Positions 1-64,000 of a DNA stretch of 64,000 bases are shown here, piece after piece (position 1 is the first letter of the stretch; the number at the start of each line of letters is the position of its first letter). A program made the translations under genes and the position numbers. Below the pieces are notes generated by a model, which made no database searches, had not been told where the DNA came from, and saw only the letters and a list, made by a program, of their open reading frames with translations. Origin of the DNA: a virus (taxonomy: Duplodnaviria; Caudoviricetes). The DNA is taken from positions 1 to 64,000 of the IMG/VR virus record IMGVR_UViG_3300025608_000013; one strand, 5' to 3'.

Positions 1-903
1 CGTGGTATATATAATGTACAAGATATTGACTTTGATCTTAGTCAATTTGGATTATTTTTAAGTAATGATATTTTGTTTATGACTATTCCAATTAACTATT
101 CAGTCAAAACAATTGGCAGAAAAATTATGCCAGGTGACGTAATCGAATTGCCTCATCTAAAAGACGAATATGCTGCTAATGATTATAGTATAGCACTAAA
201 GCGTTATTATGTAGTAGAAGATGTTAACCGTGCAGCAGAAGGATTTTCACCTACTTGGTATCCACACTTGTATAGACTAAAAATGAAGCAGTTGGTAGAC
301 AGTCAAGAGTTTAAAGAAATACTCGATTTGCCGGCTGAGGAAGGTAGTGACACAACATTGCGTGAGTTACTTTCTACATACGAAAAAGAAATGCAAATTA
401 ATGATGCTATTTTAGCAGAAGCAGTAACAGATGCTCCAAAAAGCGGATACGATATTACACACTTGTTTACACTAACAGTTGACGAAAACAACGTTACACA
501 AATTATAACAACAGACACTACAGACTTAGATGCTAGTACAATACAAGAACTTACATCACGTGTTATGCAAACACCAGATCGTAGTGGTTATACAGGTTAT
601 CTAATTGGTTCAGAAGTGCCTAATGGTGAAGCATTTGGTTTTGGAAATACGTTTCCATTAGGTAGTATCGAAGGAGACTTTTTCCTAAGGACAGATTATC
701 TGCCTAATAGATTGTTTCGATATGACGGTGCTAAATGGATTAAAATACATGACAATGTAAGAATGGATTTGTCCAACACAGATGACAGACAAACACTAAA
801 AACTTCGTTTATTAACAACGCCAACACTAATCAAATTGGCAATGAAGAAGTTGTTGAAAGACAAAGTTTAAGTCAAGCACTTAGACCAAAGGCAGATAAC
901 TAA
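1..903 (+). CDS. Neck/head-completion protein, T4 gp14-like (5' partial)
   Basis: Frame is open from base 1 (RGIYNVQDIDFDLSQFGLFLSNDILFM...), so the track start at 73 is not the true start. FGLFL..D and PGDVIELPHL...YVVEDV...WYPHL motifs; lies directly upstream of a gp15-like gene. Confidence 0.65.
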   Translation, partial: RGIYNVQDIDFDLSQFGLFLSNDILFMTIPINYSVKTIGRKIMPGDVIELPHLKDEYAANDYSIALKRYYVVEDVNRAAEGFSPTWYPHLYRLKMKQLVDSQEFKEILDLPAEEGSDTTLRELLSTYEKEMQINDAILAEAVTDAPKSGYDITHLFTLTVDENNVTQIITTDTTDLDASTIQELTSRVMQTPDRSGYTGYLIGSEVPNGEAFGFGNTFPLGSIEGDFFLRTDYLPNRLFRYDGAKWIKIHDNVRMDLSNTDDRQTLKTSFINNANTNQIGNEEVVERQSLSQALRPKADN

Positions 904-2345
904 TGCAACATTTCTACGACGGACAAATTAGAAGATACATTACACAAATTGTAAGGCTAATGAGTAACTTTTCTTATGAAGACGGACAAGGAAGTCTTAC
1001 TCGTGTTCCTGTAATGTACGGAGATATTACACGTCAAGTTGCACATATTATTCGAGATAACAGCGAAAATAAAATTCCAAGTGCTCCGCGAATTGGTGTA
1101 TACGTTACAGGACTAACAATGGATCGAGAGAGAACAAGCGATAGTAGTTTTGTTAGTAAAGTACATTTACGTGAAAGAGAATACGATAATACTAATCAAG
1201 AGTATCTTAATACACAAGGCAAAAATTATACAGTCGAACGTTTAATGCCTACTCCGTATATACTTACTGTAAGTGCTGACATCTGGTCAACTAACACAGA
1301 ACAGAAGCTACAGATTATAGAACAAATATTAATGCTGTTTAATCCTAGTTTAGAAATTCAGACTACAGATAATTATATTGATTGGACAAGTTTGAGTGTT
1401 GTAAATCTTGACGATATTACATGGAGTAGTAGAAGCATTCCTATGGGTACCGATAGCGATATTGATGTATCTACGCTAACATTTACTACACCAATATACA
1501 TTAGTCCACCTGTTAAAGTTAAAAAGATGGGTGTTATTACCAATGTAATTATGAGTATCTTTAACGAAGATACAGGGACTATTGATTTAGGCGAAAGCAT
1601 GCCAGAATTAACTGCATACCAAGACAGTCCAGAAATTGAAATTGACAGTGTTATTGTTGAAAATGCTGATGGTACTAAGACTAGTACTTCTACGGCAGGA
1701 AACTTTGCTGATGCTATTGAAGTTACAACATATAATGATTACGATTTAGTTGTTCTAAATAATCGAGCACAAATAGTTGACAACGGTCAGCAAGGTGCAA
1801 TTCGATGGGATCAGTATTTTGAAGCTGTGCCAGGACAGCATGTTGACGGAGTTACGCAAATACAATTAAAACGTCAAGACATTGCTAATAGCGTGAATGG
1901 TACAGTATCTATCGATTCTGCAGACGAAACCGTTCTTAACATTACATGGGACGATGATACTAAACCGACAAACACCCTTATCACAGGACCGAGTGGGCCT
2001 AGTGGCAATATAGATTATATCATTGACCCACAAAAATATAATCCTACAACAGTAAAATCAGCAGGATTGCGCTTGTTAATATTAAATGATATCGGTGATG
2101 CTAGTAATACAGACGGTCCTGCTGCTTGGGAAAACTCAAACGGAACAGACTTTATAGCAAGTGCAAACGATATCATCGAGTGGGATGGGTCTAATTGGTC
2201 AATTGTGTTTGATGCAAGTGCTACAGAAGATATTACATTTGTAACTAACTTAAACACTGGTGTTCAGTATAAGTGGACTGGAGAAGATTGGTTACTATCA
2301 TACGAAGGCGAATACCGAAAAGGAACCTGGCGCATAGTACTCTAA
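903..2345 (+). CDS. Tail completion/sheath stabiliser, T4 gp15-like, with C-terminal extension
   Basis: MQHFYDGQIRRYITQ..VPVMYGD..MPTPY..QIIEQILMLFNPSL matches the gp15 pattern; TAATG overlap with the upstream gene. Confidence 0.75.
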   Translation: MQHFYDGQIRRYITQIVRLMSNFSYEDGQGSLTRVPVMYGDITRQVAHIIRDNSENKIPSAPRIGVYVTGLTMDRERTSDSSFVSKVHLREREYDNTNQEYLNTQGKNYTVERLMPTPYILTVSADIWSTNTEQKLQIIEQILMLFNPSLEIQTTDNYIDWTSLSVVNLDDITWSSRSIPMGTDSDIDVSTLTFTTPIYISPPVKVKKMGVITNVIMSIFNEDTGTIDLGESMPELTAYQDSPEIEIDSVIVENADGTKTSTSTAGNFADAIEVTTYNDYDLVVLNNRAQIVDNGQQGAIRWDQYFEAVPGQHVDGVTQIQLKRQDIANSVNGTVSIDSADETVLNITWDDDTKPTNTLITGPSGPSGNIDYIIDPQKYNPTTVKSAGLRLLILNDIGDASNTDGPAAWENSNGTDFIASANDIIEWDGSNWSIVFDASATEDITFVTNLNTGVQYKWTGEDWLLSYEGEYRKGTWRIVL

Positions 2346-2353
2346 AATAAGTA
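2346..2353 (+). promoter_or_regulatory. Late-promoter-like AATAAGTA, 5 nt before ATG (leaderless)
   Basis: Variant of the TATAAATA-like motif that recurs before genes in this window; no SD sequence before ATG 2359. Confidence 0.5.
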
Positions 2354-2358
2354 CTTGT

Positions 2359-2802
2359 ATGACAAAGTCAGATATTACATGTAGCGGTGCGCTATTCTAT
2401 ACCTTAGATACTCAACGTTTTCTTTTGTTACATCGTACTAAATCTCGAAATGCAAATGTGTGGGGCTTAGTTGGCGGTACAAACGAAGACGGTGAAACTC
2501 CTTGGTCTGCACTACAAAGAGAAATTTCTGAAGAAGTAGGCTTTTTACCAGATATTATCAAAACAATTCCTTTAGAAACTTTTGTGTCAAACGACGAAAA
2601 GTTCTTGTTTCATACGTATCTTTGTGTTATAAAAGAAGAGTTCATTCCTAAACTAAATGACGAGCATGATGGATATGCTTGGGTAGACTTTGGTAAATGG
2701 CCTAAGCCGTTGCATCAAGGACTGCGTAACACACTACAAAGTAAAACAAATCAAACCAAACTACAAACTGTATTTGAATTAATTAATCTGTTAGAGAAAT
2801 AA
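2359..2802 (+). CDS. NUDIX hydrolase
   Basis: Nudix box GGTNEDGETPWSALQREISEEVG. Confidence 0.9.
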   Translation: MTKSDITCSGALFYTLDTQRFLLLHRTKSRNANVWGLVGGTNEDGETPWSALQREISEEVGFLPDIIKTIPLETFVSNDEKFLFHTYLCVIKEEFIPKLNDEHDGYAWVDFGKWPKPLHQGLRNTLQSKTNQTKLQTVFELINLLEK

Positions 2803-3944
2803 TGACCAAAGTATTAGTAATCGGCGATATAATCCTTGACAAATATATTTACGGCACAAGTACACGTTTGAGTCCAGAAGCTCCTGTACCAGTTGTAACA
2901 CAAGAACGTACAGTAGAAACTGTGGGCGGCGCAGGGCTTGTTTACGAAAACTTAAAAAGCCTAGGCGTAGATGTTAGTTTATATGAGCCCGATCAGCCTG
3001 CAAGTATAAAAACACGAGTGCTGTGTGACGGACACTATGTTACACGCATCGATAACGATTATATTGCAGACGGGTATGATATCTTAGAAGATTTACGGGA
3101 ATTTCCATTCTACAAATATAATTATGTAATACTAAGTGATTACAATAAAGGTGTATTAGATTTTGCTGAACAAATTATACAACTAGCAAATGAAGCAGGC
3201 TGTCGTGTTATTGTAGATCCGAAAAGATCAGCAGAACACTACAAAGGTGCTTGGCTTGTAAAACCTAATCGCAAAGAATTTGAAGAACTTGGGTTTAACA
3301 AGTGGTTAGGTAATATTATTACAACCAGTGCTAGCGATCCTGTGATTGCACAAGTTGATACAGAATATTATTCAGTAGATGTTGACTCTTTAGAAGTAGC
3401 AGACGTTACAGGAGCAGGTGATTGCTTCCTAGCAGCATTTGTATATGCACTTGTAAATGGATACGATTATAAAAAAGCAATTGAACTAGCTGTGCAAGGA
3501 TCAACAGAAAGCGTTAAGCATGTTGGTACATACATTCTTACAGAAAAAGACCTAAAGAAGAAAGTGGTGTTTACTAACGGATGTTTTGATGTACTACACA
3601 AAGGGCACCTTACACTGCTTAAACAAGCCCGTAGCTTAGGTGATAAACTTGTAGTAGGACTAAACAGCGATGCAAGTGTAACACGGCTTAAAGGCGCTAC
3701 AAGACCGTTTAACGATGTAGATACAAGACGTGAACAATTACTCTTGATTCCTTACGTAGATGATGTTATAATATTTGAAACAGATACTCCTTACGAGTTA
3801 ATAAAAGAATTACAGCCAGACTTAATTGTCAAAGGCGGAGATTATACAGTAGAAGAAATAGTAGGACATGATCTAGCACCAGTGCATATTGTTCCTACTG
3901 TAGAAGGCTACTCGACAACAAAGATTTTAGAGGCAAGCGAATGA
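2802..3944 (+). CDS. hldE: Bifunctional heptose-7-phosphate kinase / heptose-1-phosphate adenylyltransferase
   Basis: PfkB kinase motifs GDIILDKY, RLSPEAPVPV, SDYNKG, DVTGAGD fused to nucleotidyltransferase motifs FTNGCFDVLHKGH, GLNSDASV..LKG, KGGDY, GYSTT. Confidence 0.93.
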   Translation: MTKVLVIGDIILDKYIYGTSTRLSPEAPVPVVTQERTVETVGGAGLVYENLKSLGVDVSLYEPDQPASIKTRVLCDGHYVTRIDNDYIADGYDILEDLREFPFYKYNYVILSDYNKGVLDFAEQIIQLANEAGCRVIVDPKRSAEHYKGAWLVKPNRKEFEELGFNKWLGNIITTSASDPVIAQVDTEYYSVDVDSLEVADVTGAGDCFLAAFVYALVNGYDYKKAIELAVQGSTESVKHVGTYILTEKDLKKKVVFTNGCFDVLHKGHLTLLKQARSLGDKLVVGLNSDASVTRLKGATRPFNDVDTRREQLLLIPYVDDVIIFETDTPYELIKELQPDLIVKGGDYTVEEIVGHDLAPVHIVPTVEGYSTTKILEASE

Positions 3945-4777
3945 GAATTTTAGTAACAGGACATCAAGGTTTTATTGGACAAAATCTAGTGAGATACTTT
4001 TTAGCAAAAGGCGAACAAGTCGACGGCTTTGATTTTGTACCTAATATTATTCCAGATGTAACAAGATACGACTGGGTAATACATGCAGGTGCTATTAGTG
4101 ATACTACAGAAACTGATGTAGACAAGGTATGGGAACAAAATTTTGAGTTTACTAGTAGATTAATACAAGTTTGTGATCAGTTTGGAATTAATTTACAACT
4201 ATCTAGCACTAGTGCTGTATACGGTCCTGGCTATGACGGATTTAGAGAAGACAGTAAATGTCTACCACAATCACCGTATGCATGGTCAAAGTTTTTGATT
4301 GATAAAAATATTAAAGATATCGGAATCGAAGATAACTTTACAATGACTCTACAGAGCTTTCGTTATTTTAATGTATACGGTCCTGGTGAAGGTCACAAAG
4401 GTGATCAAATGAGTCTTGTGAGCAAGTTCCAAAAACAAGCGGCACACGATGGTGTAATCAAACTGTTTGAAAATTCAGACACGTTTGAGCGTGATTGTAT
4501 TTGTGTACGTGACTTGTGTTTGATTCACGATCTAATGATGACTTCAGATGCAAGCGGTATTTTTAATATAGGAACAGGTCGTGCAAGAAATTTAAAAGAT
4601 ATTGCAGAAGTTATTGCAGACAAGTATGATGCAACTATTGAAGAAATTCCAATGCCTGCACACTTACAAGGACAATACCAAACATTTACACAAGCAGATC
4701 TAACAGAGCTTAAAAAAGTAATTAAACTTCCTGAGTTTACTACTATTGAGGATTATATTAATGATCCAAATCTTTGA
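3941..4777 (+). CDS. hldD: ADP-L-glycero-D-manno-heptose 6-epimerase
   Basis: Extended SDR: VTGHQGFIG, HAGAISDTTE, PYAWSK (YxxxK), RYFNVYGPGEGHKG, YQTFTQAD; overlaps hldE. Confidence 0.88.
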   Translation: MRILVTGHQGFIGQNLVRYFLAKGEQVDGFDFVPNIIPDVTRYDWVIHAGAISDTTETDVDKVWEQNFEFTSRLIQVCDQFGINLQLSSTSAVYGPGYDGFREDSKCLPQSPYAWSKFLIDKNIKDIGIEDNFTMTLQSFRYFNVYGPGEGHKGDQMSLVSKFQKQAAHDGVIKLFENSDTFERDCICVRDLCLIHDLMMTSDASGIFNIGTGRARNLKDIAEVIADKYDATIEEIPMPAHLQGQYQTFTQADLTELKKVIKLPEFTTIEDYINDPNL

Positions 4778-5270
4778 TAATGTTTTACCTTATTTGCAAC
4801 TAGAGCATGCATATACACATGTTCGTGAAAAGACACCATATCGACTAGGATGGAAAGATCGTCGTGACTCAAAAGAATTATATATTCACTCTAAGCTAGA
4901 GCTAGAAGATGTAAACGAACTAGGCATATTGCAAACAATCAAAAATACTCCGCAAATTGCAAAACATGTAAAGCCTACACTGTTTGATTTTGCTGTTGTT
5001 AACTTAGATACCATAGGTAGTATACACTACAGTCACACTCACAAAAATTCTAATGTATTCCTATTGTATCTTAATAGCGACTGGAGACAAGAGTGGGGAG
5101 GAGAAACTTTATTCTTTGATAAAGAAACAGGCGAAGACATAGAATTTGCTTGTACACCCAAAGGAAACAGAGCTATATGGTTCGACGGTGAAATACCACA
5201 TAGTATACGAGCACCTGTAGTAAACGAATGGCGATTTAGCATATCATTATTTTTTAGGAAAGAAGCATGA
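4761..5270 (+). CDS. 2OG-Fe(II) oxygenase family protein
   Basis: HTH...LYLN..W..EWGGET...PH...R.SI double-stranded beta-helix pattern; ATG 4761 preferred over the track start at 4746. Confidence 0.75.
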   Translation: MIQIFDNVLPYLQLEHAYTHVREKTPYRLGWKDRRDSKELYIHSKLELEDVNELGILQTIKNTPQIAKHVKPTLFDFAVVNLDTIGSIHYSHTHKNSNVFLLYLNSDWRQEWGGETLFFDKETGEDIEFACTPKGNRAIWFDGEIPHSIRAPVVNEWRFSISLFFRKEA

Positions 5271-5650
5271 CAAGATTAGAAGGTAAAGTAGACAAAGGCT
5301 GGGGATACGAAGTTATCTGGGCAACTAATGACAAATACTGTGGTAAAATTATGGTATTTGAGAAAGTAGGTGCTAAGTTTAGCATGCACTTTCACAAAGA
5401 AAAAGACGAAACTTGGTTTATAAACAATGGACGTTTTTTATTGCGTTGGATTGACACAACAGATGCTAGTTTACATGAGCAAGAATTAAAGTCAGGCGAT
5501 GTATGGCATAACCCTCCGCTACAACCGCATCAATTAGTATGCATGGAGGCAGGCAGTAGTATTACAGAAGTAAGTACTCCAGACAGTGTAGAAGATAATT
5601 ATCGTATTGTCAGAGGCGACAGTCAAAGTCCTCCACAAGAAGAAAAATAA
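5267..5650 (+). CDS. Cupin, sugar-phosphate isomerase-like
   Basis: KGWGYE, SMHFHKEKDETW, PH, EVST..DNYR cupin metal motif. Confidence 0.75.
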   Translation: MTRLEGKVDKGWGYEVIWATNDKYCGKIMVFEKVGAKFSMHFHKEKDETWFINNGRFLLRWIDTTDASLHEQELKSGDVWHNPPLQPHQLVCMEAGSSITEVSTPDSVEDNYRIVRGDSQSPPQEEK

Positions 5651-5655
5651 GTCAC

Positions 5656-5686
5656 AAAAAAAGGAGCTATTACAGCTCCTTTTTTA
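5656..5686. terminator. Bidirectional intrinsic terminator
   Basis: AAAAAAAGGAGCT-ATTAC-AGCTCCTTTTTT between convergent genes. Confidence 0.9.
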
Positions 5687-5695
5687 TTGGCTATG

Positions 5696-8600
5696 TTAAG
5701 CCTGTGCTTCACCCCATTTAATAATGATGTTAGCATTTACTTGAGCACCGGACGTCTTATACACGTTAATTGCTAGTACGTCTGGTCCGTTCGGGAATGT
5801 ACCTCTACCACCTAGTGTAGTATTAGTCAATTCTTTCAAACTATCCAAGTTAAGCTCTGAACGTTCTCCCGGAGTCGCAATAAATGAGAACACTGTTTCG
5901 CCTGGTTGAGCAAACGGCGGCTGTCTAAACACAAAGTTAAAGTTGTCGCCACCACTAACAGTACCAGATGCTGCATTGTTAAATGACACTCTATAGTATC
6001 TTGCAAATTCTCCCGGAATATCTGGGTCACCAAATAGTAACGGACCTTCAACTTGTGATACTACTGTACTTGCAGGGAAATTAATATCACCTTGATCAGA
6101 TGGAGGTGAGTCTAAGTCTGTACCTGCTCGTGCACCACTTGCTACCCAACTTGCTTCGGTAAAGTAAGCAAAGTTACGATTTTCTAAATCTCCACCAAAC
6201 GCAAACGTAATATTTTCGTTATCTCTCAAGTTCTGTGTTGAAGTTGAACTAAATCTAACAAGCACGTAAGTCGAATAATTAGTAATCTGCGTAATTGTAG
6301 TTCCGCCTTGGAATTTAGGATCGTCTACTTCGTCACCTACTTTTAAGTTTTTATCTAAGAATGTTGGATAGAAGTAAGCAAAGTTTCTACGTCTGTTAGC
6401 CTGGAATGTGTTCATTTGAGCATTAACTGTTACACGACTTAGTACAGTTGCTTGTGCAGTTGTACTTGTATCTCCTGAATTCCATACAACAGAACCACCC
6501 GATGCAACTTGTGCAAAGCTTGGCTGTCCACCTTGTGCTAGTCCTGACAGTCCCTGCCAACCAACGTCTGCTGGATTAATTGGATAGTTTTGTGGGTTAA
6601 GAATACCTTCAATAACGATACCGCCTAAAATCTTGCTTCCAGCGTCATCTTCGCCGTCCGAAGTAATCTCCATTGCTTGCATTAATAACTGAGCACGGTT
6701 TAGTAGTTCTCTATCACCTAAGTCACCTGTAATAGCGTTACTTACACTAGGTGCTAGACGTAGCAAGAATGCAGTTTGTCTAGTTGTTGTAACAGCTAGT
6801 CCTGTTTCTGTGTATGAGAAAATGTAACCACGATCATCATCAAACATACCGTCTGTAATAAACGCCGAACCCCAGTGACTAATTAATGGAGTAATTGTGT
6901 TACTTACTAGTACAACGCCTGTTTTACCCAAATGTGTAGCTGCTGCACCTGCTGTGTATTGGCGCAACGATCCTGCTTGGAAGTTAGTTAGTGAAGCACC
7001 ACGTGTACAACCAGTTAGATTATTGTTTGTAAAGTCTACCCCAGTAAATGTAATTAACTCGTTATCAATATACACTGTACCGCTTTGTGGGAAGAAACGT
7101 GCATCTACTAACGGAACAGTAGTTTGTACATCTGTCATGTTTTCACGTAAACGTCCGTTTGCACCTTCGTTTGATACTTCATAACGCACAGGCAAGTTAC
7201 CTGAACGCATAAACGCTTCGGTGTTTACGTTTGAGTTACGCATTCTGTGTGAAAATACAAAGTTACCATCTGATCCACGTAGCATCCAGTCAATAAAACC
7301 AGCACCGTACCATGAATATTGAATACCAATCATCTGCATATACGAGATGTCAATATTATAACCACTTGGTCCGGAGCCGTCAAGTTTATCTAAGTTAAAC
7401 TCATCTTGCTTAACTTTCTTATCTGTTACTAGACATACTTTAGCAGCAAGTGCTGGGTTAACTCCACGATAGTCCGGAGTTACTGTCATTTCAGTTTGAC
7501 TATTAATGTGTGACACCATGTGTGTCATACCACGAATAACAATTCTATCACCTGCTGTTAATTGGTCACGGAATCTTGTTCCAGTACCGGTAATTAAATT
7601 ACTGTCTGGATTTACTCCTACTGTACCTGCAATCTGTTTAGTACTAGTACGCTGTGCTACCTGAATGTTAACACCGTCGTATTCCCAGTAAATGCCGTTT
7701 TGATCATCAAAAATACCCGAGCGTACTGTTGCACCGTGCCATCCTACTACAGATACTTGTGCAGCAAAACCAATAACTGCTTCAGTGCTGCCTAAACGTC
7801 TTGTAGTTAATGCTTTAAATGTGCGTTCGTTAACAATTTGTGTAACAGTGTAGTTACCATTATATCCAGGTGTTTCTACACCAATAATACGTACACGGCC
7901 GCCAACTTGCATACCATGATCATTGTCATCTAGTGTAACAGTGATTGTTGATCCAATCGACGTACCGTTTGATGTAATTGTTGCAATGTCGTAGCTCGGT
8001 GCAAATAGTGCACCAGTTGTATACATAATACCTTTACCTGACTGGTAACGAATATACTTTTTACTTTGACGTATAGCTTGCGCACCGTGTTGTGGGCCAC
8101 CGGTACCTAGCTGTACACCACCGTCATATGGTCTGTGGATAAAGAAGCTATCCGGACGTAGATAAACGTCACCCAAAATATCATCATTTCCTACAGTAGT
8201 AATATTTCCCGGAGCACGAGCCTGGTATCTTAATGTATCAACTGTTGGAACGCTAGTAGCAATAAACGAACCACTAGCTAGACTGTGATTGTTTGTGCCG
8301 CCATCGTCCGAGTTAACATCAACGATAAATGTAGCTCCTGGTACAATACCATGTGCATTATCAAATGTTATCTCGATTGTAGCAAGTGCTTCAAAAGGAA
8401 CTTCAGTAGCTGCTGGAACCGGAGCAGTTGTAAACTCTGACATTGTAACAGCATTTACAAGTTCTAGTGCATCGCCGCCAACTGCTGTACCTGTTACAGT
8501 TACACCATTAATTGCTCCACTATTAGTACTTGTTACTGTAACAACAGCATCATTTGCAGGTGTTGCGCCGCCAATTGCTGTACCTAGTACTGTAATTGTG

Positions 8601-11600
8601 TTGCCTATATTGTAGTCACTTCCGCCTAAGTTATTAACTTCAACAGTAATGTAGTTGCTGCCTGAACGTGTAATATCAAACGTAGCACCTGTTCCAGAGT
8701 TAGTTAAATTAGAACCTGCAACGCCTGTAAATATGTTAGCAAGTGCAGGGGCAGTACCAGCTGTACTTACGGTTCCTACTGAACCGGTGCTGTTGTCGCC
8801 AATTCCTGTAATTGTAATTGTAACATCGTTTGCAGGTGTTGTACCACCAATTTCTGTACCTTCTATTAAGAATGTTTGTCCTACGTGATAGTCTGTACCA
8901 GCTGTATCAACTGTAGCAGTTAGCGTGGCGCCATCGTTTTCAATATCAAACACCGCTCCTGTACCACCGTATGCTGCACCAGATAATCCAAAGAACGATC
9001 CAGCATCTTCTGCTACTGGGATAGATGAAATATCAGGACCTTCTTCGCGGAATCCTAAAATGTTTCCTGTTGGTCCTACATCATTAATTCTTAGTACAAG
9101 ATCGTTAGTTGGTGAAATGCCTCCTAGTTGTGTGCCAAGAATTGTAATAGTGTCGGCTGTAGTATAACCTGTGCCTTCAGCGGTAATACGAGTTGAATAT
9201 GTAATTCCTGATGCAATTATTTCAAATTCAAACCCTGTTCCTGATCCGCCAGTGAATGTAATTTCACTAGATTGATAAGATCTATCAACGCTAGGAGGAG
9301 CACCTAAACTCCAATCTGTTTGATCAATTTCAACAGTATCAATTGTACCAGAAGTTACACCTGTTACTTTAATAATAACATCGTTACCGCCTGATGCTGC
9401 ATTACCAGTTTGTCCAGATCCAGGCGCAACACTAGTGCCCGGAATGCGAATTCTGTCACCTACAGTCCAGCCTGATGATGCATTTGGAGATCCTAATGCA
9501 ATAGTGTCGTACTGGCCGCCGGCATATGTAACGTCAATAGTAGGCAAGTTTGTGCCGCCACTATTATTATACGTGCTGACTACGCTAGTATATGTAATAG
9601 CACCGTCAAGTGCAGTACCGTCAACTGTTGCCGCTGTAATGCTACCTACACCGTCAACTGTTGTTACTGTAACAGTAGCATCATTAGCAGGAGTAGTACC
9701 ACCAACTAAATCACCAGTTAAAAGGATTTGGTCACCTGCTTGATAACCTGATCCTCCTTGTGCAATGCCGTCTACAGCATATGTAGTTCCTGTTTTGCTT
9801 ATGTTAAATTCAGCGTTAATACCTGCTGCTGTGTTTACTGTACCGCTTACCGCAGTATAAGTTTCTTGCGCCTGTGTTAGTGTAACTGTAAATTCGCCAC
9901 TCATTGTAACAGTAGTACCTGTTACGTCTGTTACGAAGATAGCATCACCGTCACCGTTATCAGCAGCAAGACCTACAACAATACCTGTTGGGTCACTTAC
10001 ATTAAATTGTGTTTGGCCTGGCGTAATGTCGGCAGTTGTAATTGGAATTAATGCTTCACCATCTGGTGTGCTTGATATTGCTGTAACCTGAGAACCTACT
10101 GGAATGTCATTATAAACAATCGGAGCACCAATTTCTGGAACATCGCCTGTAAATGCAAGTCTGTTTTCACCAGTTTGTGCATTAAGTGCTAGTGTCATTA
10201 TACCAGCAGTACCGTTTGATGCAACAGCAAATGTTGGTTCGCCAACATCGGCACCAGTGTAAAAATTACCTCTACGTAACTGTGTATAAGTTGTTGCTAG
10301 AATATCGCCTTCTGAATCGCCTACTTTAGCTTTTGCATAATATGTAAATGTACTATTTGTCGGAACAGTAATAATTACAAACGAACCTTCTGCACGACTT
10401 GCTCCGGTAATACTTTGTTCAAGGGCTTTGATTGTAATCGGAGTACCTGGAGTAAATCCGTGAGCGCCTCGGGTAGTAACTGTAATTAAACTTGCACCAA
10501 TTCCTTCAGTTCCTGCAGAAGCATCAGTAACAACAGTTTGTACTTCAGTTTCAGAACCTGGAACTTCGTAAATACTTGGATAGCCGCGTTGCATACCAAT
10601 AGCTGACCATTTAGTAGGCTGTAGGCCGTACTCAAAGTCAGCGTCAAGCATTGATAGCGGAGGTGCAACACGCATACGTTCAATAGCATCAGTACCAAAT
10701 GCATACGGACGGGTTACTGTAACACTTTCGCCGTTTTCAATTTTTTCTACAAAAATTTGTAGGCTGTCTTCTGACGAATGTGATTGTGTATTGTATGTTA
10801 AATCTAATGTTACAATAGTATCTGTAGTTTGCAAAAACTTAGGAAAATCAATGTCAGCATCTCTGTTTGCATTAGTAAAGTCATACTTTACTAGATATCC
10901 TGAACTGTCACGTGGTTGATCGTCTGTAGTTTGTTTTAATATTGCGCCACGCTTTGGATCGCCAAAGTTGTAAATAATTTCGTTTTTTGTTGTGTTAGTA
11001 ATTAACAGTACATCACTTAAATCGTAGTTTCCGACAAACTTAACATGTCCTAAGCCTTTACGCTCAAATGTAGGTAATGCACTTGTACCACTTTGGATAA
11101 CATCTCGTACTAAATTAACAAGAACTTGAATTACGCCCGGAGCATTTCCTTCTGCTGTTTTGCTTATGTCAATTACTTGTGCAACTTGAGCTTGGTTTGG
11201 TGTTATTTGAGGCGTATTTGTTAATACATTGTTAGTAATCAAATCTCTTGTAAATTCTTTTGCACGAATTTCTGGAGTTCTATAACCATCAACTTGAGCT
11301 ACATCATATTCCCAGTATGTTTTAGCAATACGTGTAGTTTCTTCGTTGCCGCCATAACGTAAGTCATGTATATAAGCATTTAAGTTAAATTCAGTATCTC
11401 TTTCGCACTTAGCACTGTCGTAGTTATATGCTGCCGGAGGAGTTACTGCTGCAATAATAGTATCTGCTTGTCCGCCAATTTCACTAAATGCGTTTTGTAA
11501 GCTAGCAGATGCCCAAGCAACAGCCGGTGCTGTTCTTGTTACGCCGTCTAGGCCGTCTGTAACACCGAGATTTACTACGTCTTCTACAAGTTGTAGTAGG

Positions 11601-12481
11601 CCTTGTAGTGTAGCAGTTAGTGTCCCATCTGAAGTGTTACCAGCTGTAACCTGCGTTTCTGTATTTCCAACGCTAGGTGTAATACCAGTACCTGCAACAA
11701 CGTCACCAATAATAGTCGAAAGGTGATTGTAAGCTGCTGCTGTTTGAGCAACGTGAGTTGGATCAATACCTGGGTTATTTGCAGCATCGAAATAATAGAA
11801 GAATCTAGCACTATCATAACTTGCACTGTTGCCACCGTATAAAATGTCATATGCTAGTGCTTCTAGTGCATACTTAACATCACGTGAACATTTTGCAACA
11901 TCGTGGTCATGATCAGGATAGTTTACGTTAACCCAAGCATTTACTTCTGCTTGAAGGAACGCAATGTTTTCCATAATCTTTTCATTAGCAGCAATATTTG
12001 TAGCATTTGCACTTGATGGATTTGTAAATATTACTGTATCAGCACTTACTGGACCGTTTGTAGCAACGTCAACTACTTCATCAAATGCTGCTTCAATTCT
12101 TGCTACCGCAGTAGTATCTTGGCTAACACTTGCTAAATCAAGAATTCTTGCTTCAGCATTGCGAATGGATTCAATAACTGTTGGAGAAATTTCTTGTGAG
12201 TTAGACTCTGCACGACCTTGGAATACTGCATTATAGTTTGTACCTAGTGCCATATCGTAGCGCACACCGTCTACAATAAATCCTAAGTCGCGAATACATT
12301 TAGCTCTATTAAATAAGAAGTCTGGATTTCCAGCTGCAACTTGTGCGCCAATCCATGCTGCTACTTCTTTCTTAATAAAGTCAAAGTTTTGTTCTATTAA
12401 ACTGTAAGCATTTGGATATAGATTATCATCTAATCCTAGTCCAGGATAAAATACGTAATTTTTTATACTCTTTTTTGCCAT
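5696..12481 (-). CDS. Giant virion structural / fibre protein (2261 aa)
   Basis: G/T/A-rich; N-terminal KCxRD helical repeats, central ~90-aa G.GY..GD.I.I.G..GG.TPAND repeats; located among structural genes. Confidence 0.75.
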   Translation of the reverse strand: MAKKSIKNYVFYPGLGLDDNLYPNAYSLIEQNFDFIKKEVAAWIGAQVAAGNPDFLFNRAKCIRDLGFIVDGVRYDMALGTNYNAVFQGRAESNSQEISPTVIESIRNAEARILDLASVSQDTTAVARIEAAFDEVVDVATNGPVSADTVIFTNPSSANATNIAANEKIMENIAFLQAEVNAWVNVNYPDHDHDVAKCSRDVKYALEALAYDILYGGNSASYDSARFFYYFDAANNPGIDPTHVAQTAAAYNHLSTIIGDVVAGTGITPSVGNTETQVTAGNTSDGTLTATLQGLLQLVEDVVNLGVTDGLDGVTRTAPAVAWASASLQNAFSEIGGQADTIIAAVTPPAAYNYDSAKCERDTEFNLNAYIHDLRYGGNEETTRIAKTYWEYDVAQVDGYRTPEIRAKEFTRDLITNNVLTNTPQITPNQAQVAQVIDISKTAEGNAPGVIQVLVNLVRDVIQSGTSALPTFERKGLGHVKFVGNYDLSDVLLITNTTKNEIIYNFGDPKRGAILKQTTDDQPRDSSGYLVKYDFTNANRDADIDFPKFLQTTDTIVTLDLTYNTQSHSSEDSLQIFVEKIENGESVTVTRPYAFGTDAIERMRVAPPLSMLDADFEYGLQPTKWSAIGMQRGYPSIYEVPGSETEVQTVVTDASAGTEGIGASLITVTTRGAHGFTPGTPITIKALEQSITGASRAEGSFVIITVPTNSTFTYYAKAKVGDSEGDILATTYTQLRRGNFYTGADVGEPTFAVASNGTAGIMTLALNAQTGENRLAFTGDVPEIGAPIVYNDIPVGSQVTAISSTPDGEALIPITTADITPGQTQFNVSDPTGIVVGLAADNGDGDAIFVTDVTGTTVTMSGEFTVTLTQAQETYTAVSGTVNTAAGINAEFNISKTGTTYAVDGIAQGGSGYQAGDQILLTGDLVGGTTPANDATVTVTTVDGVGSITAATVDGTALDGAITYTSVVSTYNNSGGTNLPTIDVTYAGGQYDTIALGSPNASSGWTVGDRIRIPGTSVAPGSGQTGNAASGGNDVIIKVTGVTSGTIDTVEIDQTDWSLGAPPSVDRSYQSSEITFTGGSGTGFEFEIIASGITYSTRITAEGTGYTTADTITILGTQLGGISPTNDLVLRINDVGPTGNILGFREEGPDISSIPVAEDAGSFFGLSGAAYGGTGAVFDIENDGATLTATVDTAGTDYHVGQTFLIEGTEIGGTTPANDVTITITGIGDNSTGSVGTVSTAGTAPALANIFTGVAGSNLTNSGTGATFDITRSGSNYITVEVNNLGGSDYNIGNTITVLGTAIGGATPANDAVVTVTSTNSGAINGVTVTGTAVGGDALELVNAVTMSEFTTAPVPAATEVPFEALATIEITFDNAHGIVPGATFIVDVNSDDGGTNNHSLASGSFIATSVPTVDTLRYQARAPGNITTVGNDDILGDVYLRPDSFFIHRPYDGGVQLGTGGPQHGAQAIRQSKKYIRYQSGKGIMYTTGALFAPSYDIATITSNGTSIGSTITVTLDDNDHGMQVGGRVRIIGVETPGYNGNYTVTQIVNERTFKALTTRRLGSTEAVIGFAAQVSVVGWHGATVRSGIFDDQNGIYWEYDGVNIQVAQRTSTKQIAGTVGVNPDSNLITGTGTRFRDQLTAGDRIVIRGMTHMVSHINSQTEMTVTPDYRGVNPALAAKVCLVTDKKVKQDEFNLDKLDGSGPSGYNIDISYMQMIGIQYSWYGAGFIDWMLRGSDGNFVFSHRMRNSNVNTEAFMRSGNLPVRYEVSNEGANGRLRENMTDVQTTVPLVDARFFPQSGTVYIDNELITFTGVDFTNNNLTGCTRGASLTNFQAGSLRQYTAGAAATHLGKTGVVLVSNTITPLISHWGSAFITDGMFDDDRGYIFSYTETGLAVTTTRQTAFLLRLAPSVSNAITGDLGDRELLNRAQLLMQAMEITSDGEDDAGSKILGGIVIEGILNPQNYPINPADVGWQGLSGLAQGGQPSFAQVASGGSVVWNSGDTSTTAQATVLSRVTVNAQMNTFQANRRRNFAYFYPTFLDKNLKVGDEVDDPKFQGGTTITQITNYSTYVLVRFSSTSTQNLRDNENITFAFGGDLENRNFAYFTEASWVASGARAGTDLDSPPSDQGDINFPASTVVSQVEGPLLFGDPDIPGEFARYYRVSFNNAASGTVSGGDNFNFVFRQPPFAQPGETVFSFIATPGERSELNLDSLKELTNTTLGGRGTFPNGPDVLAINVYKTSGAQVNANIIIKWGEAQA
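8480..9830 (-). repeat. About five tandem ~90-aa beta-rich protein repeats
   Basis: Recurring GGTTPAND / GGISPTND / GGTTPAND / GGATPAND cores, each with a G.GY or DY..G motif upstream. Confidence 0.75.
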
Positions 12482-12487
12482 TCTCTG

Positions 12488-13054
12488 TTATACTCCAAGT
12501 GCTACTGAAAAAGCTATCGACGTAGAATCTACATACTCTTTATTAGTTATGTCTGTTGCGTTTTGTGGTGCAACAGACAAAGCTAGTGTTCCGTCAATTG
12601 TAATATTGCCGTTAATTGTTGCGCCATCTGCATTTAATGTTGCTGCTGTACTATCAGGAGCACTAGTTAAATCGATGCTATAAAATCTTGCCTGTCCTGG
12701 CGTTTGTAAACCAATGTCTACATTGTCTATACTGCCAGTGGTATTATTACTTATAGCAATAGCACCATTGTTGATTGTTAAAACATTTGTAGAAACATCA
12801 TCTACTGTATTGTTTACTCGTAGAGGTCCGTTTACCGTTAAACTTGTAATATTTTCAAATGGATTAGTCGGATCTGGACCGCCGTCGCCCGGATCTACTG
12901 GTTCGTCTGGGTCTGCACCAACAAACGGTACACCATTTAACAAAATCTGATTAACGTCAAGTACTCTTGTAGTTACTCGACCAGTAGTACCTACTTCAAA
13001 ATTTGGACTTTCGAATCCGTACTGTGATGTTAATTTCTTAGGCGTAACTGCCAT
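12488..13054 (-). CDS. Putative fibre/virion protein
   Basis: GSIDNVDIG and DITNKEYVD fibre-type motifs, hydrophobic C-terminus. Confidence 0.55.
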   Translation of the reverse strand: MAVTPKKLTSQYGFESPNFEVGTTGRVTTRVLDVNQILLNGVPFVGADPDEPVDPGDGGPDPTNPFENITSLTVNGPLRVNNTVDDVSTNVLTINNGAIAISNNTTGSIDNVDIGLQTPGQARFYSIDLTSAPDSTAATLNADGATINGNITIDGTLALSVAPQNATDITNKEYVDSTSIAFSVALGV

Positions 13055-13064
13055 ATCCTAATCC

Positions 13065-14555
13065 TTATAATGCGCTAATATCTTTAATTGTAATTGTTCC
13101 ACGCATAGCACTGTGTACTGTACACTGGTATGCATAGTTTCCTGAAACGTTTGCAGGAATTTTCCAATAAAGTGTTCCGCTTGTTTGACCTTGTGCGGCT
13201 GCATCTGTGCTAACAACACCTGTATTTGATACGTGTACTAGCCCTTGATTGTATTGCAATCCACCTGATGTTTCAATTTGGAACGGATGGCTTGACACTG
13301 TTGCATCATTTAAATTAAATGCAATAGTCGTTCCGCTAATAGCATAAATTATCGGATCTTGTGTTGTTCCGTATTGATCAAACAAATATCCTGAAGATCC
13401 AGCTGCCGTAACTTCTAATGTTGTAATTGCTGGAAGTGCAGTTTCGTCAATTGTAGTAGGTGTATCAATCCATTGTGCTCCATCCCAAACTAACATTGCA
13501 CCAGCTGTTGGTGAACTAATATTAGTATCAGCTAGGCTAGCAAATGTCGGATCACTACCGCTGTATGAAATTTCTACAGTATCGCCTGTTACTGTAGTTG
13601 TAATGTTTGTGCCGCCGGAAATAGTAAGTGTATCAGTTTTATTATCTGCTTCAGCAATGCCACTGTCGCCTTGTACAAAGCTAAATGCATTTTGGTTAGC
13701 TTCACCTGAGTTTGGGTCACCTACATAGTTAAATGTAACTGTATCGCCAACAACTTGTGTTTCGATGTTTGTTCCGCCTGCAAGTGTTAATACATCTGTA
13801 GTTGAGTTTGCAGTAGTAGTACCATTATCGCCATCAATTTGCACAAATACGTTTTGTGTTGACCCAGCTTCGATAGTGCTAAATGTAAACGCACCATTGC
13901 CGTCAGTTGTTAGTACTTGTCCAAAGCTACCGTCTGTAATGTTTAAGTCAGTTAGCACACTAGGTACTACTGGTTTGTTGCTAAAGTTATTCCAGTTTAG
14001 ATAATACGATCCATCTTGCCCGTCAAGTGTATCAGCATCTAGACCTGTTCCGCCTGAGGTAACGTCAATTGCAGGTGCCCACTTGTTACCATCATATTTA
14101 AGTACAGCACCAGTAAATGGCGTAACTGATTCTGTATCAACATCTGAAATGTCATTAAGTGCGCCGCCGTAAGCAACAGCTGATAGCGGATCGGTATAGT
14201 TAGGAATTGCACCTTCGCTAGCATCTAATAGCATAGATCTCCATGCATTACTATGTGCTACAAATACGCCACCGCTCTGATGTACGTGTAAAATAGTACC
14301 ATGATAATCTGCAGGGTTAATTGCATCACGCTCTGCATTGCTTTCGCAAAGCAAGCTAATTTTGTTAATCTTTCCACTTACCGGCGGAACATCTAATTCT
14401 AGATTATTGTTAACTAGTCCTTTAAGTTGGCTACCATCGCCGACTGCATCATACAGTTCGTCTGCATTTGAGTTGAGCTTAGTACCAGCGGCACGTAAAT
14501 TGTCACCATCTCCTGCGTCAGGCGCTGAACCTGTATTAATTAAACTTTTTGCCAT
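13065..14555 (-). CDS. Baseplate wedge/tail-fibre connector (gp9/gp10-like N-terminus) with C-terminal cupredoxin-like domain
   Basis: MAKSLINTGSAPDAGDGDNLRAAGTKLNSNADELY matches the gp9/10 N-terminal motif; ends HPFQI...YAYQCTVHSAMRGTITI. Confidence 0.7.
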   Translation of the reverse strand: MAKSLINTGSAPDAGDGDNLRAAGTKLNSNADELYDAVGDGSQLKGLVNNNLELDVPPVSGKINKISLLCESNAERDAINPADYHGTILHVHQSGGVFVAHSNAWRSMLLDASEGAIPNYTDPLSAVAYGGALNDISDVDTESVTPFTGAVLKYDGNKWAPAIDVTSGGTGLDADTLDGQDGSYYLNWNNFSNKPVVPSVLTDLNITDGSFGQVLTTDGNGAFTFSTIEAGSTQNVFVQIDGDNGTTTANSTTDVLTLAGGTNIETQVVGDTVTFNYVGDPNSGEANQNAFSFVQGDSGIAEADNKTDTLTISGGTNITTTVTGDTVEISYSGSDPTFASLADTNISSPTAGAMLVWDGAQWIDTPTTIDETALPAITTLEVTAAGSSGYLFDQYGTTQDPIIYAISGTTIAFNLNDATVSSHPFQIETSGGLQYNQGLVHVSNTGVVSTDAAAQGQTSGTLYWKIPANVSGNYAYQCTVHSAMRGTITIKDISAL

Positions 14556-14557
14556 TT

Positions 14558-15076
14558 TTATGTTGTCCTATCAAATGTAATTGTACTATTGTCAAATGAT
14601 CTTGATATACTATCAAACGTATTTATGCCAGCGTCATCTTCTGTACTTGTGTCTGCTACTAGTGCAGGTGCAGTTGGCGGGTGAATTGCTTCTGCATATG
14701 TTGCATGAAAGACTAATTTTGCCCCTTGCCAAATTCTTTCTTTTGGACTTACTAACACTTTTAAAAATGTATCATCAACTGTAACACTTACGTCAATTAG
14801 TTCATTTGCAATACTTGCGCGACCATAAAGGTTAAACGAAGCCTGTGCAGGACGAGCAATTACGCTCAACTGCATTGTTTCTTTTTCATTTGAATCAAAT
14901 TCTACTGTAATTTGATAATTTGCGCTAGAAAAGTCACCAACGTGCCAACTATCCATTACAGTGTCGTTGTATACACCTACCCAGCGTCCTCTATAAGAAA
15001 AGCTATTACGATCAGGCAAGCTAATCGTGTTGTTTGTGCCTTTCTTAAACAGATTGTATACCGTTTTATTCATCAT
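14558..15076 (-). CDS. Hypothetical virion protein
   Basis: SD AAGGAG and upstream GATAAATA; C-terminal TFDS..SFDN..TFD motif. Confidence 0.55.
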   Translation of the reverse strand: MMNKTVYNLFKKGTNNTISLPDRNSFSYRGRWVGVYNDTVMDSWHVGDFSSANYQITVEFDSNEKETMQLSVIARPAQASFNLYGRASIANELIDVSVTVDDTFLKVLVSPKERIWQGAKLVFHATYAEAIHPPTAPALVADTSTEDDAGINTFDSISRSFDNSTITFDRTT

Positions 15077-15093
15077 GGAGCTCCTTACAGTAT

Positions 15094-15666
15094 TTATCCA
15101 GTAAGGTCAGTTAATGCTTCTGCGAATTCTAACAAGTTATTATATATTTCGGTTTGTTTTTTAAGATCTTTATTGGCAAATGTATCAAGCTTCTTTTCTG
15201 TTTCGTTACCGTATCCTGTACGCACTAGAACTGGCCGAGCCTTAGCCTTTGTTGCTGCTTTGAGATCTGTAATTTTGTCTCCAACATAGACACCATTTGA
15301 CCACTTGCATCCTATTTCAGCAGAAGCACGTTTAAACATACCAATATTAGGTTTTGCATAGATGTCATCTTTTAGATTTGTAGTTGCATAATACAATCCG
15401 TTGATACTAGAACATCCGGCTCGACCTAACAGTTGCAGCATATAATTGTGTACAATATCAACATCAGCTGCATCCATTATACCTTTGTATATACCTGCTT
15501 GATTGGTTAAAATTACTACGTCATAACCTTTATTACGGATTGTTCTAACAGCTTCTAAGCTTCCTGGGATAGGTTCAAAATCTTCAGGCTTAGTTACATA
15601 TGTACCTAAGTCTACATTAATAACACCGTCTCTATCTAGTCCAATTACCGGCGGGGTTCTAGTCAT
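15094..15666 (-). CDS. gmhB: D,D-heptose 1,7-bisphosphate phosphatase (HAD IIIA)
   Basis: LDRDGVIN, TNQAGI, AKPNIGM, VGDKITD, LVRTGYG; hldE and hldD are in the same window. Confidence 0.85.
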   Translation of the reverse strand: MTRTPPVIGLDRDGVINVDLGTYVTKPEDFEPIPGSLEAVRTIRNKGYDVVILTNQAGIYKGIMDAADVDIVHNYMLQLLGRAGCSSINGLYYATTNLKDDIYAKPNIGMFKRASAEIGCKWSNGVYVGDKITDLKAATKAKARPVLVRTGYGNETEKKLDTFANKDLKKQTEIYNNLLEFAEALTDLTG

Positions 15667-16531
15667 CGCTCCATCCTATTTTATCTGTATTCATATCTGT
15701 CCATCCCAACAGTGCTAGTACTGCTGGAGATGCTTGTTCTATTCTTGTTTGAAAAATTTCTGCTAATTCTACAGCCGTGCTGTTTAGCTCTTGTTCGCCT
15801 AGTAGCGGTAAAATTTGTTCTTCTAAATAACGTGCATGTTCAAAAGGTAACGGATGCAATTCAGGACGTATTTCGTCTACTGTATCGCCTGGATTTGCTA
15901 CAGTTAGCGGACGAGTTTTTGAGTATGCTTCGAAGTGCTCGTCCGTTAGTCCATTCCATTCCATAATAGGAAGTGCGTCTGTGTTGATATATTCTTTGTA
16001 TTGATTGAGTATGCCATTGATACAAGTGTCGTCTAGAGATTTTGTTTGATCTAACACTGCATCTCTAGATGCTTTTTTATTATAAAAATCGTTAAAACTA
16101 AAATATACAGTTTTACAACCACGTTGTTCTAACATTGCTTTTATACTAGATATCATTGCACAATCTCGCATAACACAATGAATTGGGTCAGCCCATTGCC
16201 ACTGACTGGTATAGTTATAGTTGTTTAAGTTCATAGGCTTGTCACTAAGCTGCCCGTGGTACAAGTTGCCTGCACAATGCCAGCCATTCTTCTCAATCCA
16301 TCTGTCATCTCGATACATTGCTGTCCACTGTACTACAATAATATCGTCTTCGTTAAAATGATAAATGCTATCTGCTTCCCAGATGCGTGTAAAGATGTAC
16401 TGATTGCCAGCGCCGCTTTTCCCCCAGTTTTCCAAAACGTCAGCACGATCGTGATAGTGTGCTATCAAGAGATCTGCCCACGTAGGATAAAAGAACTGTG
16501 TTAAACTACATCCGAATGTAAATAATCTCAT
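15659..16531 (-). CDS. SGNH/GDSL-like hypothetical protein
   Basis: FGCSLT, GKSGAGN and C-terminal ELHP blocks. Confidence 0.5.
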   Translation of the reverse strand: MRLFTFGCSLTQFFYPTWADLLIAHYHDRADVLENWGKSGAGNQYIFTRIWEADSIYHFNEDDIIVVQWTAMYRDDRWIEKNGWHCAGNLYHGQLSDKPMNLNNYNYTSQWQWADPIHCVMRDCAMISSIKAMLEQRGCKTVYFSFNDFYNKKASRDAVLDQTKSLDDTCINGILNQYKEYINTDALPIMEWNGLTDEHFEAYSKTRPLTVANPGDTVDEIRPELHPLPFEHARYLEEQILPLLGEQELNSTAVELAEIFQTRIEQASPAVLALLGWTDMNTDKIGWSDD

Positions 16532-17991
16532 GCTAATCTTCTAACTAGTTCAATAATAGTTTTATGAGGAATAAATTTAGCATTGTGTTTGTTAGATTCA
16601 AGATTATTAATTACTTGATCAGCAAATTCTCTTGCACTGGGAGATATTACTTCGTATTGTTCTTTTATTGACTGAATATCAAAATGTCCAATGCCATGCA
16701 ACACTAAAAGATAGTTTAGTTTATCAAATAATTTATAACTATTTTCACTACCAAAATCTAAATCAATAGGAAGTCTATGTTTCCACATTTTCATGTTTTG
16801 TTCTAGTCTCGGAGGAAGCGGTACAGACTTTTGATCTTTCCAAAACGGAGTATCTTCTCTATCAACTACATAATGCAATGCTACAAAATCTTTGATATCT
16901 TCTAAAATATCTTTTACTTCTTGATTATAAAGTTCTATACTTCTATCGGTATAATTTATAATTCGACTAGCAAGTAAAAAACTTTGTTGGATACTAGTAC
17001 CGATACTAGTTGCTTCTAAAGGTTCAACAAAACTAGCACTTAGACCAATTGCTGTACAATTTTTGATCCAACAGTCTTCTAATCTTCCTGGATCAAATGT
17101 AAAACTTTTCGCTACTTCGACTTCGTGTCCTAAGTACTCTTCAACTTCTTGTTTTGCTTGTTCGGGTGTAATATAATTTTTATCAAAAATATAACCGTTG
17201 CCTTTTCTTCCATAAGTAGGAATTCTAAACATCCATCCTGCATCCATTGCCCTAGCAAGTGTCCACATAGGATATTCGTCTTCATCTTTTGTCGGGAAAA
17301 CAATAGCACTGTTCATACGCAGATGTTCTGAATAACTAGTCCATTTGGCTCCTAATTTATTCATTAGTACTCGTTTAAAACCTGTACAATCTACATAAAA
17401 GTCGTATTCGTAATTGTCATTTTTACCAATGATATTAGTGATGCCGTCTTTGTCTACTTCTACGTCTGTAATAACGTCGTCGTATACATCAATATTATAT
17501 TGTTTTGCAATTTTATGCAAAAACTGATTTAACTTATGAGTGTTAAAATGAAATTGTGCTACTGGAAAATCTCGAAGTGTTTCGTGTATATGATTGTCCC
17601 AGCCAATTTCACTATTCCAAACGCTATCAAAAACAATACTATCTCGTTCTTCGCTTATAAGTTTTCCGTATACAATAGGATAGTCATGCCAAATTACATG
17701 ATAATCGCCTTCTACCGTTTGTATATAAGGCTTTTCTGTCCAGTTTTCAAAATAAATTCCTGCTTTAAAAGTTGCATCAGTTTCTTTTAACATAGTTGGA
17801 GGATCGATATGCAAAAAGTCCATAAACTCTTTCCAATGTTCAGTTGATCCTTCTCCGACACCGATAATACCAATGTCAGAAGATTCTACAATGTCAACTT
17901 TTAAAGTTGGATAAGTTCTTTTTAAAATAAGAGCCGAAACTAGACCTGCCGTTCCGCCGCCTACTACACAAATTGATTTAGGATTTTTCAT
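16528..17991 (-). CDS. Flavin-dependent halogenase, tryptophan halogenase (PrnA) family
   Basis: GGGTAG, IGVGEGS, ATFKAGI (catalytic Lys), DCTGF, WMFRIP (WxWxIP variant), FVEPLEATSI. ATG 17991 follows TATAAATA. Confidence 0.88.
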   Translation of the reverse strand: MKNPKSICVVGGGTAGLVSALILKRTYPTLKVDIVESSDIGIIGVGEGSTEHWKEFMDFLHIDPPTMLKETDATFKAGIYFENWTEKPYIQTVEGDYHVIWHDYPIVYGKLISEERDSIVFDSVWNSEIGWDNHIHETLRDFPVAQFHFNTHKLNQFLHKIAKQYNIDVYDDVITDVEVDKDGITNIIGKNDNYEYDFYVDCTGFKRVLMNKLGAKWTSYSEHLRMNSAIVFPTKDEDEYPMWTLARAMDAGWMFRIPTYGRKGNGYIFDKNYITPEQAKQEVEEYLGHEVEVAKSFTFDPGRLEDCWIKNCTAIGLSASFVEPLEATSIGTSIQQSFLLASRIINYTDRSIELYNQEVKDILEDIKDFVALHYVVDREDTPFWKDQKSVPLPPRLEQNMKMWKHRLPIDLDFGSENSYKLFDKLNYLLVLHGIGHFDIQSIKEQYEVISPSAREFADQVINNLESNKHNAKFIPHKTIIELVRRLA

Positions 17992-17996
17992 AACAA

Positions 17997-18046
17997 TATT
18001 TATAGGAGCCATCTTTAAATTTATATAATCTTGGTATTCTTAAATA
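17997..18046. promoter_or_regulatory. Back-to-back late-promoter-like motifs (TATAAATA on -, CTTAAATA on +)
   Basis: - strand 18004-17997 then TTGTT-ATG; + strand 18039-18046 then CATT-ATG. Confidence 0.65.
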
Positions 18047-18050
18047 CATT

Positions 18051-18665
18051 ATGCAAGAACTTATACTAGAAACTAAGCCAATCATAGAATGCAATATAGA
18101 TCAAACTAAAGTATTAAATCATGAGACAAACAAAAATAATCTCATGCATATTGTACAAGATTTATATGCTAGTAACGTAAACTATAATAACAGCCATCAC
18201 AGTTCAGTATGGCAAAGTCCTAATGGGCTACAAAGCATACACAGTATGAACTCATTAGTTAATGGTCCTGAGATTGGAGCATATTCAGGAATCTTGCAAA
18301 ACAGATATAAATTAAAAGCAAACAAAAGACTAGCAATTGTTGACATGTGGATTACAATTACTCCACCTGGTGGACAATTAGTACCTAAGCGTAGACTTAA
18401 AAGTTTGATTACTGGAGTTTATTTCTTGCATACTCCTAAAGAAAATGCAACAATGAATTTTAAGAAACCTATAGACCCACACTGGTACGAAAAAGTATTT
18501 GATCCGTTTAATAGAACTGAACATAATTCACCTGAAGAATTATTAGAGATGAATGAAGGATGGATATATTTTTATCCTAGTTATATTGAGTCTCATACTA
18601 CAACTAATAACAGTAAAGAAGAAAGAGTTACAATCGACTTTGTACTTGATGTAGTAGACAAATGA
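18051..18665 (+). CDS. 2OG-Fe(II) oxygenase-like protein with degenerate metal ligands
   Basis: MWITITPPGG....TGVYF...YPSYI...N.S.EER..I.F scaffold, but KRR where HxH/D is expected. Confidence 0.6.
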   Translation: MQELILETKPIIECNIDQTKVLNHETNKNNLMHIVQDLYASNVNYNNSHHSSVWQSPNGLQSIHSMNSLVNGPEIGAYSGILQNRYKLKANKRLAIVDMWITITPPGGQLVPKRRLKSLITGVYFLHTPKENATMNFKKPIDPHWYEKVFDPFNRTEHNSPEELLEMNEGWIYFYPSYIESHTTTNNSKEERVTIDFVLDVVDK

Positions 18666-19093
18666 CCATAGAAGCTTTATTCGATGATAACAACAATCAT
18701 AAATTTAGTTATTTGCTTCTTGCAAAAGAAAGCATTGACCATGCTACTTATGAATTGTTACACGAGGAACTTTCTAAAAAAATAAATGTAGTTCCGTTAC
18801 GAGCGAGTAAATACTCTGATGAAGATTTACGCAAAGCAGTTGAGTTAGCAGACTACGTAGTTACCGGTATAGGCAAAGTTTTAGATATTTGTGTAGAATT
18901 AGAACAGCCGGCATTGTGTGATGTTGCATCAAACAAATTAGATAAAACGTATCCGACGTTTATAGACTTTTATGATCCGTTTAGAAACGAAGAAACAAAA
19001 CCTTTTTATCAACCTAAAGATTTAGAATTATTAATAGAAGAGATATACAAACAACTTGATAGGCACAAAATAGATTATGTCAACTTTATGTAG
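18662..19093 (+). CDS. Hypothetical protein
   Basis: 143-aa ORF overlapping both neighbours. Confidence 0.6.
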   Translation: MTIEALFDDNNNHKFSYLLLAKESIDHATYELLHEELSKKINVVPLRASKYSDEDLRKAVELADYVVTGIGKVLDICVELEQPALCDVASNKLDKTYPTFIDFYDPFRNEETKPFYQPKDLELLIEEIYKQLDRHKIDYVNFM

Positions 19094-20015
19094 CGCATTG
19101 TGGAAACACACTAATATTAGACCTGGTGGACGAGTTTATCCTTGCTGCCGGTTTAAGTCGTGTGTAGGTAAAACTGACGGAGATTTATCTAGTGTTTTAC
19201 ATTCTGATGCATATAAATCGATACGTGCTAGTATGTTGAATAATGAAAAGATTATTGGCTGCGAAAAATGCTACTACGAGGAAAGTATTGGACATAAAAG
19301 CCTACGTGAAGAGTTTAACGAAAAATACGACACAGATAGTGTAGGATTAGAATACTTAGAAATTGGTATTGACAATCTTTGTAATCTAGTATGTGATGGT
19401 TGTAACTCAGAGTTTAGTACTAGTTGGCGAGCGAAAGAAATTCGCGAACAAGGCAGTGCAAATTACGATTATATGACTATCGATAATATTACTAGTGTGC
19501 CCAACACTGTGCGTAAAATATTATTTCTAGGCGGCGAGCCATTAATTACAAAGCGTCATTTAGAGCTATTAAAGCTAGTAGAAGATCCTAGTAAAGTCAG
19601 TGTTGTGTATAACACCAATGCAATGTATATGCCTGATTTAGAAACAGAAAGCATTTGGGATAAATTTAAAAACGTTAGATTTATCGTAAGTGTCGACGGT
19701 GTAGAAGAAGTTGCAGAGCGTGTAAGAGGAGGAACAAAATGGGAGAAAGTAAAACAATTTGTTCATTATGCTGTTACTAATTACGAACTAGAATTTAATA
19801 CAGTGCTACATAAAAATAACTTTTTTGATATCGAAAATATCAATAGTTATGTAGGACAATATAATGCAGATTGGTATATTAATGTGCTAACGTATCCCAA
19901 AAATTTAGATATAAACACGCTGGATAATCAAGACAAAAGTTATATAAAGCAGACAGCAGAACGTTTAGAACTTCCTACAAAAGATTTTATTATCAATCAC
20001 CTTGATACCAACTAA
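19077..20015 (+). CDS. Radical SAM protein with N-terminal SPASM/twitch-like Cys cluster
   Basis: CNLVCDGC (CxxxCxxC), GGEP, SVDG; N-terminal C..W..PCC...CEKC. Confidence 0.85.
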   Translation: MSTLCSALWKHTNIRPGGRVYPCCRFKSCVGKTDGDLSSVLHSDAYKSIRASMLNNEKIIGCEKCYYEESIGHKSLREEFNEKYDTDSVGLEYLEIGIDNLCNLVCDGCNSEFSTSWRAKEIREQGSANYDYMTIDNITSVPNTVRKILFLGGEPLITKRHLELLKLVEDPSKVSVVYNTNAMYMPDLETESIWDKFKNVRFIVSVDGVEEVAERVRGGTKWEKVKQFVHYAVTNYELEFNTVLHKNNFFDIENINSYVGQYNADWYINVLTYPKNLDINTLDNQDKSYIKQTAERLELPTKDFIINHLDTN

Positions 20016-21186
20016 GCAAATCGTTTGCTAATCTGCTAGGCTCTGGCATGCTATTCAGTACTTTATATGTTTGATAGTTGTGCATAAGAATAGGCATCAA
20101 TTTTTCATAAACTGATTTCATTTCATTCATGTTTAAAGAATTTAATTTATCAATTTCTTTCCAACACATTTCAAGACGTTTTTGGTCGTCTAATTCTTTA
20201 TCATAACTTTCGTCTATAATATTTCCAAATGTAATAAATCCCATATCATGTAATAGATCTAGTGTTCCTGGCAATCCAATTACAACAAATGGATGTCCGT
20301 ATAAAAAACATTTAAGTACTTTTTCTGTAAACATTTGACGAGAATTACTTCGAGCAAAATCGCCTTCAGTAATAATACTAAAGTAACTTTGGTTAAAATA
20401 GTTTTCTAAATTTGGCATGTTTACTTTTACAGAATGATGTAAATTTTCAGTTACATCTAATTCTAAAGGAAGACATTTTAAACGTTCTTTTTGATCTTGT
20501 TCTAGCACTAGATTATTTAGATCAGGATCTAAAAACTTTCGCATATTCTTGTCACCTTCGCTTAACTTTACAGTATTATCGTCGTGTACTAGTGCAGCAT
20601 ACTCTCCTAGCATACAACTTAAAAATGTATGCTTTGCTATATCGTGTTTTAATAGATAGTCAACAGTTAGAATTCTATGTAATCGTTCTTGTCTATTTAA
20701 ACACAAAAACTTTTTATTTCTTAGTTGTGTATTAACTAAAAAATTATGTTCTTGAACATTTAAATTATCATATTCGGACAAGTGTACATGAATGTTAAAA
20801 TAAAGATAATTATTACTATTACCAAAAACATGTTTGCAAATATTTTTCATTTTAGCGTTGCTACTAAGAATTCTCCAGTGTTTAATACTAGGACAATGTT
20901 CTAGTGTATTTTTAAACATCTGCATAAATTCTTCGTTTGCTAAACCTTCATAACTGTCATCTAAAATTAAAAATAGATCAGTATTAGCAAATCTTTCTAA
21001 CATGCTTGGCATTTGACTAAGCATATATTCGTTATTACCTACAAATTCAAAGAAAAGGATCATCTGAGGTTGTACTATAAAACTTTCTTGATCTACAGTA
21101 AATCTCAATATGTCTTCGTACTTCTGATTCAATACTTCGTAAGTTCTTGCACCACCTTGAAGAAATGCTGTAGGTATATTAATCAT
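19993..21186 (-). CDS. Glycosyltransferase-like protein (GT10-like C-terminal motif)
   Basis: KFLCLNR..R.HR, YFSIITE, FTEKVLKC...HPFVVIG...L..GF.TF..IDESYD. Confidence 0.5.
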   Translation of the reverse strand: MINIPTAFLQGGARTYEVLNQKYEDILRFTVDQESFIVQPQMILFFEFVGNNEYMLSQMPSMLERFANTDLFLILDDSYEGLANEEFMQMFKNTLEHCPSIKHWRILSSNAKMKNICKHVFGNSNNYLYFNIHVHLSEYDNLNVQEHNFLVNTQLRNKKFLCLNRQERLHRILTVDYLLKHDIAKHTFLSCMLGEYAALVHDDNTVKLSEGDKNMRKFLDPDLNNLVLEQDQKERLKCLPLELDVTENLHHSVKVNMPNLENYFNQSYFSIITEGDFARSNSRQMFTEKVLKCFLYGHPFVVIGLPGTLDLLHDMGFITFGNIIDESYDKELDDQKRLEMCWKEIDKLNSLNMNEMKSVYEKLMPILMHNYQTYKVLNSMPEPSRLANDLLSWYQGD

Positions 21187-22055
21187 AGCTTTTCCATCTT
21201 GTGTTTGATAAGTGCTTCGGGCTGAGGCTTTCTATCTGGATTAGCAGGACACATTGCACATATAGCATGCGGTTGTCTAATGTTATCAATAAACTCGTTT
21301 AATTGTTGTTCTGTACAATCTAATCCTAGTCCGCTGTACTCTAAATAAGGAGCCCAATCCGGATCGTCTAACTGTAAACTTTTAGTTAGATGTGTTTTAA
21401 CCATGCTAATAGGAGGGCATTTATATAACCTATTTTTATATATAATAGGATAAACGTTAGCACTGCAATTAGCATAACTTCTTGCAGGATCGTTATCAGT
21501 CCACGGCTTTAACACTCCGTTTACTGTTTGTCTATAATCATACCAATCGCCTTGAGTAGGATCAGTAGTCTCAAATACAATATCTTTGTATTGCCATGTG
21601 TTTGGTCCTGTTTGATACCACGGATATTGTTTAAAAATATACTTTTTGATATTTCTATCAATAATAGACCTTACTTGCGGATCTCGATTATGATAAGTTA
21701 AACTAATCTTAGCATTTCCTATTTCTAGTAATTGTTCTATTAGTTTAGGACGCTTAGGAAATAGTAATCCGTTTGTATAAATTTCTATGCAAGCATGATC
21801 AAAATGAGTTCTTGTGGTATTGATAATGTCACTGATATACGGATGCAATAAGGGCTCACCGCCTATTAATGTTAAATTGTCAGGGTCAAGATGCTTACTC
21901 CATGCTTCCATATTTTGAGTAATATCGTCGAACGATTCTGTCCAGTTATGATTATAGTCAATGAAACGATCACACCCCGGGCAAGCTAAGTCGCACGAGG
22001 TGGTAATCATCCATTCAAGGAAAGGTAGCCAGTGTCCTCTGTCACCGTCACGCAT
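21183..22055 (-). CDS. Radical SAM protein
   Basis: CDLACPGC, GGEPLLHP, YTNG; C-terminal C..KCP..CAMC. Confidence 0.85.
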   Translation of the reverse strand: MRDGDRGHWLPFLEWMITTSCDLACPGCDRFIDYNHNWTESFDDITQNMEAWSKHLDPDNLTLIGGEPLLHPYISDIINTTRTHFDHACIEIYTNGLLFPKRPKLIEQLLEIGNAKISLTYHNRDPQVRSIIDRNIKKYIFKQYPWYQTGPNTWQYKDIVFETTDPTQGDWYDYRQTVNGVLKPWTDNDPARSYANCSANVYPIIYKNRLYKCPPISMVKTHLTKSLQLDDPDWAPYLEYSGLGLDCTEQQLNEFIDNIRQPHAICAMCPANPDRKPQPEALIKHKMEKL

Positions 22056-23116
22056 TAGTTAAAGTAATCTTCTCTTGAACCTTTACGCTTAGTATCAAGT
22101 GTTACACAATGGAAGCCACCACTTAGTGTACGTGCTTGACGCATAGGTAATCCGATTGACTCAATGCCATGTTGATCTAATACTTTACGTAGTTCGTGCT
22201 GATTTTCGTCACAAATAACTAGTTCTTCGTTAACACTCATAAAGTTTAAACCAATGTACTTACTACAAGGGCTTACACCGTTTGCTAGGTTAGTACCAAT
22301 GTCGTGTACTTTGTCACCTGGGAAGAAAATCTTATCCCATGACTCAAAGATTGGCGGATACCAATCAGGAGTAATTCTGTCACCATTAAACAATACTAGT
22401 CCTGGACGTAGAGGAATAACAGTACTGTCAAAGTGCGAGTAGCTGTAGAATTTCTCTGCCAAGTGAATACGATAACCTAGTGGCTCAAGGATAGTTTTTA
22501 ACCACTGACCGCCTAGTAGTGTACCCGAGTTACTAACTTGATACAACAAGTCATTGCCAAGACGTACTACGTTAGGTGCATCGAATACAATCTCTTTGTT
22601 TACTAGCGTAGGAATACTCAAGTCTTCCAACTGATAACTTTCGTCAAGCAGTTTAGGACGTGGAGCACTAATCCATTGTGATCCGCCTTCCATTGCTTCA
22701 TACAAGAATTCTCTGTATGCTGTTGTTTCAAATTGACGAGCTCGCATAGCGCCAGGACAATCAATAATAAGATTATCCAATGGCAGCAACAAGTCTCTCG
22801 GACAATATGTATACCATCCTGTTGTTTTCCAATCAGGTGTACTAAACTCTTTCGAGTGGTCAATTGACTCTGGACGTCTTACTTTTACGCCTAAGTCTGA
22901 TAACACTTTTGCAAATCCGTCCAAGTCTTCGTTTGCTTCGTCAATTACCCACTGCGGGCTTGGTCCTTCTAAGTCTTTGATGTGTTCCCATTTGCAGTCT
23001 GCAAATCCAAAACTATGTGTTGATTTGTCTACAGTAGGAATACGAGCGTGGTCTGCAATTCCTACAAACACTTCCTCTAATGGATCCCAGTCGTTATGAC
23101 TACTTACTACTGTCAT
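22055..23116 (-). CDS. Amidinotransferase (glycine / inosamine-phosphate amidinotransferase family)
   Basis: SHNDWDPLEEVFVG, YCPRD, FDAPN, SHFDST, GGFHCVTLD (catalytic D/H/C). Confidence 0.88.
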   Translation of the reverse strand: MTVVSSHNDWDPLEEVFVGIADHARIPTVDKSTHSFGFADCKWEHIKDLEGPSPQWVIDEANEDLDGFAKVLSDLGVKVRRPESIDHSKEFSTPDWKTTGWYTYCPRDLLLPLDNLIIDCPGAMRARQFETTAYREFLYEAMEGGSQWISAPRPKLLDESYQLEDLSIPTLVNKEIVFDAPNVVRLGNDLLYQVSNSGTLLGGQWLKTILEPLGYRIHLAEKFYSYSHFDSTVIPLRPGLVLFNGDRITPDWYPPIFESWDKIFFPGDKVHDIGTNLANGVSPCSKYIGLNFMSVNEELVICDENQHELRKVLDQHGIESIGLPMRQARTLSGGFHCVTLDTKRKGSREDYFN

Positions 23117-23975
23117 TAATTTTCTCTCCTATTAATTCTGATATACAAACTCTGTTTACTTCGGTACCGCGATTATAGTCTGCAAATTCGTCGCCGCCTA
23201 AGCCAAACATAATACAATCTGTTTCTTTTAGATTATGTTCTTTACATACTTCTAAGTACATAGATTCATATGTGTTCCAGTTATGATCAACACTATAAGT
23301 GTCTATTAACCTACTAGCAATACTTAACGAAACACGGTTAACCATTTCAACAGAGTTGAAAACATCAATACCGTCGTCTGTTTCAAATCGTTCTAAACGC
23401 ATGCCTACACGTAAAAACTCTGCACCATAAAATGCTTTACTAATACTAAACGTAATAGTTGTTACACACAGATAATCATCTAAATTAATATCAATATTTT
23501 TAGTACAAGGATAGTATGCAAAGTCTAACAATACAGGAATGCCAAATTTTTCACACAAGTCTAGTGTTTCTAACATCTTAGGATGTGTAGTTCCGTAGTC
23601 ACTGAACGGCACACTAATAATAACTGCATCGCCTGGCATTACCGGAGTTTCGTCTGTGATATACTCACTCAATCCGCCGTGTTTTAGTACAGCACCGTGA
23701 TACATAAATTCGCCTTCAAAAAAACGAAAACGCAAATCTTTATGACGCCAATAAAAATGATCAAATGCTTGTGCTGTTCCTGAAACAAGTTTACGATTTA
23801 CAAACTCGTCTAAGCCTTGTACGCTATTAAGTTTACTAGACGTAATCCAGTTGTAAAATTTTTCTGTAAATTCTTGCTGAATAGTTTCATTATATAGATC
23901 AACACTAGGGTTTACTGACTCAATAAACTCTCTAATGTTGTTATCTACTACAGGTTTAGCACCCCGTAAATTCAT
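23100..23975 (-). CDS. PLP-dependent fold-type I enzyme (aminotransferase-like)
   Basis: PVLLDFAY and FSISKAF..RVG PLP-binding motifs. Confidence 0.65.
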   Translation of the reverse strand: MNLRGAKPVVDNNIREFIESVNPSVDLYNETIQQEFTEKFYNWITSSKLNSVQGLDEFVNRKLVSGTAQAFDHFYWRHKDLRFRFFEGEFMYHGAVLKHGGLSEYITDETPVMPGDAVIISVPFSDYGTTHPKMLETLDLCEKFGIPVLLDFAYYPCTKNIDINLDDYLCVTTITFSISKAFYGAEFLRVGMRLERFETDDGIDVFNSVEMVNRVSLSIASRLIDTYSVDHNWNTYESMYLEVCKEHNLKETDCIMFGLGGDEFADYNRGTEVNRVCISELIGEKINDSSK

Positions 23976-24474
23976 CTCTAACTCCGGTTACTTGCATTGT
24001 ATATTTTGTTGTTAGTCCCATGTTACCACTTAAATGAGGCTCATCACGTAGTATAATTATAGCATCACCACGCTTCCAATGCAAGACCGATTTTTCATTT
24101 ATTTCAAAATAATGTCCACTTTGCCAGTCTTCTAAAAAAATATTTACTCTGCAACATGCATACGGATCTACATCATTATTTTTAGCAAACTTATAAAAAG
24201 TATCTTCGTGACTGGGTAGTGTTTGTCCTGGTGCTTGTTTCATAATACTTACACTGTATCTAGGAAACAGTGTACGACAAAAGTTGTGTATTTCGTCGTC
24301 AAACTCAAAACACTGTAAGTACTTAGAATTTTCAGTAGTGTAGCCTGCTTTAAAGTAACGCATGTTTTGTTCTTCAAACTCGCTAGCACGACCTTCGATT
24401 GTTACATTATCATGCTCGACCCACGAATGAGTTTTATATTTAAAGTCGGGTAATTTTAGTGTTATTTTATCCAT
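23956..24474 (-). CDS. Cupin / 2OG-oxygenase-like protein
   Basis: QAPGQTLPSHED (HxD), distal PH, C-terminal YTMQVTG. Confidence 0.65.
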   Translation of the reverse strand: MDKITLKLPDFKYKTHSWVEHDNVTIEGRASEFEEQNMRYFKAGYTTENSKYLQCFEFDDEIHNFCRTLFPRYSVSIMKQAPGQTLPSHEDTFYKFAKNNDVDPYACCRVNIFLEDWQSGHYFEINEKSVLHWKRGDAIIILRDEPHLSGNMGLTTKYTMQVTGVRDEFTGC

Positions 24475-25214
24475 GGCTTATCGTAAGGTGCCTTTTCTTT
24501 TTCATCAAACCAGTACAAGCTACGATGTGGAGGAAACTTATCATCGTGTTGTGCATTGCTTACATAATAAAACAATCTAATATTTTTTCGACATGTACCG
24601 TCTGGATTCTTCATAGGTTCTGGATAGCCGTGATATGCTAAATTATTGTAACTCCAAACAACCATATTACCTGGACCTGGAACAACACGACTTAAAACTT
24701 TTTTACGGTCAGTGTCATAGAAGTCTAAGTTGCCGCCCCAGTTTTCATCCCATTCTTCATTTAAATAGATCACAACACTCAAGCGTCTGTGTAACCGCAA
24801 CTGATCATTCCAATTAAAGTCTGTATGTACTTTTAAGCTATCGCCGCTGTAAGCTTTAGAATAACCTGCGCCTACTAGATGCGGATCAGGAATTAAATCT
24901 ACTGTATCAGTTACTTCTTGTAACCATTTGATGAACGTAGCACTGTGTAATGTATGCACAACTTCGTCTTGCACAGGCGTGTTGTCAAGTTTGTTATACT
25001 CGTACATGCAACTATCTCGACGAGTAAACTTTTTACATTCGTCTAAAGGAATTGACTCTAGTTCTGCTGCTAGTGCTTGGACCACGCCTAGCGGCAATAG
25101 TTCTTTAACCTCAAGCTTAGAGTACCCAGGATGATTACGATACTCTTGCTGAAGCTCAAAGGTATTAGAGAATTCGTCCTTGATTCTCTCTAATATTTGT
25201 TTTTTATACTGCAT
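24462..25214 (-). CDS. 2OG-Fe(II) oxygenase
   Basis: LKVHTDFN, IYLN..W..WGGNL, YHGYP, R.NIRLFYY. Confidence 0.85.
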   Translation of the reverse strand: MQYKKQILERIKDEFSNTFELQQEYRNHPGYSKLEVKELLPLGVVQALAAELESIPLDECKKFTRRDSCMYEYNKLDNTPVQDEVVHTLHSATFIKWLQEVTDTVDLIPDPHLVGAGYSKAYSGDSLKVHTDFNWNDQLRLHRRLSVVIYLNEEWDENWGGNLDFYDTDRKKVLSRVVPGPGNMVVWSYNNLAYHGYPEPMKNPDGTCRKNIRLFYYVSNAQHDDKFPPHRSLYWFDEKEKAPYDKPWIK

Positions 25215-27007
25215 TAATTTTTAACCGTTATTAACTTTCCATATTCAGGTAAGAATAGATATTCTATGTCACTACTATACAACGTTCTAACTGCATCGTC
25301 AAGTGTTTCTACAAGAGGTTCGCCACCTAAATTAAAACTTGTATTAAAGATGATAGGAACACCTGACTGTTTATAAAATTCTTCAATAACAGCATAGTAG
25401 TGCGCATTGTGCTCTTGCTTAACTGTTTGAATTCGACAAGTGCCGTCTACGTGAATAATGCTAGGAATCTTTTCAGCAACACCTTCTTGACAATCCATTG
25501 CATACATCATATGTGGCGTTTCTTCTTTACCGCGCATATCAAACCATTCATGTGCATGTTCTGCTAGAATAGATCCTGCAAACGGACGGAAGTATTCACG
25601 GCGCTTAATACGGTTAACATGATCCTTGCCATCTTCAAAAGTTGGATCAAACATTAAACTTCTGTTACCTAATGCACGTGGTCCAGCTTCTGAACGTCCT
25701 TGGAACATTGCTACAATATTTTTATCACGCATAAGTTTTACGACTTCTTCTGTTGTAAACTCTTGTGAATGTGCGTCATACTTTTCAACTACGCTGTCAA
25801 TTTCTTCGTCAGTATAGTTGTATTGCGGACCTAAGTACAAGCTATCAGCATACGGTCTTACGTTCATATCTTTCATTAAAGAATGATAGTGCATATATGC
25901 TGCTCCAATACAAGTACCTGCATCCGAACTAATTGGTTCTACATACAGGTTAATGCCATGCTTGTTAAGTTCTTCTAAATACCAGTAGTTAGCAACACAG
26001 TTTAAACCGTAGCCGCCGGATACTACTACATTTTTATTTCCTGTACGTTCTACTGCTTCTAAAATAAGATCTAGTACACGTTGTTGCGACTCGCTTTGTA
26101 CAGCATAAGCTAAGTCTCTACGACTTTGTAGTTTTGTTAAATCACCGTTATAATCTTCTTTAGCTGTTTTTAAAACTTCATAACGATTTTCGTTTACTAC
26201 TGCTCCGTTTGGATATGTAGGAATAATTAAATTACGATTAGCAGTTACCCATTCGTTTCCGCCGTCGTCTGTGTATACAGGAGGAATACCATCATTAGGT
26301 TTACCGTAAGGAGCAAGACCCATTGTCTTACCTGCTTCAATTGGCTGCCATCCACAGTATTGTGTTACTGCTTCATATGCTTTAACAATACCAGCTGTGT
26401 CATCAATAATTAATTCGTGTGTACCAGGTTCACCTTCTCTTTCAGAGCTAACTTCCATTTTAGCACCCATCCAAGGACCGCGTCCACCTTGATGTTTTAC
26501 TAGAGTCTTAAAGTTAGCTGGATATTCACAACTGAAAATAGTCTCTAGTTCCCATGTCATTTCTTGTGATTCGCCAAACATCATAGGAATAAACGTGCCT
26601 GCGCCGTCAACAATAACCGCTGTAGCACTTTCAAATCCCGAGCGATAAAATGCACATGCTGCATGTAACTTGTGATGTACCCATGCATAGTCAATTACTT
26701 GTGGGTGTTCTCTGCCTTCGTACTTTTGATCAATAAGTCCTAGTTTACGTGCAAGTCCTGTATATACATCATCACCGCTAAAGTCAATCTTGCCAGCGGT
26801 TTCTTGTAAAGGCTGTGTATGTGCAATTACTAGATAATCTAGTTTATCAGTATAGTCAAGAATCTTAACCATGCCAGCTAACGGTCCGCCGTCATACTTC
26901 TGTCTTGACAGACGTTCTTCTTCTAGATGAAAAACTAGCTCGCCATCTTTAAGCAAGCATACTGCACCGTTGTGTCCTCGTGTAATACCTGCGATCCATT
27001 GTGCCAT
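25214..27007 (-). CDS. O-carbamoyltransferase, NodU/CmcH family
   Basis: EEERLSRQK, HHKLHA, VDGAG, GKTMGLAPYG, SGGYGLNCVAN, EAGPRALGNRS, KRREYFRPFA, HVDGTCRIQT, NTSFNLGGEP. Confidence 0.93.
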   Translation of the reverse strand: MAQWIAGITRGHNGAVCLLKDGELVFHLEEERLSRQKYDGGPLAGMVKILDYTDKLDYLVIAHTQPLQETAGKIDFSGDDVYTGLARKLGLIDQKYEGREHPQVIDYAWVHHKLHAACAFYRSGFESATAVIVDGAGTFIPMMFGESQEMTWELETIFSCEYPANFKTLVKHQGGRGPWMGAKMEVSSEREGEPGTHELIIDDTAGIVKAYEAVTQYCGWQPIEAGKTMGLAPYGKPNDGIPPVYTDDGGNEWVTANRNLIIPTYPNGAVVNENRYEVLKTAKEDYNGDLTKLQSRRDLAYAVQSESQQRVLDLILEAVERTGNKNVVVSGGYGLNCVANYWYLEELNKHGINLYVEPISSDAGTCIGAAYMHYHSLMKDMNVRPYADSLYLGPQYNYTDEEIDSVVEKYDAHSQEFTTEEVVKLMRDKNIVAMFQGRSEAGPRALGNRSLMFDPTFEDGKDHVNRIKRREYFRPFAGSILAEHAHEWFDMRGKEETPHMMYAMDCQEGVAEKIPSIIHVDGTCRIQTVKQEHNAHYYAVIEEFYKQSGVPIIFNTSFNLGGEPLVETLDDAVRTLYSSDIEYLFLPEYGKLITVKN

Positions 27008-27553
27008 TTAAAATTCTCCTATGTCGTATTCGAAATCTACTACAAATACTCTTCTTTTGTGTCTTGTAGGATATGTACCATGCCACATCCTTCCGTCCAT
27101 TATAACTAACGTTCCTGCTTCAGGCTTCCATTCTTCGTATGTAATAACATTATTGTTATTCATTACTCCGTACAAGTAACCTGCTTGTGGATGCTCTTGA
27201 TCTTCTACATAATCATCTAAGAACAACACACATGTAAATTGTCTTCCCGGTGTGTGACTGTGTAGTCCTGCATAACTATGTACAGGATAATCAACCCACC
27301 AACTTTTTGCATGTCTAATATTTTCGATTGGTAAACTTGTAACATGTTTTTTTAAATATTCTATATACTTGTATTCACTATCTATTATACTAGGATATTC
27401 ATAATTTTGCAAGTAAAAAACATTCGAATCCCCGCTATCTCTATGTGATTCTGATTCTAAATCAAATAGTTTATGGAATTTTTTATAGTCGTTATATTCG
27501 CTAGTATTATACCATAACGGCAAAAGACTGTGAACATAATCGTCATAATCCAT
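27008..27553 (-). CDS. 2OG-Fe(II) oxygenase-like protein
   Basis: HSH...FTCVLFL...WHGTYP..RRVFV. Confidence 0.65.
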   Translation of the reverse strand: MDYDDYVHSLLPLWYNTSEYNDYKKFHKLFDLESESHRDSGDSNVFYLQNYEYPSIIDSEYKYIEYLKKHVTSLPIENIRHAKSWWVDYPVHSYAGLHSHTPGRQFTCVLFLDDYVEDQEHPQAGYLYGVMNNNNVITYEEWKPEAGTLVIMDGRMWHGTYPTRHKRRVFVVDFEYDIGEF

Positions 27554-28605
27554 TAACTGCCTGTCCTATTTAAAATTTGTGCCGGCTGTGTTTGATCCAT
27601 GCTATGATCATGTCCGCAGCTATTTTGTGGCATTTCAATAGGTGTATATGTTCCTGTAAACTTAACACTCTTACCTAATCTTTTCTTAATACTAGCAATA
27701 ACTGTTTGCTTTTCTTCATCAGTCATTTCCATAACTTCGTCGTTTACGCGATCTTGCCAATCTTCCATTGTAGTACGAATTGGACTGTATATACGCTCGC
27801 CTTCACCTAAGTCAATAATGTCAAAGTCTGGATCGTTTGGATAACTGATGTTAATTGGGAATGTACTACCTGTTACAACAGTAGCAGTTTTACCCAATGC
27901 TTTAGCAAGGTGTTGTCCTAAGCTGTCGCAACCTACAAAGTGATCTGCAATCTCAATAACGCCTGCCCAAATACGTGCATCTGGAATTTGCGGCATTGCT
28001 ACTGGAGTTTTACTAGTATCGTTGTCGTCTAAAGCGATTGGAAATTCGCTCATTAGCATTACAGCATATTCTTTTTTAATTTCGTTAATAATATCAATTA
28101 CATCATTTAAGTGAAAGCTTCTACTAGTTGGATCAATAATGAATTCGCCCATGTTTTGTGTGCTACGACCAAATGGCTGTAGTACAACTACTTTGTCAAA
28201 ACCAGTTTTTGCTTTAACTTCTTGTACTACATTATATGCTTGTACAATTTCTTGCTTATTAAGGAAAACTTTAGGATCACTTACTGATCGTAAACCTTTG
28301 TTGTTAATAGCAATGTCAAATGCTTGTGCTAGACTTGCTTGTTGATTATAGTATTCCCAAACTCTATAAGGTTCTGGGCTTATACAATTGCGATCTTTAA
28401 TGTAGTCTTGGAATAAGTTTTTATGCCAAACATCGTATGCACGTTCATGTAGTACAGGATGACCTTTATAAAAGTCCATGCCGCCTTCGCATACAATAAT
28501 AAAATCGTCGTCGGGATTTTCTTCGTGGAATTTTTCAAATGCCGGAATTGAGCAGATTACTCTTCCTGCTCCACCGTTGATAAAAAATGCTGTGCTTCTA
28601 GACAA
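27553..28605 (-). CDS. GT-B glycosyltransferase, GT9 (ADP-heptose transferase)-like
   Basis: FVGCDSLGQHLAKALGK resembles the GT9 DSGxxHxAxA motif; N-terminal GGAGRV..SIP. TTG start at 28605 preferred because GGAGG lies 8 nt upstream (track start 28620). Confidence 0.65.
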   Translation of the reverse strand: MSRSTAFFINGGAGRVICSIPAFEKFHEENPDDDFIIVCEGGMDFYKGHPVLHERAYDVWHKNLFQDYIKDRNCISPEPYRVWEYYNQQASLAQAFDIAINNKGLRSVSDPKVFLNKQEIVQAYNVVQEVKAKTGFDKVVVLQPFGRSTQNMGEFIIDPTSRSFHLNDVIDIINEIKKEYAVMLMSEFPIALDDNDTSKTPVAMPQIPDARIWAGVIEIADHFVGCDSLGQHLAKALGKTATVVTGSTFPINISYPNDPDFDIIDLGEGERIYSPIRTTMEDWQDRVNDEVMEMTDEEKQTVIASIKKRLGKSVKFTGTYTPIEMPQNSCGHDHSMDQTQPAQILNRTGS

Positions 28606-28608
28606 AAA

Positions 28609-28651
28609 AACGTCCTCCATAAAATATAAAAATACTTATATAGAGGACGTT
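28609..28651 (-). promoter_or_regulatory. RBS-sequestering hairpin containing late promoter TATAAGTA
   Basis: mRNA AACGUCCUCUAUA...UAUGGAGGACGUU, 13 bp including one G-U; TATAAGTA at 28640-28633. Confidence 0.7.
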
Positions 28652-28676
28652 ATATGTTGCTTGAGAAGTGGTTTAT

Positions 28677-29384
28677 TTAGTCTGCGTTAGGATCCATCGC
28701 ACCTTTGGTTTTCTTACCTGCTGGTGAGCCTGGAAGCATTTGTACTGCTAGACCTGGTTCAAACTCTGCGAGTGCTGTAGGAGCATCGCGTAGTAGCTGG
28801 CGGTAAGTTAGCCATTCCTGGCGCATTTCTTCTGGCATTCCGTCGTCAATTACACCATCTGCATCGTCTAATGCATCGTTGCGGAACTTACGGAAATCGT
28901 CCCATGTAAAGCTATCTGGTACACCATGCGAGTCATGATCTTTAATAGGAATGTTAAATTCGCCAGTATCAAAGTCATATACAATGTTAAATTCATCGTA
29001 AATATCACGTGGTTCAAAATCTTCAGTTCTTAAAGTTTGTGTATTTTCATAACCGTCTGGACTAATTCCACTGTCAATCCATTCGCGTGTCTCACGAAGT
29101 TGAAGGGCTTCTTCTTTACCGCAATCGTTTGCGATTTCACAAAGCAACGGTTGCTCTTTGCAGTCTACAGTAACACGTTGTACATCAAGTGCGCACGGAC
29201 GTTCTAGATCTTCGTCAGTCCATAAACACCATCCTGATTCTTTACCACTAACTTTATCAATCTCAAAAGTTAAAAACTCTGGACCTTCGTATGTCCAAGT
29301 TCCGGTATTTCCGTTATTAAACTCTGCACAACACCACTCATCTGGTATTGGGTAAGTAAATTCTTTTGTAATGTATGTTGCCAT
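28677..29384 (-). CDS. Tail fibre assembly chaperone (Tfa-like C-terminal domain)
   Basis: WDDFRKFRNDALDDAD...EWLTYRQLLRDAP; ATG 29384 follows GAGGAG. Confidence 0.7.
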   Translation of the reverse strand: MATYITKEFTYPIPDEWCCAEFNNGNTGTWTYEGPEFLTFEIDKVSGKESGWCLWTDEDLERPCALDVQRVTVDCKEQPLLCEIANDCGKEEALQLRETREWIDSGISPDGYENTQTLRTEDFEPRDIYDEFNIVYDFDTGEFNIPIKDHDSHGVPDSFTWDDFRKFRNDALDDADGVIDDGMPEEMRQEWLTYRQLLRDAPTALAEFEPGLAVQMLPGSPAGKKTKGAMDPNAD

Positions 29385-29417
29385 TTTATTTAAGCTCCTC
29401 AAACATATTTATCATTA

Positions 29418-30254
29418 TTACATAAATGTTATTCTAACAACGCCTGAACCACCCTGTGTGCCACCGGCACAACATTTGTGAGCGTTATCGTAGTAACTAT
29501 TTTCGCCTGACTGTCCACCGCCAGCTGGCCAGTTGTTGTAACATCCGCAAACACACCATGTTTCTGATGCAGAGTTAAACGAACGTTTACCAATTATTGG
29601 TGCGGCGCCAGTCCAATTACCACGGCGTCTACAATGGTGATGACCGTTACCAAAACGCATACCTGTGTCACCCATCATTACCATATCGGCACCAAAACCG
29701 CCACAAATATTACAGTTAGCGCAACCCCATGAGCGATCATATACGCCCCAAGCGTCTGCGTTACAGTTCCATCCACTACAACCACCTGTTACACAGAAGT
29801 TGTTTAGGTTATGTCCGTTTACATATGAACGACATCCCATTCCTGCTGTACATGTATGTGATTTTTCACATGGCCATGAACCGCCAGCGCACACTGTATA
29901 TGTACAACCAGGTGTTGTTTCAATTGTTTTAATAGCGTAGTTTCCGCCTTGTCCAGAGATAGTATACATACAGCAGTTAGCACATGTACCTCCTGCGCCT
30001 GCTCCGCCGCCTGACCAAATTTCAAAAGTAACTGTTGAAACACCACCGGGCACTGTCCATAAACAACATTGACCATTTGACTGTCCGCAACAATCACCGT
30101 TGTTAGCGCACTGATGACATTCTAGGCCGCGTTGATTGTAGATCCACTGTACACCGTAGTTGTGTCCTGCACCAGGTGCTAGATCTGCTCTAGTCAGCTC
30201 TCGATCTGGAATACTTTCTGTTTTTACTTTTTTATAACTTGCGTATGACGCCAT
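29418..30254 (-). CDS. Cys/Gly-rich tail-tip-like protein, paralogue 1 (26 Cys)
   Basis: WTVPGGV..VTFEIWSGGGAGAG Gly-rich domain; GGSGVVRITF C-terminus. Confidence 0.7.
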   Translation of the reverse strand: MASYASYKKVKTESIPDRELTRADLAPGAGHNYGVQWIYNQRGLECHQCANNGDCCGQSNGQCCLWTVPGGVSTVTFEIWSGGGAGAGGTCANCCMYTISGQGGNYAIKTIETTPGCTYTVCAGGSWPCEKSHTCTAGMGCRSYVNGHNLNNFCVTGGCSGWNCNADAWGVYDRSWGCANCNICGGFGADMVMMGDTGMRFGNGHHHCRRRGNWTGAAPIIGKRSFNSASETWCVCGCYNNWPAGGGQSGENSYYDNAHKCCAGGTQGGSGVVRITFM

Positions 30255-31557
30255 CTTGTTTTTCCTATTCTTTAAGCAAACGTAATCTTAACAATGCCTG
30301 AACCGCCTTGACCTTGTCCGCCGCCGCAGCATTTTTCTGCTGTTTCACAGTAAGAACTCATTCCGCCTAGCGATCCGCCAGCTGGCCAGTTAACGTGATA
30401 TCCACATCCGCACCATGATTCTGTTAAAGACATTTGGTGAATTACTCCGCCTAGCATTGGTGCACCGCCTGTTGACTGGTGGTCAGCACCTTGACAATGA
30501 CAACCTGAGTGACCTAGTCTGTTTCCAACAAATCCCATAATACCAAAGTCTGCACCAAACATACCACAAATGTTACAGTTAGCACAGCCATATGACTTAT
30601 CATATGTACCCCATGCGTCACCATTACACATCCAGCCACCACAACCACCTGTTACACAGAAGTTGCTTAGGTTATGTCCGTTTACATATGAACGACATCC
30701 CATTCCAGCTGAACAAGTGTGTGACTTACTACACGGCCACGAGCCGCCGGCACATACTGTATATTGACAACCAGGTGTAGTACTAATATGCTTCATAGCA
30801 TAGTTTCCGCCGGCGCCGCCGCCATTAAATGAACAACAGTTACAACATGTCTGTCCGGCTCCGCCGCCTCCACCTGACCAAATTTCAAATGTTACTTTTG
30901 ATACACCACCGGGTACAGTCCATAAACAGCATCTTCCATTTGCTTGAGCACAACAGCCGCCAGCTGCTGAACAGGTTTGACATTGTAATGCTCGCTCAGC
31001 ATAAATCCACTGAACACAGGCTTGGTTACCTTCGCCAATTCCGATTTTTTCAGCTGCAATACTGCCGTCTTCGAATTGGTCTGTTTTTATTTTTTTATAA
31101 CTTGCGTAACTTGCCATTCTTTATCCTTTTACGTAAATGTAATTTTTACAATTCCCGAGCCGCCTTGACCCATGCCGCCTGCGCAACATTTTTCTGCTGT
31201 TTCACAATATGGAGAAACGCCTGATGCTCCGCCGCCAGCTGGCCAGTTTACATAACATCCGCAAGCACACCATGCTTCTGATGTTGCCACAGCTTGCATT
31301 TTACCAATTAAAGGTGCTTGTCCAGTAAAGCTAGTTTGTCCATGACATCTACATGCACTTCCGCCTGTTCTAAAGCCAGTTGTTCCTGGCATTGTCATAT
31401 CTGCTCCGCCAAAAGAAGCGCAAATATTACAACCTGCACAAGTACCATGAATACGTGGACCCCAAGCATCACCATTACACATCCAGCCGCCACAGCCGCC
31501 GATGACACAATAGTTGCTTAGGTTATGTCCGTTTACATATGAACGACATCCCATTCC
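29804..31557. repeat. 40-bp exact repeat x3 (29804-29843, 30667-30706, 31518-31557)
   Basis: TTAGGTTATGTCCGTTTACATATGAACGACATCCCATTCC is identical in all three paralogues. Confidence 0.9.
30272..31117 (-). CDS. Cys/Gly-rich tail-tip-like protein, paralogue 2 (29 Cys)
   Basis: Same architecture; MASYASYKK start. Confidence 0.7.
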   Translation of the reverse strand: MASYASYKKIKTDQFEDGSIAAEKIGIGEGNQACVQWIYAERALQCQTCSAAGGCCAQANGRCCLWTVPGGVSKVTFEIWSGGGGGAGQTCCNCCSFNGGGAGGNYAMKHISTTPGCQYTVCAGGSWPCSKSHTCSAGMGCRSYVNGHNLSNFCVTGGCGGWMCNGDAWGTYDKSYGCANCNICGMFGADFGIMGFVGNRLGHSGCHCQGADHQSTGGAPMLGGVIHQMSLTESWCGCGYHVNWPAGGSLGGMSSYCETAEKCCGGGQGQGGSGIVKITFA

Positions 31558-31968
31558 GCCTGTGCATGTATGCGACTTACTACACGGCCACGAGCCGCCG
31601 GCACATACTGTATACTGACAACCAGGTCTAGTACAGATAGTTTTTGATGCATAACTACCACCTTGGCCCCCGGCGGAGAATCCACAACAGTTACAGCATG
31701 TATGTCCGGCTCCGCCGCCGCCACCTGACCAAATTTCAAATGTTACTTTTGATACATTGTTCGGAACAGTCCACAAACAACATCTTCCGTTTGCTTGCTC
31801 ACAACACCCGCCGGCGTTAGCACAGTTATGACATGCGTGACCTCGGCTATTATAAATCCACTGAACACCGTATGCGTTTCCTGCGCCGTTTACTAATTTA
31901 TCTTGCGTAACTGCGCCGTCTGTAACTTGTTCAGACTTAACTTTTTTATAACTTGCATAAGATGCCAT
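31129..31968 (-). CDS. Cys/Gly-rich tail-tip-like protein, paralogue 3 (30 Cys)
   Basis: Same architecture; MASYASYKK start. Confidence 0.7.
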   Translation of the reverse strand: MASYASYKKVKSEQVTDGAVTQDKLVNGAGNAYGVQWIYNSRGHACHNCANAGGCCEQANGRCCLWTVPNNVSKVTFEIWSGGGGGAGHTCCNCCGFSAGGQGGSYASKTICTRPGCQYTVCAGGSWPCSKSHTCTGGMGCRSYVNGHNLSNYCVIGGCGGWMCNGDAWGPRIHGTCAGCNICASFGGADMTMPGTTGFRTGGSACRCHGQTSFTGQAPLIGKMQAVATSEAWCACGCYVNWPAGGGASGVSPYCETAEKCCAGGMGQGGSGIVKITFT

Positions 31969-31986
31969 TTATTAATTTCCTTAATA

Positions 31987-32442
31987 TTATACTGATAGTA
32001 GACGCCAGCCGTATGTTCCGCCTGAATAAACTATGTCAAACGATGCACCTTCTGAGTCTACAGTTAGATCTGCACCGTCGCCCATAATTAGGTTACCATT
32101 ACGTGCAAGTGTGCATGCATTAGTATCAAAAGTACGTGCTGCGTCAAACACACGAATCGAATCGCCTACTTGCGGACTTGCTGGCAATGTAACAGTTCTG
32201 CTGCCGCTGCTAGTGTCCATAAAAATTTGTTGTCCTGGTGCTGCTGTAACATTACTACTAGTATTTACTGTTTCAAACGCACCTACCGGAAGCCAAGAAG
32301 TTCCATTGTAAAATTCTAAAAAGTTTCTGTCGGTATTAAATCTAAAGAAACCTGCTGCCGGAGCAGTTGGTCTTTGATTTTCAGGACCATACGGAAGCGT
32401 TGCTCCTGTTGGTGCTGAACCTAGTGTAATTCTTCTTCCCAT
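31987..32442 (-). CDS. Small tail fibre-associated protein
   Basis: LPYG...QRP...GFFRFNT..LEFYNGTSW module plus VTLPASPQVGD.I module. Confidence 0.65.
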   Translation of the reverse strand: MGRRITLGSAPTGATLPYGPENQRPTAPAAGFFRFNTDRNFLEFYNGTSWLPVGAFETVNTSSNVTAAPGQQIFMDTSSGSRTVTLPASPQVGDSIRVFDAARTFDTNACTLARNGNLIMGDGADLTVDSEGASFDIVYSGGTYGWRLLSV

Positions 32443-32452
32443 TACTTACTCC

Positions 32453-32776
32453 TTAAGCCGGTTGTGCTGTTTCAATGCCGTACGCAACAACGTTTACGTT
32501 TGCTTGTGACGATCTTACAACAATGTAGGCATTAGCTTCAATTACAATACCTGTTCTTTCTAGCACACCTTTAGGTGCTAGCTGCACGTCATACTCAATA
32601 TATTCAGCATTACCCGGTGTTTCAGTTGTACTAACTGCAACACGAATGTCTGCTGTGTTAGAACCTCTGTTACAAACGTTGATGGTTGCTACTGCGTAAA
32701 ATCCATCTGGTACTTGATATACCGTTTCGTTTGTGCTTACAGATAGGTCTGCTGTTCCTAGTCTACCATTTGCCAT
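32453..32776 (-). CDS. Small virion beta protein (family shared with 43389-43721 and 52201-52533)
   Basis: VYQVP..ATINVCNRG..IEYD..LERTGIV. Confidence 0.6.
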   Translation of the reverse strand: MANGRLGTADLSVSTNETVYQVPDGFYAVATINVCNRGSNTADIRVAVSTTETPGNAEYIEYDVQLAPKGVLERTGIVIEANAYIVVRSSQANVNVVAYGIETAQPA

Positions 32777-32806
32777 TTTATGTTCTCTCCGTTAATATTT
32801 ATCTTG

Positions 32807-35800
32807 TTACTTTAAGAAGTATGATAGCGCAACTGGATCGCCTGCGATACCACCTTCAAAGTTAGCTGTAGCAGTAATATTCAAAGGCACATTAGTACTT
32901 GTACTAATTGTGTCTCCAGTAATATTTACCACACCTGCCGTAATGGCGTTTACGTTTAGTTCCGACTGACCGCCACCAATCTGTGAGTTAATGTAAGCAA
33001 TAATTGCTCGTTGTGTTGGTACAACATTATCTGAGTTAGCACTAAATGATCCATCTGTACTAAATTCGTTAATGACTGCACCGCCAGCACCTAGTCCAAC
33101 AGCACCAAGTTGTAGTTCTTGTAGTCCTGCTAGTGAGAACGCATTAACATTCAAACTTGCTTGTCCTGTTGCCTGTTCAACGTTAAACAAACGTCCAACA
33201 CGGAAGTTACCATCTTGGTCTGTACTTGTGTAGAACACTCGTCCGCCACCGCCTTCGACTACTTCATCGTCAATATCTGGTGCAATTAGTGGAGTACCTG
33301 GATAGTTAGTATTCTGGAAATTACCAGTACCAATGTCTAGGAAGTCGTGTCCTGTTAGTCGTGTTTGAGAATAACGAATTCTCAATTCAAAACTTGTTCC
33401 GTGTGCAGGAGCAGTTTCAATTCCTGTATCTGGAGCAATTTGTAAATTAGCAGTATAAGGACCGTTTCCTAACAATTCACGCACAGCAACAATCTTAAAG
33501 AATCTACTATCGCCTGTAATAGTTAAGTTTGACCCTTCTTGCGGAATGTCTGTTAGTCCTTCAACATTAAGGTACTGTCCTGACTGGAAGATATCTGCAT
33601 AACCGTCTCCAGTTGTAACTTCAGCACTTGCAGTTTCGTAGTCAACACCTCTATTACTCCAAGTAGGTTGAGTTAGAACACCGTCTGCAATTCTTACATC
33701 ATGCGGTACATCTAGTGTACTACTCGGATCTGTAATTGTCATTGTTGGTGCACTAGTATATCCACTACCTGGGTTAACAATACGGATCTCAACTACACGC
33801 TCGTCTGATACTCTTGCACGAGCAAATGCGCCAGAACCGCCGCCGCCGCTAAATGTTACTCTTGGCTCAACAATGTAAGTTGTAGTAGCATCTAGTGCAG
33901 TTTCGATTGGGTTAGTATAGTGGAATGTATCCCAACCTGCTGTGCCATCACTTTCTTTAGCAATATTAGCAACTTTAGTATTAGCGTTATATGCAGTAAT
34001 TCTACCATACTGTCCTGCGCCTTTACCTGATAAGATTACAATACGCATACCAACATACTCTGCTGATTCTGCAACTTCTGTGTTAGAAAGTGTAATAGTT
34101 GTTGTAGTACCGGCCTGCGCAGTGTTTGTATTTGTATTGAATCCACGACCACCAAAGCTATCTGCTTCTCCGTCATCGTTATACGTACTTCCGTCATCTG
34201 GATTACGTAGTCTTACTTCAAATATACCACCATTAACAACGTTTGCACTATCTACTGCTGCGCCAAAACCTGCACCTGAAATACCGTATGTAGCAGTTGT
34301 ATAGTCTTGACCTGCATTAGTATATTCAACATGTAGTACTTCGTTACCGTCAGTTAATACATAACCAATTTGTGCTTCTAATTTGCGGTTATCAATTGTA
34401 CCAGTGATTGGAACTTCTGTTTCGTCAACACCTTCTGATACAGCGCCGAAGTCGCCATATGAACAGTTACCGTTAGTGCCACGAATCTTACCGCCTTCTT
34501 CTGCTAGATAACCAATGTGTCCATAGTATGAGAAGATACTAACAAGTTCTGCTCTACCTAAGTTAGTTACCCATGCACCAATACCGTCACTTAGTACCTG
34601 TGTAAAGTCGTTAGCAACAATCGAATCGTTACCGCCATCGTGGATGGCACCGTCTACTTTAATACCTACACAGCCTGTACCAAATGTTGTTACACCTTGT
34701 ACATATGGTGAACGTGTTTGAATCCATACACGGTCGTCTTCTGTTCCCCAACCTGGATCAAGTGATGTATATGCACCTGCTGTTGGACGCTTAGTACCGT
34801 AGCTGTTTGCTGCTCCAAGTGTACCATTTAATCCAGCTGTTGTCATGTTACGAATACCAGTTGCATCTCGTAGTAAGTACATGTTTTCTAATTGTGAACC
34901 TTGTACACTGTTTGTGTAGAACAAGCCTGCCATTAGTGTTTCATAGTTACCCGGATATGCTAGGTCGTATTTAAATGCATCAATATATGCGCGAACGTCA
35001 CGCTCACATGCAGTTTCGTCGTAATCGTAAGCAGGATAGTCATCGTTGATCTTGCTAGTAACTTCTCTAGCAATGAAGTCTTTGTTAAGCTCTAGCAATC
35101 TAATTGCACGATAAATTTGCTCATCATCAACTCGGGTATTATTGCCACCAAATACTGGTGCTGTTGAGTCACCAGTAGCACCATTGATTTCATAATCAAT
35201 TTTATCATATAGCTGTTGTACTAGATTTTGCACAAGTGTAGCTGTTCCTGCATCTGCATGAGGAAGACTATCATCTTGTGTTAATGTGTTGCCAGTTGTT
35301 GGTGTAATAGGATTACCAGTTACGATATCATCGATAACATCTTGTAAGTGTACAAGACCTGCTAGTGAGTATGTAACATCGCCCGAACCTGTTAATTGTC
35401 CTGCTGGCTCAACTCTTGTTGAACGTAGTTCGTCACCTTGGATCACACAGCGTTCTGGAACACGGATTGGAAGTACTTCAGTAAATCTTCCTGTCTTAAC
35501 CATAATGCTTGTATGACGCTTAACTTCTGCTGGAAGAGTCAAACCACCGCCTAGTGTAATTGAATTTTTCATTACAGTGTGCAATGTTGTAATGTCTGTT
35601 AATACACCAGTTTCTGCAGGCTTGCTAGTATCTTTAACTTGGATATACTGATTTGCTAGTGCAATACTACCTTCTGTCTGATAGTTTACATCTGGATCGA
35701 CACTGTTGATAACTTTATCAATTAGTACTAGTGCATAATCAAGTGCAGCAACGTTTTGAGATTCGCCGCCTACGTTAAACCAGTCACCGTCTGTCTGATT

Positions 35801-37606
35801 AATAAATGTATTTGCAACACGTCTTGTGTTTACATTTCCGCCCTTGCGTATATCTAAAATAACTGCGTCTATTACAAATCCAACAATACGTTCAAACTCT
35901 AACTGATCAAAATCAAAACCAATGAAGAACGGATCAGTTTCTGTAACAATCTGACGCTTAGTCCATTCACCTACTTCTTTTTGGATATAAGTTCTGTTAA
36001 CTTCTAGCAAATAAGTTGCGTTAGGTGCCTTTGTACCTTTTTCAACTTGTTCTGCTGCATAACGGATTGTTTTCCAAGGACGGTCTAGTGTAATACCGTA
36101 GCTAGGCGCTGGAGAGTCTACACCGTTGCTAGCAACATAATAAACATCATCAGTTGCACCAAAGTCTGTCCATTCTGGAATACCAGCAGCACTAACACTT
36201 AATACTTGACCTTCTTCGCCAATTGGCAGTCTTGCTGGTCCTGATCCACTTTGATAAAGGATATCACCTTCTGTAGTTAGAGCACTTTCTTCAGCACCTG
36301 ATGCTAAGTTATTCCAAAAGTCGCCTAGTGAATCGTTGTCTGGACGATTTGCTGTTTCTGATGTGTGTGCAGCAATACAAATGTAGCTGATTAGACCATA
36401 GCGTACTGCGTCACCTGCATCATAGAAAGTAGCAGTTAACCATTCATCTTTCCATTCAATACCCTGGTTTAGTCTTTCCCAGTATGTTGCGTTTGGTGGA
36501 CGTTGTCCTTCGTGATTAGTAACACAAAGATATGTATAGCCGCCTAGTCTTACAACATCACCTACACGATATTCTTGGTTAGTTGAGTCGTCTCCCCAGT
36601 CGCCACGGTTACGGAACCCGGTTGTTAATAAGTCCCACGAATCATCTACGCCAGGCTGTCTATTGTAGTTGTTTACAGTAGCAACATATCCAAAACCACC
36701 AAATGTTACAAAGTCACCTGGTTGATAATTTCTATTATAGTCCCAAGTGTTTTCAAATTCTAATCCTGGTACAAAAATTTCCCAGTTGTCTTGATCTGCT
36801 TTTAGTGTACCTGTTCCTGAATCGTCAGCTGGTACAACTGAAGTGTGGGGAACTGTACAAATCCAAAGCGTAGCACCGTACTTAACAACATCGTTTACTT
36901 TGTAGCGTGTTGCATTCGCCCATGTGCCTTTGTAATCGAAACCTTCGTTTAAGTAATCCCATTTTTCTTGGTCGTCTTCTAATCCTAGACCACTAGTTGC
37001 GGCAGAAGTGTGGCCTTGGTTACAAACATAAGTTGTTCCACCAAACTTAACAATGTCGTTTACTTTATAACGGGTGCTAGTAGCCCAAGTTGCTTTCCAC
37101 TCAAGACCTTCGGAGAATAAGTCCCAGCTGTTTTGATTAGCTTCTAATCCTAGAGCATCTGTAACAGCAGCAGTGTGACCAGTGTTACAGAAGTAAATAT
37201 TACCTCCGTACTTGACCAAGTCGTTTGCTTTGTACTGTGTACCTGCAACCCAATCTGATTTCCATTCAATAGATGTAGCAAACAGATCCCATTTTTCTTG
37301 ATCGTCTTCAAGAATTGAGCCAGCTAAGTGTCCTTCGTTACAGATATACAAAATACCACCGTATGCTACGATGTCATTTTCTTTATAAAACGTTCCTGTT
37401 GTCCAGTCGTTTTTCCATTCTGTACCGTCACTAAACTTGTTCCAATGATCCTCGTCATTGTAAAAGTTTGATGATGCTGTATGTCCGCGTACTGCTACAT
37501 ATGTTCTACCACCGTAGCGAACAATATCGTCCTTTAGATATTCTGTACTAGGAGACCAAACTCCTTTCCATATAAATCTAATTCTACCTAACTTAAATTC
37601 TGCCAT
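32807..37606 (-). CDS. Long tail fibre-like protein (1599 aa)
   Basis: N-terminal W....Y..ND.V.YGG..Y.C...H repeats (CBM5/12-like), YYVA..G.D..PWKTI beta-helix start; paralogue of the next gene. Confidence 0.75.
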   Translation of the reverse strand: MAEFKLGRIRFIWKGVWSPSTEYLKDDIVRYGGRTYVAVRGHTASSNFYNDEDHWNKFSDGTEWKNDWTTGTFYKENDIVAYGGILYICNEGHLAGSILEDDQEKWDLFATSIEWKSDWVAGTQYKANDLVKYGGNIYFCNTGHTAAVTDALGLEANQNSWDLFSEGLEWKATWATSTRYKVNDIVKFGGTTYVCNQGHTSAATSGLGLEDDQEKWDYLNEGFDYKGTWANATRYKVNDVVKYGATLWICTVPHTSVVPADDSGTGTLKADQDNWEIFVPGLEFENTWDYNRNYQPGDFVTFGGFGYVATVNNYNRQPGVDDSWDLLTTGFRNRGDWGDDSTNQEYRVGDVVRLGGYTYLCVTNHEGQRPPNATYWERLNQGIEWKDEWLTATFYDAGDAVRYGLISYICIAAHTSETANRPDNDSLGDFWNNLASGAEESALTTEGDILYQSGSGPARLPIGEEGQVLSVSAAGIPEWTDFGATDDVYYVASNGVDSPAPSYGITLDRPWKTIRYAAEQVEKGTKAPNATYLLEVNRTYIQKEVGEWTKRQIVTETDPFFIGFDFDQLEFERIVGFVIDAVILDIRKGGNVNTRRVANTFINQTDGDWFNVGGESQNVAALDYALVLIDKVINSVDPDVNYQTEGSIALANQYIQVKDTSKPAETGVLTDITTLHTVMKNSITLGGGLTLPAEVKRHTSIMVKTGRFTEVLPIRVPERCVIQGDELRSTRVEPAGQLTGSGDVTYSLAGLVHLQDVIDDIVTGNPITPTTGNTLTQDDSLPHADAGTATLVQNLVQQLYDKIDYEINGATGDSTAPVFGGNNTRVDDEQIYRAIRLLELNKDFIAREVTSKINDDYPAYDYDETACERDVRAYIDAFKYDLAYPGNYETLMAGLFYTNSVQGSQLENMYLLRDATGIRNMTTAGLNGTLGAANSYGTKRPTAGAYTSLDPGWGTEDDRVWIQTRSPYVQGVTTFGTGCVGIKVDGAIHDGGNDSIVANDFTQVLSDGIGAWVTNLGRAELVSIFSYYGHIGYLAEEGGKIRGTNGNCSYGDFGAVSEGVDETEVPITGTIDNRKLEAQIGYVLTDGNEVLHVEYTNAGQDYTTATYGISGAGFGAAVDSANVVNGGIFEVRLRNPDDGSTYNDDGEADSFGGRGFNTNTNTAQAGTTTTITLSNTEVAESAEYVGMRIVILSGKGAGQYGRITAYNANTKVANIAKESDGTAGWDTFHYTNPIETALDATTTYIVEPRVTFSGGGGSGAFARARVSDERVVEIRIVNPGSGYTSAPTMTITDPSSTLDVPHDVRIADGVLTQPTWSNRGVDYETASAEVTTGDGYADIFQSGQYLNVEGLTDIPQEGSNLTITGDSRFFKIVAVRELLGNGPYTANLQIAPDTGIETAPAHGTSFELRIRYSQTRLTGHDFLDIGTGNFQNTNYPGTPLIAPDIDDEVVEGGGGRVFYTSTDQDGNFRVGRLFNVEQATGQASLNVNAFSLAGLQELQLGAVGLGAGGAVINEFSTDGSFSANSDNVVPTQRAIIAYINSQIGGGQSELNVNAITAGVVNITGDTISTSTNVPLNITATANFEGGIAGDPVALSYFLK

Positions 37607-37643
37607 TTAATTGCTCCGTTTACTAGCTTTTTTATATTTATCT

Positions 37644-40600
37644 TTATCCGTTAAAGTCATCCTGCGATGTCATTGCTGCCATAAACAATGAATTTGCAAG
37701 CATGTCTCCATCCACTCCGCCGGTAAAGTTTGTAGTTTCACTGAAGTTAACAATACCTTCAGTAGTTCCTATTTCGTTATTTGTAGCAAATACAACACCT
37801 GCTGTAATTTTGTTAGTAAACAGCGTTGCTCCACCACCTGTAATACGATTTTCTAAGTAGTCTCCAATTGCTCTCTGTGTAGGAATAATTGCATCTGAGT
37901 TTGCAGTCATTGTATTATCTGTTGAGAACTCTCTAATTGTAGCCTGTGTACCGCCTACTTGAATACCACCTAGTCTCAATTCATCTAGTCCGCCTAGATC
38001 AAAGAAGTCTGCGTTTAGTGTTAAGCCACCTGATGCCTGTGCAACTCGGAATAGTTCACCTACTCTAAAGTTACCGTCTTGGTCAGTACTTGTGTAGAAC
38101 ACTCGTCCACCATTGGCTTCGACAATTTCGTTTGCCTGGCGTGTTTCGTTAATAGCTTCACGACCAAATACATATAGCTCTGGATAGTTTGTATCTTCAA
38201 AGTTACCAGTACCAATGTCTAGGAAGTCATGTCCTGTTAGTCGTACTTGTGAAAAGTCCTCACGTATTGTAATTGCTTCTTCATGATCTGGCGAAGTATC
38301 AATTGCAATCAATGGACTAATTCTTACCTTAATATCAAAATTAGGTGCTACTCCGCTTGTCTCTTCAACAAGTACAATACGATAGATTGTATCTGGTTGA
38401 CCTGCAAGACGTAAGTTTGATCCTGGACCTGGAACTTTTGCAACATTTTTAAGAACTAAGCTTTGACCTAGCTGATAAATGTCAGCATATCCGTTGCCTG
38501 TTAGTGTAGTTACAGCAGTAATATATCCGGTTCCTCTATTATAAAATGTCGGCTGCGGTAGTACTCCGTCATTAACATTTGTTTGTATTAACGGTTCGAT
38601 ATACTCTTCCGGATCTGTTACTGTAACTAAAGGTGTAGTTGCGTAACCTGAACCTGGATCTAAAACAATAAATCTGTTTAAGTTATTGTTAGCAACGGTT
38701 ACACGCATTAATGCTCTACGTCCGCCAGTAATAGTAACACCTGTGTCTGATCCGTCTTTGGTTAGCCATGTAGGTTGTCCGTTTACTACGCCGCCTGCAA
38801 CAGATCCGTAACCTGGTAAGTCAGCACGTTGTATCCAGTTTGCACTATCATCCGACGTTAGTAGTGTTCCGTTACTACCTACAGCAATAAATTCGCCGCC
38901 AGCATAAGCAATATTCCAATCTTGGCGTACTGAGTCGCCTACTAGATCACTGTCTAGCCAGTTTACACCGTCTGGTGAGTAAAAAATTCTGTCTGCATCA
39001 TTTACAGAAGCAACAAATTTGTTGTCTCCCCATACAATTTCGTTATACGCTTCGGGGCTAGACGGTGCAGGTAAAAGTCCACCTGTCCATGTATCGCCGT
39101 TGTCTTGACTATAAACTGTGTACCCGTCTGAACTAATGGCAATCCATAAGCCTGCACCATATGTAATGTCTACCCAGTCTCTGCTAGCTGGTAAACTTAC
39201 TGTTGTCCATGTATCAGGAGCAATACTCGAGTCCACACCTTGTGTAATTGTACCTTTTAGAACATTATCTTGTCCAGTAGCACATAAAATTACAGTATCG
39301 TTGTCTCTACCACCAACTGCAACACCTGTCCAGTCCCATGTTTGACCTAAATTTACATAGTCCCATAGTGTTCCTTCGTTTGAGTAGTGCAAATTAGCAG
39401 ATCCTTGCGATGCAATCAACATCATTGGACCGCTTTTAGCAATAGCACTCCATGTAGCACTATTTTCTAGCTGATTAGTTGTCCAAGTTGTACCGCTATT
39501 AGTACTTACCTCAACATCATTAGTACCGCTTAGTGCATAGTAGAAGTTTCCACCTGCAAAACCCATAATTCCTAGTCCTGCACGAGTTACGTTAGTTGTA
39601 CTATTCCAGTCTGGATCTGCAACACTTACTCTAGGTTCAATTTCGTACTTAGTAGTTTCGTCAAGTGTTAATTCTATTTGATTTGCACCAAGAATATTGT
39701 CCCAACCAATAGTATTTGTTGATTCTTTGTACACCGTAACTAGCTTGCTAACTTCATTATACGACTGAATCCAGCCATATTGACTTACACCTCGGCCGCT
39801 TGTAATATAAATTCTCATTCCAACAAGCTGCGCTGACAATCTTTCTTCAGATTGTGCTAGTGTAATAGTTGTTGCAGTGCCACTTTGAGCAAAATTAGTA
39901 ATAAATTTATAACCTGCGCCGCCGGCTGTACTACTGTCTTCTGGTTTTAGAATTCTAACATCACTAACAGCATTATCACGGAATTCGTTCCATTCAACGT
40001 CTAGTCCTGTTCCTGCACTGTTAATAGTATTAATACTTGCACTTGTATAATGTTGTCCTGCATTAAAATATCCAAATGCTATTACTTCGTCAGTATCAGT
40101 ATATGTTTTTTGTACCTGTGCTTCTAAACTTTGGTTGTTTACTTCGCCGGTAACTGGAATTTCTGTAGCTGAGAATCCTTCAGCAACTGAACCAAATGTA
40201 CCATACGAGTTGTTACCGTTAGTAGCACGTAAAATACCACCTTCTTCTGCAAGATATCCAATATGTGCATAGTATGTAAACACAGATACAAGCTCAGAGC
40301 GTCCTCCATTTGAGGCCCAATACCCAATTCCGTCACTTAGTACTTGTGTAAAGTCGTTGGCAACAACACTTCTGTTTCCGCCGTTATGCAATGCACCGTC
40401 AATCTTCATACCTACACAATTATTACCAATTGTTGTAACACCTTGTACATAAGTCGACTTATCACGTACCCATACACGCTGATCATCTGGGCCTTCACCT
40501 GGGTCAAGACTTACAAATGCGCCTCCTGTTGGACGTTTTGTTCCGTAATCGTTAGCGTCTGATAGTAAACCAGTCAATCCTTTCATCGATAACTGTCTAA

Positions 40601-42992
40601 TACCACAGCCGTTGCGTACATAGAACATGTCTAGTTCATTGTTGTTTGTAGGAATAACTAGTTCTTCTTGCGGTTGAATAATGCCGTGCAAGTTAGTTCT
40701 TTCGCTTAATATAACATCCCTTCCTTCTTCTGCAGGACGAATTGTAGTAGAACGTAATTCGTCTCCTACAATAGCAACGTCTTCAGGAACAATAATCGGA
40801 AGGATTTCTGCATAATCACCAGTCATTACACGAATAGTGGCTCCGCCGCGCGGTGGATTTTTAACTAGAGCAGGTAAACTTCCTAGTCCGTTTGCTACTA
40901 CGTCAGTAACGATTGCCATATAGTCTGTAACTTCGTCAGCTGCACCTGTTTCAGATGTAAATGCATCAGTATATTGTGTACTCTTTGTTTGAATACTCGA
41001 ATATAGTGAGTTTGCTATTACGTAATCATTAATTAGGTCACGTGCAAAGTTTAAGGCTGCAACAGTTTGATCCTGTTGACCATTTACTAAGCTAACTGCA
41101 CCATTCCAGTAAGACTGTGCAGATCTTCTTGTCTGCTCATTACCGGTATATGTCATATCTGTAGCCATACTATTAACAATAATAGCTACATCTCTAGCAC
41201 ATTTTTCTGCATTATAAGTAAAGCCGCTCCAAATACCTGTTCCTGCTGCTACATTTGCATCAATCCATGCTGTTGTTTCGTCTTTGATAAAATCTACGTT
41301 CTTTCTCATCAAGTTTGTTGCTCTTTCAAAGAATCTATCACGCAATCCTGAACGATTCTTTTCGTCACGTAGAATATAATTACATGCAAAGCGCAATGTA
41401 CGGAACGGAGCGTTTAATGTTCCGCCTTGCGATTCGTCGTCGATGCCATGTGTTGCAACATAATAAACATAATTGTGCTTATCAATACTATCCCACGCTG
41501 GCAAGTTTGATGTAGCTCTTAATGCTTGTCCTGTTGTACCAATTGCTAAACGCTGTGTGTCAACTGCTGTACTGTCTTGATCATCGTATGTTTTAATATC
41601 ACCAACTCTTGCAAGTTTGTTAGTTAATGTACCTTTGATCATGTATTTCCAGTAAGTGTCATCTGTATTGTTGACATCTAGATCTGGACGACTGTCTGAT
41701 TCTGTAGATCTATGATATTTTAGTGCAATATAGCTAGTACCTTGCCAAGTAACAATATCACCTGGATAGTATTCTACATCGTCTTCCCAAACATTACGGA
41801 ATTGGCGTCCATCCGATAATACTTCCCAAACATTTGGATGCAAATCTGGTTGTTGGTTAAGGTTGTCAGCTGTTGCAAGATATACATTTCCAGAAAAACG
41901 AACTACATCACCAGTTCTATAATTTATAAAACTAGAATCTTCGTTTTGAGTATTCCACTCTCCGAGAAATCTATATGCTACTAGGTTTAAATCCCAATCA
42001 CTAGGGTTAGTACTTGGAATTGTACTTACATTATAAGTTAATGCTTTATATGTGTAACCACCGTAACGTGCAATATCGCCTGGTTGATAGCGTGTACCGT
42101 CTTCCCATTCGCCTTCGTATTCTTGTCCTGGTAGATATACTTGCCATTTATCGCCATCGTCGGTAAATTCTTCACCCGATACGTGTGCAGTAATACATTT
42201 TACTGCTGACGGGCCTCTTTTTACAACATCGTTTACACGATATTTAATTTCAGGTGTCCAATCAAATCTATAATCAGTACCTTCGACTAAAATTTCCCAT
42301 TTACCTTGGTCTTGTTCTAGGCCAATATCGATATTATCTGCACTTGTATGTCCAATTGCACAACGATATACAATACCGCCATATTTAATAATATCATTTG
42401 TTCTGTAGCGTGTGCCAATACCCCAGTCGCCGCGCCAACTGTCGCCGTCTGATAATACTGCCCATTTGTTTTGATCTGATTCAAGACCTACAGCATTTGT
42501 CGAGGCAGAAATATGCTGTTCTAGTGCCTTGTAAACACGACCATTATAGCGTACAATGTCGTTTCGTCTGTATAGTGTGTTAGTTGACCAGTTGTATTTC
42601 CAATCTGTGTCTGATACAGCAACTACTTTCCATTTAGTAATGTCTTCAATAAGACCGTCTGTGCCTGAACTAAATGTTGGGCTTGATACGTGTTCTTCGA
42701 TACATTGATAAATGCCTGAACCATACTTAACAATAGCGCCTTCTGAATACGTTGTGCTAGTTGCCCAGTTTCCTTTCCATACTACACCGTCGGATTGTAG
42801 TTCCCATTTTGGTCTTGCCGGACTTACATCTGCACCTTCAATGTCATTAGAAAAAGTTGATGCTGTGTGTACTCTTAACGCTACGTAGGTTTTACCTTCG
42901 TATTCGATCATATCGTCAACTACATAGTCTGATCCTGATGTCCAAGATCCTTTCCATGTAAATCGAATTCTATTTAACTGAAATTCTGCCAT
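37644..42992 (-). CDS. Long tail fibre-like protein (~1780 aa) with BNR/Asp-box-like propeller insert
   Basis: Same N-terminal repeats and C-terminus (GHDFLDIGTG, FYTSTDQDGNFRVG) as 32807-37606; SQDNGDTW, SPDGVNW, SDDSANW boxes. Confidence 0.75.
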   Translation of the reverse strand: MAEFQLNRIRFTWKGSWTSGSDYVVDDMIEYEGKTYVALRVHTASTFSNDIEGADVSPARPKWELQSDGVVWKGNWATSTTYSEGAIVKYGSGIYQCIEEHVSSPTFSSGTDGLIEDITKWKVVAVSDTDWKYNWSTNTLYRRNDIVRYNGRVYKALEQHISASTNAVGLESDQNKWAVLSDGDSWRGDWGIGTRYRTNDIIKYGGIVYRCAIGHTSADNIDIGLEQDQGKWEILVEGTDYRFDWTPEIKYRVNDVVKRGPSAVKCITAHVSGEEFTDDGDKWQVYLPGQEYEGEWEDGTRYQPGDIARYGGYTYKALTYNVSTIPSTNPSDWDLNLVAYRFLGEWNTQNEDSSFINYRTGDVVRFSGNVYLATADNLNQQPDLHPNVWEVLSDGRQFRNVWEDDVEYYPGDIVTWQGTSYIALKYHRSTESDSRPDLDVNNTDDTYWKYMIKGTLTNKLARVGDIKTYDDQDSTAVDTQRLAIGTTGQALRATSNLPAWDSIDKHNYVYYVATHGIDDESQGGTLNAPFRTLRFACNYILRDEKNRSGLRDRFFERATNLMRKNVDFIKDETTAWIDANVAAGTGIWSGFTYNAEKCARDVAIIVNSMATDMTYTGNEQTRRSAQSYWNGAVSLVNGQQDQTVAALNFARDLINDYVIANSLYSSIQTKSTQYTDAFTSETGAADEVTDYMAIVTDVVANGLGSLPALVKNPPRGGATIRVMTGDYAEILPIIVPEDVAIVGDELRSTTIRPAEEGRDVILSERTNLHGIIQPQEELVIPTNNNELDMFYVRNGCGIRQLSMKGLTGLLSDANDYGTKRPTGGAFVSLDPGEGPDDQRVWVRDKSTYVQGVTTIGNNCVGMKIDGALHNGGNRSVVANDFTQVLSDGIGYWASNGGRSELVSVFTYYAHIGYLAEEGGILRATNGNNSYGTFGSVAEGFSATEIPVTGEVNNQSLEAQVQKTYTDTDEVIAFGYFNAGQHYTSASINTINSAGTGLDVEWNEFRDNAVSDVRILKPEDSSTAGGAGYKFITNFAQSGTATTITLAQSEERLSAQLVGMRIYITSGRGVSQYGWIQSYNEVSKLVTVYKESTNTIGWDNILGANQIELTLDETTKYEIEPRVSVADPDWNSTTNVTRAGLGIMGFAGGNFYYALSGTNDVEVSTNSGTTWTTNQLENSATWSAIAKSGPMMLIASQGSANLHYSNEGTLWDYVNLGQTWDWTGVAVGGRDNDTVILCATGQDNVLKGTITQGVDSSIAPDTWTTVSLPASRDWVDITYGAGLWIAISSDGYTVYSQDNGDTWTGGLLPAPSSPEAYNEIVWGDNKFVASVNDADRIFYSPDGVNWLDSDLVGDSVRQDWNIAYAGGEFIAVGSNGTLLTSDDSANWIQRADLPGYGSVAGGVVNGQPTWLTKDGSDTGVTITGGRRALMRVTVANNNLNRFIVLDPGSGYATTPLVTVTDPEEYIEPLIQTNVNDGVLPQPTFYNRGTGYITAVTTLTGNGYADIYQLGQSLVLKNVAKVPGPGSNLRLAGQPDTIYRIVLVEETSGVAPNFDIKVRISPLIAIDTSPDHEEAITIREDFSQVRLTGHDFLDIGTGNFEDTNYPELYVFGREAINETRQANEIVEANGGRVFYTSTDQDGNFRVGELFRVAQASGGLTLNADFFDLGGLDELRLGGIQVGGTQATIREFSTDNTMTANSDAIIPTQRAIGDYLENRITGGGATLFTNKITAGVVFATNNEIGTTEGIVNFSETTNFTGGVDGDMLANSLFMAAMTSQDDFNG

Positions 42993-43029
42993 TTTCAATA
43001 ATACCTTTTATCTTTATCTATGTATTTAT

Positions 43030-43389
43030 TTAGACCCCAGTAGGGTAAGTGTAATCTTCGTTTATACGTAGTACTAGTTGTCCTTCGTCGTCGATATAAT
43101 ACAACACACTTCTATTATCCCATTTAAATTGTTCATAGTTTAAATTTTCATAAACAATTTGATGTTTAACATCTCTTCCTTCAAAGAAATCTTCACCCAT
43201 TGCAAAGTCTGGATAGTTTTCTGCTGGATCTCCTGATTTATTAATTTCAAGAGCTTCTCCTGCTTTCAGCTGATCAATCTTTGCTAAAAATAATTCGCCT
43301 TCGTCTGTTCTTCTAAAGCCGTAAAAATATCTAGCATCAGTTTGATTTACAAGATCACCTACGCTTTGTCCTAAAAATCCGTCACTCAT
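43030..43389 (-). CDS. Hypothetical virion protein
   Basis: 119-aa ORF, TAATG-coupled to the upstream gene. Confidence 0.6.
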   Translation of the reverse strand: MSDGFLGQSVGDLVNQTDARYFYGFRRTDEGELFLAKIDQLKAGEALEINKSGDPAENYPDFAMGEDFFEGRDVKHQIVYENLNYEQFKWDNRSVLYYIDDEGQLVLRINEDYTYPTGV

Positions 43390-43721
43390 TATACAATCTC
43401 CACTGTGCTTACAATTACGTCAAGTGCGTCAGCTGTATCAGATTCGGCATATAATATGTCGCCGGGCTGTAATACAATCTTTTCACCTTTGCCAATTGGC
43501 TTTAAAGTTGAGTTCGGAGCACATTGTATATCTTTTATTAAGTATACAACAACACTATCACTGCCGCTGCCAATTAAAAGACTTCCGCTTACTACTGATG
43601 TAGTTACGTTAGCCATGCTCAAGCCAATAATTGTTGTTTTTGTCGACGGAGGACTTGTGTAAATAGGTGTTCTTACTGTTCCTACGTCTTTAATTAATGC
43701 ATTTTTAAAATTCGTTGCCAT
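43389..43721 (-). CDS. Small virion beta protein (paralogous family)
   Basis: IYTSP..TTIIGLSMAN..GEKIVL. Confidence 0.6.
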   Translation of the reverse strand: MATNFKNALIKDVGTVRTPIYTSPPSTKTTIIGLSMANVTTSVVSGSLLIGSGSDSVVVYLIKDIQCAPNSTLKPIGKGEKIVLQPGDILYAESDTADALDVIVSTVEIV

Positions 43722-43733
43722 TTTTCTTTCCTA

Positions 43734-46700
43734 TTACAATAGAATTGCAAACTTAATTGCAATGTCCTCTGCGTCATTAAAACTTACAGCACCAGTTGAT
43801 CCTGCAACAGATACCCAGTTGCCGCCAATATCATAAATCTCAACACGATCTTCGACTGTGTTGTAGCGCATCATACCAGTTTCTGGTGTTGGATGGCGTT
43901 CTTCGTTGTTACCCGATGGAATAACAAATCCGCCTGTGCCAGGTACTTTAAAATATCCTGTTCCAACCTGTTCTAGTACTGTGACATCGCCGTCTACTAG
44001 GTTAGTAATTGTTCCGCCGTTAAATGCAAAGTTCTCAATACTAATAGTACCAGTACCGTTTGCACGTAGTTCTAAGTCTTGATTAGTGGTAATAGTTTGT
44101 AGTGTATTACCACTAATTTCAATGTCGTCAACTTGCAGTTTAGCTACATCAAATCTTTCTGTATTTACATCAGCTACAAGTACACCACCTGCATAAAAAC
44201 GTAATGTATCATCGTCTGCACCTGGAGTAAGTTCTGGCGTAATGTATGTATCGCGGTCTTGATCGTACACACCGCCTAGCTCTGACCATTCACCGTCATA
44301 TGCTTCGAAAACACCACTTTCAGTATTGTAACGAATCATACCAACTTCTGGAGTTCCGGGGCGTTCTGCTGTTGTACCTTTTGGAATTACTAAACTACCA
44401 GTGCCTTGTATTTCTACAACATCTGCACTTGGTGATAATATAATACTTCCTGAATCATTAGTAATAGTATTATCTTTAATTTTGATATCGTCAATAACAA
44501 CACTACCAGAAGCATTAGTAATAAGGTTGATATCACCTACTGAGTCTGTAGCCTTAATGTAGTTATCATTAATTTCTAGTGTGTCTACTAGTACCTTGCC
44601 AGTATGTAATTCTTGCCATGCAAGATTTTCGCTACCTAAATTATAAGTGTCAGTCACAGCTGGAAGTAGATCACTGTCAATTGCTGCTGTGATTTGAATA
44701 CTATCAGTTGCAGCATCACCTAGTGTAATGTTGCCGCCAATTGTTACATTACCAGTAACATCTAAACTACCTGTAATATTAACATCATCTTGTAGATTAA
44801 TTGTTCCGCTTGCTGCGTCAAAGTTTAAGTCGCCGCTGATACTTTCTACAGTATTACCGCTGAATTTAATATTACCTGTTTGTACTTTTGTGCCGTCAAT
44901 GATTGTAGTGTTACTACCGTCGGTAAATGTAATACCTTCGTTATTATTAAACAAGAATTCTGCATTTGTAAACGAAACTTCACCAGTTTCTTGGTTAACA
45001 CGGAATAAATCGCCTACTCTAAAATCACCTTTGTGATCAACTGTTGAGTAGTAAACATTTGCATCGTTTAGAGAAACAACTTCGTTTTCTTGAATAACAG
45101 TGCTTGTATCGTTGCTAACATCTTTACCATTACCAATATATGCAAAGTTTTGTCCAATTAGATATGCAACAACACCCGGACCGTCAGCATAGATACCATA
45201 GTTGCCGTAAACACTAGCACTTGCAATTGCACGAATTTCTGCACCAAAGTCTGAGTAATCAACCAGCTCAAATTTTTCAGCAGTGTCGCCGCCACTGAAT
45301 CTAATATCTTGTACAAATTGATTATCGTCTACAATAACTTGACTTCCAGTTTCGCCGTCCATGTGTAACATTAAAACAGTAGTTGAAGTTACAGGAAGTG
45401 CTGTTGTAGGAGCAGTAAAATTACTACTATAACCGCTACCTTTTCTAACTCTAAAATCGTCTATTCTTAAATGAGCTGCATTATTACCTGTATAATCTGC
45501 TCCTAATTTAAGTGATTTAGTTAAACCTAAATTTGTAGAATTACTATTAGAAGATATATTACTACCATTAAGATATATTATCAAGTTAGATGAAACTCTT
45601 GAAACAGCAATATGATACCATGTATTTGAAACTAAAGTATTAGCTGGTTCTAATATATCAGTTTGACCAATTGCTAGTTTTAAATTTTTACTAGAATCTA
45701 TTCTAAGATTTAGCCCTGCTGCATCGATAGCACTTCCGGCTCTAAGATCAAAAAGATAACTGTCACTTACAGGATCAGATAATAATCTAAACCAACCTTC
45801 GATACTAAAGTCACCTGTACCAAATCCAAAGTCGGGTTGTGTTATTATTTCTGCATAATCGTCAGTCCCGTCTAATAGAAGAGATGCATTGCCTATTTGA
45901 GAAACATTTTGACTTATATTTGCGCCATTTTTAGCAGTTACAGTTTTTCTTGCTCTTGTAGGTGCAAGTGACCAACCAGTTACTTTGCCGTCTAAGTAAA
46001 AATAATCTCCGTCGGCAGTTTCTACAGTTCCGGTTGCTAGTACAGTTGTACCGTCTGTATCGTAATATGTTAGTGTTTCGCCATTAGCAACGGCGCCGCT
46101 TAGGCCACTTACTTTTAGTTTAGTTTTACCATTACCTGCAATGCCATCTGCACTATCATAAAAGTCCATACCCCTGTCAGCAAAGTATGTAAAGCTGTTA
46201 AGCCATTCTATTCTTGCACCGTTAGTAGCTTTTAAAGCTGTAACGCCTGGAGTAATAAATGTAACGGCATGGAAAAGCATACTTGCTTCCCTGCTAGTTG
46301 ATGCAACTACACTACCGTCTAAGAATACACCGGCTCCTGCGTCACCTGCATCAAATCCTCTTGGATCTGCACTAGTAACTGTAGTACCTTGTGTAATGAC
46401 ACTTATATTACGCACATAAGGTGAACGTTGTGTTACGTTCATACTTGGCGCAAAGCGGAAAGCATATCCTTTATCGTTATTACTGTCGTAATAGAAGTTT
46501 TTAATAGTAAGTTCTTCAACAGTTGACTCGCCGTTCATTAAGAACACGTCTTCTGATTGGCTAGTGCTGTCTGGTGTAATTTCAACACTACGTAGACTTT
46601 CACCGCGTACTGTTACGCCTTGTGGAACTGTTAGTGGAAATACTTCTTGATATTGTCCTGGATACAAATAAACAGTATCGCCTGCTTGTGCAACACTTAG

Positions 46701-47456
46701 TGCAAATTCAATTGTTCTAACTGGGTCTTGTGGATGTGCTCCAGTAGATAAATCTGAACCGTTTTGTGCTACGTAAATAACATTACCGGGTGTTGAAGTT
46801 AAATCTAAGTCACCAAAGTCAATATCGTTGGTTGTTAGTGTATCGACATATGTGTTGTTTACATACGCTGTTAACCAACGTTTTGTTTCGCTACCAATTG
46901 AATAAATTTCATTTTGATCTGGAATAATGTCACTTGCAATTTCAGCGTTAATTGTAATAGTATCAGTATCTTCGTCACCAATTTGAATGTCGCCGTCTGC
47001 TGTAATATTACCAGTAGCATGAAGGTTACCTGTAATAGTAGTATTACCTTCAATGTTAACGTTACCAGTGCCATTGGCTCTAATAAACAAGTCACTGTTA
47101 GTGTTTGTATTTTCAATAAAACTATCGTTAATTTCTAAGTCGCCAACAAGAACTCTATTACCGACAATAACACTGTCAGTAGTTGCAATTCTAAATTCTT
47201 GTGCGCTTGTAGAAATTGTATTTGTACTACCGTTAATTGTTACATTACCGATATTAAATACTGGATTTGTGATTTCTAAATCTGTTACCCGTGCTATACC
47301 ATCAACATCGAGGGGATATTGCGGACTTGTTGTTTTAACACCGATTCGACGGTTGTTAACATCAAGATATAAGAGGTCTGTCTCAAACGCTAAATCTACT
47401 CCATCACGTAGTAGATTCGACTTCAAGAGCGGACCGGAAATACGACCAATTGCCAT
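43734..47456 (-). CDS. Tail fibre-like protein (1240 aa) with LamG/concanavalin-like insert
   Basis: MAIGRISG start; DFGFGTGDFSIEGW..WYHIAVSR..IYLNG..IDDFRV LamG motif; IPKGTTAERP..GMIRYNT modules. Confidence 0.75.
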   Translation of the reverse strand: MAIGRISGPLLKSNLLRDGVDLAFETDLLYLDVNNRRIGVKTTSPQYPLDVDGIARVTDLEITNPVFNIGNVTINGSTNTISTSAQEFRIATTDSVIVGNRVLVGDLEINDSFIENTNTNSDLFIRANGTGNVNIEGNTTITGNLHATGNITADGDIQIGDEDTDTITINAEIASDIIPDQNEIYSIGSETKRWLTAYVNNTYVDTLTTNDIDFGDLDLTSTPGNVIYVAQNGSDLSTGAHPQDPVRTIEFALSVAQAGDTVYLYPGQYQEVFPLTVPQGVTVRGESLRSVEITPDSTSQSEDVFLMNGESTVEELTIKNFYYDSNNDKGYAFRFAPSMNVTQRSPYVRNISVITQGTTVTSADPRGFDAGDAGAGVFLDGSVVASTSREASMLFHAVTFITPGVTALKATNGARIEWLNSFTYFADRGMDFYDSADGIAGNGKTKLKVSGLSGAVANGETLTYYDTDGTTVLATGTVETADGDYFYLDGKVTGWSLAPTRARKTVTAKNGANISQNVSQIGNASLLLDGTDDYAEIITQPDFGFGTGDFSIEGWFRLLSDPVSDSYLFDLRAGSAIDAAGLNLRIDSSKNLKLAIGQTDILEPANTLVSNTWYHIAVSRVSSNLIIYLNGSNISSNSNSTNLGLTKSLKLGADYTGNNAAHLRIDDFRVRKGSGYSSNFTAPTTALPVTSTTVLMLHMDGETGSQVIVDDNQFVQDIRFSGGDTAEKFELVDYSDFGAEIRAIASASVYGNYGIYADGPGVVAYLIGQNFAYIGNGKDVSNDTSTVIQENEVVSLNDANVYYSTVDHKGDFRVGDLFRVNQETGEVSFTNAEFLFNNNEGITFTDGSNTTIIDGTKVQTGNIKFSGNTVESISGDLNFDAASGTINLQDDVNITGSLDVTGNVTIGGNITLGDAATDSIQITAAIDSDLLPAVTDTYNLGSENLAWQELHTGKVLVDTLEINDNYIKATDSVGDINLITNASGSVVIDDIKIKDNTITNDSGSIILSPSADVVEIQGTGSLVIPKGTTAERPGTPEVGMIRYNTESGVFEAYDGEWSELGGVYDQDRDTYITPELTPGADDDTLRFYAGGVLVADVNTERFDVAKLQVDDIEISGNTLQTITTNQDLELRANGTGTISIENFAFNGGTITNLVDGDVTVLEQVGTGYFKVPGTGGFVIPSGNNEERHPTPETGMMRYNTVEDRVEIYDIGGNWVSVAGSTGAVSFNDAEDIAIKFAILL

Positions 47457-47575
47457 CTCTTCTCCTCAGCACGGGGATCCTGTCCCTCCAACCAAATTCT
47501 CATCCCCTAAAGGCTCTTTGCTGGTTGACCACAGTCTGGATTGCAAATGTCTTGGTCTACACTTGCATACAATAG
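47457..47575 (-). ncRNA. Candidate structured 5' leader RNA
   Basis: ~120-nt GC-rich UTR between GATAAATA (47583-47576) and SD GAGGAG, with several complementary segments. Confidence 0.45.
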
Positions 47576-47595
47576 TATTTATCCAAAGATGGGAT

Positions 47596-50500
47596 TTAGT
47601 CTAGGATAACGTTCCAAAGGAAGTTTAATTCTTCAACATCAGCTTCTTCTAGAGATTCGACATTACCAATTGAGATTTGCCACTGTGTTCCTGTATAAAC
47701 TTCTAGATATTCTTGTTCAGTGTTGTAACGAATATGTCCACGTTCTGGACTTACAGGACGAGCTGCATCATTGCCGAACGGAGTAACAATACCACTTACG
47801 TTATCAATTTTAAGATAAGAAGTTCCAATAGTATCGGTTAGATTAAAACTAAATGTTGGTGCAGCGGTTGTATCACGCAATACACCGTTTTGGAATGTTA
47901 AATCTTCAATAATAGTTTTACCTGTGCCGTTAGAGCGCAAATAAACTCTTCCGTTTGTTTCTGCACTTGTAACTATATTACCGTCAATTTTAAATTTATT
48001 ATCACTTGTAAATTGATCAGTAAATAATCCAAAATTATTTAAAACTGCACGGCTAGTATTGTCAGTTACAAAGCTATATTGATTATTAGATAAGTCTAAG
48101 AATGTTCTGCGTGATGTTGAAAATATGCCTTCTAGCGATACACTACCGATTCCTACTACACCTTCAAAAACATCAAAGTCTGTGTTATATCTTAGACCAC
48201 CTGTAACAGTTGGACGTTGGGCAGTGGTACCTTTGTTAACTAGCAAGTGACTAGTTGCGTCTATATCAAGATTATTAGTAGCTAATACAAGATTTCTAGT
48301 AGTTCCGCCGATATTGTTTGTAACAGCTTCCCAGTAGTCTAACACGGGTTCTGTTGTTGGAAAACTATAATTACCTGATTCTATGATTCCGATTATAATT
48401 CCGTCTGCTAGTCTTAAATCGCTAGGAGATGCAGGCGTCCATAGGTCTTCTATGTCTGCATCCCTCCAAGTATTTGATCCTGCATAAGTTGACAATGCAA
48501 GGTAAAAATACTCATAAACTAAATTTTCATAATTTAAACCTGTAGGGTCAGTATACCGTGCAAACGGTGGATAGTTATAACTTGGTAGTCCACCTGCTTG
48601 GAATCCTCCACGAGCATTATCCATAGCAACTGTTAACGCTGTAGGACGATTAAAGCCTAAATCGCTGTATGCAACTGTGTAACCTTGTTTGATAAGGAAA
48701 TATCTTAAAATTCTTTCTAATGTTTGATCTCTGTTCCCGCCAACACTATCACCTTGGAAATTGTTCATTTCATTTTCATAAACACTTGTTGTACGTGATT
48801 TCCAAGATCCTAATGCAGCATTTATTACTGTTTCGTCAGCACTATTTGCATAGACAACAATTCCTTTGTCGCCGTTGATAAATTCTGCATACATAGTAGC
48901 ATCGTCAACTACTCCGTCGTAGTCATTGTCTAAATATCCTGCTAATAAGTTAGCTGCATGAATCATTGCAGCACGAGATGCTAGTGCAGTACGCATTACT
49001 GGAATGCCGTATACTTCTACACTTTCTGGAAAATACTGTGTCAAACTTTCAAAACTATCAAAAATTTCTAGAGATGATTCGTCAGTCTCAAGTACCGTAA
49101 ATTCGCCAGCTCTATCAAATTTACTTGCAATAGTATTATCACTTATTTCTACATTTTCAAAATATACTTTACCAGTATTGTTTGCACGTAGTTCTAAATC
49201 AGCGTTACTTAATGTTGTACTAATACTTGTAGGAGAAATTGTAATGTCATTAATCGATGCAAGATTAACGTATGTATTACGCCACGTTTTACCAACATCA
49301 CCAATTTTATGAGCTTCACTTCCGCCCGGTAATAGATCCTGTTCTAGTCTAACATTAAAGTCTACAGTATCAGTAGGTTCGTCACCGATATTGATTACTG
49401 TACCACCAATAGTAATATCGCCTACAATATCTACATTTCCTGATACATTAGTGTTTGTAAGGAAGTTTAAATCTGTTGTAAATGCTTTTAAGTTTAAATC
49501 GTTACTGGTTGTAAGTACTGTATTTCCAGTAACATAAATGTTGTCAAGGCGTAATTGAGTAGCATCAATGTATGCTTCTGAGTCGTCACCAATAATTTTA
49601 ACAACGGAGTTAGTAGCAAAGATACTTTCAATATCAAAAGTAGTCCTACCGTTTACTTGATCTACTTGAAAAAAGTCGCCTACATTAAAATTGCCTTTTT
49701 CATCTTGACTTGTGTAGTAGACTTTTGCATCATTTGATGTTATAGTAATATTGTCTGCATTTGATAAACTTGCATCGTTTGACGAATCTTTGCCTGCGCC
49801 AATGTAAGCAAAGTTATGATTGATTAAATAAAATATACAATCAGCGCCATCGGCCTCGGCACCTACGTTGCCGTATACGTTTGCACTGCCAATTGAACGC
49901 AATTCTACACCATACTGTCTTGTGCTGTCAGGTAATAAACGACCTTGCTCGCCTTGGCTTGCAACCATACCTTTGCTGGCAAAATAAATGAAGCTGTTAA
50001 GCCATTCAACTCTTACACCATTACGCATTACAATACATTCTACACCTGGTGTAAAGAATGTTGCACTTTGGAACAACATAGTAGCATTTGTACTATTTTC
50101 GTTTACATTACGACCATCGATAAGGGCACCTCGTCCTGCATCACCCGAGTCATAACCTCGTGGATCGCTAGGTGAAGTTGTTGTGCCTTTCGTAAGTACA
50201 GTTACATTACGAATATAAGGACTACGTGCACCTGATACATAATCGTCTGCAAAACGGAAAGCATATCCTGTATCTGCTTCACTGTTATAGTAGTAGTCTT
50301 TAATAGTGACATTTTCTATGTTTGATCCGCCTTGAAAAACAAATGCATCATTTGATTGCGTTTCTGTAGTTGGATAAATTTCTACGCCTCTTATACTGTC
50401 ACCTTGTATAGTAACGTCACTAGGTACTACTAGAGGAAAATCTTCTTGATATTGTCCAGGATAGATGAAGATGTTATCACCTGGCTGTGCAATACTTAAT

Positions 50501-51645
50501 GCTTTACCTAGTGTAGCAAAAGGACCTCCTGGGTGTGTACCACGGTTTAAATCAGATCCATTGTTTGTTGAGACAAAAATGTTTCCTGTGCTTTTAGTTA
50601 ACTCGATACCTTGATAAACAATGTTATTAGCTCTTACATACGATGTATCTAAGGTTTCTACATATAAATCAAATCGTTTCCCTTCATCGGGGCCAGTACT
50701 ATCGTCGTCTCTACCAATTGTATAATTAGCGTCTAGATCAGGAATAAGATCACTTGCAAAATCTGCTAAGAATCTTGCATTGTCGGTAGAATCGTCACCA
50801 ACTGTTAAATCTGTTCCGCCGTATGTAATGTTACCAGTTGCATGAACATTACCATTAACATTTAATGTGCCGCCAGTTTGTAATTGTAGATCTCTTGGAA
50901 CACTTCTCGGATAATGTGTTTCTACGTATGTTTTAAATGCTTCAGTATCTGCATGGTCTGCTAGTGTACGTGTTGCTGGAAAATATGCACCATTAATAAA
51001 CTGACTGTTCATTTGCAGAATATCAAGTGCATCGTCTACTTGAACATCGCCGTCGCCGTCAAAATCAAATGCTGCTAGTTGTTCTGGTGTAGGGTTTCCT
51101 ACTTGTGCAATTGCAAGTGCTTCTTGATATAATCTGTCGCCGTCGTTTTCTGGAGCATCTGCACTATTTTTTGGACCTGGATACCAATAGTCACCGTAGT
51201 TTTGATCATAGTTCCATGCTTCGGTCATGCCTGCAAGATATGTTGATCTAATGCCTACATTTGCATTAGTAACAATCGACTCAATTGCACCGTTGTCTTT
51301 TACAGCAAAGTTAAAACTACCTAAACCTCCAGTAACAATATAACCTGCTGGATCTGTACTTAAAATATTAATATTGCCAGTAGGCGCACTAGCGCCTTCA
51401 GTACTAATAGTTAAGTCGCCGATTGTTAGACTATTATTAAAAATAATATCTGGGTCGCTAGTACCACTAGCTACTTTTAGTGTACCGTTTACTGTTAAAT
51501 CGCGGGGAGTAGTTGTAGTGTTTACGCCAAGTGTACCGTTGCGTTTTACTACAAGTAAATTAGTATCAAATGCTAGATCGGCTAGTTCTCTTTCGAGATT
51601 TGCAAATAATAGCTGACCGCCAATTCGTTGTACTTGTTGTGCCAT
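47596..51645 (-). CDS. Tail fibre-like protein (1349 aa), paralogue of 43734-47456
   Basis: Shared DLAFDT, SPYIRNV, EWLNSF.YFA blocks; additional EF-hand-like and zincin-like inserts. Confidence 0.75.
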   Translation of the reverse strand: MAQQVQRIGGQLLFANLERELADLAFDTNLLVVKRNGTLGVNTTTTPRDLTVNGTLKVASGTSDPDIIFNNSLTIGDLTISTEGASAPTGNINILSTDPAGYIVTGGLGSFNFAVKDNGAIESIVTNANVGIRSTYLAGMTEAWNYDQNYGDYWYPGPKNSADAPENDGDRLYQEALAIAQVGNPTPEQLAAFDFDGDGDVQVDDALDILQMNSQFINGAYFPATRTLADHADTEAFKTYVETHYPRSVPRDLQLQTGGTLNVNGNVHATGNITYGGTDLTVGDDSTDNARFLADFASDLIPDLDANYTIGRDDDSTGPDEGKRFDLYVETLDTSYVRANNIVYQGIELTKSTGNIFVSTNNGSDLNRGTHPGGPFATLGKALSIAQPGDNIFIYPGQYQEDFPLVVPSDVTIQGDSIRGVEIYPTTETQSNDAFVFQGGSNIENVTIKDYYYNSEADTGYAFRFADDYVSGARSPYIRNVTVLTKGTTTSPSDPRGYDSGDAGRGALIDGRNVNENSTNATMLFQSATFFTPGVECIVMRNGVRVEWLNSFIYFASKGMVASQGEQGRLLPDSTRQYGVELRSIGSANVYGNVGAEADGADCIFYLINHNFAYIGAGKDSSNDASLSNADNITITSNDAKVYYTSQDEKGNFNVGDFFQVDQVNGRTTFDIESIFATNSVVKIIGDDSEAYIDATQLRLDNIYVTGNTVLTTSNDLNLKAFTTDLNFLTNTNVSGNVDIVGDITIGGTVINIGDEPTDTVDFNVRLEQDLLPGGSEAHKIGDVGKTWRNTYVNLASINDITISPTSISTTLSNADLELRANNTGKVYFENVEISDNTIASKFDRAGEFTVLETDESSLEIFDSFESLTQYFPESVEVYGIPVMRTALASRAAMIHAANLLAGYLDNDYDGVVDDATMYAEFINGDKGIVVYANSADETVINAALGSWKSRTTSVYENEMNNFQGDSVGGNRDQTLERILRYFLIKQGYTVAYSDLGFNRPTALTVAMDNARGGFQAGGLPSYNYPPFARYTDPTGLNYENLVYEYFYLALSTYAGSNTWRDADIEDLWTPASPSDLRLADGIIIGIIESGNYSFPTTEPVLDYWEAVTNNIGGTTRNLVLATNNLDIDATSHLLVNKGTTAQRPTVTGGLRYNTDFDVFEGVVGIGSVSLEGIFSTSRRTFLDLSNNQYSFVTDNTSRAVLNNFGLFTDQFTSDNKFKIDGNIVTSAETNGRVYLRSNGTGKTIIEDLTFQNGVLRDTTAAPTFSFNLTDTIGTSYLKIDNVSGIVTPFGNDAARPVSPERGHIRYNTEQEYLEVYTGTQWQISIGNVESLEEADVEELNFLWNVILD

Positions 51646-51676
51646 AGTAGCTCCCTCTTAATAGTATTTAGCGGGA

Positions 51677-52201
51677 TTACTTGTCAAAGTTATGCAGTAC
51701 GTTTACAGGTTTTCCTGCCGGGACGGCACTACCAAATACTAAGTAATATCCTGGTGCATACGGTGCGCCCGGTCCACTAGACGGATTTTGTACAAGTGTG
51801 TAGTTTGATACAGGTAACTGAAAAACGTTTTCAACAAACACAAGAACGTTTGTTTCTGCAATAGGTACAGGATAAAATGGGTCTCCGCTGTCCAACGGAC
51901 CAAAAGTAGTTTCTACGCCATCGCCGTTACCTAGATTTTGATTAGTAACTGTAATCGGTTCTCTAAATCGTATCGGCTTCCATTGAGATCCTTGATAAAC
52001 TTCAAAGTTTCCTTCGTCGGTATTATAACGTATTAGGCCTTCTTCAGCAAAAAACGGACGACTTGCCTGTGGTCCTTTTGGAACAACTATACTGTTCTCT
52101 GAATTAAATCTAAACTGACCATTTGTGTCATAGTTTAATCCTGGAGATCCATCTCCTACATGTCTTGTTTCTGCTAATTTATGGCTTTTTAAAAATCTCA
52201 T
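51677..52201 (-). CDS. Virion structural protein
   Basis: VPKG...RP..GLIRYNT module, GNGDGVETTF, LVFVENVFQLP. Confidence 0.65.
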   Translation of the reverse strand: MRFLKSHKLAETRHVGDGSPGLNYDTNGQFRFNSENSIVVPKGPQASRPFFAEEGLIRYNTDEGNFEVYQGSQWKPIRFREPITVTNQNLGNGDGVETTFGPLDSGDPFYPVPIAETNVLVFVENVFQLPVSNYTLVQNPSSGPGAPYAPGYYLVFGSAVPAGKPVNVLHNFDK

Positions 52202-52533
52202 TATACTTCCAAATAACTCAATGTAGCTGTTAGTCTATTAGCAATCTGTGCTGCAAGTACTACTGTGTCGTTTTCATCAATAATAATTTTTTCTGTATCA
52301 AATGTAAACGTATCTGCACCTGCAACATTAAGACTATTAACGACAATATTAGCAGGACCAATTGACTGACCATCTGGTATAATATGCAAGTCAAATGTAC
52401 AATCATTTGCTCCACCGCTGTCATAGTTTGCAACATTACAAATCATTAGTGTTGTAATAGCATATTGTTTTCCAGTAGGAACAGTGAGTAAAGTTGTATT
52501 TGTTGTTCCGATTCTTGCGTTTGCTATAGCCAT
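52201..52533 (-). CDS. Small virion beta protein (paralogous family)
   Basis: LLTVP..AITTLMICN..TEKIII. Confidence 0.6.
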   Translation of the reverse strand: MAIANARIGTTNTTLLTVPTGKQYAITTLMICNVANYDSGGANDCTFDLHIIPDGQSIGPANIVVNSLNVAGADTFTFDTEKIIIDENDTVVLAAQIANRLTATLSYLEV

Positions 52534-52543
52534 TTATAAATCC

Positions 52544-53512
52544 TTAAAATATCATACTATAAAGTAATGATCTATTTCTTCCAATTACTTCGTCTGAGTT
52601 GTTATTACTATTTACATAATACAAACCTGTTGTACCTAAACCCGGTTCTTTACCGTAAATAATAATACCGGTTGATGAACTAGGATCACTTATTTGATTT
52701 GGTAGTTTTAATACACCGTCTACAGTAACACTACCGCTACCAAAACTAGCAAGAGTTAAATCGTCACCTGTTGTTGCTGTTGTAATAGTATTACCTGACA
52801 AGGTAATGTCTGCGATAAATGCTGTTGTTTCTTCAAATCTTGCAATTTCATTTCCATTGATTTCTACGTTAAAGTTTGAAATTACTGGTTCGATACTATC
52901 ATCAAACAGTTCAACTTTAGAATCACCTTGCTGAATACGTTTAATTGTAATAGCTTGAATACCGGCAACAATTGCATCGTCTACATATTTTTTGTTAGTT
53001 AAAATATCATCTTCTGTAACTTTGGCAGTATAATCGTCGTCTGACGAATTTACAATTCTTGCAACACCAGCACCGCCGTTAAAGTCTAAAAATAAATCAG
53101 AACCACCACTAGTAATACTATTTGTTCTAATACCGACTAGTGTACCGTTTTCTTGTCTAAAAATAAATCCGCCAGTTTTGTTTGTTTGTGTAGCAGGATC
53201 ATTCCATGTTACATTTTCATCAAAAACAAACTCTACAATCGGATACTGTGCAGAATTAATTCCGCGATCAATTTTTAATCCACTTTTATCTAAAGTAATA
53301 CCATTAGAACCTTGATCGCCGTTGTTTAACTCGATCATGTTGTCTTTAATAAGCATTTCTTCTGACTCAACTGTAACAGTATTACCTTCTACAATTAAAT
53401 CACCCGAAACACGAACTTCACCAGTTTCAACTCCAGTATCAAGACGAATTGTGCCGCCTGACTGGACCTCAACTGTATAATCTCCATTTGGTATTTTTAA
53501 ATACTTTGACAT
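52544..53512 (-). CDS. Virion/fibre-associated protein
   Basis: GDLIVEG..IKDNMIELN, LTNKKYVD motifs. Confidence 0.6.
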   Translation of the reverse strand: MSKYLKIPNGDYTVEVQSGGTIRLDTGVETGEVRVSGDLIVEGNTVTVESEEMLIKDNMIELNNGDQGSNGITLDKSGLKIDRGINSAQYPIVEFVFDENVTWNDPATQTNKTGGFIFRQENGTLVGIRTNSITSGGSDLFLDFNGGAGVARIVNSSDDDYTAKVTEDDILTNKKYVDDAIVAGIQAITIKRIQQGDSKVELFDDSIEPVISNFNVEINGNEIARFEETTAFIADITLSGNTITTATTGDDLTLASFGSGSVTVDGVLKLPNQISDPSSSTGIIIYGKEPGLGTTGLYYVNSNNNSDEVIGRNRSLLYSMIF

Positions 53513-53524
53513 ATTGTTTCCTAA

Positions 53525-53547
53525 AAGTAGGGGGACTATGCCCCCTT
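53525..53547 (-). terminator. Possible weak intrinsic terminator
   Basis: AGGGGG-CATAGT-CCCCCT-ACTTTT on the - strand. Confidence 0.45.
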
Positions 53548-53550
53548 AAA

Positions 53551-53928
53551 TTAGATTGCAGTTAAAATGATAACTGATGATGTTGAGTCATCATCAAGTT
53601 CCCAAGTATAACGATTGCTATTAGCATCTACCGCTGTTCTATTAAATAACTTAACAAGCCTAATTGCAGCAGTATCTCTATTGCCTACATATCCTTCGAT
53701 CATTGCTTCGCCTTCTGCATTCGGAGTACTTCCGTCAGCTGTTAATCTTACAACTACATCAGTCGGTGGTGAAGTATCAGGATTTCTAACTGTAAACTTA
53801 TTAGTACCTTTTTGATTTAAAATAAAACCTTCTACAACAGTTTGGCCGTTGTGGAAAGAAATTGGAATATTTGGATCTGCATCTGTACCTAATGCACCAA
53901 AGAATCTATCGTTAAGTGGACGTCCCAT
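53551..53928 (-). CDS. Hypothetical (probably virion) protein
   Basis: SD AAGGAG; MGRPL start. Confidence 0.6.
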   Translation of the reverse strand: MGRPLNDRFFGALGTDADPNIPISFHNGQTVVEGFILNQKGTNKFTVRNPDTSPPTDVVVRLTADGSTPNAEGEAMIEGYVGNRDTAAIRLVKLFNRTAVDANSNRYTWELDDDSTSSVIILTAI

Positions 53929-54012
53929 TGTTTTCTCCTTATGTTGACGTTCTAGGTCTACGCGGCGGGTACCGCATAAGTCCTCATCAGAGAGGCACGC
54001 TCTTTGACATTG
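53929..54012 (-). ncRNA. Candidate structured 5' leader RNA
   Basis: GC-rich UTR after GATAAATA (54020-54013) with hairpins CCUC/GAGG and UAUGCGG/CCGCGUA. Confidence 0.45.
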
Positions 54013-54018
54013 TATTTA

Positions 54019-54657
54019 TCACTTTGCTGTAGTACTTAAATCTTTAACACGCCCTATATATGTTTCATCAAGTCTTACTACACTAGCAGTCACACTTTTA
54101 ATATCAATAAAAGTATTTTCTATAAATCTGTCTACGCTTTTTATTCCTTTACGTTGAGCACGTTTTATTAACTTTTTTGCTCCTTGAGGACTAACTACGT
54201 AACCATAGTATCCTACGTAATGCGTATTAAATTCAGTCGGTAGTTTTAATATTTGTATTTCTTTAGTTAAACTATTTTTAATTTGGAGTTCGTAATCGTT
54301 CTTCCAGTGCATGAATGGCTCTAATCTTAAGACATCTATAAAATCTAAGTTACTAGGTAATGGTCTTAGAAAAACTCCGTCATGTTCACATATAACAATA
54401 GGTTCTTGTAAAGCAATACACTTTTGCCAAAGTTGAAAGTGTGCAAGAAAACACCCTTGCTGACCTTTAAGTTTAGATTCAAGGCTTGCTATTTTAGTAA
54501 TACCGTAAGGCGCAAATTCTTCTTTAAATGTTTTTGTAATTTTTACACCAGGGTGCATGTGTGCGTCTAGTCCAAAACTCTTAGCTATTTCTATATTTTT
54601 ATAGCCAAGTTTCTCGCCTAAATCGTGTCTAGGTAATATAATGTGGAATGACTTCAT
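54019..54657 (-). CDS. Glycosyltransferase family 25
   Basis: GCFLAHFQLW..C..IVICEHDG, GYVVSPQGAKKL, VD. Confidence 0.75.
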   Translation of the reverse strand: MKSFHIILPRHDLGEKLGYKNIEIAKSFGLDAHMHPGVKITKTFKEEFAPYGITKIASLESKLKGQQGCFLAHFQLWQKCIALQEPIVICEHDGVFLRPLPSNLDFIDVLRLEPFMHWKNDYELQIKNSLTKEIQILKLPTEFNTHYVGYYGYVVSPQGAKKLIKRAQRKGIKSVDRFIENTFIDIKSVTASVVRLDETYIGRVKDLSTTAK

Positions 54658-54673
54658 AACGTATTTAAGTCAT

Positions 54674-54700
54674 AAAAAAAGGCCCCGAAGGGCCTTTTTT
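54674..54700 (-). terminator. Intrinsic terminator after the major capsid gene
   Basis: GGCCC-TTCG-GGGCC-TTTTTTT (UUCG tetraloop). Confidence 0.92.
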
Positions 54701-54722
54701 CTTATTGCTGTCTAAGTAAAAC

Positions 54723-55898
54723 TTAGCTGAAGCTTACGTTTGCAATTGAAACGTTAGCTAGGTAATCAGCTGCGTTACCTAGTGACGAAGCTGTGTTGTT
54801 TAGCTCAACATAACCGTAGCGTGTCATAAAGCTTACGACTGGCTCGAATGATGTTGGGTCTAGTACCACACCGCTTGACATTAGTGGGATATAAGGAGCA
54901 TAGAACGCTGCTGCGTCTGACTCGCTTGTACCTTTGTAACCAACTAGTACGTCTTTTGTATCAGCTGCATATGTATCAACATATACTTTCATTGCGTTGT
55001 TCAAAGTACCTACGAACTTAGTGTTTGTTGGTGCTTCAAATGTACCTTCTGTAGTACGTGCAAATGCTGATGTAGTTGCTGACTGTAGGATAGTTAGTGC
55101 ATATGGGCTAACAACTGCAAAGTTACCGGCGCCACGACGTGTACGCTGTGCAATTTTGTTAGATGCACGGTTGATCATAACTGCTAGTGCAGCATGCTCA
55201 TCACCTACGAATGTAGCTGTACCTGATACTGCTGCCTGATCGTATTGTACGTCAGATTCAGCAGCACCTGCTAGTGAACGTAGAGATGCTAGGATCTCTT
55301 GGTCAATTTCAGCAGTAATTTCTTGTGCTAGTGCAGCCATGATCTCTGCTTCAATGTCGATGCCTTGCTGTGCTTGTGCGTCTTGCGCAGCTTCGAAAGT
55401 CCAGCGAGCTGATAGCTTACGAGTTTTAGCTTCGACAGTTTGCTTCAAGATCTGAATTGACATACGGTTACCAGCTGCACCTTCAAGTGTTGATGTGCTT
55501 GCTGCTTTACCTGCGTCTGATCCAGCTTCGTCACCTGAATAACCAAGTGCAATCTTGAATGGGCTCAGTGCTTCTTCACCTGCTGTAGCGTCATCAGCTG
55601 TGTCGCTGTAACGTACACGTAGTGTGTGAATTTGACCAACTGGGCCTGTCATTGGCTGTACGCCAACTAGTTCGTTTGCGATGACTGTTGGCATCACACG
55701 TCTAATTACTGGTAGGATAACACGGTTTAGTGTAGCAACGTTACCTGCAGAAGTAGCACCCGCTGTAGCACTTTCTGACAAGTACTTACGAGTGTTTTCT
55801 AGTGTAACATCCATTACTGATTTCTTGTTGCCTTGTAGGCCTTCAAGAAGTGCTGATTTCGTATCCTGCCAGCGTCCTTCTAATAGTTCTGACATCAT
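54723..55898 (-). CDS. Major capsid protein, T4 gp23-like
   Basis: RRVMP..IANELVGVQPMTGPVGQI, VEAKTRKL.ARWT.E.AQD, EI..EID.EI, FYAPYIPL, F.P...TRYG. Confidence 0.95.
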   Translation of the reverse strand: MMSELLEGRWQDTKSALLEGLQGNKKSVMDVTLENTRKYLSESATAGATSAGNVATLNRVILPVIRRVMPTVIANELVGVQPMTGPVGQIHTLRVRYSDTADDATAGEEALSPFKIALGYSGDEAGSDAGKAASTSTLEGAAGNRMSIQILKQTVEAKTRKLSARWTFEAAQDAQAQQGIDIEAEIMAALAQEITAEIDQEILASLRSLAGAAESDVQYDQAAVSGTATFVGDEHAALAVMINRASNKIAQRTRRGAGNFAVVSPYALTILQSATTSAFARTTEGTFEAPTNTKFVGTLNNAMKVYVDTYAADTKDVLVGYKGTSESDAAAFYAPYIPLMSSGVVLDPTSFEPVVSFMTRYGYVELNNTASSLGNAADYLANVSIANVSFS

Positions 55899-55905
55899 TT
55901 TCTCC

Positions 55906-57006
55906 TTAATTTAATCCTGCAAGACGTCTTAGTTCAATAACGTTTGCGTTCTTGCTTGAGTCACTATCGATAGTTTGATTAACTTTCTTATTGCCTGTCA
56001 CTTCCGTGCCTTCTGATAATACTGCCTTCTTCTTTGCTGGAGTGTTACCCTGCATTACTGCTGGTAGGTATTTGTCAAACGCCGAACTTAGTTTGGCTGT
56101 TTGTACTGATTCCAGTAAGTCTGTCATGATCGCACTTTGTTCCTTGCTTAAAGGTCCAGTAAGTTCGCTCATAATTTCTTTGCGTTCAGCTAGATCTTTT
56201 GCACGACGAAGTTCAGCATCTCTGCTTTCTACTAGTTGTGCTTTTTCATCTGCTGCCGCTTTTGCTTCTGCAAGTTGCTTGTCTTTTAACTCTACAACTT
56301 TTAGTAGCTTTGCAGTTTCTGACTTTTCGTTTAGTAAGCTGTTTGTGTACTCGTTACTAAATGCTTCGAAGATCTTACGACCAAAGTCATTACGTCTTGC
56401 AGCTTCGATATCTTCTTTAAGAGTTGAAATTTCACTCTTAAGTCCTTTATCAACTGCTTCTGCAACTGCTTTTGCACTTGACTTGATAAAGTTGTCTTTA
56501 ACTTTAGCAAGATGTGCTTTTCCTTCACGGATTAGTCGAACTTTTGTTTCGGCTAAATCCTGTTTGTCTTCATAAAACTCTGCAATTTCTTTTGAAAGTG
56601 CTTCTACAACAAATTCTTCAAGCTTGCTGAAATTTTCAGCCATTAGCTTTTGATCTTCGTGAAGTTCTGTAACTTCTTTGCTAAGTTGCTCCATTACAAA
56701 GCCTTTTAGCGTTTCTGCGTTTTCACGCATAGCTACAACATATTTTGCTCTTGCTTCTGCTAGTTGATTGCGATCTTCTGCAAGTTCTGATAATTCTTCA
56801 GCTAGCTTATCTTCTAGCATGGCATTGACAGCTTCGACCATAGTCTGCTTGTCATGCTCATACTTTTGAGCAAATTCTTCACGTAGTTCAGCAGTAGCAG
56901 ACAGACGATTTTCTTCAACCTTCTGCTCCCATGCTTCTTGAATTTCTGTACGCACTTCTTCAGAAAGACCAGCGCCTTCAAAGAGTGATTTCAGTGCATC
57001 CAACAT
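55906..57006 (-). CDS. Prohead core scaffolding protein, gp22-like
   Basis: Coiled-coil, E/K-rich; lies between protease and capsid genes. Confidence 0.8.
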   Translation of the reverse strand: MLDALKSLFEGAGLSEEVRTEIQEAWEQKVEENRLSATAELREEFAQKYEHDKQTMVEAVNAMLEDKLAEELSELAEDRNQLAEARAKYVVAMRENAETLKGFVMEQLSKEVTELHEDQKLMAENFSKLEEFVVEALSKEIAEFYEDKQDLAETKVRLIREGKAHLAKVKDNFIKSSAKAVAEAVDKGLKSEISTLKEDIEAARRNDFGRKIFEAFSNEYTNSLLNEKSETAKLLKVVELKDKQLAEAKAAADEKAQLVESRDAELRRAKDLAERKEIMSELTGPLSKEQSAIMTDLLESVQTAKLSSAFDKYLPAVMQGNTPAKKKAVLSEGTEVTGNKKVNQTIDSDSSKNANVIELRRLAGLN

Positions 57007-57021
57007 TACGTTTCTCCTAGT

Positions 57022-57654
57022 TTATTGGAGTTTGTTGATGATATTCACCAACGATTCCTTTAAATATTTCTGTGCCTTAGTGTCTTCTCTAACTTCTGTT
57101 GCTAGAGTAAATGCCTTATACCCACCCTTGGTATTCATTAGGTGCTCGTAAATTGGAGTTGGGTATGCCCCCGGAGCACTTGGTTGCGCCACAACATCTA
57201 CAGTAATAATTTCAAAATCACTTACTGTGCCGCTACCGTCTTCTGATACGTTTCCTGACCCACGCGATGAGACGCCTAGTTTTACACCTGATTCAATCAT
57301 TGTTTGTACTAGTTGTCCCATCGGAGTAGGTAGGAGTTTCATTTTACCATAACCGTTTGCATCGTCCATCCACATTTGAGTAATCATATGTGATACACGA
57401 TCTAGGTTAATGTTAAGACCTTCAGGATGATCAACTTCTCCGAGAACTGAATATCCGCCACTGATCTGATCGTTGAGCGTTTTCACAGCCCTACCGATCT
57501 CATTTACAGGATACACACGTTGGTTGGCGTTACGTACACCTCCCTGTATGCAGATTCCCTTTAGATAGAGGTCTTTACCTCCTCTTGAGTTTTCAGTCGT
57601 CTCAACGACCATCTGTGCTTGGTCGAATGATAAGTTCTCAGTTAAGTTATACAT
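57022..57654 (-). CDS. Prohead protease, gp21-like
   Basis: NANQRVYP, GEVDHP, VSH, GVSSRGSG, DVVAQPSAP. Confidence 0.93.
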   Translation of the reverse strand: MYNLTENLSFDQAQMVVETTENSRGGKDLYLKGICIQGGVRNANQRVYPVNEIGRAVKTLNDQISGGYSVLGEVDHPEGLNINLDRVSHMITQMWMDDANGYGKMKLLPTPMGQLVQTMIESGVKLGVSSRGSGNVSEDGSGTVSDFEIITVDVVAQPSAPGAYPTPIYEHLMNTKGGYKAFTLATEVREDTKAQKYLKESLVNIINKLQ

Positions 57655-57664
57655 TAACTATTCC

Positions 57665-58567
57665 TTAGGATCCGATAGTGCTTTTAGTATCGGCCCCGCT
57701 TTCGCCTTTGCCTTTCTTTTCAGCACCGTGGCCGTTTGGCTGAGCTTTCATTGACTTGCTCGCCTTGCCGCCTGGTACATTGACGTTGCCTGCATTTTCT
57801 TCTGTTGTTGAAGGTTTTGCTAGGCCGCCTTCTGTACCGCCATTGCCACCGTCGCCACCTTGTGCGATGTTAGCAGTAGTTCCGCCCATGTTGTTAGCGC
57901 CAGCTACAGTTGACTTGGTGTTTGCACCGTTGTCACCCATTTTAGCTGTTACTTTTTCAACATATTCTCTCATTGTTTCTGCTTCTGACTTGTCTGACTC
58001 GTCAACTTCTTCGTCATCTTCGTCATCTTCTTCAGCTTCAAAAGCAAATGATTCTTCTTCTGGCTTGTCTTCAATGTCGCCCATCATGTCGTCTGCTGGA
58101 TCGCCGCCCATGTCATCCATGTCGCCTTCTTCGTCATCTCCACCATCTTTTGACATCATGTCGTCGAATGCTTTTTGTAGATCAGCTAGTGCGTCTTCTA
58201 GATCGTCCATACGCTCTTCAGTGTCTTCGTCGTCACCTTCGTCGTCCATGTCCATATCCATGTCGTCATCTTCGCCTTCATCTTCGTCGTCGCCTTCGAC
58301 TTCAAATTCTTCTAGGTCAAAGTTTTCTTCAACTTCTTCTTCAGACTCGTCAACTTCTTCATCAGTAGCTTCATCTAGATCGTCTTCTGACTCATCTACT
58401 TCTTCGTCGTCTGCTTCGTCTAGGTCTTCTAGATCTGATTCTAGTAGTCCTTCATAAATCTCTCTTGACTTTTCAATCACAAACTCGTGGAAAAGTTCTT
58501 CTGCTTTTGCTTTGTCTTCATTGACAAGCGATTCGAGCATTTGCTCAATTTTTGATAAATCTGCCAT
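57665..58567 (-). CDS. Highly acidic prohead core/internal protein (gp67/68-like position)
   Basis: D/E-rich repeats (EEVDES) upstream of the protease gene. Confidence 0.6.
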   Translation of the reverse strand: MADLSKIEQMLESLVNEDKAKAEELFHEFVIEKSREIYEGLLESDLEDLDEADDEEVDESEDDLDEATDEEVDESEEEVEENFDLEEFEVEGDDEDEGEDDDMDMDMDDEGDDEDTEERMDDLEDALADLQKAFDDMMSKDGGDDEEGDMDDMGGDPADDMMGDIEDKPEEESFAFEAEEDDEDDEEVDESDKSEAETMREYVEKVTAKMGDNGANTKSTVAGANNMGGTTANIAQGGDGGNGGTEGGLAKPSTTEENAGNVNVPGGKASKSMKAQPNGHGAEKKGKGESGADTKSTIGS

Positions 58568-58645
58568 TTCTTGTCTCCTTTAAATGATACGTAAGGCTGT
58601 GTAGTATTATTTACACAATTAACAAAATATGTACAGATAATAGGC

Positions 58646-59275
58646 TCAAAACGGAGTATTTTGAGGCGAGGCACGAGAAATTTCAAATTTTTCTTTAAAA
58701 TCTGACTTTTTCATATGTTCTAGGTTAGACAAATCCTTCAAATGTTTTGGAACAAAATCGTCATTGTCTTCTATTACTCTTATATATCTTTTGTTAGGAT
58801 TATTTTTAATAGTAGTTAATGTTTGTCTTTCCCAGTTACCAAAATATGTTGCAGGATCGTAACTCTTTTTATAATTTTGTGTATCTTTAAAAATATTGTT
58901 TACTTTAGAGTATTGCCCTTTGTCGTCCATTCTGCCGCGGAAATCCATGCCTAACATATAGATAGTTTCATATCCGTGACTGCTAGCCATCCATAGTGCT
59001 GTGGGTCCTGAACTCCATCCTTTGCTAGGATTAAAGAAGTTTAAATTAACCATACCGTTGTATGCTTTATTAGGATTAGTCCATACTTGATTGTCATATT
59101 GCCATTTATGTTGATTGATTTCTAATATCATTTTAACATCAACAGCAATTAAAAAGTCAGGACGATAGTGCCTGTAAACTGCATTACAAGCAAATACTTT
59201 ACCATAGTTTTTTAGATAATCTAAATTAATACCTTTGCGACTTTCACCATTGCCGCACACAAAGGCTTGGGACAT
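58646..59275 (-). CDS. Hypothetical protein, glycosyltransferase-like (Maf/sialyltransferase-type motif)
   Basis: GNGESR, CNAVYR..PD.L.AVD, SSGPTAL..A...IYMLGMDF. Confidence 0.45.
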   Translation of the reverse strand: MSQAFVCGNGESRKGINLDYLKNYGKVFACNAVYRHYRPDFLIAVDVKMILEINQHKWQYDNQVWTNPNKAYNGMVNLNFFNPSKGWSSGPTALWMASSHGYETIYMLGMDFRGRMDDKGQYSKVNNIFKDTQNYKKSYDPATYFGNWERQTLTTIKNNPNKRYIRVIEDNDDFVPKHLKDLSNLEHMKKSDFKEKFEISRASPQNTPF

Positions 59276-59278
59276 GTA

Positions 59279-59524
59279 TTAAACTCCTGCTTCAGTGTTC
59301 GCAGCTATTCCGTACATCTGTCTAATAAAGAATAGTTCTTTGTCTTTTTCTTCATTGTGTAATTCAGATGCTTTACGTGCTTTGTTAATCTGACGCAGAG
59401 TTAGGCGTGTTTTACGAGTATCACTTCTGTTCATAACAGAATCGTCCATTGAAGGGTCATAACCTTTGTCTTCAACAGGTTCAATAGTTTCTCGATCAAA
59501 ATAAAAGAATTCTCGTAAATGCAT
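59279..59524 (-). CDS. Small conserved-looking head-module protein
   Basis: DTRKTRLTLRQINKAR; TATAAATA 5 nt upstream of ATG. Confidence 0.65.
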   Translation of the reverse strand: MHLREFFYFDRETIEPVEDKGYDPSMDDSVMNRSDTRKTRLTLRQINKARKASELHNEEKDKELFFIRQMYGIAANTEAGV

Positions 59525-59532
59525 AATACTAT

Positions 59533-61290
59533 TTATATCGTTTGCTGTGCTTCTGCGCCTGCCGGAGCAGCACCTAAGTCTGTATCTGTAGCAGATTCTG
59601 GTGGTGTTCCATCTCCTGCCATTTCCCCGCCAGCGTCGACATCTGTTTCAGTTTCTGCTCCGCCCATGTCAGCTTCAATACCTGCACCACTAATTCCAGC
59701 ACCGCGCATTTCTGCACTTGCGTCAGTTGGCGGTTGTTGCAGATTCTCGTCATTTTCTTCACGCCATAAGCGTTCGTTTTCTGCAATCTCTTCTTCGCTT
59801 AGGCCTAAGAAACGTTTTAGCGCAAAGCGATTTGAAATATAAGGAATTGCACTAATCTGACCAAACGTACCAATACGCTGATTATCAAGTTCTGATTGAC
59901 GGTAGCTTGCAAAGTTTTGTGGCGGTTGTAGTCTTACATCAAACATTGCAACATCAATGTTTACACCTTTTTCTAGTAAGTAGCGTTTAAACTCTTGATT
60001 AAACACTTCTACAATTAAACCTTGCAAGCGTTCGCAATAGTTGTTAAAGCGCAGTTCTTGAATATACGCTGTACCAACACGACCGTCATTAAATGCACCT
60101 TGACCTTCGTCTTGTGCTGCACTTGGCAAATACGAACTTGGAATACGTAAACCTCTAATAAGTTTATTAGTAAAGTATTTTAAGTCGTCAATTTCGCCTA
60201 GGTTAGTACCACCCGGTAGTGTTTCTACTTTAGACCCACGACCTTCAGCAGTTTGAGGGAAGAAGTAGTCTTCGTTTGTTGAAAGTGGATTATAGGAACT
60301 GTCAATAACTGATGTTCCTCCTCCTGTTTTCGACGGAATACGTCTTTGATGGATCTCTGTTTTTACACGTTCTACGAACTGCATCGCCAAATGACTAGGC
60401 ATGTTGCCTACATCAACATAAAACACCCTACGCTCAGGCGCTCTCTGCGTACGGTAAATGATAATCGCATCTTCCAACAATTCTTTTTGTTTGTAAACTT
60501 TAAAGATTGATTCTAGCAGACTGTTGCCAAATGGTGCATTATTGTCTAGTCCTTCAGAAAGACTTAGATGTACCATATGTTCTGCATCAATTGCAATCTC
60601 AGTTTCTTTATCTAGTCCAAAGCGTCCACCTGCTGCACTACCTTGGCTAGTATTACCCACCATGCCACGAACACCGCCTTGTAGGTATCCGTCTCCGCCT
60701 CCAGTTATGTTGCCGTTAGTTTGGAACGGAGTAGTTGCTACTTTGTCCATGAAGTTGATATTCATGTCTTTGACAATGTATTGCTCAGGTTTTTTACCTT
60801 CGCTTTCGTTTACAATAATGCGTGTAACCTTAGCAGGATCAACGTGATACCAAGTTTTAGTTTCAGGATCACGAATAAAGAAAGCATCACCGTATTTGAA
60901 TACGTTACGAACAGTTTTAAACATGCGTGTTTCAAAGTCATTTAGCTTTGACCACTGTTGTAGCATGTTTTCTAAGACTTTAATTTCTGTATTAGTAGCA
61001 TCTTTTTTAAAGTCTAATAAAAAGTTAGTTCTATTTTGCTTGTTAAATTGTGTACAAAATTCTGATAAAATATCTAGTGCAGCATTAACCTCTGAATCTA
61101 AATCCATAGTATTGTATTGACCGTAACGCTCAATACGGTTAGGTGCACCTACATAAACATCAGGCAAAAACGATGAATAGTTAGACCGGGCAGGGCCGGC
61201 TTGTCCTCCGTTTCGTCCGCTAATTGGACTTACGCTTCCGTCTGTGCCATTACCTGTCGGTACTGGTGTAAAATATTTTTTCCACGACAT
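59533..61290 (-). CDS. Portal protein, T4 gp20-like
   Basis: LLEDAIIIYR..RAPERRVFYVDVGNMP, EDYFFP..GRGSKVETLPGG.NLGEIDD..YF. Confidence 0.95.
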   Translation of the reverse strand: MSWKKYFTPVPTGNGTDGSVSPISGRNGGQAGPARSNYSSFLPDVYVGAPNRIERYGQYNTMDLDSEVNAALDILSEFCTQFNKQNRTNFLLDFKKDATNTEIKVLENMLQQWSKLNDFETRMFKTVRNVFKYGDAFFIRDPETKTWYHVDPAKVTRIIVNESEGKKPEQYIVKDMNINFMDKVATTPFQTNGNITGGGDGYLQGGVRGMVGNTSQGSAAGGRFGLDKETEIAIDAEHMVHLSLSEGLDNNAPFGNSLLESIFKVYKQKELLEDAIIIYRTQRAPERRVFYVDVGNMPSHLAMQFVERVKTEIHQRRIPSKTGGGTSVIDSSYNPLSTNEDYFFPQTAEGRGSKVETLPGGTNLGEIDDLKYFTNKLIRGLRIPSSYLPSAAQDEGQGAFNDGRVGTAYIQELRFNNYCERLQGLIVEVFNQEFKRYLLEKGVNIDVAMFDVRLQPPQNFASYRQSELDNQRIGTFGQISAIPYISNRFALKRFLGLSEEEIAENERLWREENDENLQQPPTDASAEMRGAGISGAGIEADMGGAETETDVDAGGEMAGDGTPPESATDTDLGAAPAGAEAQQTI

Positions 61291-61295
61291 TATCT

Positions 61296-63515
61296 TTAAC
61301 CTATCATATTGCCTGATTCAGCAATTGCATTTACTGTTTGTTTTGTCAGTTTGTTATTTTCTTGCATCATAGTAACCATTGATCTCATTGTAGTATTTAA
61401 CCTATTAATACTTTCTGAGACTTGTTGTTGAGAGCTTGCAACAGCAGTAGTTGCTGAACTTGTATCACTGCTAGTAGTCGAATTATTATATTCAGCTGCT
61501 TCTTGAGGATTTAGAACTCGTTCTCCTGCGTGTATTCGTGCAATAGTGTTTCTAGGTTCTGTTAGTCGACCAGTAGCACCGTAAGTACCAACAAGTCTTG
61601 TTGGAATTTGTGCTTGAAGATTAGCAAGTTCGTCTCTCATACGCTGAAGTTCTTCTGCCGAAGTTGATGCGTCATAACCATAACTACTAGCATAGCCGCG
61701 ATCTAATTCAGCTTCTCTAATTCGATTTTGCAGAGCTTCAATTTGAGAATTTAGCTGTCTTTCATTATCTGATAATAATAGATCGTCATCGACCATCATA
61801 TCTCCAATAAAGCCAGAATTATTTATACCTCTTAGTAAACTTCTAAATGAATCACTTAACACTTGTCTTAATTCAGGATTGTTAAGTAGTGATGTAAATC
61901 CTTCTTTGAGGCTGTTTGTGATACTTTCAAGCATAGGTTCAAGCACTCCGCCAACTCGACGCTCGTACATATTTCCAGGACCGCCTTCTTCAACATATCC
62001 GAACAGATAGTCCATTATGTTTTTGTATAAATCTGAAATTGCTTGTCCAGGATCTGCATTAAAAGAATCCATAAATGTGTTTAAGGTAGTACTAAATGCA
62101 TTAATGTCTTCCTCTGTAACACTTTCTAAAAATGATTGTACTCTTGCACCAACACCACCTTCTTCAAAGAACTTTAATAATATATCACTCCTGATTCTTT
62201 CGACCTCAGTAGACATGTTTGTTAAACCAGTTGTTATTAGTTCTCGTTTCGCTGCTTCTTCGGCAGCAGCTTCCGGATCAAAAGCTCTAGCCATATACTC
62301 TTCAAACTGATACATTGCTCCAAATAGTGCTGCGAAGCCCGCATCTTGATCACCTATTGCTGTAACAGCAGCAGCGCCCATACTATCTCTAAATTCTGTT
62401 AGCTGCGGAGCAACTCTTCTTAAACCTTCGTCTAGTTCTTCTAAAGACAAGTTTTCAGCATTTTCAGCTAATCTTGCAAACTCAGGAACCATGGAATATA
62501 ATCTTTCGCCTAGTTCAGTTTGTGGAATCCCGTCAGTTAAATCTTTAAATGCATTGCTGAACCCTGGAAGCAAAGTTGAAACAGCATTTAAATTGCCTTG
62601 AAATCTAATTCGTTCTTCGTCAGACATATTAGCCATTCTTGCAGCAACATTTGCTTCTGCCGCTTGTTGTGCCATTAGGTCTGCTTGTTGTCTACGACTT
62701 GTACCTGTAAGTTTTGCTAATTGATCAAGCTCTTTTAAATAACTAGCTGTGCCGTCTATTAATTGCTGTTCGTCTCTAATTCTTTGTCCAGTAACTCGAG
62801 CTTCTAATTGAGCAAAATCTAACAAGCCTTCATTTAGTTCTTCAACAGTAAAGCCCATCGCGGCTAAGTTACGACCAACACCGCTTGTTCTAAACTCTTT
62901 ACTAAATCTTCCTAGTTGTTGAGCACCTTGTGTAACTGTTCCGCCAAAGAAAGTTAAACGATCACTGTTCTGAGATATTAGTTCAGTATATCTAGTAAAG
63001 TTTAAACCTGCTTCTAAAGCAGATGTTCTCATTTCAATTATACTATTATTAAATGATGCACCTTGACTGCTCAGTCCTTGGAAGGTGTCAGTTAACTCTT
63101 CAAAATAACCTACAACACCTGTAAGAACTCCTCCAACTAACGGAACATGTCGAGTAAAATCAGATAGTTTGTCTCCGCCAACTAATAGTTCTTTTCCAAG
63201 TCCAAACATACTACCAGCAACACTAGTAATACCAGACATAAGTGCGCCGCCTAAGGCGCCAGCAATACTACCAAGTGCGCTTGTATTAGATTCTACAGCT
63301 TCGGTATTTTCGTCAACAGCTTCGGTATTTTTTCTTTGCTTATCTGTTGCAAGAGTAAGTGATTTTTTATATGCATCAAATGCTTTAGAATTTTGATCAT
63401 TAGAAGCACCCATCTGTCGTGCCATAGCAGTCATTGCTTCTTGCAATCTCTTAAGAGTTGCTTCACTTGCAACTCCTTTACCGCCGACGTTCTTGATTTC
63501 GATTTCTTCAGCCAC
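61296..63515 (-). CDS. Tape-measure / baseplate hub-like protein
   Basis: Helical, A/Q/E-rich with a Gly-rich hydrophobic segment; C-terminal GT.GATG...IHAGERV motif; GTG start. Confidence 0.55.
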   Translation of the reverse strand: MAEEIEIKNVGGKGVASEATLKRLQEAMTAMARQMGASNDQNSKAFDAYKKSLTLATDKQRKNTEAVDENTEAVESNTSALGSIAGALGGALMSGITSVAGSMFGLGKELLVGGDKLSDFTRHVPLVGGVLTGVVGYFEELTDTFQGLSSQGASFNNSIIEMRTSALEAGLNFTRYTELISQNSDRLTFFGGTVTQGAQQLGRFSKEFRTSGVGRNLAAMGFTVEELNEGLLDFAQLEARVTGQRIRDEQQLIDGTASYLKELDQLAKLTGTSRRQQADLMAQQAAEANVAARMANMSDEERIRFQGNLNAVSTLLPGFSNAFKDLTDGIPQTELGERLYSMVPEFARLAENAENLSLEELDEGLRRVAPQLTEFRDSMGAAAVTAIGDQDAGFAALFGAMYQFEEYMARAFDPEAAAEEAAKRELITTGLTNMSTEVERIRSDILLKFFEEGGVGARVQSFLESVTEEDINAFSTTLNTFMDSFNADPGQAISDLYKNIMDYLFGYVEEGGPGNMYERRVGGVLEPMLESITNSLKEGFTSLLNNPELRQVLSDSFRSLLRGINNSGFIGDMMVDDDLLLSDNERQLNSQIEALQNRIREAELDRGYASSYGYDASTSAEELQRMRDELANLQAQIPTRLVGTYGATGRLTEPRNTIARIHAGERVLNPQEAAEYNNSTTSSDTSSATTAVASSQQQVSESINRLNTTMRSMVTMMQENNKLTKQTVNAIAESGNMIG

Positions 63516-63531
63516 TATTCTAAATTCCTAG

Positions 63532-63582
63532 TTATATACGTATATAAATACAATTGATACATATTTACGTAATGTATTTATC
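63532..63582. promoter_or_regulatory. Face-to-face late promoters plus 16-bp palindrome
   Basis: + TATAAATA 63543-63550; - GATAAATA 63582-63575; TTATATACGTATATAA 63532-63547. Confidence 0.6.
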
Positions 63583-63594
63583 AGGAGCATAAAC

Positions 63595-64000
63595 ATGTCG
63601 GATAATAATCCACTTAAGAAATTTTTTAGACAGCCTAAAATCTATATCAAATTACCTTCAGGAGGTAAATTTTGGCCTGAAGGTTCAATCGAAATGCCTG
63701 AAAACGGTGAGTTACCAGTTTTTTCTATGACAGCCAAAGACGAGATTATGATTAAAACACCAGATGCGTTGTTAAATGGCCAGTCTACCGTTGATATTAT
63801 TCAAAGCTGTATGCCTAATATTAAAGACGCTTGGAAACTTCCTATTATTGATTTAGATACAATTTTAGTTGCAATGAGGATTGCAAGCTATGGCGAAAAA
63901 ATGGACTTTGCATCTAAAACTCCAGTTACCGGTACTGAACAATCATTTGCTCTTGATCTACGTCAGATTTTAGATGGATTTATTGGTCAAGAGTTTATAT
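63595..64000 (+). CDS. Baseplate hub assembly protein, gp26-like (3' partial, absent from the ORF track)
   Basis: SD AGGAG; MSDNNPLKKFFRQPKIYIKLPSGG...MTAKDEIMIKTPDALLNG...DLDTILVAMRIASYGE, open to the window end. Confidence 0.7.
   Translation, partial: MSDNNPLKKFFRQPKIYIKLPSGGKFWPEGSIEMPENGELPVFSMTAKDEIMIKTPDALLNGQSTVDIIQSCMPNIKDAWKLPIIDLDTILVAMRIASYGEKMDFASKTPVTGTEQSFALDLRQILDGFIGQEFI

Follow-up and report, generated by a model that had tools for sequence, protein, structure and literature searches.

What does a virus make with an amidinotransferase, an O-carbamoyltransferase and a series of oxidising enzymes that are encoded next to its tail-fibre genes? We addressed this question in a 64,000-nucleotide stretch of viral DNA (IMGVR_UViG_3300025608_000013:1-64000), which was analysed as a whole and is called the window here. 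A first-pass annotation had read the locus as a single operon building a decorated sugar, with a chemistry like that of the streptidine and saxitoxin pathways. Based on the data below, we lean towards reading the region as a mosaic island of two modules in a large marine T4-like phage, whose enzymes would tailor a glycan in the cytoplasm with guanidino and O-carbamoyl groups.

Organisation of the locus

The region 19993-28620 of the minus strand is filled by nine co-directional ORFs, g1 to g9, which overlap by 0-20 nt at their junctions and leave no intergenic gaps, confirming the nine abutting or overlapping genes first described. The frame of g1 has an ATG start at 28620 and a TTG at 28605, the end coordinate given initially, behind a GGAGG. 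Tail-fibre, Cys-rich paralogue and Tfa-like genes precede the set, so that its position directly downstream of the tail-tip genes is also borne out, but the cassette runs past its original boundaries and includes three convergent genes (18051-20015). The initial family assignments hold for nearly all of the genes, although those of g1 (GT9) and g9 (GT10) are weak and g2 was recognised as a 2OG oxygenase only through a PHROG match. No transmembrane segments were predicted in the 12 proteins encoded by g1-g9 and the convergent trio, and no flippase, polymerase, ligase or membrane protein was found in the island. Genes for a tryptophan halogenase and for other, unrelated functions are also located in this island, and collagen-like repeats are missing from the structural proteins encoded nearby.

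Table 1. Features of the window that bear on the island, in order of position.
Feature	Position	Strand	Evidence
HldE-like heptose kinase/adenylyltransferase and HldD-like ADP-heptose 6-epimerase	2802..4777	+	NF008454 E 7e-86; TIGR02197 E 4e-67
GmhB-like heptose 1,7-bisphosphate phosphatase (putative donor supply for g1)	15094..15666	-	NF006506 E 5.7e-40
2OG-Fe(II) oxygenase (2OG-FeII_Oxy_5/TIGR02466), 204 aa, first of the convergent trio	18051..18665	+	PF13759 45.1 bits; TIGR02466 E 8e-13
143-aa protein between the 2OG and twitch radical SAM genes	18662..19093	+	no family match
Convergent N-terminal-twitch radical SAM enzyme, 312 aa	19077..20015	+	NF033640 220.7 bits (cut-off 170); SPASM and Radical_SAM Pfam (PF04055 31.4 bits)
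g9, GT-B glycosyltransferase, virus-rich unnamed family, GT10-like at best, 397 aa	19993..21186	-	AF2 pLDDT 91.5
g8, radical SAM enzyme, five extra C-terminal cysteines, 290 aa	21183..22055	-	PF04055 39.8 bits (cut-off 29.5)
g7, StrB1-like L-arginine amidinotransferase, 353 aa	22055..23116	-	phmmer 1BWD E 3.4e-89
g6, fold-type I PLP enzyme, HisC/CobD-like, Schiff-base lysine K180, 291 aa	23100..23975	-	AlphaFold and motif
g5, small AspH-like 2OG/cupin oxygenase, 172 aa	23956..24474	-	HxD...H invariant
g4, 2OG-Fe(II) oxygenase, prolyl-hydroxylase type, 250 aa	24462..25214	-	PF13640 59.7 bits
g3, NodU/TobZ-type O-carbamoyltransferase, 597 aa	25214..27007	-	PF16861 197.8 bits (cut-off 27); PF02543 85.5 bits (cut-off 24)
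g2, probable small 2OG-Fe(II) oxygenase, 181 aa	27008..27553	-	phrog_81 E 9e-07 only
g1, distant GT9-like (heptosyltransferase-like), 355 aa	27553..28620	-	phrog_8954 E 9e-147
Tfa-like tail-fibre assembly protein, directly upstream of g1	28677..29402	-	phrog_9740, phrog_4912, PF16778

The amidinotransferase and its PLP partner

In phmmer searches g7 matched StrB1 (1BWD) with 302.8 bits, far ahead of SxtG (6U1R, E 1.3e-54), HsvA (5WPI, 1.9e-53) and AGAT (2JDX, 8e-52), which favours StrB1 among the enzymes that the first-pass annotation had named for comparison. Residues 2-351 of g7, its full length, align with StrB1, and D108, D179, H228, D230 and C337 are identical with the corresponding residues of StrB1, whose catalytic residues are C332, H227 and D179. 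No Pfam match was obtained for g7; its sequence points to an amidinotransferase of the AGAT/StrB1/SxtG pentein-fold family, close to StrB1. The likeness does not extend to whole pathways. A streptidine or bluensidine pathway was rejected, since no kinase, NAD-dependent dehydrogenase, DegT gene or inositol enzyme was found among the nine genes and the trio and only the chemical logic is shared, and a saxitoxin pathway was rejected because no PKS or AONS (SxtA-like) domain was found and g7 is much nearer to StrB1 than to SxtG.

The sequence-family search with g6 returned nothing, with no Pfam model at threshold, but fold-type I aminotransferases are the structural matches of its AF2 model (pLDDT 88.8); Foldseek gave HisC (1uu1, E 5.5e-14, probability 1.00), CobD and AspAT as the best folds. 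The motif D-x-AY / S-x-SK / R-x-G is invariant (D151, Y154 (at least 90%), S177, S179, K180, R189 and G191) and is spanned by a profile match to the aminotransferase 3if2. The fold, the Schiff-base lysine and the Asp for binding of the pyridine nitrogen (D151) place g6 among the PLP enzymes at the superfamily level only (fold-type I). Assignment to the DegT/DnrJ/EryC1 (StsC-type) aminotransferases was discarded in view of these nearest folds and of the lack of a PF01041 match, so that g6 is HisC-like rather than a sugar aminotransferase. The HisC/CobD-like group to which g6 is related acts on amino-acid-like or phosphorylated substrates.

Oxidising enzymes and the GT-B glycosyltransferase

The family of g4 is 2OG-FeII_Oxy_3, with weak PDB matches to OGFOD1 and P4H. 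In g5, residues H89, D91, R109 and H147 are invariant, and 18 of 45 g5 relatives match Asp_Arg_Hydrox (PF05118). The Pfam matches of g4 and of the gene at 18051, together with the H89/D91/H147 triad of g5, place all three in the 2OG-Fe(II) superfamily, to which g2 is linked by its phrog_81 match alone. Both g4 and g5 resemble protein hydroxylases, OGFOD1/P4H and AspH, respectively. The CxxxCxxC motif of g8 is formed by C21/C25/C28 and its extra cysteines are C197, C213, C247, C266 and C269, while C102/C106/C109 are found in the twitch enzyme. The 143-aa protein was detected in 23 of 68 related loci at low identity.

The GT-B fold of g9 is predicted with confidence, and structural comparison gave VIA Z values of 12.6 to 9 against many GT-B families, with many of them tied and the fucosyltransferase 5zoi at Z 11.3. 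Its invariant T287-E288-K289 resembles the alpha-1,3-FucT motif, although the spacing differs. The leading Atlas match scores only 0.80, no Pfam match was obtained, including to PF00852, and the BFVD matches are uncharacterised phage proteins. In six cluster representatives g5-like and g9-like domains are fused, and one of these was checked as a single ORF on contig L086.

The tied best structural matches of g9 include T4 beta-GT, T4 alpha-GT and the HY126 DNA glycosyltransferase, which would fit hypermodification of phage DNA. The decorated sugar would then sit on the DNA, much like the sugar, in some cases heptose, of the glycosylated 5hmC/5hoC systems. Enzymes of the PLP and radical SAM kinds are known from thymidine hypermodification. 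Addition of heptose to 5hmC has been described for phage gene clusters, some of them close to structural genes (bioRxiv 2023.12.21.572611). However, the matches of g9 are generic to the GT-B fold, and a thymidylate-synthase-like hydroxymethylase and TGT/DpdA are absent from two virtually complete genomes with g7 homologues, a 343,632-bp contig (99% completeness) and the Synechococcus phage S-SCSM2R, so that we regard DNA as the least probable target.

Conservation of module B across viruses

Module B consists of g4 to g9 and the convergent genes 18051-20015, and is conserved in about 50 of the 68 viral contigs that carry g7, mostly away from tail fibres (g6 in 63, g5 in 62, g4 in 53, g8 in 51, g9 in 49, the twitch radical SAM gene in 48 and the convergent 2OG gene in 43); these genes follow one another in the same order, and the core of the set is common in ocean viruses. 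Dozens of contigs, with identities of 40-97%, preserve the succession g4-g5-g6-g7-g8-g9, and on L003 the twitch radical SAM gene is co-directional with the cassette. In contrast, g1-g3 stand beside the amidino cassette in only 3-8 of the 68 relatives. Conservation of gene content and order, named by the first-pass annotation as the test of its operon, therefore holds for g4-g9 and fails for g1-g9 as one unit, and the operon is better described as two joined modules.

That the modules are separable, that g2 is sporadic and that a halogenase and unrelated genes share the island could also mean that there is no single pathway at all, only a hyperplastic spot with unrelated auxiliary genes whose tight packing reflects phage genome economy, in line with the 'stuffer DNA' idea raised by Sullivan et al. 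(PMC3037559). We consider this very unlikely, as it sits poorly with the kept order of g4-g9, with the gene fusions and with the recurrence of the same enzyme set in diverged lineages.

In all its contexts module B is accompanied by glycosyltransferases and sugar-nucleotide enzymes: UDP-Glc dehydrogenase, GT1 and an epimerase on L003; GT-A, GT8, two sugar methyltransferases and a nucleotidyltransferase on L023; DegT, UDP-Glc dehydrogenase and an epimerase on L008; five glycosyltransferases in S-SCSM2R; and two GT-A-like genes in CP220. In diverged relatives a DegT aminotransferase takes the place of the PLP gene, the small oxygenase and the GT-B form one fused protein, and a carbamoyltransferase co-occurs. 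DegT genes flank the g7 homologues in L008, L086 and S-SCSM2R, and L086 brings together DegT, a g7 homologue (42%), the g5-g9 fusion and a carbamoyltransferase, an independent case of the amidinotransferase and O-carbamoyltransferase co-occurrence noted at first. The proposed aminotransferase-amidinotransferase logic is supported by the consistent linkage of the two with oxidising enzymes and glycosyltransferases; in the diverged relatives, where the aminotransferase is of the DegT/StsC type, the StsC and StrB1 pair reappears.

This constant glycosyltransferase link and the oxygenase-GT fusion, which point to a glycoconjugate, weigh against a soluble secondary metabolite with a guanidino group, whether aminoglycoside-like, capreomycidine/enduracididine-like or a toxin, directed at competitors or host metabolism. 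That a 2OG oxygenase and a HisC-like PLP enzyme form a pair does recall the arginine chemistry of VioC/VioD, the g5-g6 pair is also found in bacterial MAGs in the absence of g7, and g7 and g3 are closest to antibiotic-pathway enzymes, StrB1 and TobZ/NovN/GdmN, respectively; an antibiotic reading has been proposed for a related cluster (PMC12801897). A soluble product is nevertheless improbable, since no transporter, resistance gene, NRPS/PKS or kinase was found and a lytic phage gains little from an antibiotic in a short time.

Module A and the probable supply of heptose

Module A comprises the GT9-like g1, the 2OG oxygenase g2 and the carbamoyltransferase g3. Atlas clusters named heptosyltransferase match g1 with a score of 0.99, and PF01075 is carried by 22% of one cluster; the same model is matched weakly by 3 of 9 g1 homologues (E 0.004 or weaker), whereas g1 itself has no Pfam match and sequence and profile searches of the PDB returned nothing. 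The sequence evidence for a GT9-like enzyme is weak. The window encodes a phage ADP-heptose pathway (HldE, HldD and GmhB) into which a heptose-using g1 would fit, in agreement with the idea that the first gene places a heptose. The small g2 appears to be a sporadic, lineage-specific insert, found in 3 of 68 related loci. Both domains of g3, the Kae1-like N-terminal (Carbam_trans_N) and YrdC-like C-terminal (Carbam_trans_C) ones, clear the curated Pfam cut-offs, placing it among the NodU/CmcH/TobZ O-carbamoyltransferases, homologous to TobZ/GdmN/NovN (PDB 7xb6, E 1e-59; TobZ, E 7e-45), and it shares 68% identity with the S-SSM7 carbamoyltransferase. It is not NodU proper, as the NCBIfam equivalog NF041651 requires 1000 bits and g3 reaches 142.

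Gene g1 is always paired with a carbamoyltransferase and follows tail-fibre genes. In four cyanomyovirus isolates and six metagenomic contigs, module A comes immediately after such genes. Across four cyanophage genera it is flanked by tail-fibre genes and has heptose genes alongside, which in the isolates are ADP-heptose genes, and it shares its strand with the late structural genes. Such a fixed place and strand, as well as the lack of a membrane protein, flippase, ligase or polymerase in the island, count against the same chemistry placing a glycan on the host envelope (LPS or outer-membrane glycan), where it would block superinfection or progeny adsorption to lysed cells. Lipid A-core is the usual GT9 target, CP220 has a PAP2 lipid phosphatase adjoining its amidinotransferase cluster, KdsA/KdsB adjoin a second amidinotransferase-fold gene in S-SCSM2R, and homologous heptose genes were classed as LPS genes by Sullivan et al. 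2010 (PMC3037559), but on balance we consider the envelope an unlikely acceptor. It is the classical view of the cyanophage 'LPS genes'.

Proposed chemistry and acceptor

The enzyme families, the catalytic residues of g6 and g7, the conservation of the modules and the fusion are observations, from which we infer the order of steps, substrate, acceptor and product of the tailoring island. Module A would combine g1, probably using phage-made ADP-heptose, with the small 2OG oxygenase and the TobZ/NodU-type O-carbamoyltransferase. In module B, the 2OG oxygenases and radical SAM enzymes may oxidise a sugar or sugar-linked substrate, onto which g6 would put an amine; g7 would then move the amidino group of L-arginine, via a thiouronium intermediate on Cys337, to give a guanidino group, and g9 would transfer or accept the sugar. 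Since few of the relatives, a minority, have the two modules side by side, these may act on different substrates. Against our reading also weigh the HisC/CobD-like nature of g6, in place of a DegT sugar aminotransferase, the likeness of g4 and g5 to protein hydroxylases, the doubtful membership of g1 in GT9 and of g9 in GT10, and the location of most module B copies away from tail fibres.

As acceptors we favour tail-fibre or other virion proteins, followed by the host envelope, and we also place virion proteins above DNA and a free metabolite. Tentatively, and with rather low confidence, we propose that tail-fibre or adhesin proteins are hydroxylated and O-glycosylated, and that the sugar is then aminated, guanidinylated from arginine, O-carbamoylated and, in this lineage, also heptosylated. 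If so, the virion would carry a glycan that is positively charged, mimics arginine and serves to adjust adsorption or to protect the receptor-binding tip; to our knowledge, such a post-translational modification is known in no virus.

Comparison with known systems

The closest characterised relative of g7 is StrB1, the scyllo-inosamine-4-phosphate amidinotransferase of the streptomycin pathway, with the Cys/His/Asp residues in register and, in some relatives, pairing with a DegT/StsC-type aminotransferase. Unlike StrB1, g7 is phage-encoded, has no inositol dehydrogenase or kinase nearby and in this window has a HisC-like PLP partner. Fusions of 2OG oxygenases with glycosyltransferases are known from the collagen-modifying LH3/PLOD3 and from mimivirus L230. 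The g5/g9 fusion in relatives of our locus has the same domain combination but belongs to different families, AspH-like and GT-B, and the structural proteins beside our locus show no repeats of the collagen type.

The T4-like Campylobacter phages CP220 and CPt10 carry a radical-SAM and amidinotransferase module that was annotated without functional test (Timms et al. 2010, PMC2853527), in which the amidinotransferase (27% identity, full length) is embedded in a group of five radical SAM genes and a pair of nucleotide-sugar transferases; homologues of the PLP, 2OG and carbamoyltransferase genes were not found in the 15-kb stretch examined (tblastn, E 1e-4 or better), and the host is unrelated. 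ORF305-309 of S-SCSM2R were annotated as 'antibiotic synthesis genes' (BMC Biol 2025, PMC12801897), by annotation alone and with their function never tested. What this cluster has in common with ours is the amidinotransferase (40% identity), an oxygenase like g5, a radical SAM enzyme like g8, an aminotransferase and glycosyltransferases; it differs in gene order, in its DegT/AHBA_syn aminotransferase, in not lying beside tail fibres and in having no annotated carbamoyltransferase within the stretch examined.

Module A corresponds to the 'LPS gene'/carbamoyltransferase clusters of cyanomyoviruses (T4-GC 302-308 of P-SSM2, S-SSM7 and S-SM2; Sullivan et al. 2010, PMC3037559): g1 and g3 are homologous to T4-GC 302 and 303 (45-68% identity), and in both cases the genes follow a tail fibre with heptose genes close by. 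This tail-fibre-linked, 'LPS-like' module has already been seen in S-SSM7, P-SSM2, S-CAM1 and S-CAM3. P-SSM2, S-SSM7 and S-SM2 lack the amidinotransferase cassette, which in our phage is an insertion that separates the carbamoyltransferase from the remainder of the island. The enzyme set of this marine T4-like phage, adjoining its tail fibres, looks made for attaching guanidino and carbamoyl groups to a sugar.

Gene organisation and conservation

The minus strand from 19993 to 28620 carries nine ORFs of 172-597 aa (g1 to g9), and their junctions overlap by 0, 1, 1, 13, 20, 17, 1 and 4 nt, so that the block is coding without a gap and the nine co-directional, abutting genes described in the first-pass annotation are confirmed. 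The upper limit had been placed at 28605, which is a TTG start lying 8 nt past a GGAGG; an ATG at 28620 is in frame with this start of g1, and an 8-bp inverted repeat (ACGTCCTC...GAGGACGT) encloses both. At the other end, g9 and the convergent plus-strand radical SAM gene share 23 nt of 3' end (19993-20015), and their transcripts would therefore be complementary there. Exact copies of the T4 late-promoter octamer TATAAATA are not enriched in the window (4 found against 7.8 expected) and none lies upstream of g1. Sigma-70-like and terminator-like scans scored at shuffle level, and a megablast search with the whole region found no match among 50,697 phage records.

All window genes were mapped onto each of 68 fetched viral contigs with a g7 homologue, and the order of the cassette genes was nearly always that of the window. 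The plus-strand radical SAM gene runs in the same direction as the cassette in one contig (L003). This conservation delimits an amidino cassette formed by g4-g9 and the convergent trio at 18051-20015. The earlier view of g1-g9 as one unit therefore stands for g4-g9, whose content and order are kept in relatives, and fails for g1-g3, which form a separate module (module A); all nine genes in the window arrangement are confined to its closest relatives, L017 and L020. Within the main related group (L022-L050), g7 is 88-92% identical to the window copy, its neighbours g4, g5, g6 and g8 57-68%, g9 about 40% and the convergent 2OG gene 24-28%; the excess reflects either far stronger constraint on g7 or a recent exchange of g7 alone.

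Features of the island and number of the 68 g7-bearing loci with each gene (counts are lower bounds from non-independent loci, because truncation affects many of them and some nearly duplicate others)
Feature	Coordinates	Strand	Type	Loci
g1	27553-28620	minus	possibly GT9-like	6
g2	27008-27553	minus	candidate 2OG oxygenase	3
g3	25214-27007	minus	O-carbamoyltransferase	8
g4	24462-25214	minus	2OG oxygenase	53
g5	23956-24474	minus	2OG oxygenase	62
g6	23100-23975	minus	fold-type I PLP enzyme	63
g7	22055-23116	minus	amidinotransferase	
g8	21183-22055	minus	radical SAM enzyme	51
g9	19993-21186	minus	GT-B glycosyltransferase fold	49
2OG gene	18051-18665	plus	2OG oxygenase	43
143-aa gene between the 2OG and radical SAM genes		plus		23
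Radical SAM gene	19077-20015	plus	twitch radical SAM enzyme	48
Halogenase	16528-18012		tryptophan halogenase	
Oxygenase and cupin	4746-5650	plus	2OG-FeII_Oxy_3; small cupin	
Cys/Gly-rich genes	29418-31968		three tandem paralogues	

The g1-homologue/carbamoyltransferase module always has one gene order in S-SSM7, P-SSM2, S-CAM1 and S-CAM3, running from a tail fibre through small or Cys-rich proteins and a Tfa-like gene to the g1 homologue and the carbamoyltransferase, and on through heptose kinase/adenylyltransferase, phosphoheptose isomerase and epimerase genes to another tail fibre; HldE, HldD and GmhB homologues are encoded in the window. Module A is one member of a cluster type, carbamoyltransferase with heptose genes, already known from cyanophages (Sullivan et al. 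2010, PMC3037559). The Cys/Gly-rich paralogues (about 280 aa, 9.4-10.8% Cys, 17.6-20.6% Gly) are flanked by the fibre genes on one side and the Tfa-like gene on the other, and their homologues are found before g1 in every g1-bearing contig; two radical SAM enzymes with auxiliary-cluster motifs are encoded near them, and the paralogues are candidates for Cys cross-linking. The further oxygenase and cupin, after the HldE/HldD genes, add to an unusually high oxygenase count in the window. The tryptophan halogenase of the same island (PF04820, E 4.5e-91) starts 39 nt from the divergent 2OG gene, has homologues in the equivalent place in S-SSM7, and contains just inside its 5' end one of the four octamer copies (17997-18004, minus strand).

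Enzyme identities

The g3 product is a two-domain NodU/TobZ-type O-carbamoyltransferase, with both Pfam domains above their cut-offs and matches to PDB 7xb6 (E 1e-59) and TobZ (E 7e-45). Pfam and NCBIfam searches with g7 gave no match, but phmmer aligned it to StrB1 (1BWD) across residues 2-351 with E 3.4e-89, ahead of SxtG (1e-54), HsvA (2e-53) and AGAT (8e-52), and its D108, D179, H228, D230 and C337 coincide in the alignment with active-site residues of StrB1; the amidinotransferase call of the first-pass annotation is borne out, and on relative bit scores, by which these affinities were judged, the enzyme is StrB1-like. Database relatives number 2,435 for g7, the best 120 of which are all at least 65% identical, and 276 for g6. 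The 2OG-FeII_Oxy_3 oxygenase g4 is weakly similar to OGFOD1 and P4H, the radical SAM enzyme g8 has C21/C25/C28 and five more cysteines toward its C-terminus, and the plus-strand radical SAM gene belongs to the N-terminal-twitch family (NF033640, 220.7 bits).

Neither sequence-family searches nor phmmer against PDB sequences matched g6. In an alignment of 28 sequences, D151, S177, S179, K180, R189 and G191 are invariant and Y154 is present in at least 90%, and the AlphaFold model (pLDDT 88.8) best matches histidinol-phosphate aminotransferase (E 5.5e-14), followed by aspartate/tyrosine aminotransferases and CobD decarboxylase, a fold that identifies g6 as a fold-type I PLP enzyme. A DegT sugar aminotransferase was also considered for g6 and rejected, since the fold matches HisC, AspAT and CobD instead. 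Sequence comparison identifies g5, which has 442 relatives among cluster representatives, as a small 2OG oxygenase: H89, D91, R109 and H147 are invariant, and 18 of 45 relatives match the Asp/Asn beta-hydroxylase model. A PHROG match makes g2 a candidate 2OG oxygenase.

The confident model of g9 (pLDDT 91.5) has a GT-B glycosyltransferase fold for which many families tie at Z 10-12.6, T4 DNA glucosyltransferases and alpha-1,3-fucosyltransferases among them, and the proteins nearest to it in structure come from phages and are uncharacterised; in PDB sequences, phmmer found chance-level matches only. A GT9-like identity for g1 is tentatively suggested by Atlas neighbours named heptosyltransferase and by three of nine homologues that touch PF01075; its phmmer matches to PDB sequences were at chance level and a profile of nine g1 sequences found no GT9 match. 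Pfam gave nothing useful for the g5::g9 fusion proteins described below or for the ORFs at 18662-19093, 15659-16531 and 14558-15076.

Genomic company and gene fusions

The cassette, in its diverged forms too, always lies amid glycosyltransferases and sugar-nucleotide enzymes: UDP-glucose dehydrogenase, GT1 and epimerase in L003; GT-A, GT8, two sugar-type methyltransferases and a nucleotidyltransferase in L023; DegT, UDP-glucose dehydrogenase and epimerase in L008; five glycosyltransferases in phage S-SCSM2R; and two nucleotide-sugar transferases in CP220. Six cluster representatives (P0422, P0427, P0428, P0440, P0451 and P0473) fuse a g5-like oxygenase to one or two g9-like GT-B domains, and one fusion was verified as a single ORF (contig L086, 3382-6438). 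The order in L086 is a DegT aminotransferase of the StsC type, a g7 homologue (42% identity), the oxygenase-GT fusion and a carbamoyltransferase, which makes this contig a second, independent case of amidino transfer paired with carbamoyl transfer. Conserved order, gene fusions and the reappearance of one enzyme set in lineages that have diverged contradict a chance accumulation of unrelated genes, which we consider very improbable. A soluble guanidino metabolite as the product is also quite unlikely, since no transporter, resistance gene or kinase was found and the glycosyltransferase link argues for a glycoconjugate.

One BFVD relative of g9 is fused instead to a UDP-glucose/GDP-mannose dehydrogenase domain. 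The g5-g6 pair occurs alone and adjacent in three alphaproteobacterial MAGs (L013, L014 and L015; 37-44% identity), with no amidinotransferase within about 8 kb; in the Methylocystis MAG it adjoins a GT4 gene, with oxidoreductase and methane monooxygenase genes nearby, surroundings that give no clear hint of a pathway.

Proposed chemistry and acceptor

Enzyme classes and catalytic residues are read directly from the comparisons, and we infer the substrate, the acceptor and how the steps follow one another. In the proposed pathway, 2OG and radical SAM enzymes would carry out an oxidation, a PLP-dependent amination would come next, g7 would add the amidino group from arginine, g9 would perform the glycosyl transfer and g3 the O-carbamoylation, and g1 may use phage-made ADP-heptose. 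No membrane segment is predicted in the proteins of the gene set, and as the enzymes are all soluble and lack export machinery, the acceptor probably resides in the cytoplasm or on the membrane's inner face. We favour virion proteins, because module A is fixed between tail-fibre genes and because g4 and g5 show protein-hydroxylase affinities and a hydroxylase-GT fusion exists, although most cassette copies are not close to fibres. Also against virion proteins, none of 15 structural proteins encoded nearby has collagen-like G-X-Y runs, which would suit prolyl or lysyl hydroxylation. Remodelling of the host envelope by the glycan, the traditional reading of such genes (Sullivan et al. 2010, PMC3037559), appears rather unlikely.

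The window derives from a T4-like marine myovirus related to Kyanoviridae, with a gp15-like sheath stabiliser, gp9/10-like proteins and very long fibre proteins; among isolates, g1 and g3 have their closest homologues in Synechococcus and Prochlorococcus phages. Its record is a 92-kb fragment, estimated 26% complete, in which gene searches are therefore of little value, and a related contig (G001) has 343,632 bp and is rated 99% complete, so the phage may be very large, with genomes of this lineage perhaps about 350 kb. Hypermodification of DNA with the glycan has real precedent, heptose on 5hmC included (bioRxiv 2023.12.21.572611), but thymidylate-synthase-like hydroxymethylases and TGT/DpdA are absent from two essentially complete g7-homologue genomes, and we regard it as the least probable of the alternatives.

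In purified S-SCSM2R virions, the amidinotransferase-fold ORF266 and a 2OG oxygenase were reported, and the authors regard both as carried over (PMC12801897). ORF266 (L007 17354-18247) is 22% identical to g7, keeps the C-terminal GG-x-HC-x-T, and represents a second, distant cyanophage lineage of amidinotransferase-fold proteins, beside 2OG oxygenases and KdsA/KdsB.

Comparison with known systems

Cyanophage sugar or 'LPS-like' islands have been on record since 2005, to our knowledge with neither a product nor a target assigned to them. The present island adds a chemically unusual, well-defined step, predicted guanidinylation from arginine by a StrB1-like enzyme, in a cassette abundant in ocean viromes, and therefore offers a tractable handle on these islands. 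Combined with labelled arginine, the amidino (+42) and carbamoyl (+43) mass increments could tell virion, envelope, DNA and free metabolite apart. If a guanidino glycan is indeed present on the virion or cell surface, it would be a novelty in glycobiology, with consequences for adsorption and host range in the marine phototroph-phage systems of greatest abundance.

A streptidine or saxitoxin pathway was rejected, as the locus has no inositol enzyme, kinase, DegT or SxtA-like gene. The likeness is limited to the oxidise-aminate-amidinate logic, and the first-pass interpretation as a whole is partly supported. Among phages, S-SCSM2R was given an 'inosamine amidinotransferase' in 2025, listed as an 'antibiotic synthesis gene' (PMC12801897), and a module of radical SAM enzymes with an amidinotransferase was described from Campylobacter phages in 2010 (PMC2853527), both on the basis of annotation. 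New here are the delimitation of the amidino cassette as a conserved set of nine genes, its abundance as measured by the g7 and g6 relatives, the oxygenase-GT fusion and the repeated pairing with carbamoyl transfer.

Follow-up and report, generated by a model that had tools for sequence, protein, structure and literature searches.

Three tandem cysteine-rich paralogues, conserved as a triplet in marine T4-like cyanophages, as putative tip proteins of a giant tail fibre

Introduction

Marine T4-like cyanophages control the ocean's most abundant photosynthetic cells, yet their receptor-binding proteins are poorly characterised. In DNA from an uncultured marine T4-like cyanophage (positions 1 to 64,000 of record IMGVR_UViG_3300025608_000013, hereafter the window), three adjacent genes encode related proteins that are exceptionally rich in cysteine. 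What do such proteins do, why are there three of them, and what holds their cysteines? A preliminary description of the locus had proposed either a heterotrimeric or interchangeable adhesin, loaded with metal or locked by disulfides, or a substrate of nearby modifying enzymes. Here, we examined the composition, predicted fold, gene neighbourhood and family-wide conservation of the three paralogues. We favour a reading in which they make up the receptor-binding tip of a long tail fibre, as subunits of a mixed trimer cross-linked through cysteine, and give this reading a probability of roughly 0.6.

Results

Three cysteine-rich paralogues in tandem

The three ORFs (Table 1) are separated by gaps of 11 and 17 nt, and each gene has its own RBS and a late-type GATAAATA motif. 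Their products share 66–67% pairwise identity (67% between paralogues 1 and 2). Cysteine makes up 9.4–10.8% of their residues, compared to a median of 0.8% for the 51 ORFs of the window, a content far from chance. The next most cysteine-rich ORF in the window reaches 3.1% and the giant fibre proteins 0–0.6%. Glycine content is 18–21%. The preliminary description of a tandem trio of ~280-aa, ~10% Cys proteins was accurate in lengths, cysteine counts and motifs, all of which were found (CC, CxxC, CCxCC, CxCxC and FEIWSGGG(A/G)GAG). It had also claimed that haem motifs and signal peptides are absent. CxxCH, the haem-binding motif of c-type cytochromes, occurs 0 times across all three paralogues, and their N-termini (MASYASYKK...), read by eye from the sequence, are hydrophilic, so that no signal peptide is apparent.

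Table 1 Features of the window discussed in the text.
Feature	Coordinates	Strand	Product and remarks
Trp halogenase	16528-18012
Radical SAM gene	19077-20015	+
Radical SAM gene	21183-22055	-
Probable tail-fibre assembly chaperone	28677..29384	-	235 aa from ATG at 29384; weakly Tfa-like
Paralogue 3	29418..30254	-	278 aa, 26 Cys, 49 Gly
Paralogue 2	30272..31117	-	281 aa, 29 Cys, 58 Gly; phrog_4205, E 1e-32
Paralogue 1 (first transcribed), putative TG fibre-tip protein	31129..31968	-	279 aa, 30 Cys, 54 Gly; basis: ORF and composition, AF2 model, Pam3 gp24 match, phrog_4205
151-aa fibre-end module	31987..32442	-	candidate platform on which the tip proteins would dock
107-aa small fibre-module protein	32453..32776	-	phrog_11338 'tail fiber protein', E 2e-12
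Giant fibre-like protein	32807..37606	-	1599 aa; distal end probably capped by the module

Predicted fold and family membership

The AF2 model of paralogue 1 (pLDDT 72.6, pTM 0.72) was least confident in the Cys-rich loops. Its top fold match was the Pam3 fibre gp24 (7ypx_A; Foldseek E 3e-7), and VIA, a structure search independent of Foldseek, returned the same protein with Z 17.1 and an rmsd of 3.3 A across 194 residues; the match spans residues 31-279 of paralogue 1. The VIA runners-up were the Bxb1 tail tip (Z 11.7) and the TG (TNF-like plus glycine-rich) domains of ALK/LTK (Z 8-9.4), after which scores dropped to Z 4. Structural neighbours in the ESM Atlas were all viral and carried PF21722 or PF12810. 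The paralogues are thus predicted to consist of a TNF-like beta-sandwich with a glycine-rich loop bundle. However, the model of paralogue 1 contains no helix of at least 4 residues ahead of residue 41, and the long helical domain of the Pam3 type is absent.

Sequence searches with the three window paralogues returned 0 Pfam families at E values up to 1, and the gathering score of PF21722 was not reached; PDB chains, searched by sequence using a single protein as well as the family profile, likewise gave no match. PF21722 was matched in 15/46 close homologues (best E 4.6e-9). The family profile also recovered four remote relatives (P0142, P0146, P0162 and P0221; E 3e-11 to 3e-21) that themselves score 27-38 bits against PF21722 (cut-off 24.3) over positions about 5-225 of 226, and P0142 had no match in the phage genome collection. 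Through these intermediates, profile evidence links the paralogues to PF21722 (Gly_rich_2, TG-domain superfamily).

The tail-tip or adhesin-like identity first suggested for the trio agrees with this fold and with its position in a tail-fibre module. The best matches are not with T-even gp38, cited in that description as a polyglycine-rich adhesin, but with the TG family of Pam3 gp24, Bxb1 and ALK-LTK (PF21722/PF12810). Gly is just 18–21%, and Cys lies in the segments that are polyglycine in Pam3.

A role outside the virion, as an intracellular metal- or redox-buffering (metallothionein-like) or other non-structural set during infection, would fit the high Cys content. The predicted fold is nevertheless that of a fibre tip, one relative (P0123) has a tail-fibre N-terminus fused to a C-terminal Cys-rich TG domain, in every locus the genes are flanked by a giant fibre gene on one side and the probable chaperone gene on the other, and their hypervariable loops are typical of receptor-binding proteins. 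We consider such a role scarcely credible.

A conserved tail-fibre module

The preliminary description had placed a Tfa-like chaperone and a fibre adaptor beside the trio, and candidates for both were recognised on either side of it (the probable chaperone and the 151-aa module, Table 1). The giant fibre-like protein has homologues annotated as 'phage tail fiber-like protein' in S-SSM7 and as 'tail fiber protein' in P-SSM2, and its gene lies upstream in 53/53 scorable loci. The 151-aa module, found in 68/68 scorable loci, matches the C-terminal 141 residues (1337-1477) of the giant fibre protein of S-SSM7 with 46% identity; in that phage, the giant protein with this C-terminus fused directly precedes the triplet. 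The module also gave a weak T4_gp9_10_N match and N-terminal matches to tailspike-anchor PHROGs. The 107-aa protein occurs in 65/67 loci and has a homologue in PSSM2_302.

The gene downstream of the triplet is present there in 64/64 loci, and among phage records it is limited to the 4 that carry the triplet. In the window, a GAGGAG RBS and a GATAAATA motif lie upstream of its ATG. Its product matches PF16778 (Phage_tail_APC) at E 6.9e-5 with 23.1 bits, below the cut-off of 26.6, and its profile matches 2KZ6 at E 0.0046, with a W..YRQ.LRDLP motif. Foldseek and VIA searches with its model gave just generic helical-hairpin matches. These included 2KZ6, whose Z of 5.4 was shared by numerous unrelated chains, and the chaperone call thus has no support from the fold. 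The architecture fits a fibre of the Pam3 gp24 type with its chaperone, the sequence matches being sub-threshold, and the product is probably a dedicated tail-fibre assembly chaperone.

Distribution and evolution of the triplet

Copy number was exactly three in 67/67 related loci with enough flanking sequence, and S-SSM7 (SSSM7_114-116) and Sf-FS3, at about 40% identity, also have exactly three copies; these two phages are cultured on Synechococcus WH8109 and WH8102. Triplet carriers are rare among sequenced phages (4 of 50,697 records); the cultured phages with the module are S-SSM7, S-SSM6a and Sf-FS3 and, more distantly, P-SSM2 and P-SSM5. Hundreds of metagenomic contigs carry it, and viral metagenomes from the ocean commonly contain the family. 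A megablast search of the 5-kb region against phage genomes gave no match, and S-SM1, S-PM2 and Syn9, cyanomyoviruses with published proteomes, were not among the tblastn matches for the paralogue family. The distant P-SSM2/P-SSM5 branch has two copies rather than three, with long, helical-looking N-termini.

Within lineages, clades of positional orthologues received support of 99-100, and they reached deeper on variable segments. Paralogue 2, for instance, forms a clean orthologous clade with the position-2 copies of close relatives. Across deep lineages, copies cluster by lineage and not by position, and fixed A/B/C roles are therefore not established. Gene conversion acts among the paralogues, which differ most from one another at residues ~198-229, the putative receptor loops. 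A 40-nt identical block was considered as a conserved nucleotide element and rejected, as synonymous sites vary normally across the family.

These patterns bear on whether the three proteins act together or as alternatives. Each paralogue might self-trimerise (or form a gp38-like monomeric cap) and occupy equivalent fibre ends, in which case one virion or population would have three different specificities for receptors, with a host range that is wider or more robust. The homotrimeric state of Pam3 gp24 (PMC9608196) fits such alternative tips, as do the concentration of divergence in the putative receptor loops and the identical docking peptide of all three proteins, which could compete for one site. 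Gene conversion and grouping by lineage at depth are likewise expected of equivalent scaffolds, and the two-copy branch with its long N-termini points the same way. Under this arrangement, however, the number of copies should vary, yet all 67 loci and the S-SSM7 group keep three, and self-trimerisation would have to proceed without a long N-terminal helix to drive it. Alternative tips are a less likely possibility, and the unvarying triplication speaks for a 1:1:1 set. A mixed trimer is the most likely arrangement, given that every lineage keeps exactly three copies and that these share one docking peptide.

Conservation and chemistry of the cysteines

The preliminary description had staked its proposal on cysteines being conserved in homologues, and in an alignment of 126 near relatives 28 columns are at least 90% Cys. 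At about 40% identity, 18 of these 28 columns are retained in S-SSM7 and Sf-FS3. The arrangement C177-x2-C180-x2-C183 is invariant in the near family, whereas the S-SSM7 group is without C177 and C183 and has Cys at 173 and 179. Two pairs of positions covary, 206/255 being coupled and 117/148 exclusive; paralogue 3 is without the coupled pair C206/C255 and has H and Y instead. The covariation is real, although each pattern probably rests on one clade, and it reflects coupling, not chemistry. Of 240 sequences, 136 had an even and 104 an odd number of cysteines. This parity does not discriminate between chemistries, and it gives no indication that all Cys are paired in intrachain disulfides. Overall, the conserved cysteines are most likely structural cross-links tying the distal bundle together.

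For the nature of these links, disulfides formed in oxic seawater are favoured and metal-thiolate ligation is the alternative. In the latter case, the conserved Cys would bind Zn or Fe-S in the reducing cytoplasm and so hold the distal bundle. Virions assemble in that reducing compartment, and no DsbA-like oxidase was found in the triplet-bearing genomes searched (the phage's own 92-kb record, which is ~26% complete, S-SSM7, Sf-FS3 and two long contigs), which is weak evidence. An Erv/ALR search was uninformative, as its positive control matched in no genome. The mixture of CC, CxC, CxxC and CxxCxxC resembles metal-thiolate proteins, Cys counts have no even-number bias, and His replaces C206 in the clade without the 206/255 pair. 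There is also a precedent among phage tail-tip proteins: lambda gpL reportedly carries an Fe-S cluster, a finding attributed to Tam et al. in 2013 (cited in PMC13243795). On the other hand, the CxxCxxC spacing at 177-183 is lost in the S-SSM7 group, and His148 is not conserved (H, Y, F or A across the family). The paired loss of Cys, with drift at 255, resembles a lost disulfide more than a damaged four-ligand site, and both Pam3 and Jabs have documented disulfides in their virions. A metal-loaded tip is possible, though less likely.

Neighbouring modification enzymes

Radical SAM, halogenase and oxygenase neighbours had been reported, and they exist in the window: two radical SAM genes, a Trp halogenase (Table 1) and 2OG-oxygenase-like ORFs. 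The further claim, that the Cys-rich proteins are RiPP-like substrates of neighbouring radical SAM/SPASM, halogenase, 2OG-oxygenase, GT and carbamoyltransferase enzymes, would imply thioether, halogen, hydroxyl, glycosyl or carbamoyl groups on them. The enzyme genes lie 1-13 kb away on the downstream side of the triplet, one radical SAM has a SPASM domain, and SPASM radical SAM enzymes often act on Cys-rich peptides. Moreover, a GT-like gene follows the module in 59/59 loci and a carbamoyltransferase gene in 53/55. However, orthologues of both radical SAM genes are confined to the window's own small lineage and absent from the triplet carriers S-SSM7, S-SSM6a and Sf-FS3, which undercuts the claim, and in four other long contigs with the triplet the matches were just distant and partial, at superfamily level, and lay well away from it. 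The carbamoyltransferase island is found in 146 phage records, nearly all of which lack the triplet, versus 4 records for the triplet itself, and each paralogue is a folded domain of full size that shows no division into leader and core. As the radical SAM, halogenase and oxygenase genes do not co-occur with the triplet, the link is unsupported and modification of this kind appears very unlikely.

Discussion

A model of the fibre tip

In the arrangement that we favour, each chain would begin with a short, conserved docking peptide (residues 1-10, MA(S/T)Y.SYKK), followed by a variable linker (about 11-33) and then the TNF-like beta-sandwich. The loops of the sandwich would extend into a distal bundle, as in Pam3 fibre gp24. 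In the paralogues, the bundle retains just its two central runs of glycine (GGGGGAG and GQGGSG), and the other strands carry the ~28 conserved Cys. These most likely form a dense cross-link network holding the bundle, and would become disulfides once the virion reaches oxic seawater. The chains would dock on the 151-aa module, the counterpart of the giant fibre C-terminus in S-SSM7, and the downstream Tfa-like chaperone may aid their folding or assembly. One of each paralogue would come together as a mixed trimer at the end of the fibre, which is three-fold, with the hypervariable segments (about 198-229) as the likely receptor contacts.

The module offers a concrete candidate for what forms the tip of one giant fibre. 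It would combine a known fold with two unusual features, namely ~28 conserved Cys despite a reducing cytoplasm and a strict, gene-converting triplet. Do phages build tips that are heterotrimers, and are the adhesins of ocean virions locked by oxidation or by metal? A more specific variant joins the two, with an obligate 1:1:1 heterotrimer tip whose polyglycine lattice is mostly replaced by a Zn/Fe-S metal-thiolate core assembled in the cytoplasm. We consider this variant improbable. If true, it would make these the first of a new, metal-loaded kind of receptor-binding protein and, given how common the family is in ocean viral metagenomes, a virion-bound pool of trace metal.

Comparison with known systems

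The closest known system is Pam3 gp24 (PDB 7YPX, 7YFW), from another cyanophage, with which the paralogues are predicted to share the TNF-like sandwich and the loops forming a distal glycine-rich bundle. Its central GGGGxGG-type runs are retained in the paralogues and the distal part is variable in both. The Pam3 gp24 tail fibre works with the chaperone gp25, and Pam3 virion disulfides have been verified by MS (PMC9608196, PMC9942802). Adsorption of Pam3 has also been assayed after treatment of virions with a reductant (DTT or TCEP). Sequence identity is about 19%, however, and the ~30-residue N-terminus of the paralogues contrasts with the 75-residue helical trimerisation domain of Pam3 gp24. 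The paralogues contain 10% Cys and 18-21% Gly, compared to 39% Gly in the Pam3 glycine-rich domain. Three genes stand in place of one, for what in Pam3 is a homotrimer (PMC9608196), and the paralogues would attach to a giant fibre, whereas the Pam3 protein is joined to the baseplate directly. The overall fold is also shared with Bxb1 (9D93) and the TG domain of ALK and LTK (PDB 7NX1, 7LIR, 7NX3), whereas neither the enrichment in Cys nor the tandem triplet features in the descriptions of PF21722 (Gly_rich_2) and PF12810 (ALK_LTK_GRD).

S16 gp38 (PDB 6F45), with its polyglycine-II sandwich, is likewise a small distal fibre cap with the fibre gene upstream, and its conserved Gly motifs frame hypervariable receptor loops, similar in outline to the paralogues. 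A resemblance of Pam3 gp24 to gp38 has been reported (PMC9608196). The middle of gp38, however, is a beta-helix and not a TNF-like sandwich, and gp38 is a single monomeric cap, not a set of three; 6F45 was not among the Foldseek or VIA matches listed and Pfam gave no gp38 family match.

For the triplet itself, the nearest parallel is mycobacteriophage Jabs, in which three adjacent genes (ORF60-61-62) produce one heterotrimer that is disulfide-linked to the tail, disulfides being found virion-wide (bioRxiv 10.64898/2026.07.24.740622). The Jabs fold differs, being a beta-sandwich of the phage 1358 RBP type, and its mixed trimer is documented, whereas the one proposed here is inferred. Another three-gene mixed trimer is that of the C1q A/B/C chains, with their TNF-like gC1q heads.

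A tandem triplet of cysteine-rich genes within a conserved fibre module

Cysteine makes up 9.4–10.8% of the three triplet proteins, against a median of 0.8% across 51 ORFs of the window; the value is 3.1% in the next Cys-richest ORF and 0–0.6% in the five giant structural proteins. This high Cys content is no chance feature. Paralogues 2 and 3 share 67% and 66% identity with paralogue 1, the ORFs are separated by gaps of 11 and 17 nt, an AGGA-type ribosome-binding site precedes each of the genes, and the intervals between them hold no convincing terminator. The preliminary description of three tandem paralogues with 26–30 Cys each is thus borne out by coordinates, residue counts and comparison with the window. 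Its motif list (CC, CxxC, CCxCC, CxCxC and the Gly-rich FEIWSGGG.GAG) was found in all three proteins, and the CxxCH motif is absent from them as it had stated.

Features of the triplet region and related loci, with conservation among scorable triplet loci
Feature	Coordinates	Strand	Product	Scorable loci
Giant fibre-like gene	37644-42998	minus
GATAAATA motif, giant fibre	37607-37640	minus
Giant fibre-like gene, upstream of triplet	32807-37606	minus		53/53
GATAAATA motif, 107-aa gene	32777-32800	minus
107-aa gene	32453-32776		107 aa	65/67
151-aa gene	31987-32442	minus	151 aa	68/68
Paralogue 1	31129-31968	minus	279 aa, 30 Cys, 54 Gly
Paralogue 2	30272-31117	minus	281 aa, 29 Cys, 58 Gly
Paralogue 3	29418-30254	minus	278 aa, 26 Cys, 49 Gly
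GATAAATA motif, chaperone-like gene	29385-29410	minus
Chaperone-like gene, directly downstream of triplet			235 aa	64/64
GT-like gene				59/59
Carbamoyltransferase gene				53/55
Radical SAM gene with SPASM match	19077-20015	plus
S-SSM7 fibre-like gene	L001 (S-SSM7 locus):4516-8949		1477 aa
P-SSM2 two-copy set	L081 (P-SSM2 locus), NC_006883.2, 7001-9867

Among 50,697 phage records, the triplet family was detected by tblastn in four, namely S-SSM7 (two records), S-SSM6a and Sf-FS3, whose relatives share 38–40% identity and occur, with gene order unchanged, as three tandem copies per record. Metagenomic members are common: clustering at 90% identity gave at least 249 clusters, 445 matches were confirmed on viral contigs, and a profile search yielded 378 representatives at 50% identity. 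We fetched 75 triplet loci and scored copy number in the 67 with sufficient flank; all 67 carried exactly three copies. The C-terminal 141 residues of the S-SSM7 fibre-like protein, whose gene lies directly 5′ of that phage's triplet, share 46% identity with the 151-aa protein. The 151-aa protein is the detached counterpart of this fibre C-terminus, making a split/fused gene pair across cyanophage lineages. Both giant fibre-like proteins of the window carry several N-terminal repeats of ~55 residues (W..W..G..Y...D.V.Y.G..Y.C...H).

A late-type GATAAATA motif lies 15–30 nt upstream of the giant fibre, 107-aa and chaperone-like genes, and no copy was found immediately ahead of the triplet genes. 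This motif is a variant of the T4 late-promoter box TATAAATA. The chaperone-like gene most likely starts at ATG 29384, which has a GAGGAG ribosome-binding site 8 nt upstream preceded by GATAAATA, rather than at the TTG 29402 of ORF calling. Its product matched PF16778 (Phage_tail_APC) below threshold (E = 6.9e-5), its family profile matched PDB 2KZ6 (E = 0.0046) via a W..YRQ.LRDLP motif, and fold searches gave no specific match. The strongest support for its probable role as a fibre assembly chaperone is co-occurrence, as homologues were found in exactly the four triplet-bearing phage records.

A predicted TG fold for the triplet proteins

None of the three proteins matched Pfam, and in PHROGs they fall in phrog_4205, a family of function unknown. 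Paralogue 1 was modelled with AlphaFold2 from a 46-sequence alignment (pLDDT 72.6, pTM 0.72), and the best solved-structure match of the model was the cyanophage Pam3 tail fibre gp24 (Foldseek, E = 3e-7; VIA, Z = 17.1, rmsd 3.3 Å over 194 residues spanning model residues 31–279). The second VIA match was the mycobacteriophage Bxb1 tail tip (Z = 11.7), followed by the TNF-like plus glycine-rich (TG) domains of ALK and LTK (Z = 8–9.4), after which scores dropped to Z = 4. Neighbours of the ESM Atlas model of the protein were viral and carried PF21722 (Gly_rich_2) or PF12810 (ALK_LTK_GRD). PF21722 was also matched by 15 of the 46 close homologues, and remote relatives from the family-profile search (E ~3e-11 to 3e-21) exceeded its gathering score across almost the entire domain. 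Homology to PF21722 holds via these intermediates, without a direct HMM match, and the intermediates and modelled fold together support membership of the TG superfamily. Two central glycine runs are retained in the window's triplet proteins (GGGGGAG at 82–88, GQGGSG at 267–272); the cysteines sit in the remaining loop segments, the lowest-confidence parts of the model. In P0123, a 477-aa metagenomic relative, a tail-fibre N-terminus is fused to a C-terminal Cys-rich TG domain.

Conservation and likely chemistry of the cysteines

The cysteine positions are conserved: 28 alignment columns are ≥90% Cys in 126 near relatives, and 18 of these 28 are still Cys in the S-SSM7 group. Cysteine is the most conserved residue class (mean column entropy 0.18 bits, compared with 0.42 for Gly and 1.12 for all other columns). 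A Cys content of 7–12% is also seen in remote relatives whose N-termini are quite different, identifying the Cys-rich form as a broad viral family. C206 and C255 (paralogue 1 numbering) are both present in 230 sequences and both absent in 10, including paralogue 3, which has H and Y there. C117 and C148 exclude one another: C117 occurs with H, Y or F148, and W117 with C148. Each pattern probably reflects one clade, and both suggest spatial coupling of specific Cys positions, whatever the chemistry.

Cys-count parity showed no even-number bias among 240 sequences (136 even, 104 odd), and a search of triplet-bearing genomes for DsbA found no such gene. As for metal, the CxxCxxC spacing is not retained in the S-SSM7 group; lambda gpL is reportedly a tail-tip protein with Fe-S. 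Disulfides have been shown in Pam3 virions by mass spectrometry and DTT treatment (PMC9608196, PMC9942802) and are also present in Jabs virions (bioRxiv 10.64898/2026.07.24.740622). We place putative disulfide cross-links, which would form after release, ahead of metal at roughly 55 to 35.

Evolution and assembly of the three copies

Within lineages, positions 1–3 form clean orthologous clades (support 99–100 in a 35-phage group, 100 in the four-member group of the window), and across deep lineages the copies cluster by lineage. At an overall nucleotide identity of 65–69%, the three window triplet genes have exact runs of 36–46 nt in common. One 40-nt block (alignment nt 412–451) is the same in every one of them, and pairs of the genes share additional exact runs of 20–46 nt. 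Across the family this block shows ordinary variation at its synonymous sites, ruling it out as a conserved nucleotide element. The shared sequence in the window triplet is therefore the product of within-genome gene conversion. In a variable-segment tree, positional orthology reached deeper (8 label changes versus 12) with modest support.

One and the same N-terminal decapeptide is retained by all three paralogues and even by distant S-SSM7-type relatives, so the three would dock on equivalent sites. A fibre end is expected to have three-fold symmetry. Given this, the equivalent docking peptides and the retention of exactly three copies, we favour one mixed trimer of the three paralogues. Three separate tips, each homotrimeric or monomeric, would accord with the homotrimeric Pam3 gp24 and with the P-SSM2/P-SSM5 branch, where two copies occupy the same genomic slot and precede the GT-like and carbamoyltransferase genes. 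There, a 225-aa protein that lacks Cys and weakly resembles the chaperone lies between PSSM2_304 and PSSM2_306 (356 and 355 aa, with 36 Cys apiece). Phage Jabs offers a precedent in which three neighbouring genes encode a candidate receptor-binding module that is heterotrimeric (bioRxiv 10.64898/2026.07.24.740622).

Neighbouring enzymes and the triplet

Downstream of the module, the window encodes a Trp halogenase, two radical SAM proteins (one with SPASM) and 2OG-oxygenase-like ORFs, so the neighbours invoked in the preliminary description are present. Its suggestion that they might modify the triplet proteins fared less well. Orthologues of both radical SAM genes were confined to a contig from the same lineage as the window (72–79% identity). 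None was found in S-SSM7, S-SSM6a or Sf-FS3, nor in four other long triplet-bearing contigs, where the only superfamily matches were distant, partial and well away from the triplet. Of the 146 phage records with the carbamoyltransferase, nearly all lack the triplet. Because of these distributions, a dedicated modification system is not supported; modification confined to the window's one lineage is conceivable. The radical SAM gene at 19077-20015 lies on the strand opposite to its neighbours, and its SPASM match (residues 5–66) precedes the radical SAM core (101–248), reversing the usual order.

Comparison with known systems

A literature search found no description of the triplet family, and no published cyanomyovirus proteome came from the phages found here to carry it. 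Pam3 gp24 has a helical domain at its N-terminus, a TNF-like sandwich and, distally, a glycine-rich domain that is the proposed receptor binder; its assembly depends on gp25, a chaperone encoded downstream (PMC9608196). The triplet proteins share the predicted fold of the PF21722/PF12810 TG family and, with gp24–gp25, both fold and fibre-plus-chaperone logic. However, unlike every described TG member, ~10% conserved Cys replaces much of the polyglycine lattice. They also differ in having no long helical N-terminal domain, in a giant-fibre attachment that would run through the separate 151-aa module, and in forming a strictly conserved triplet that undergoes gene conversion.
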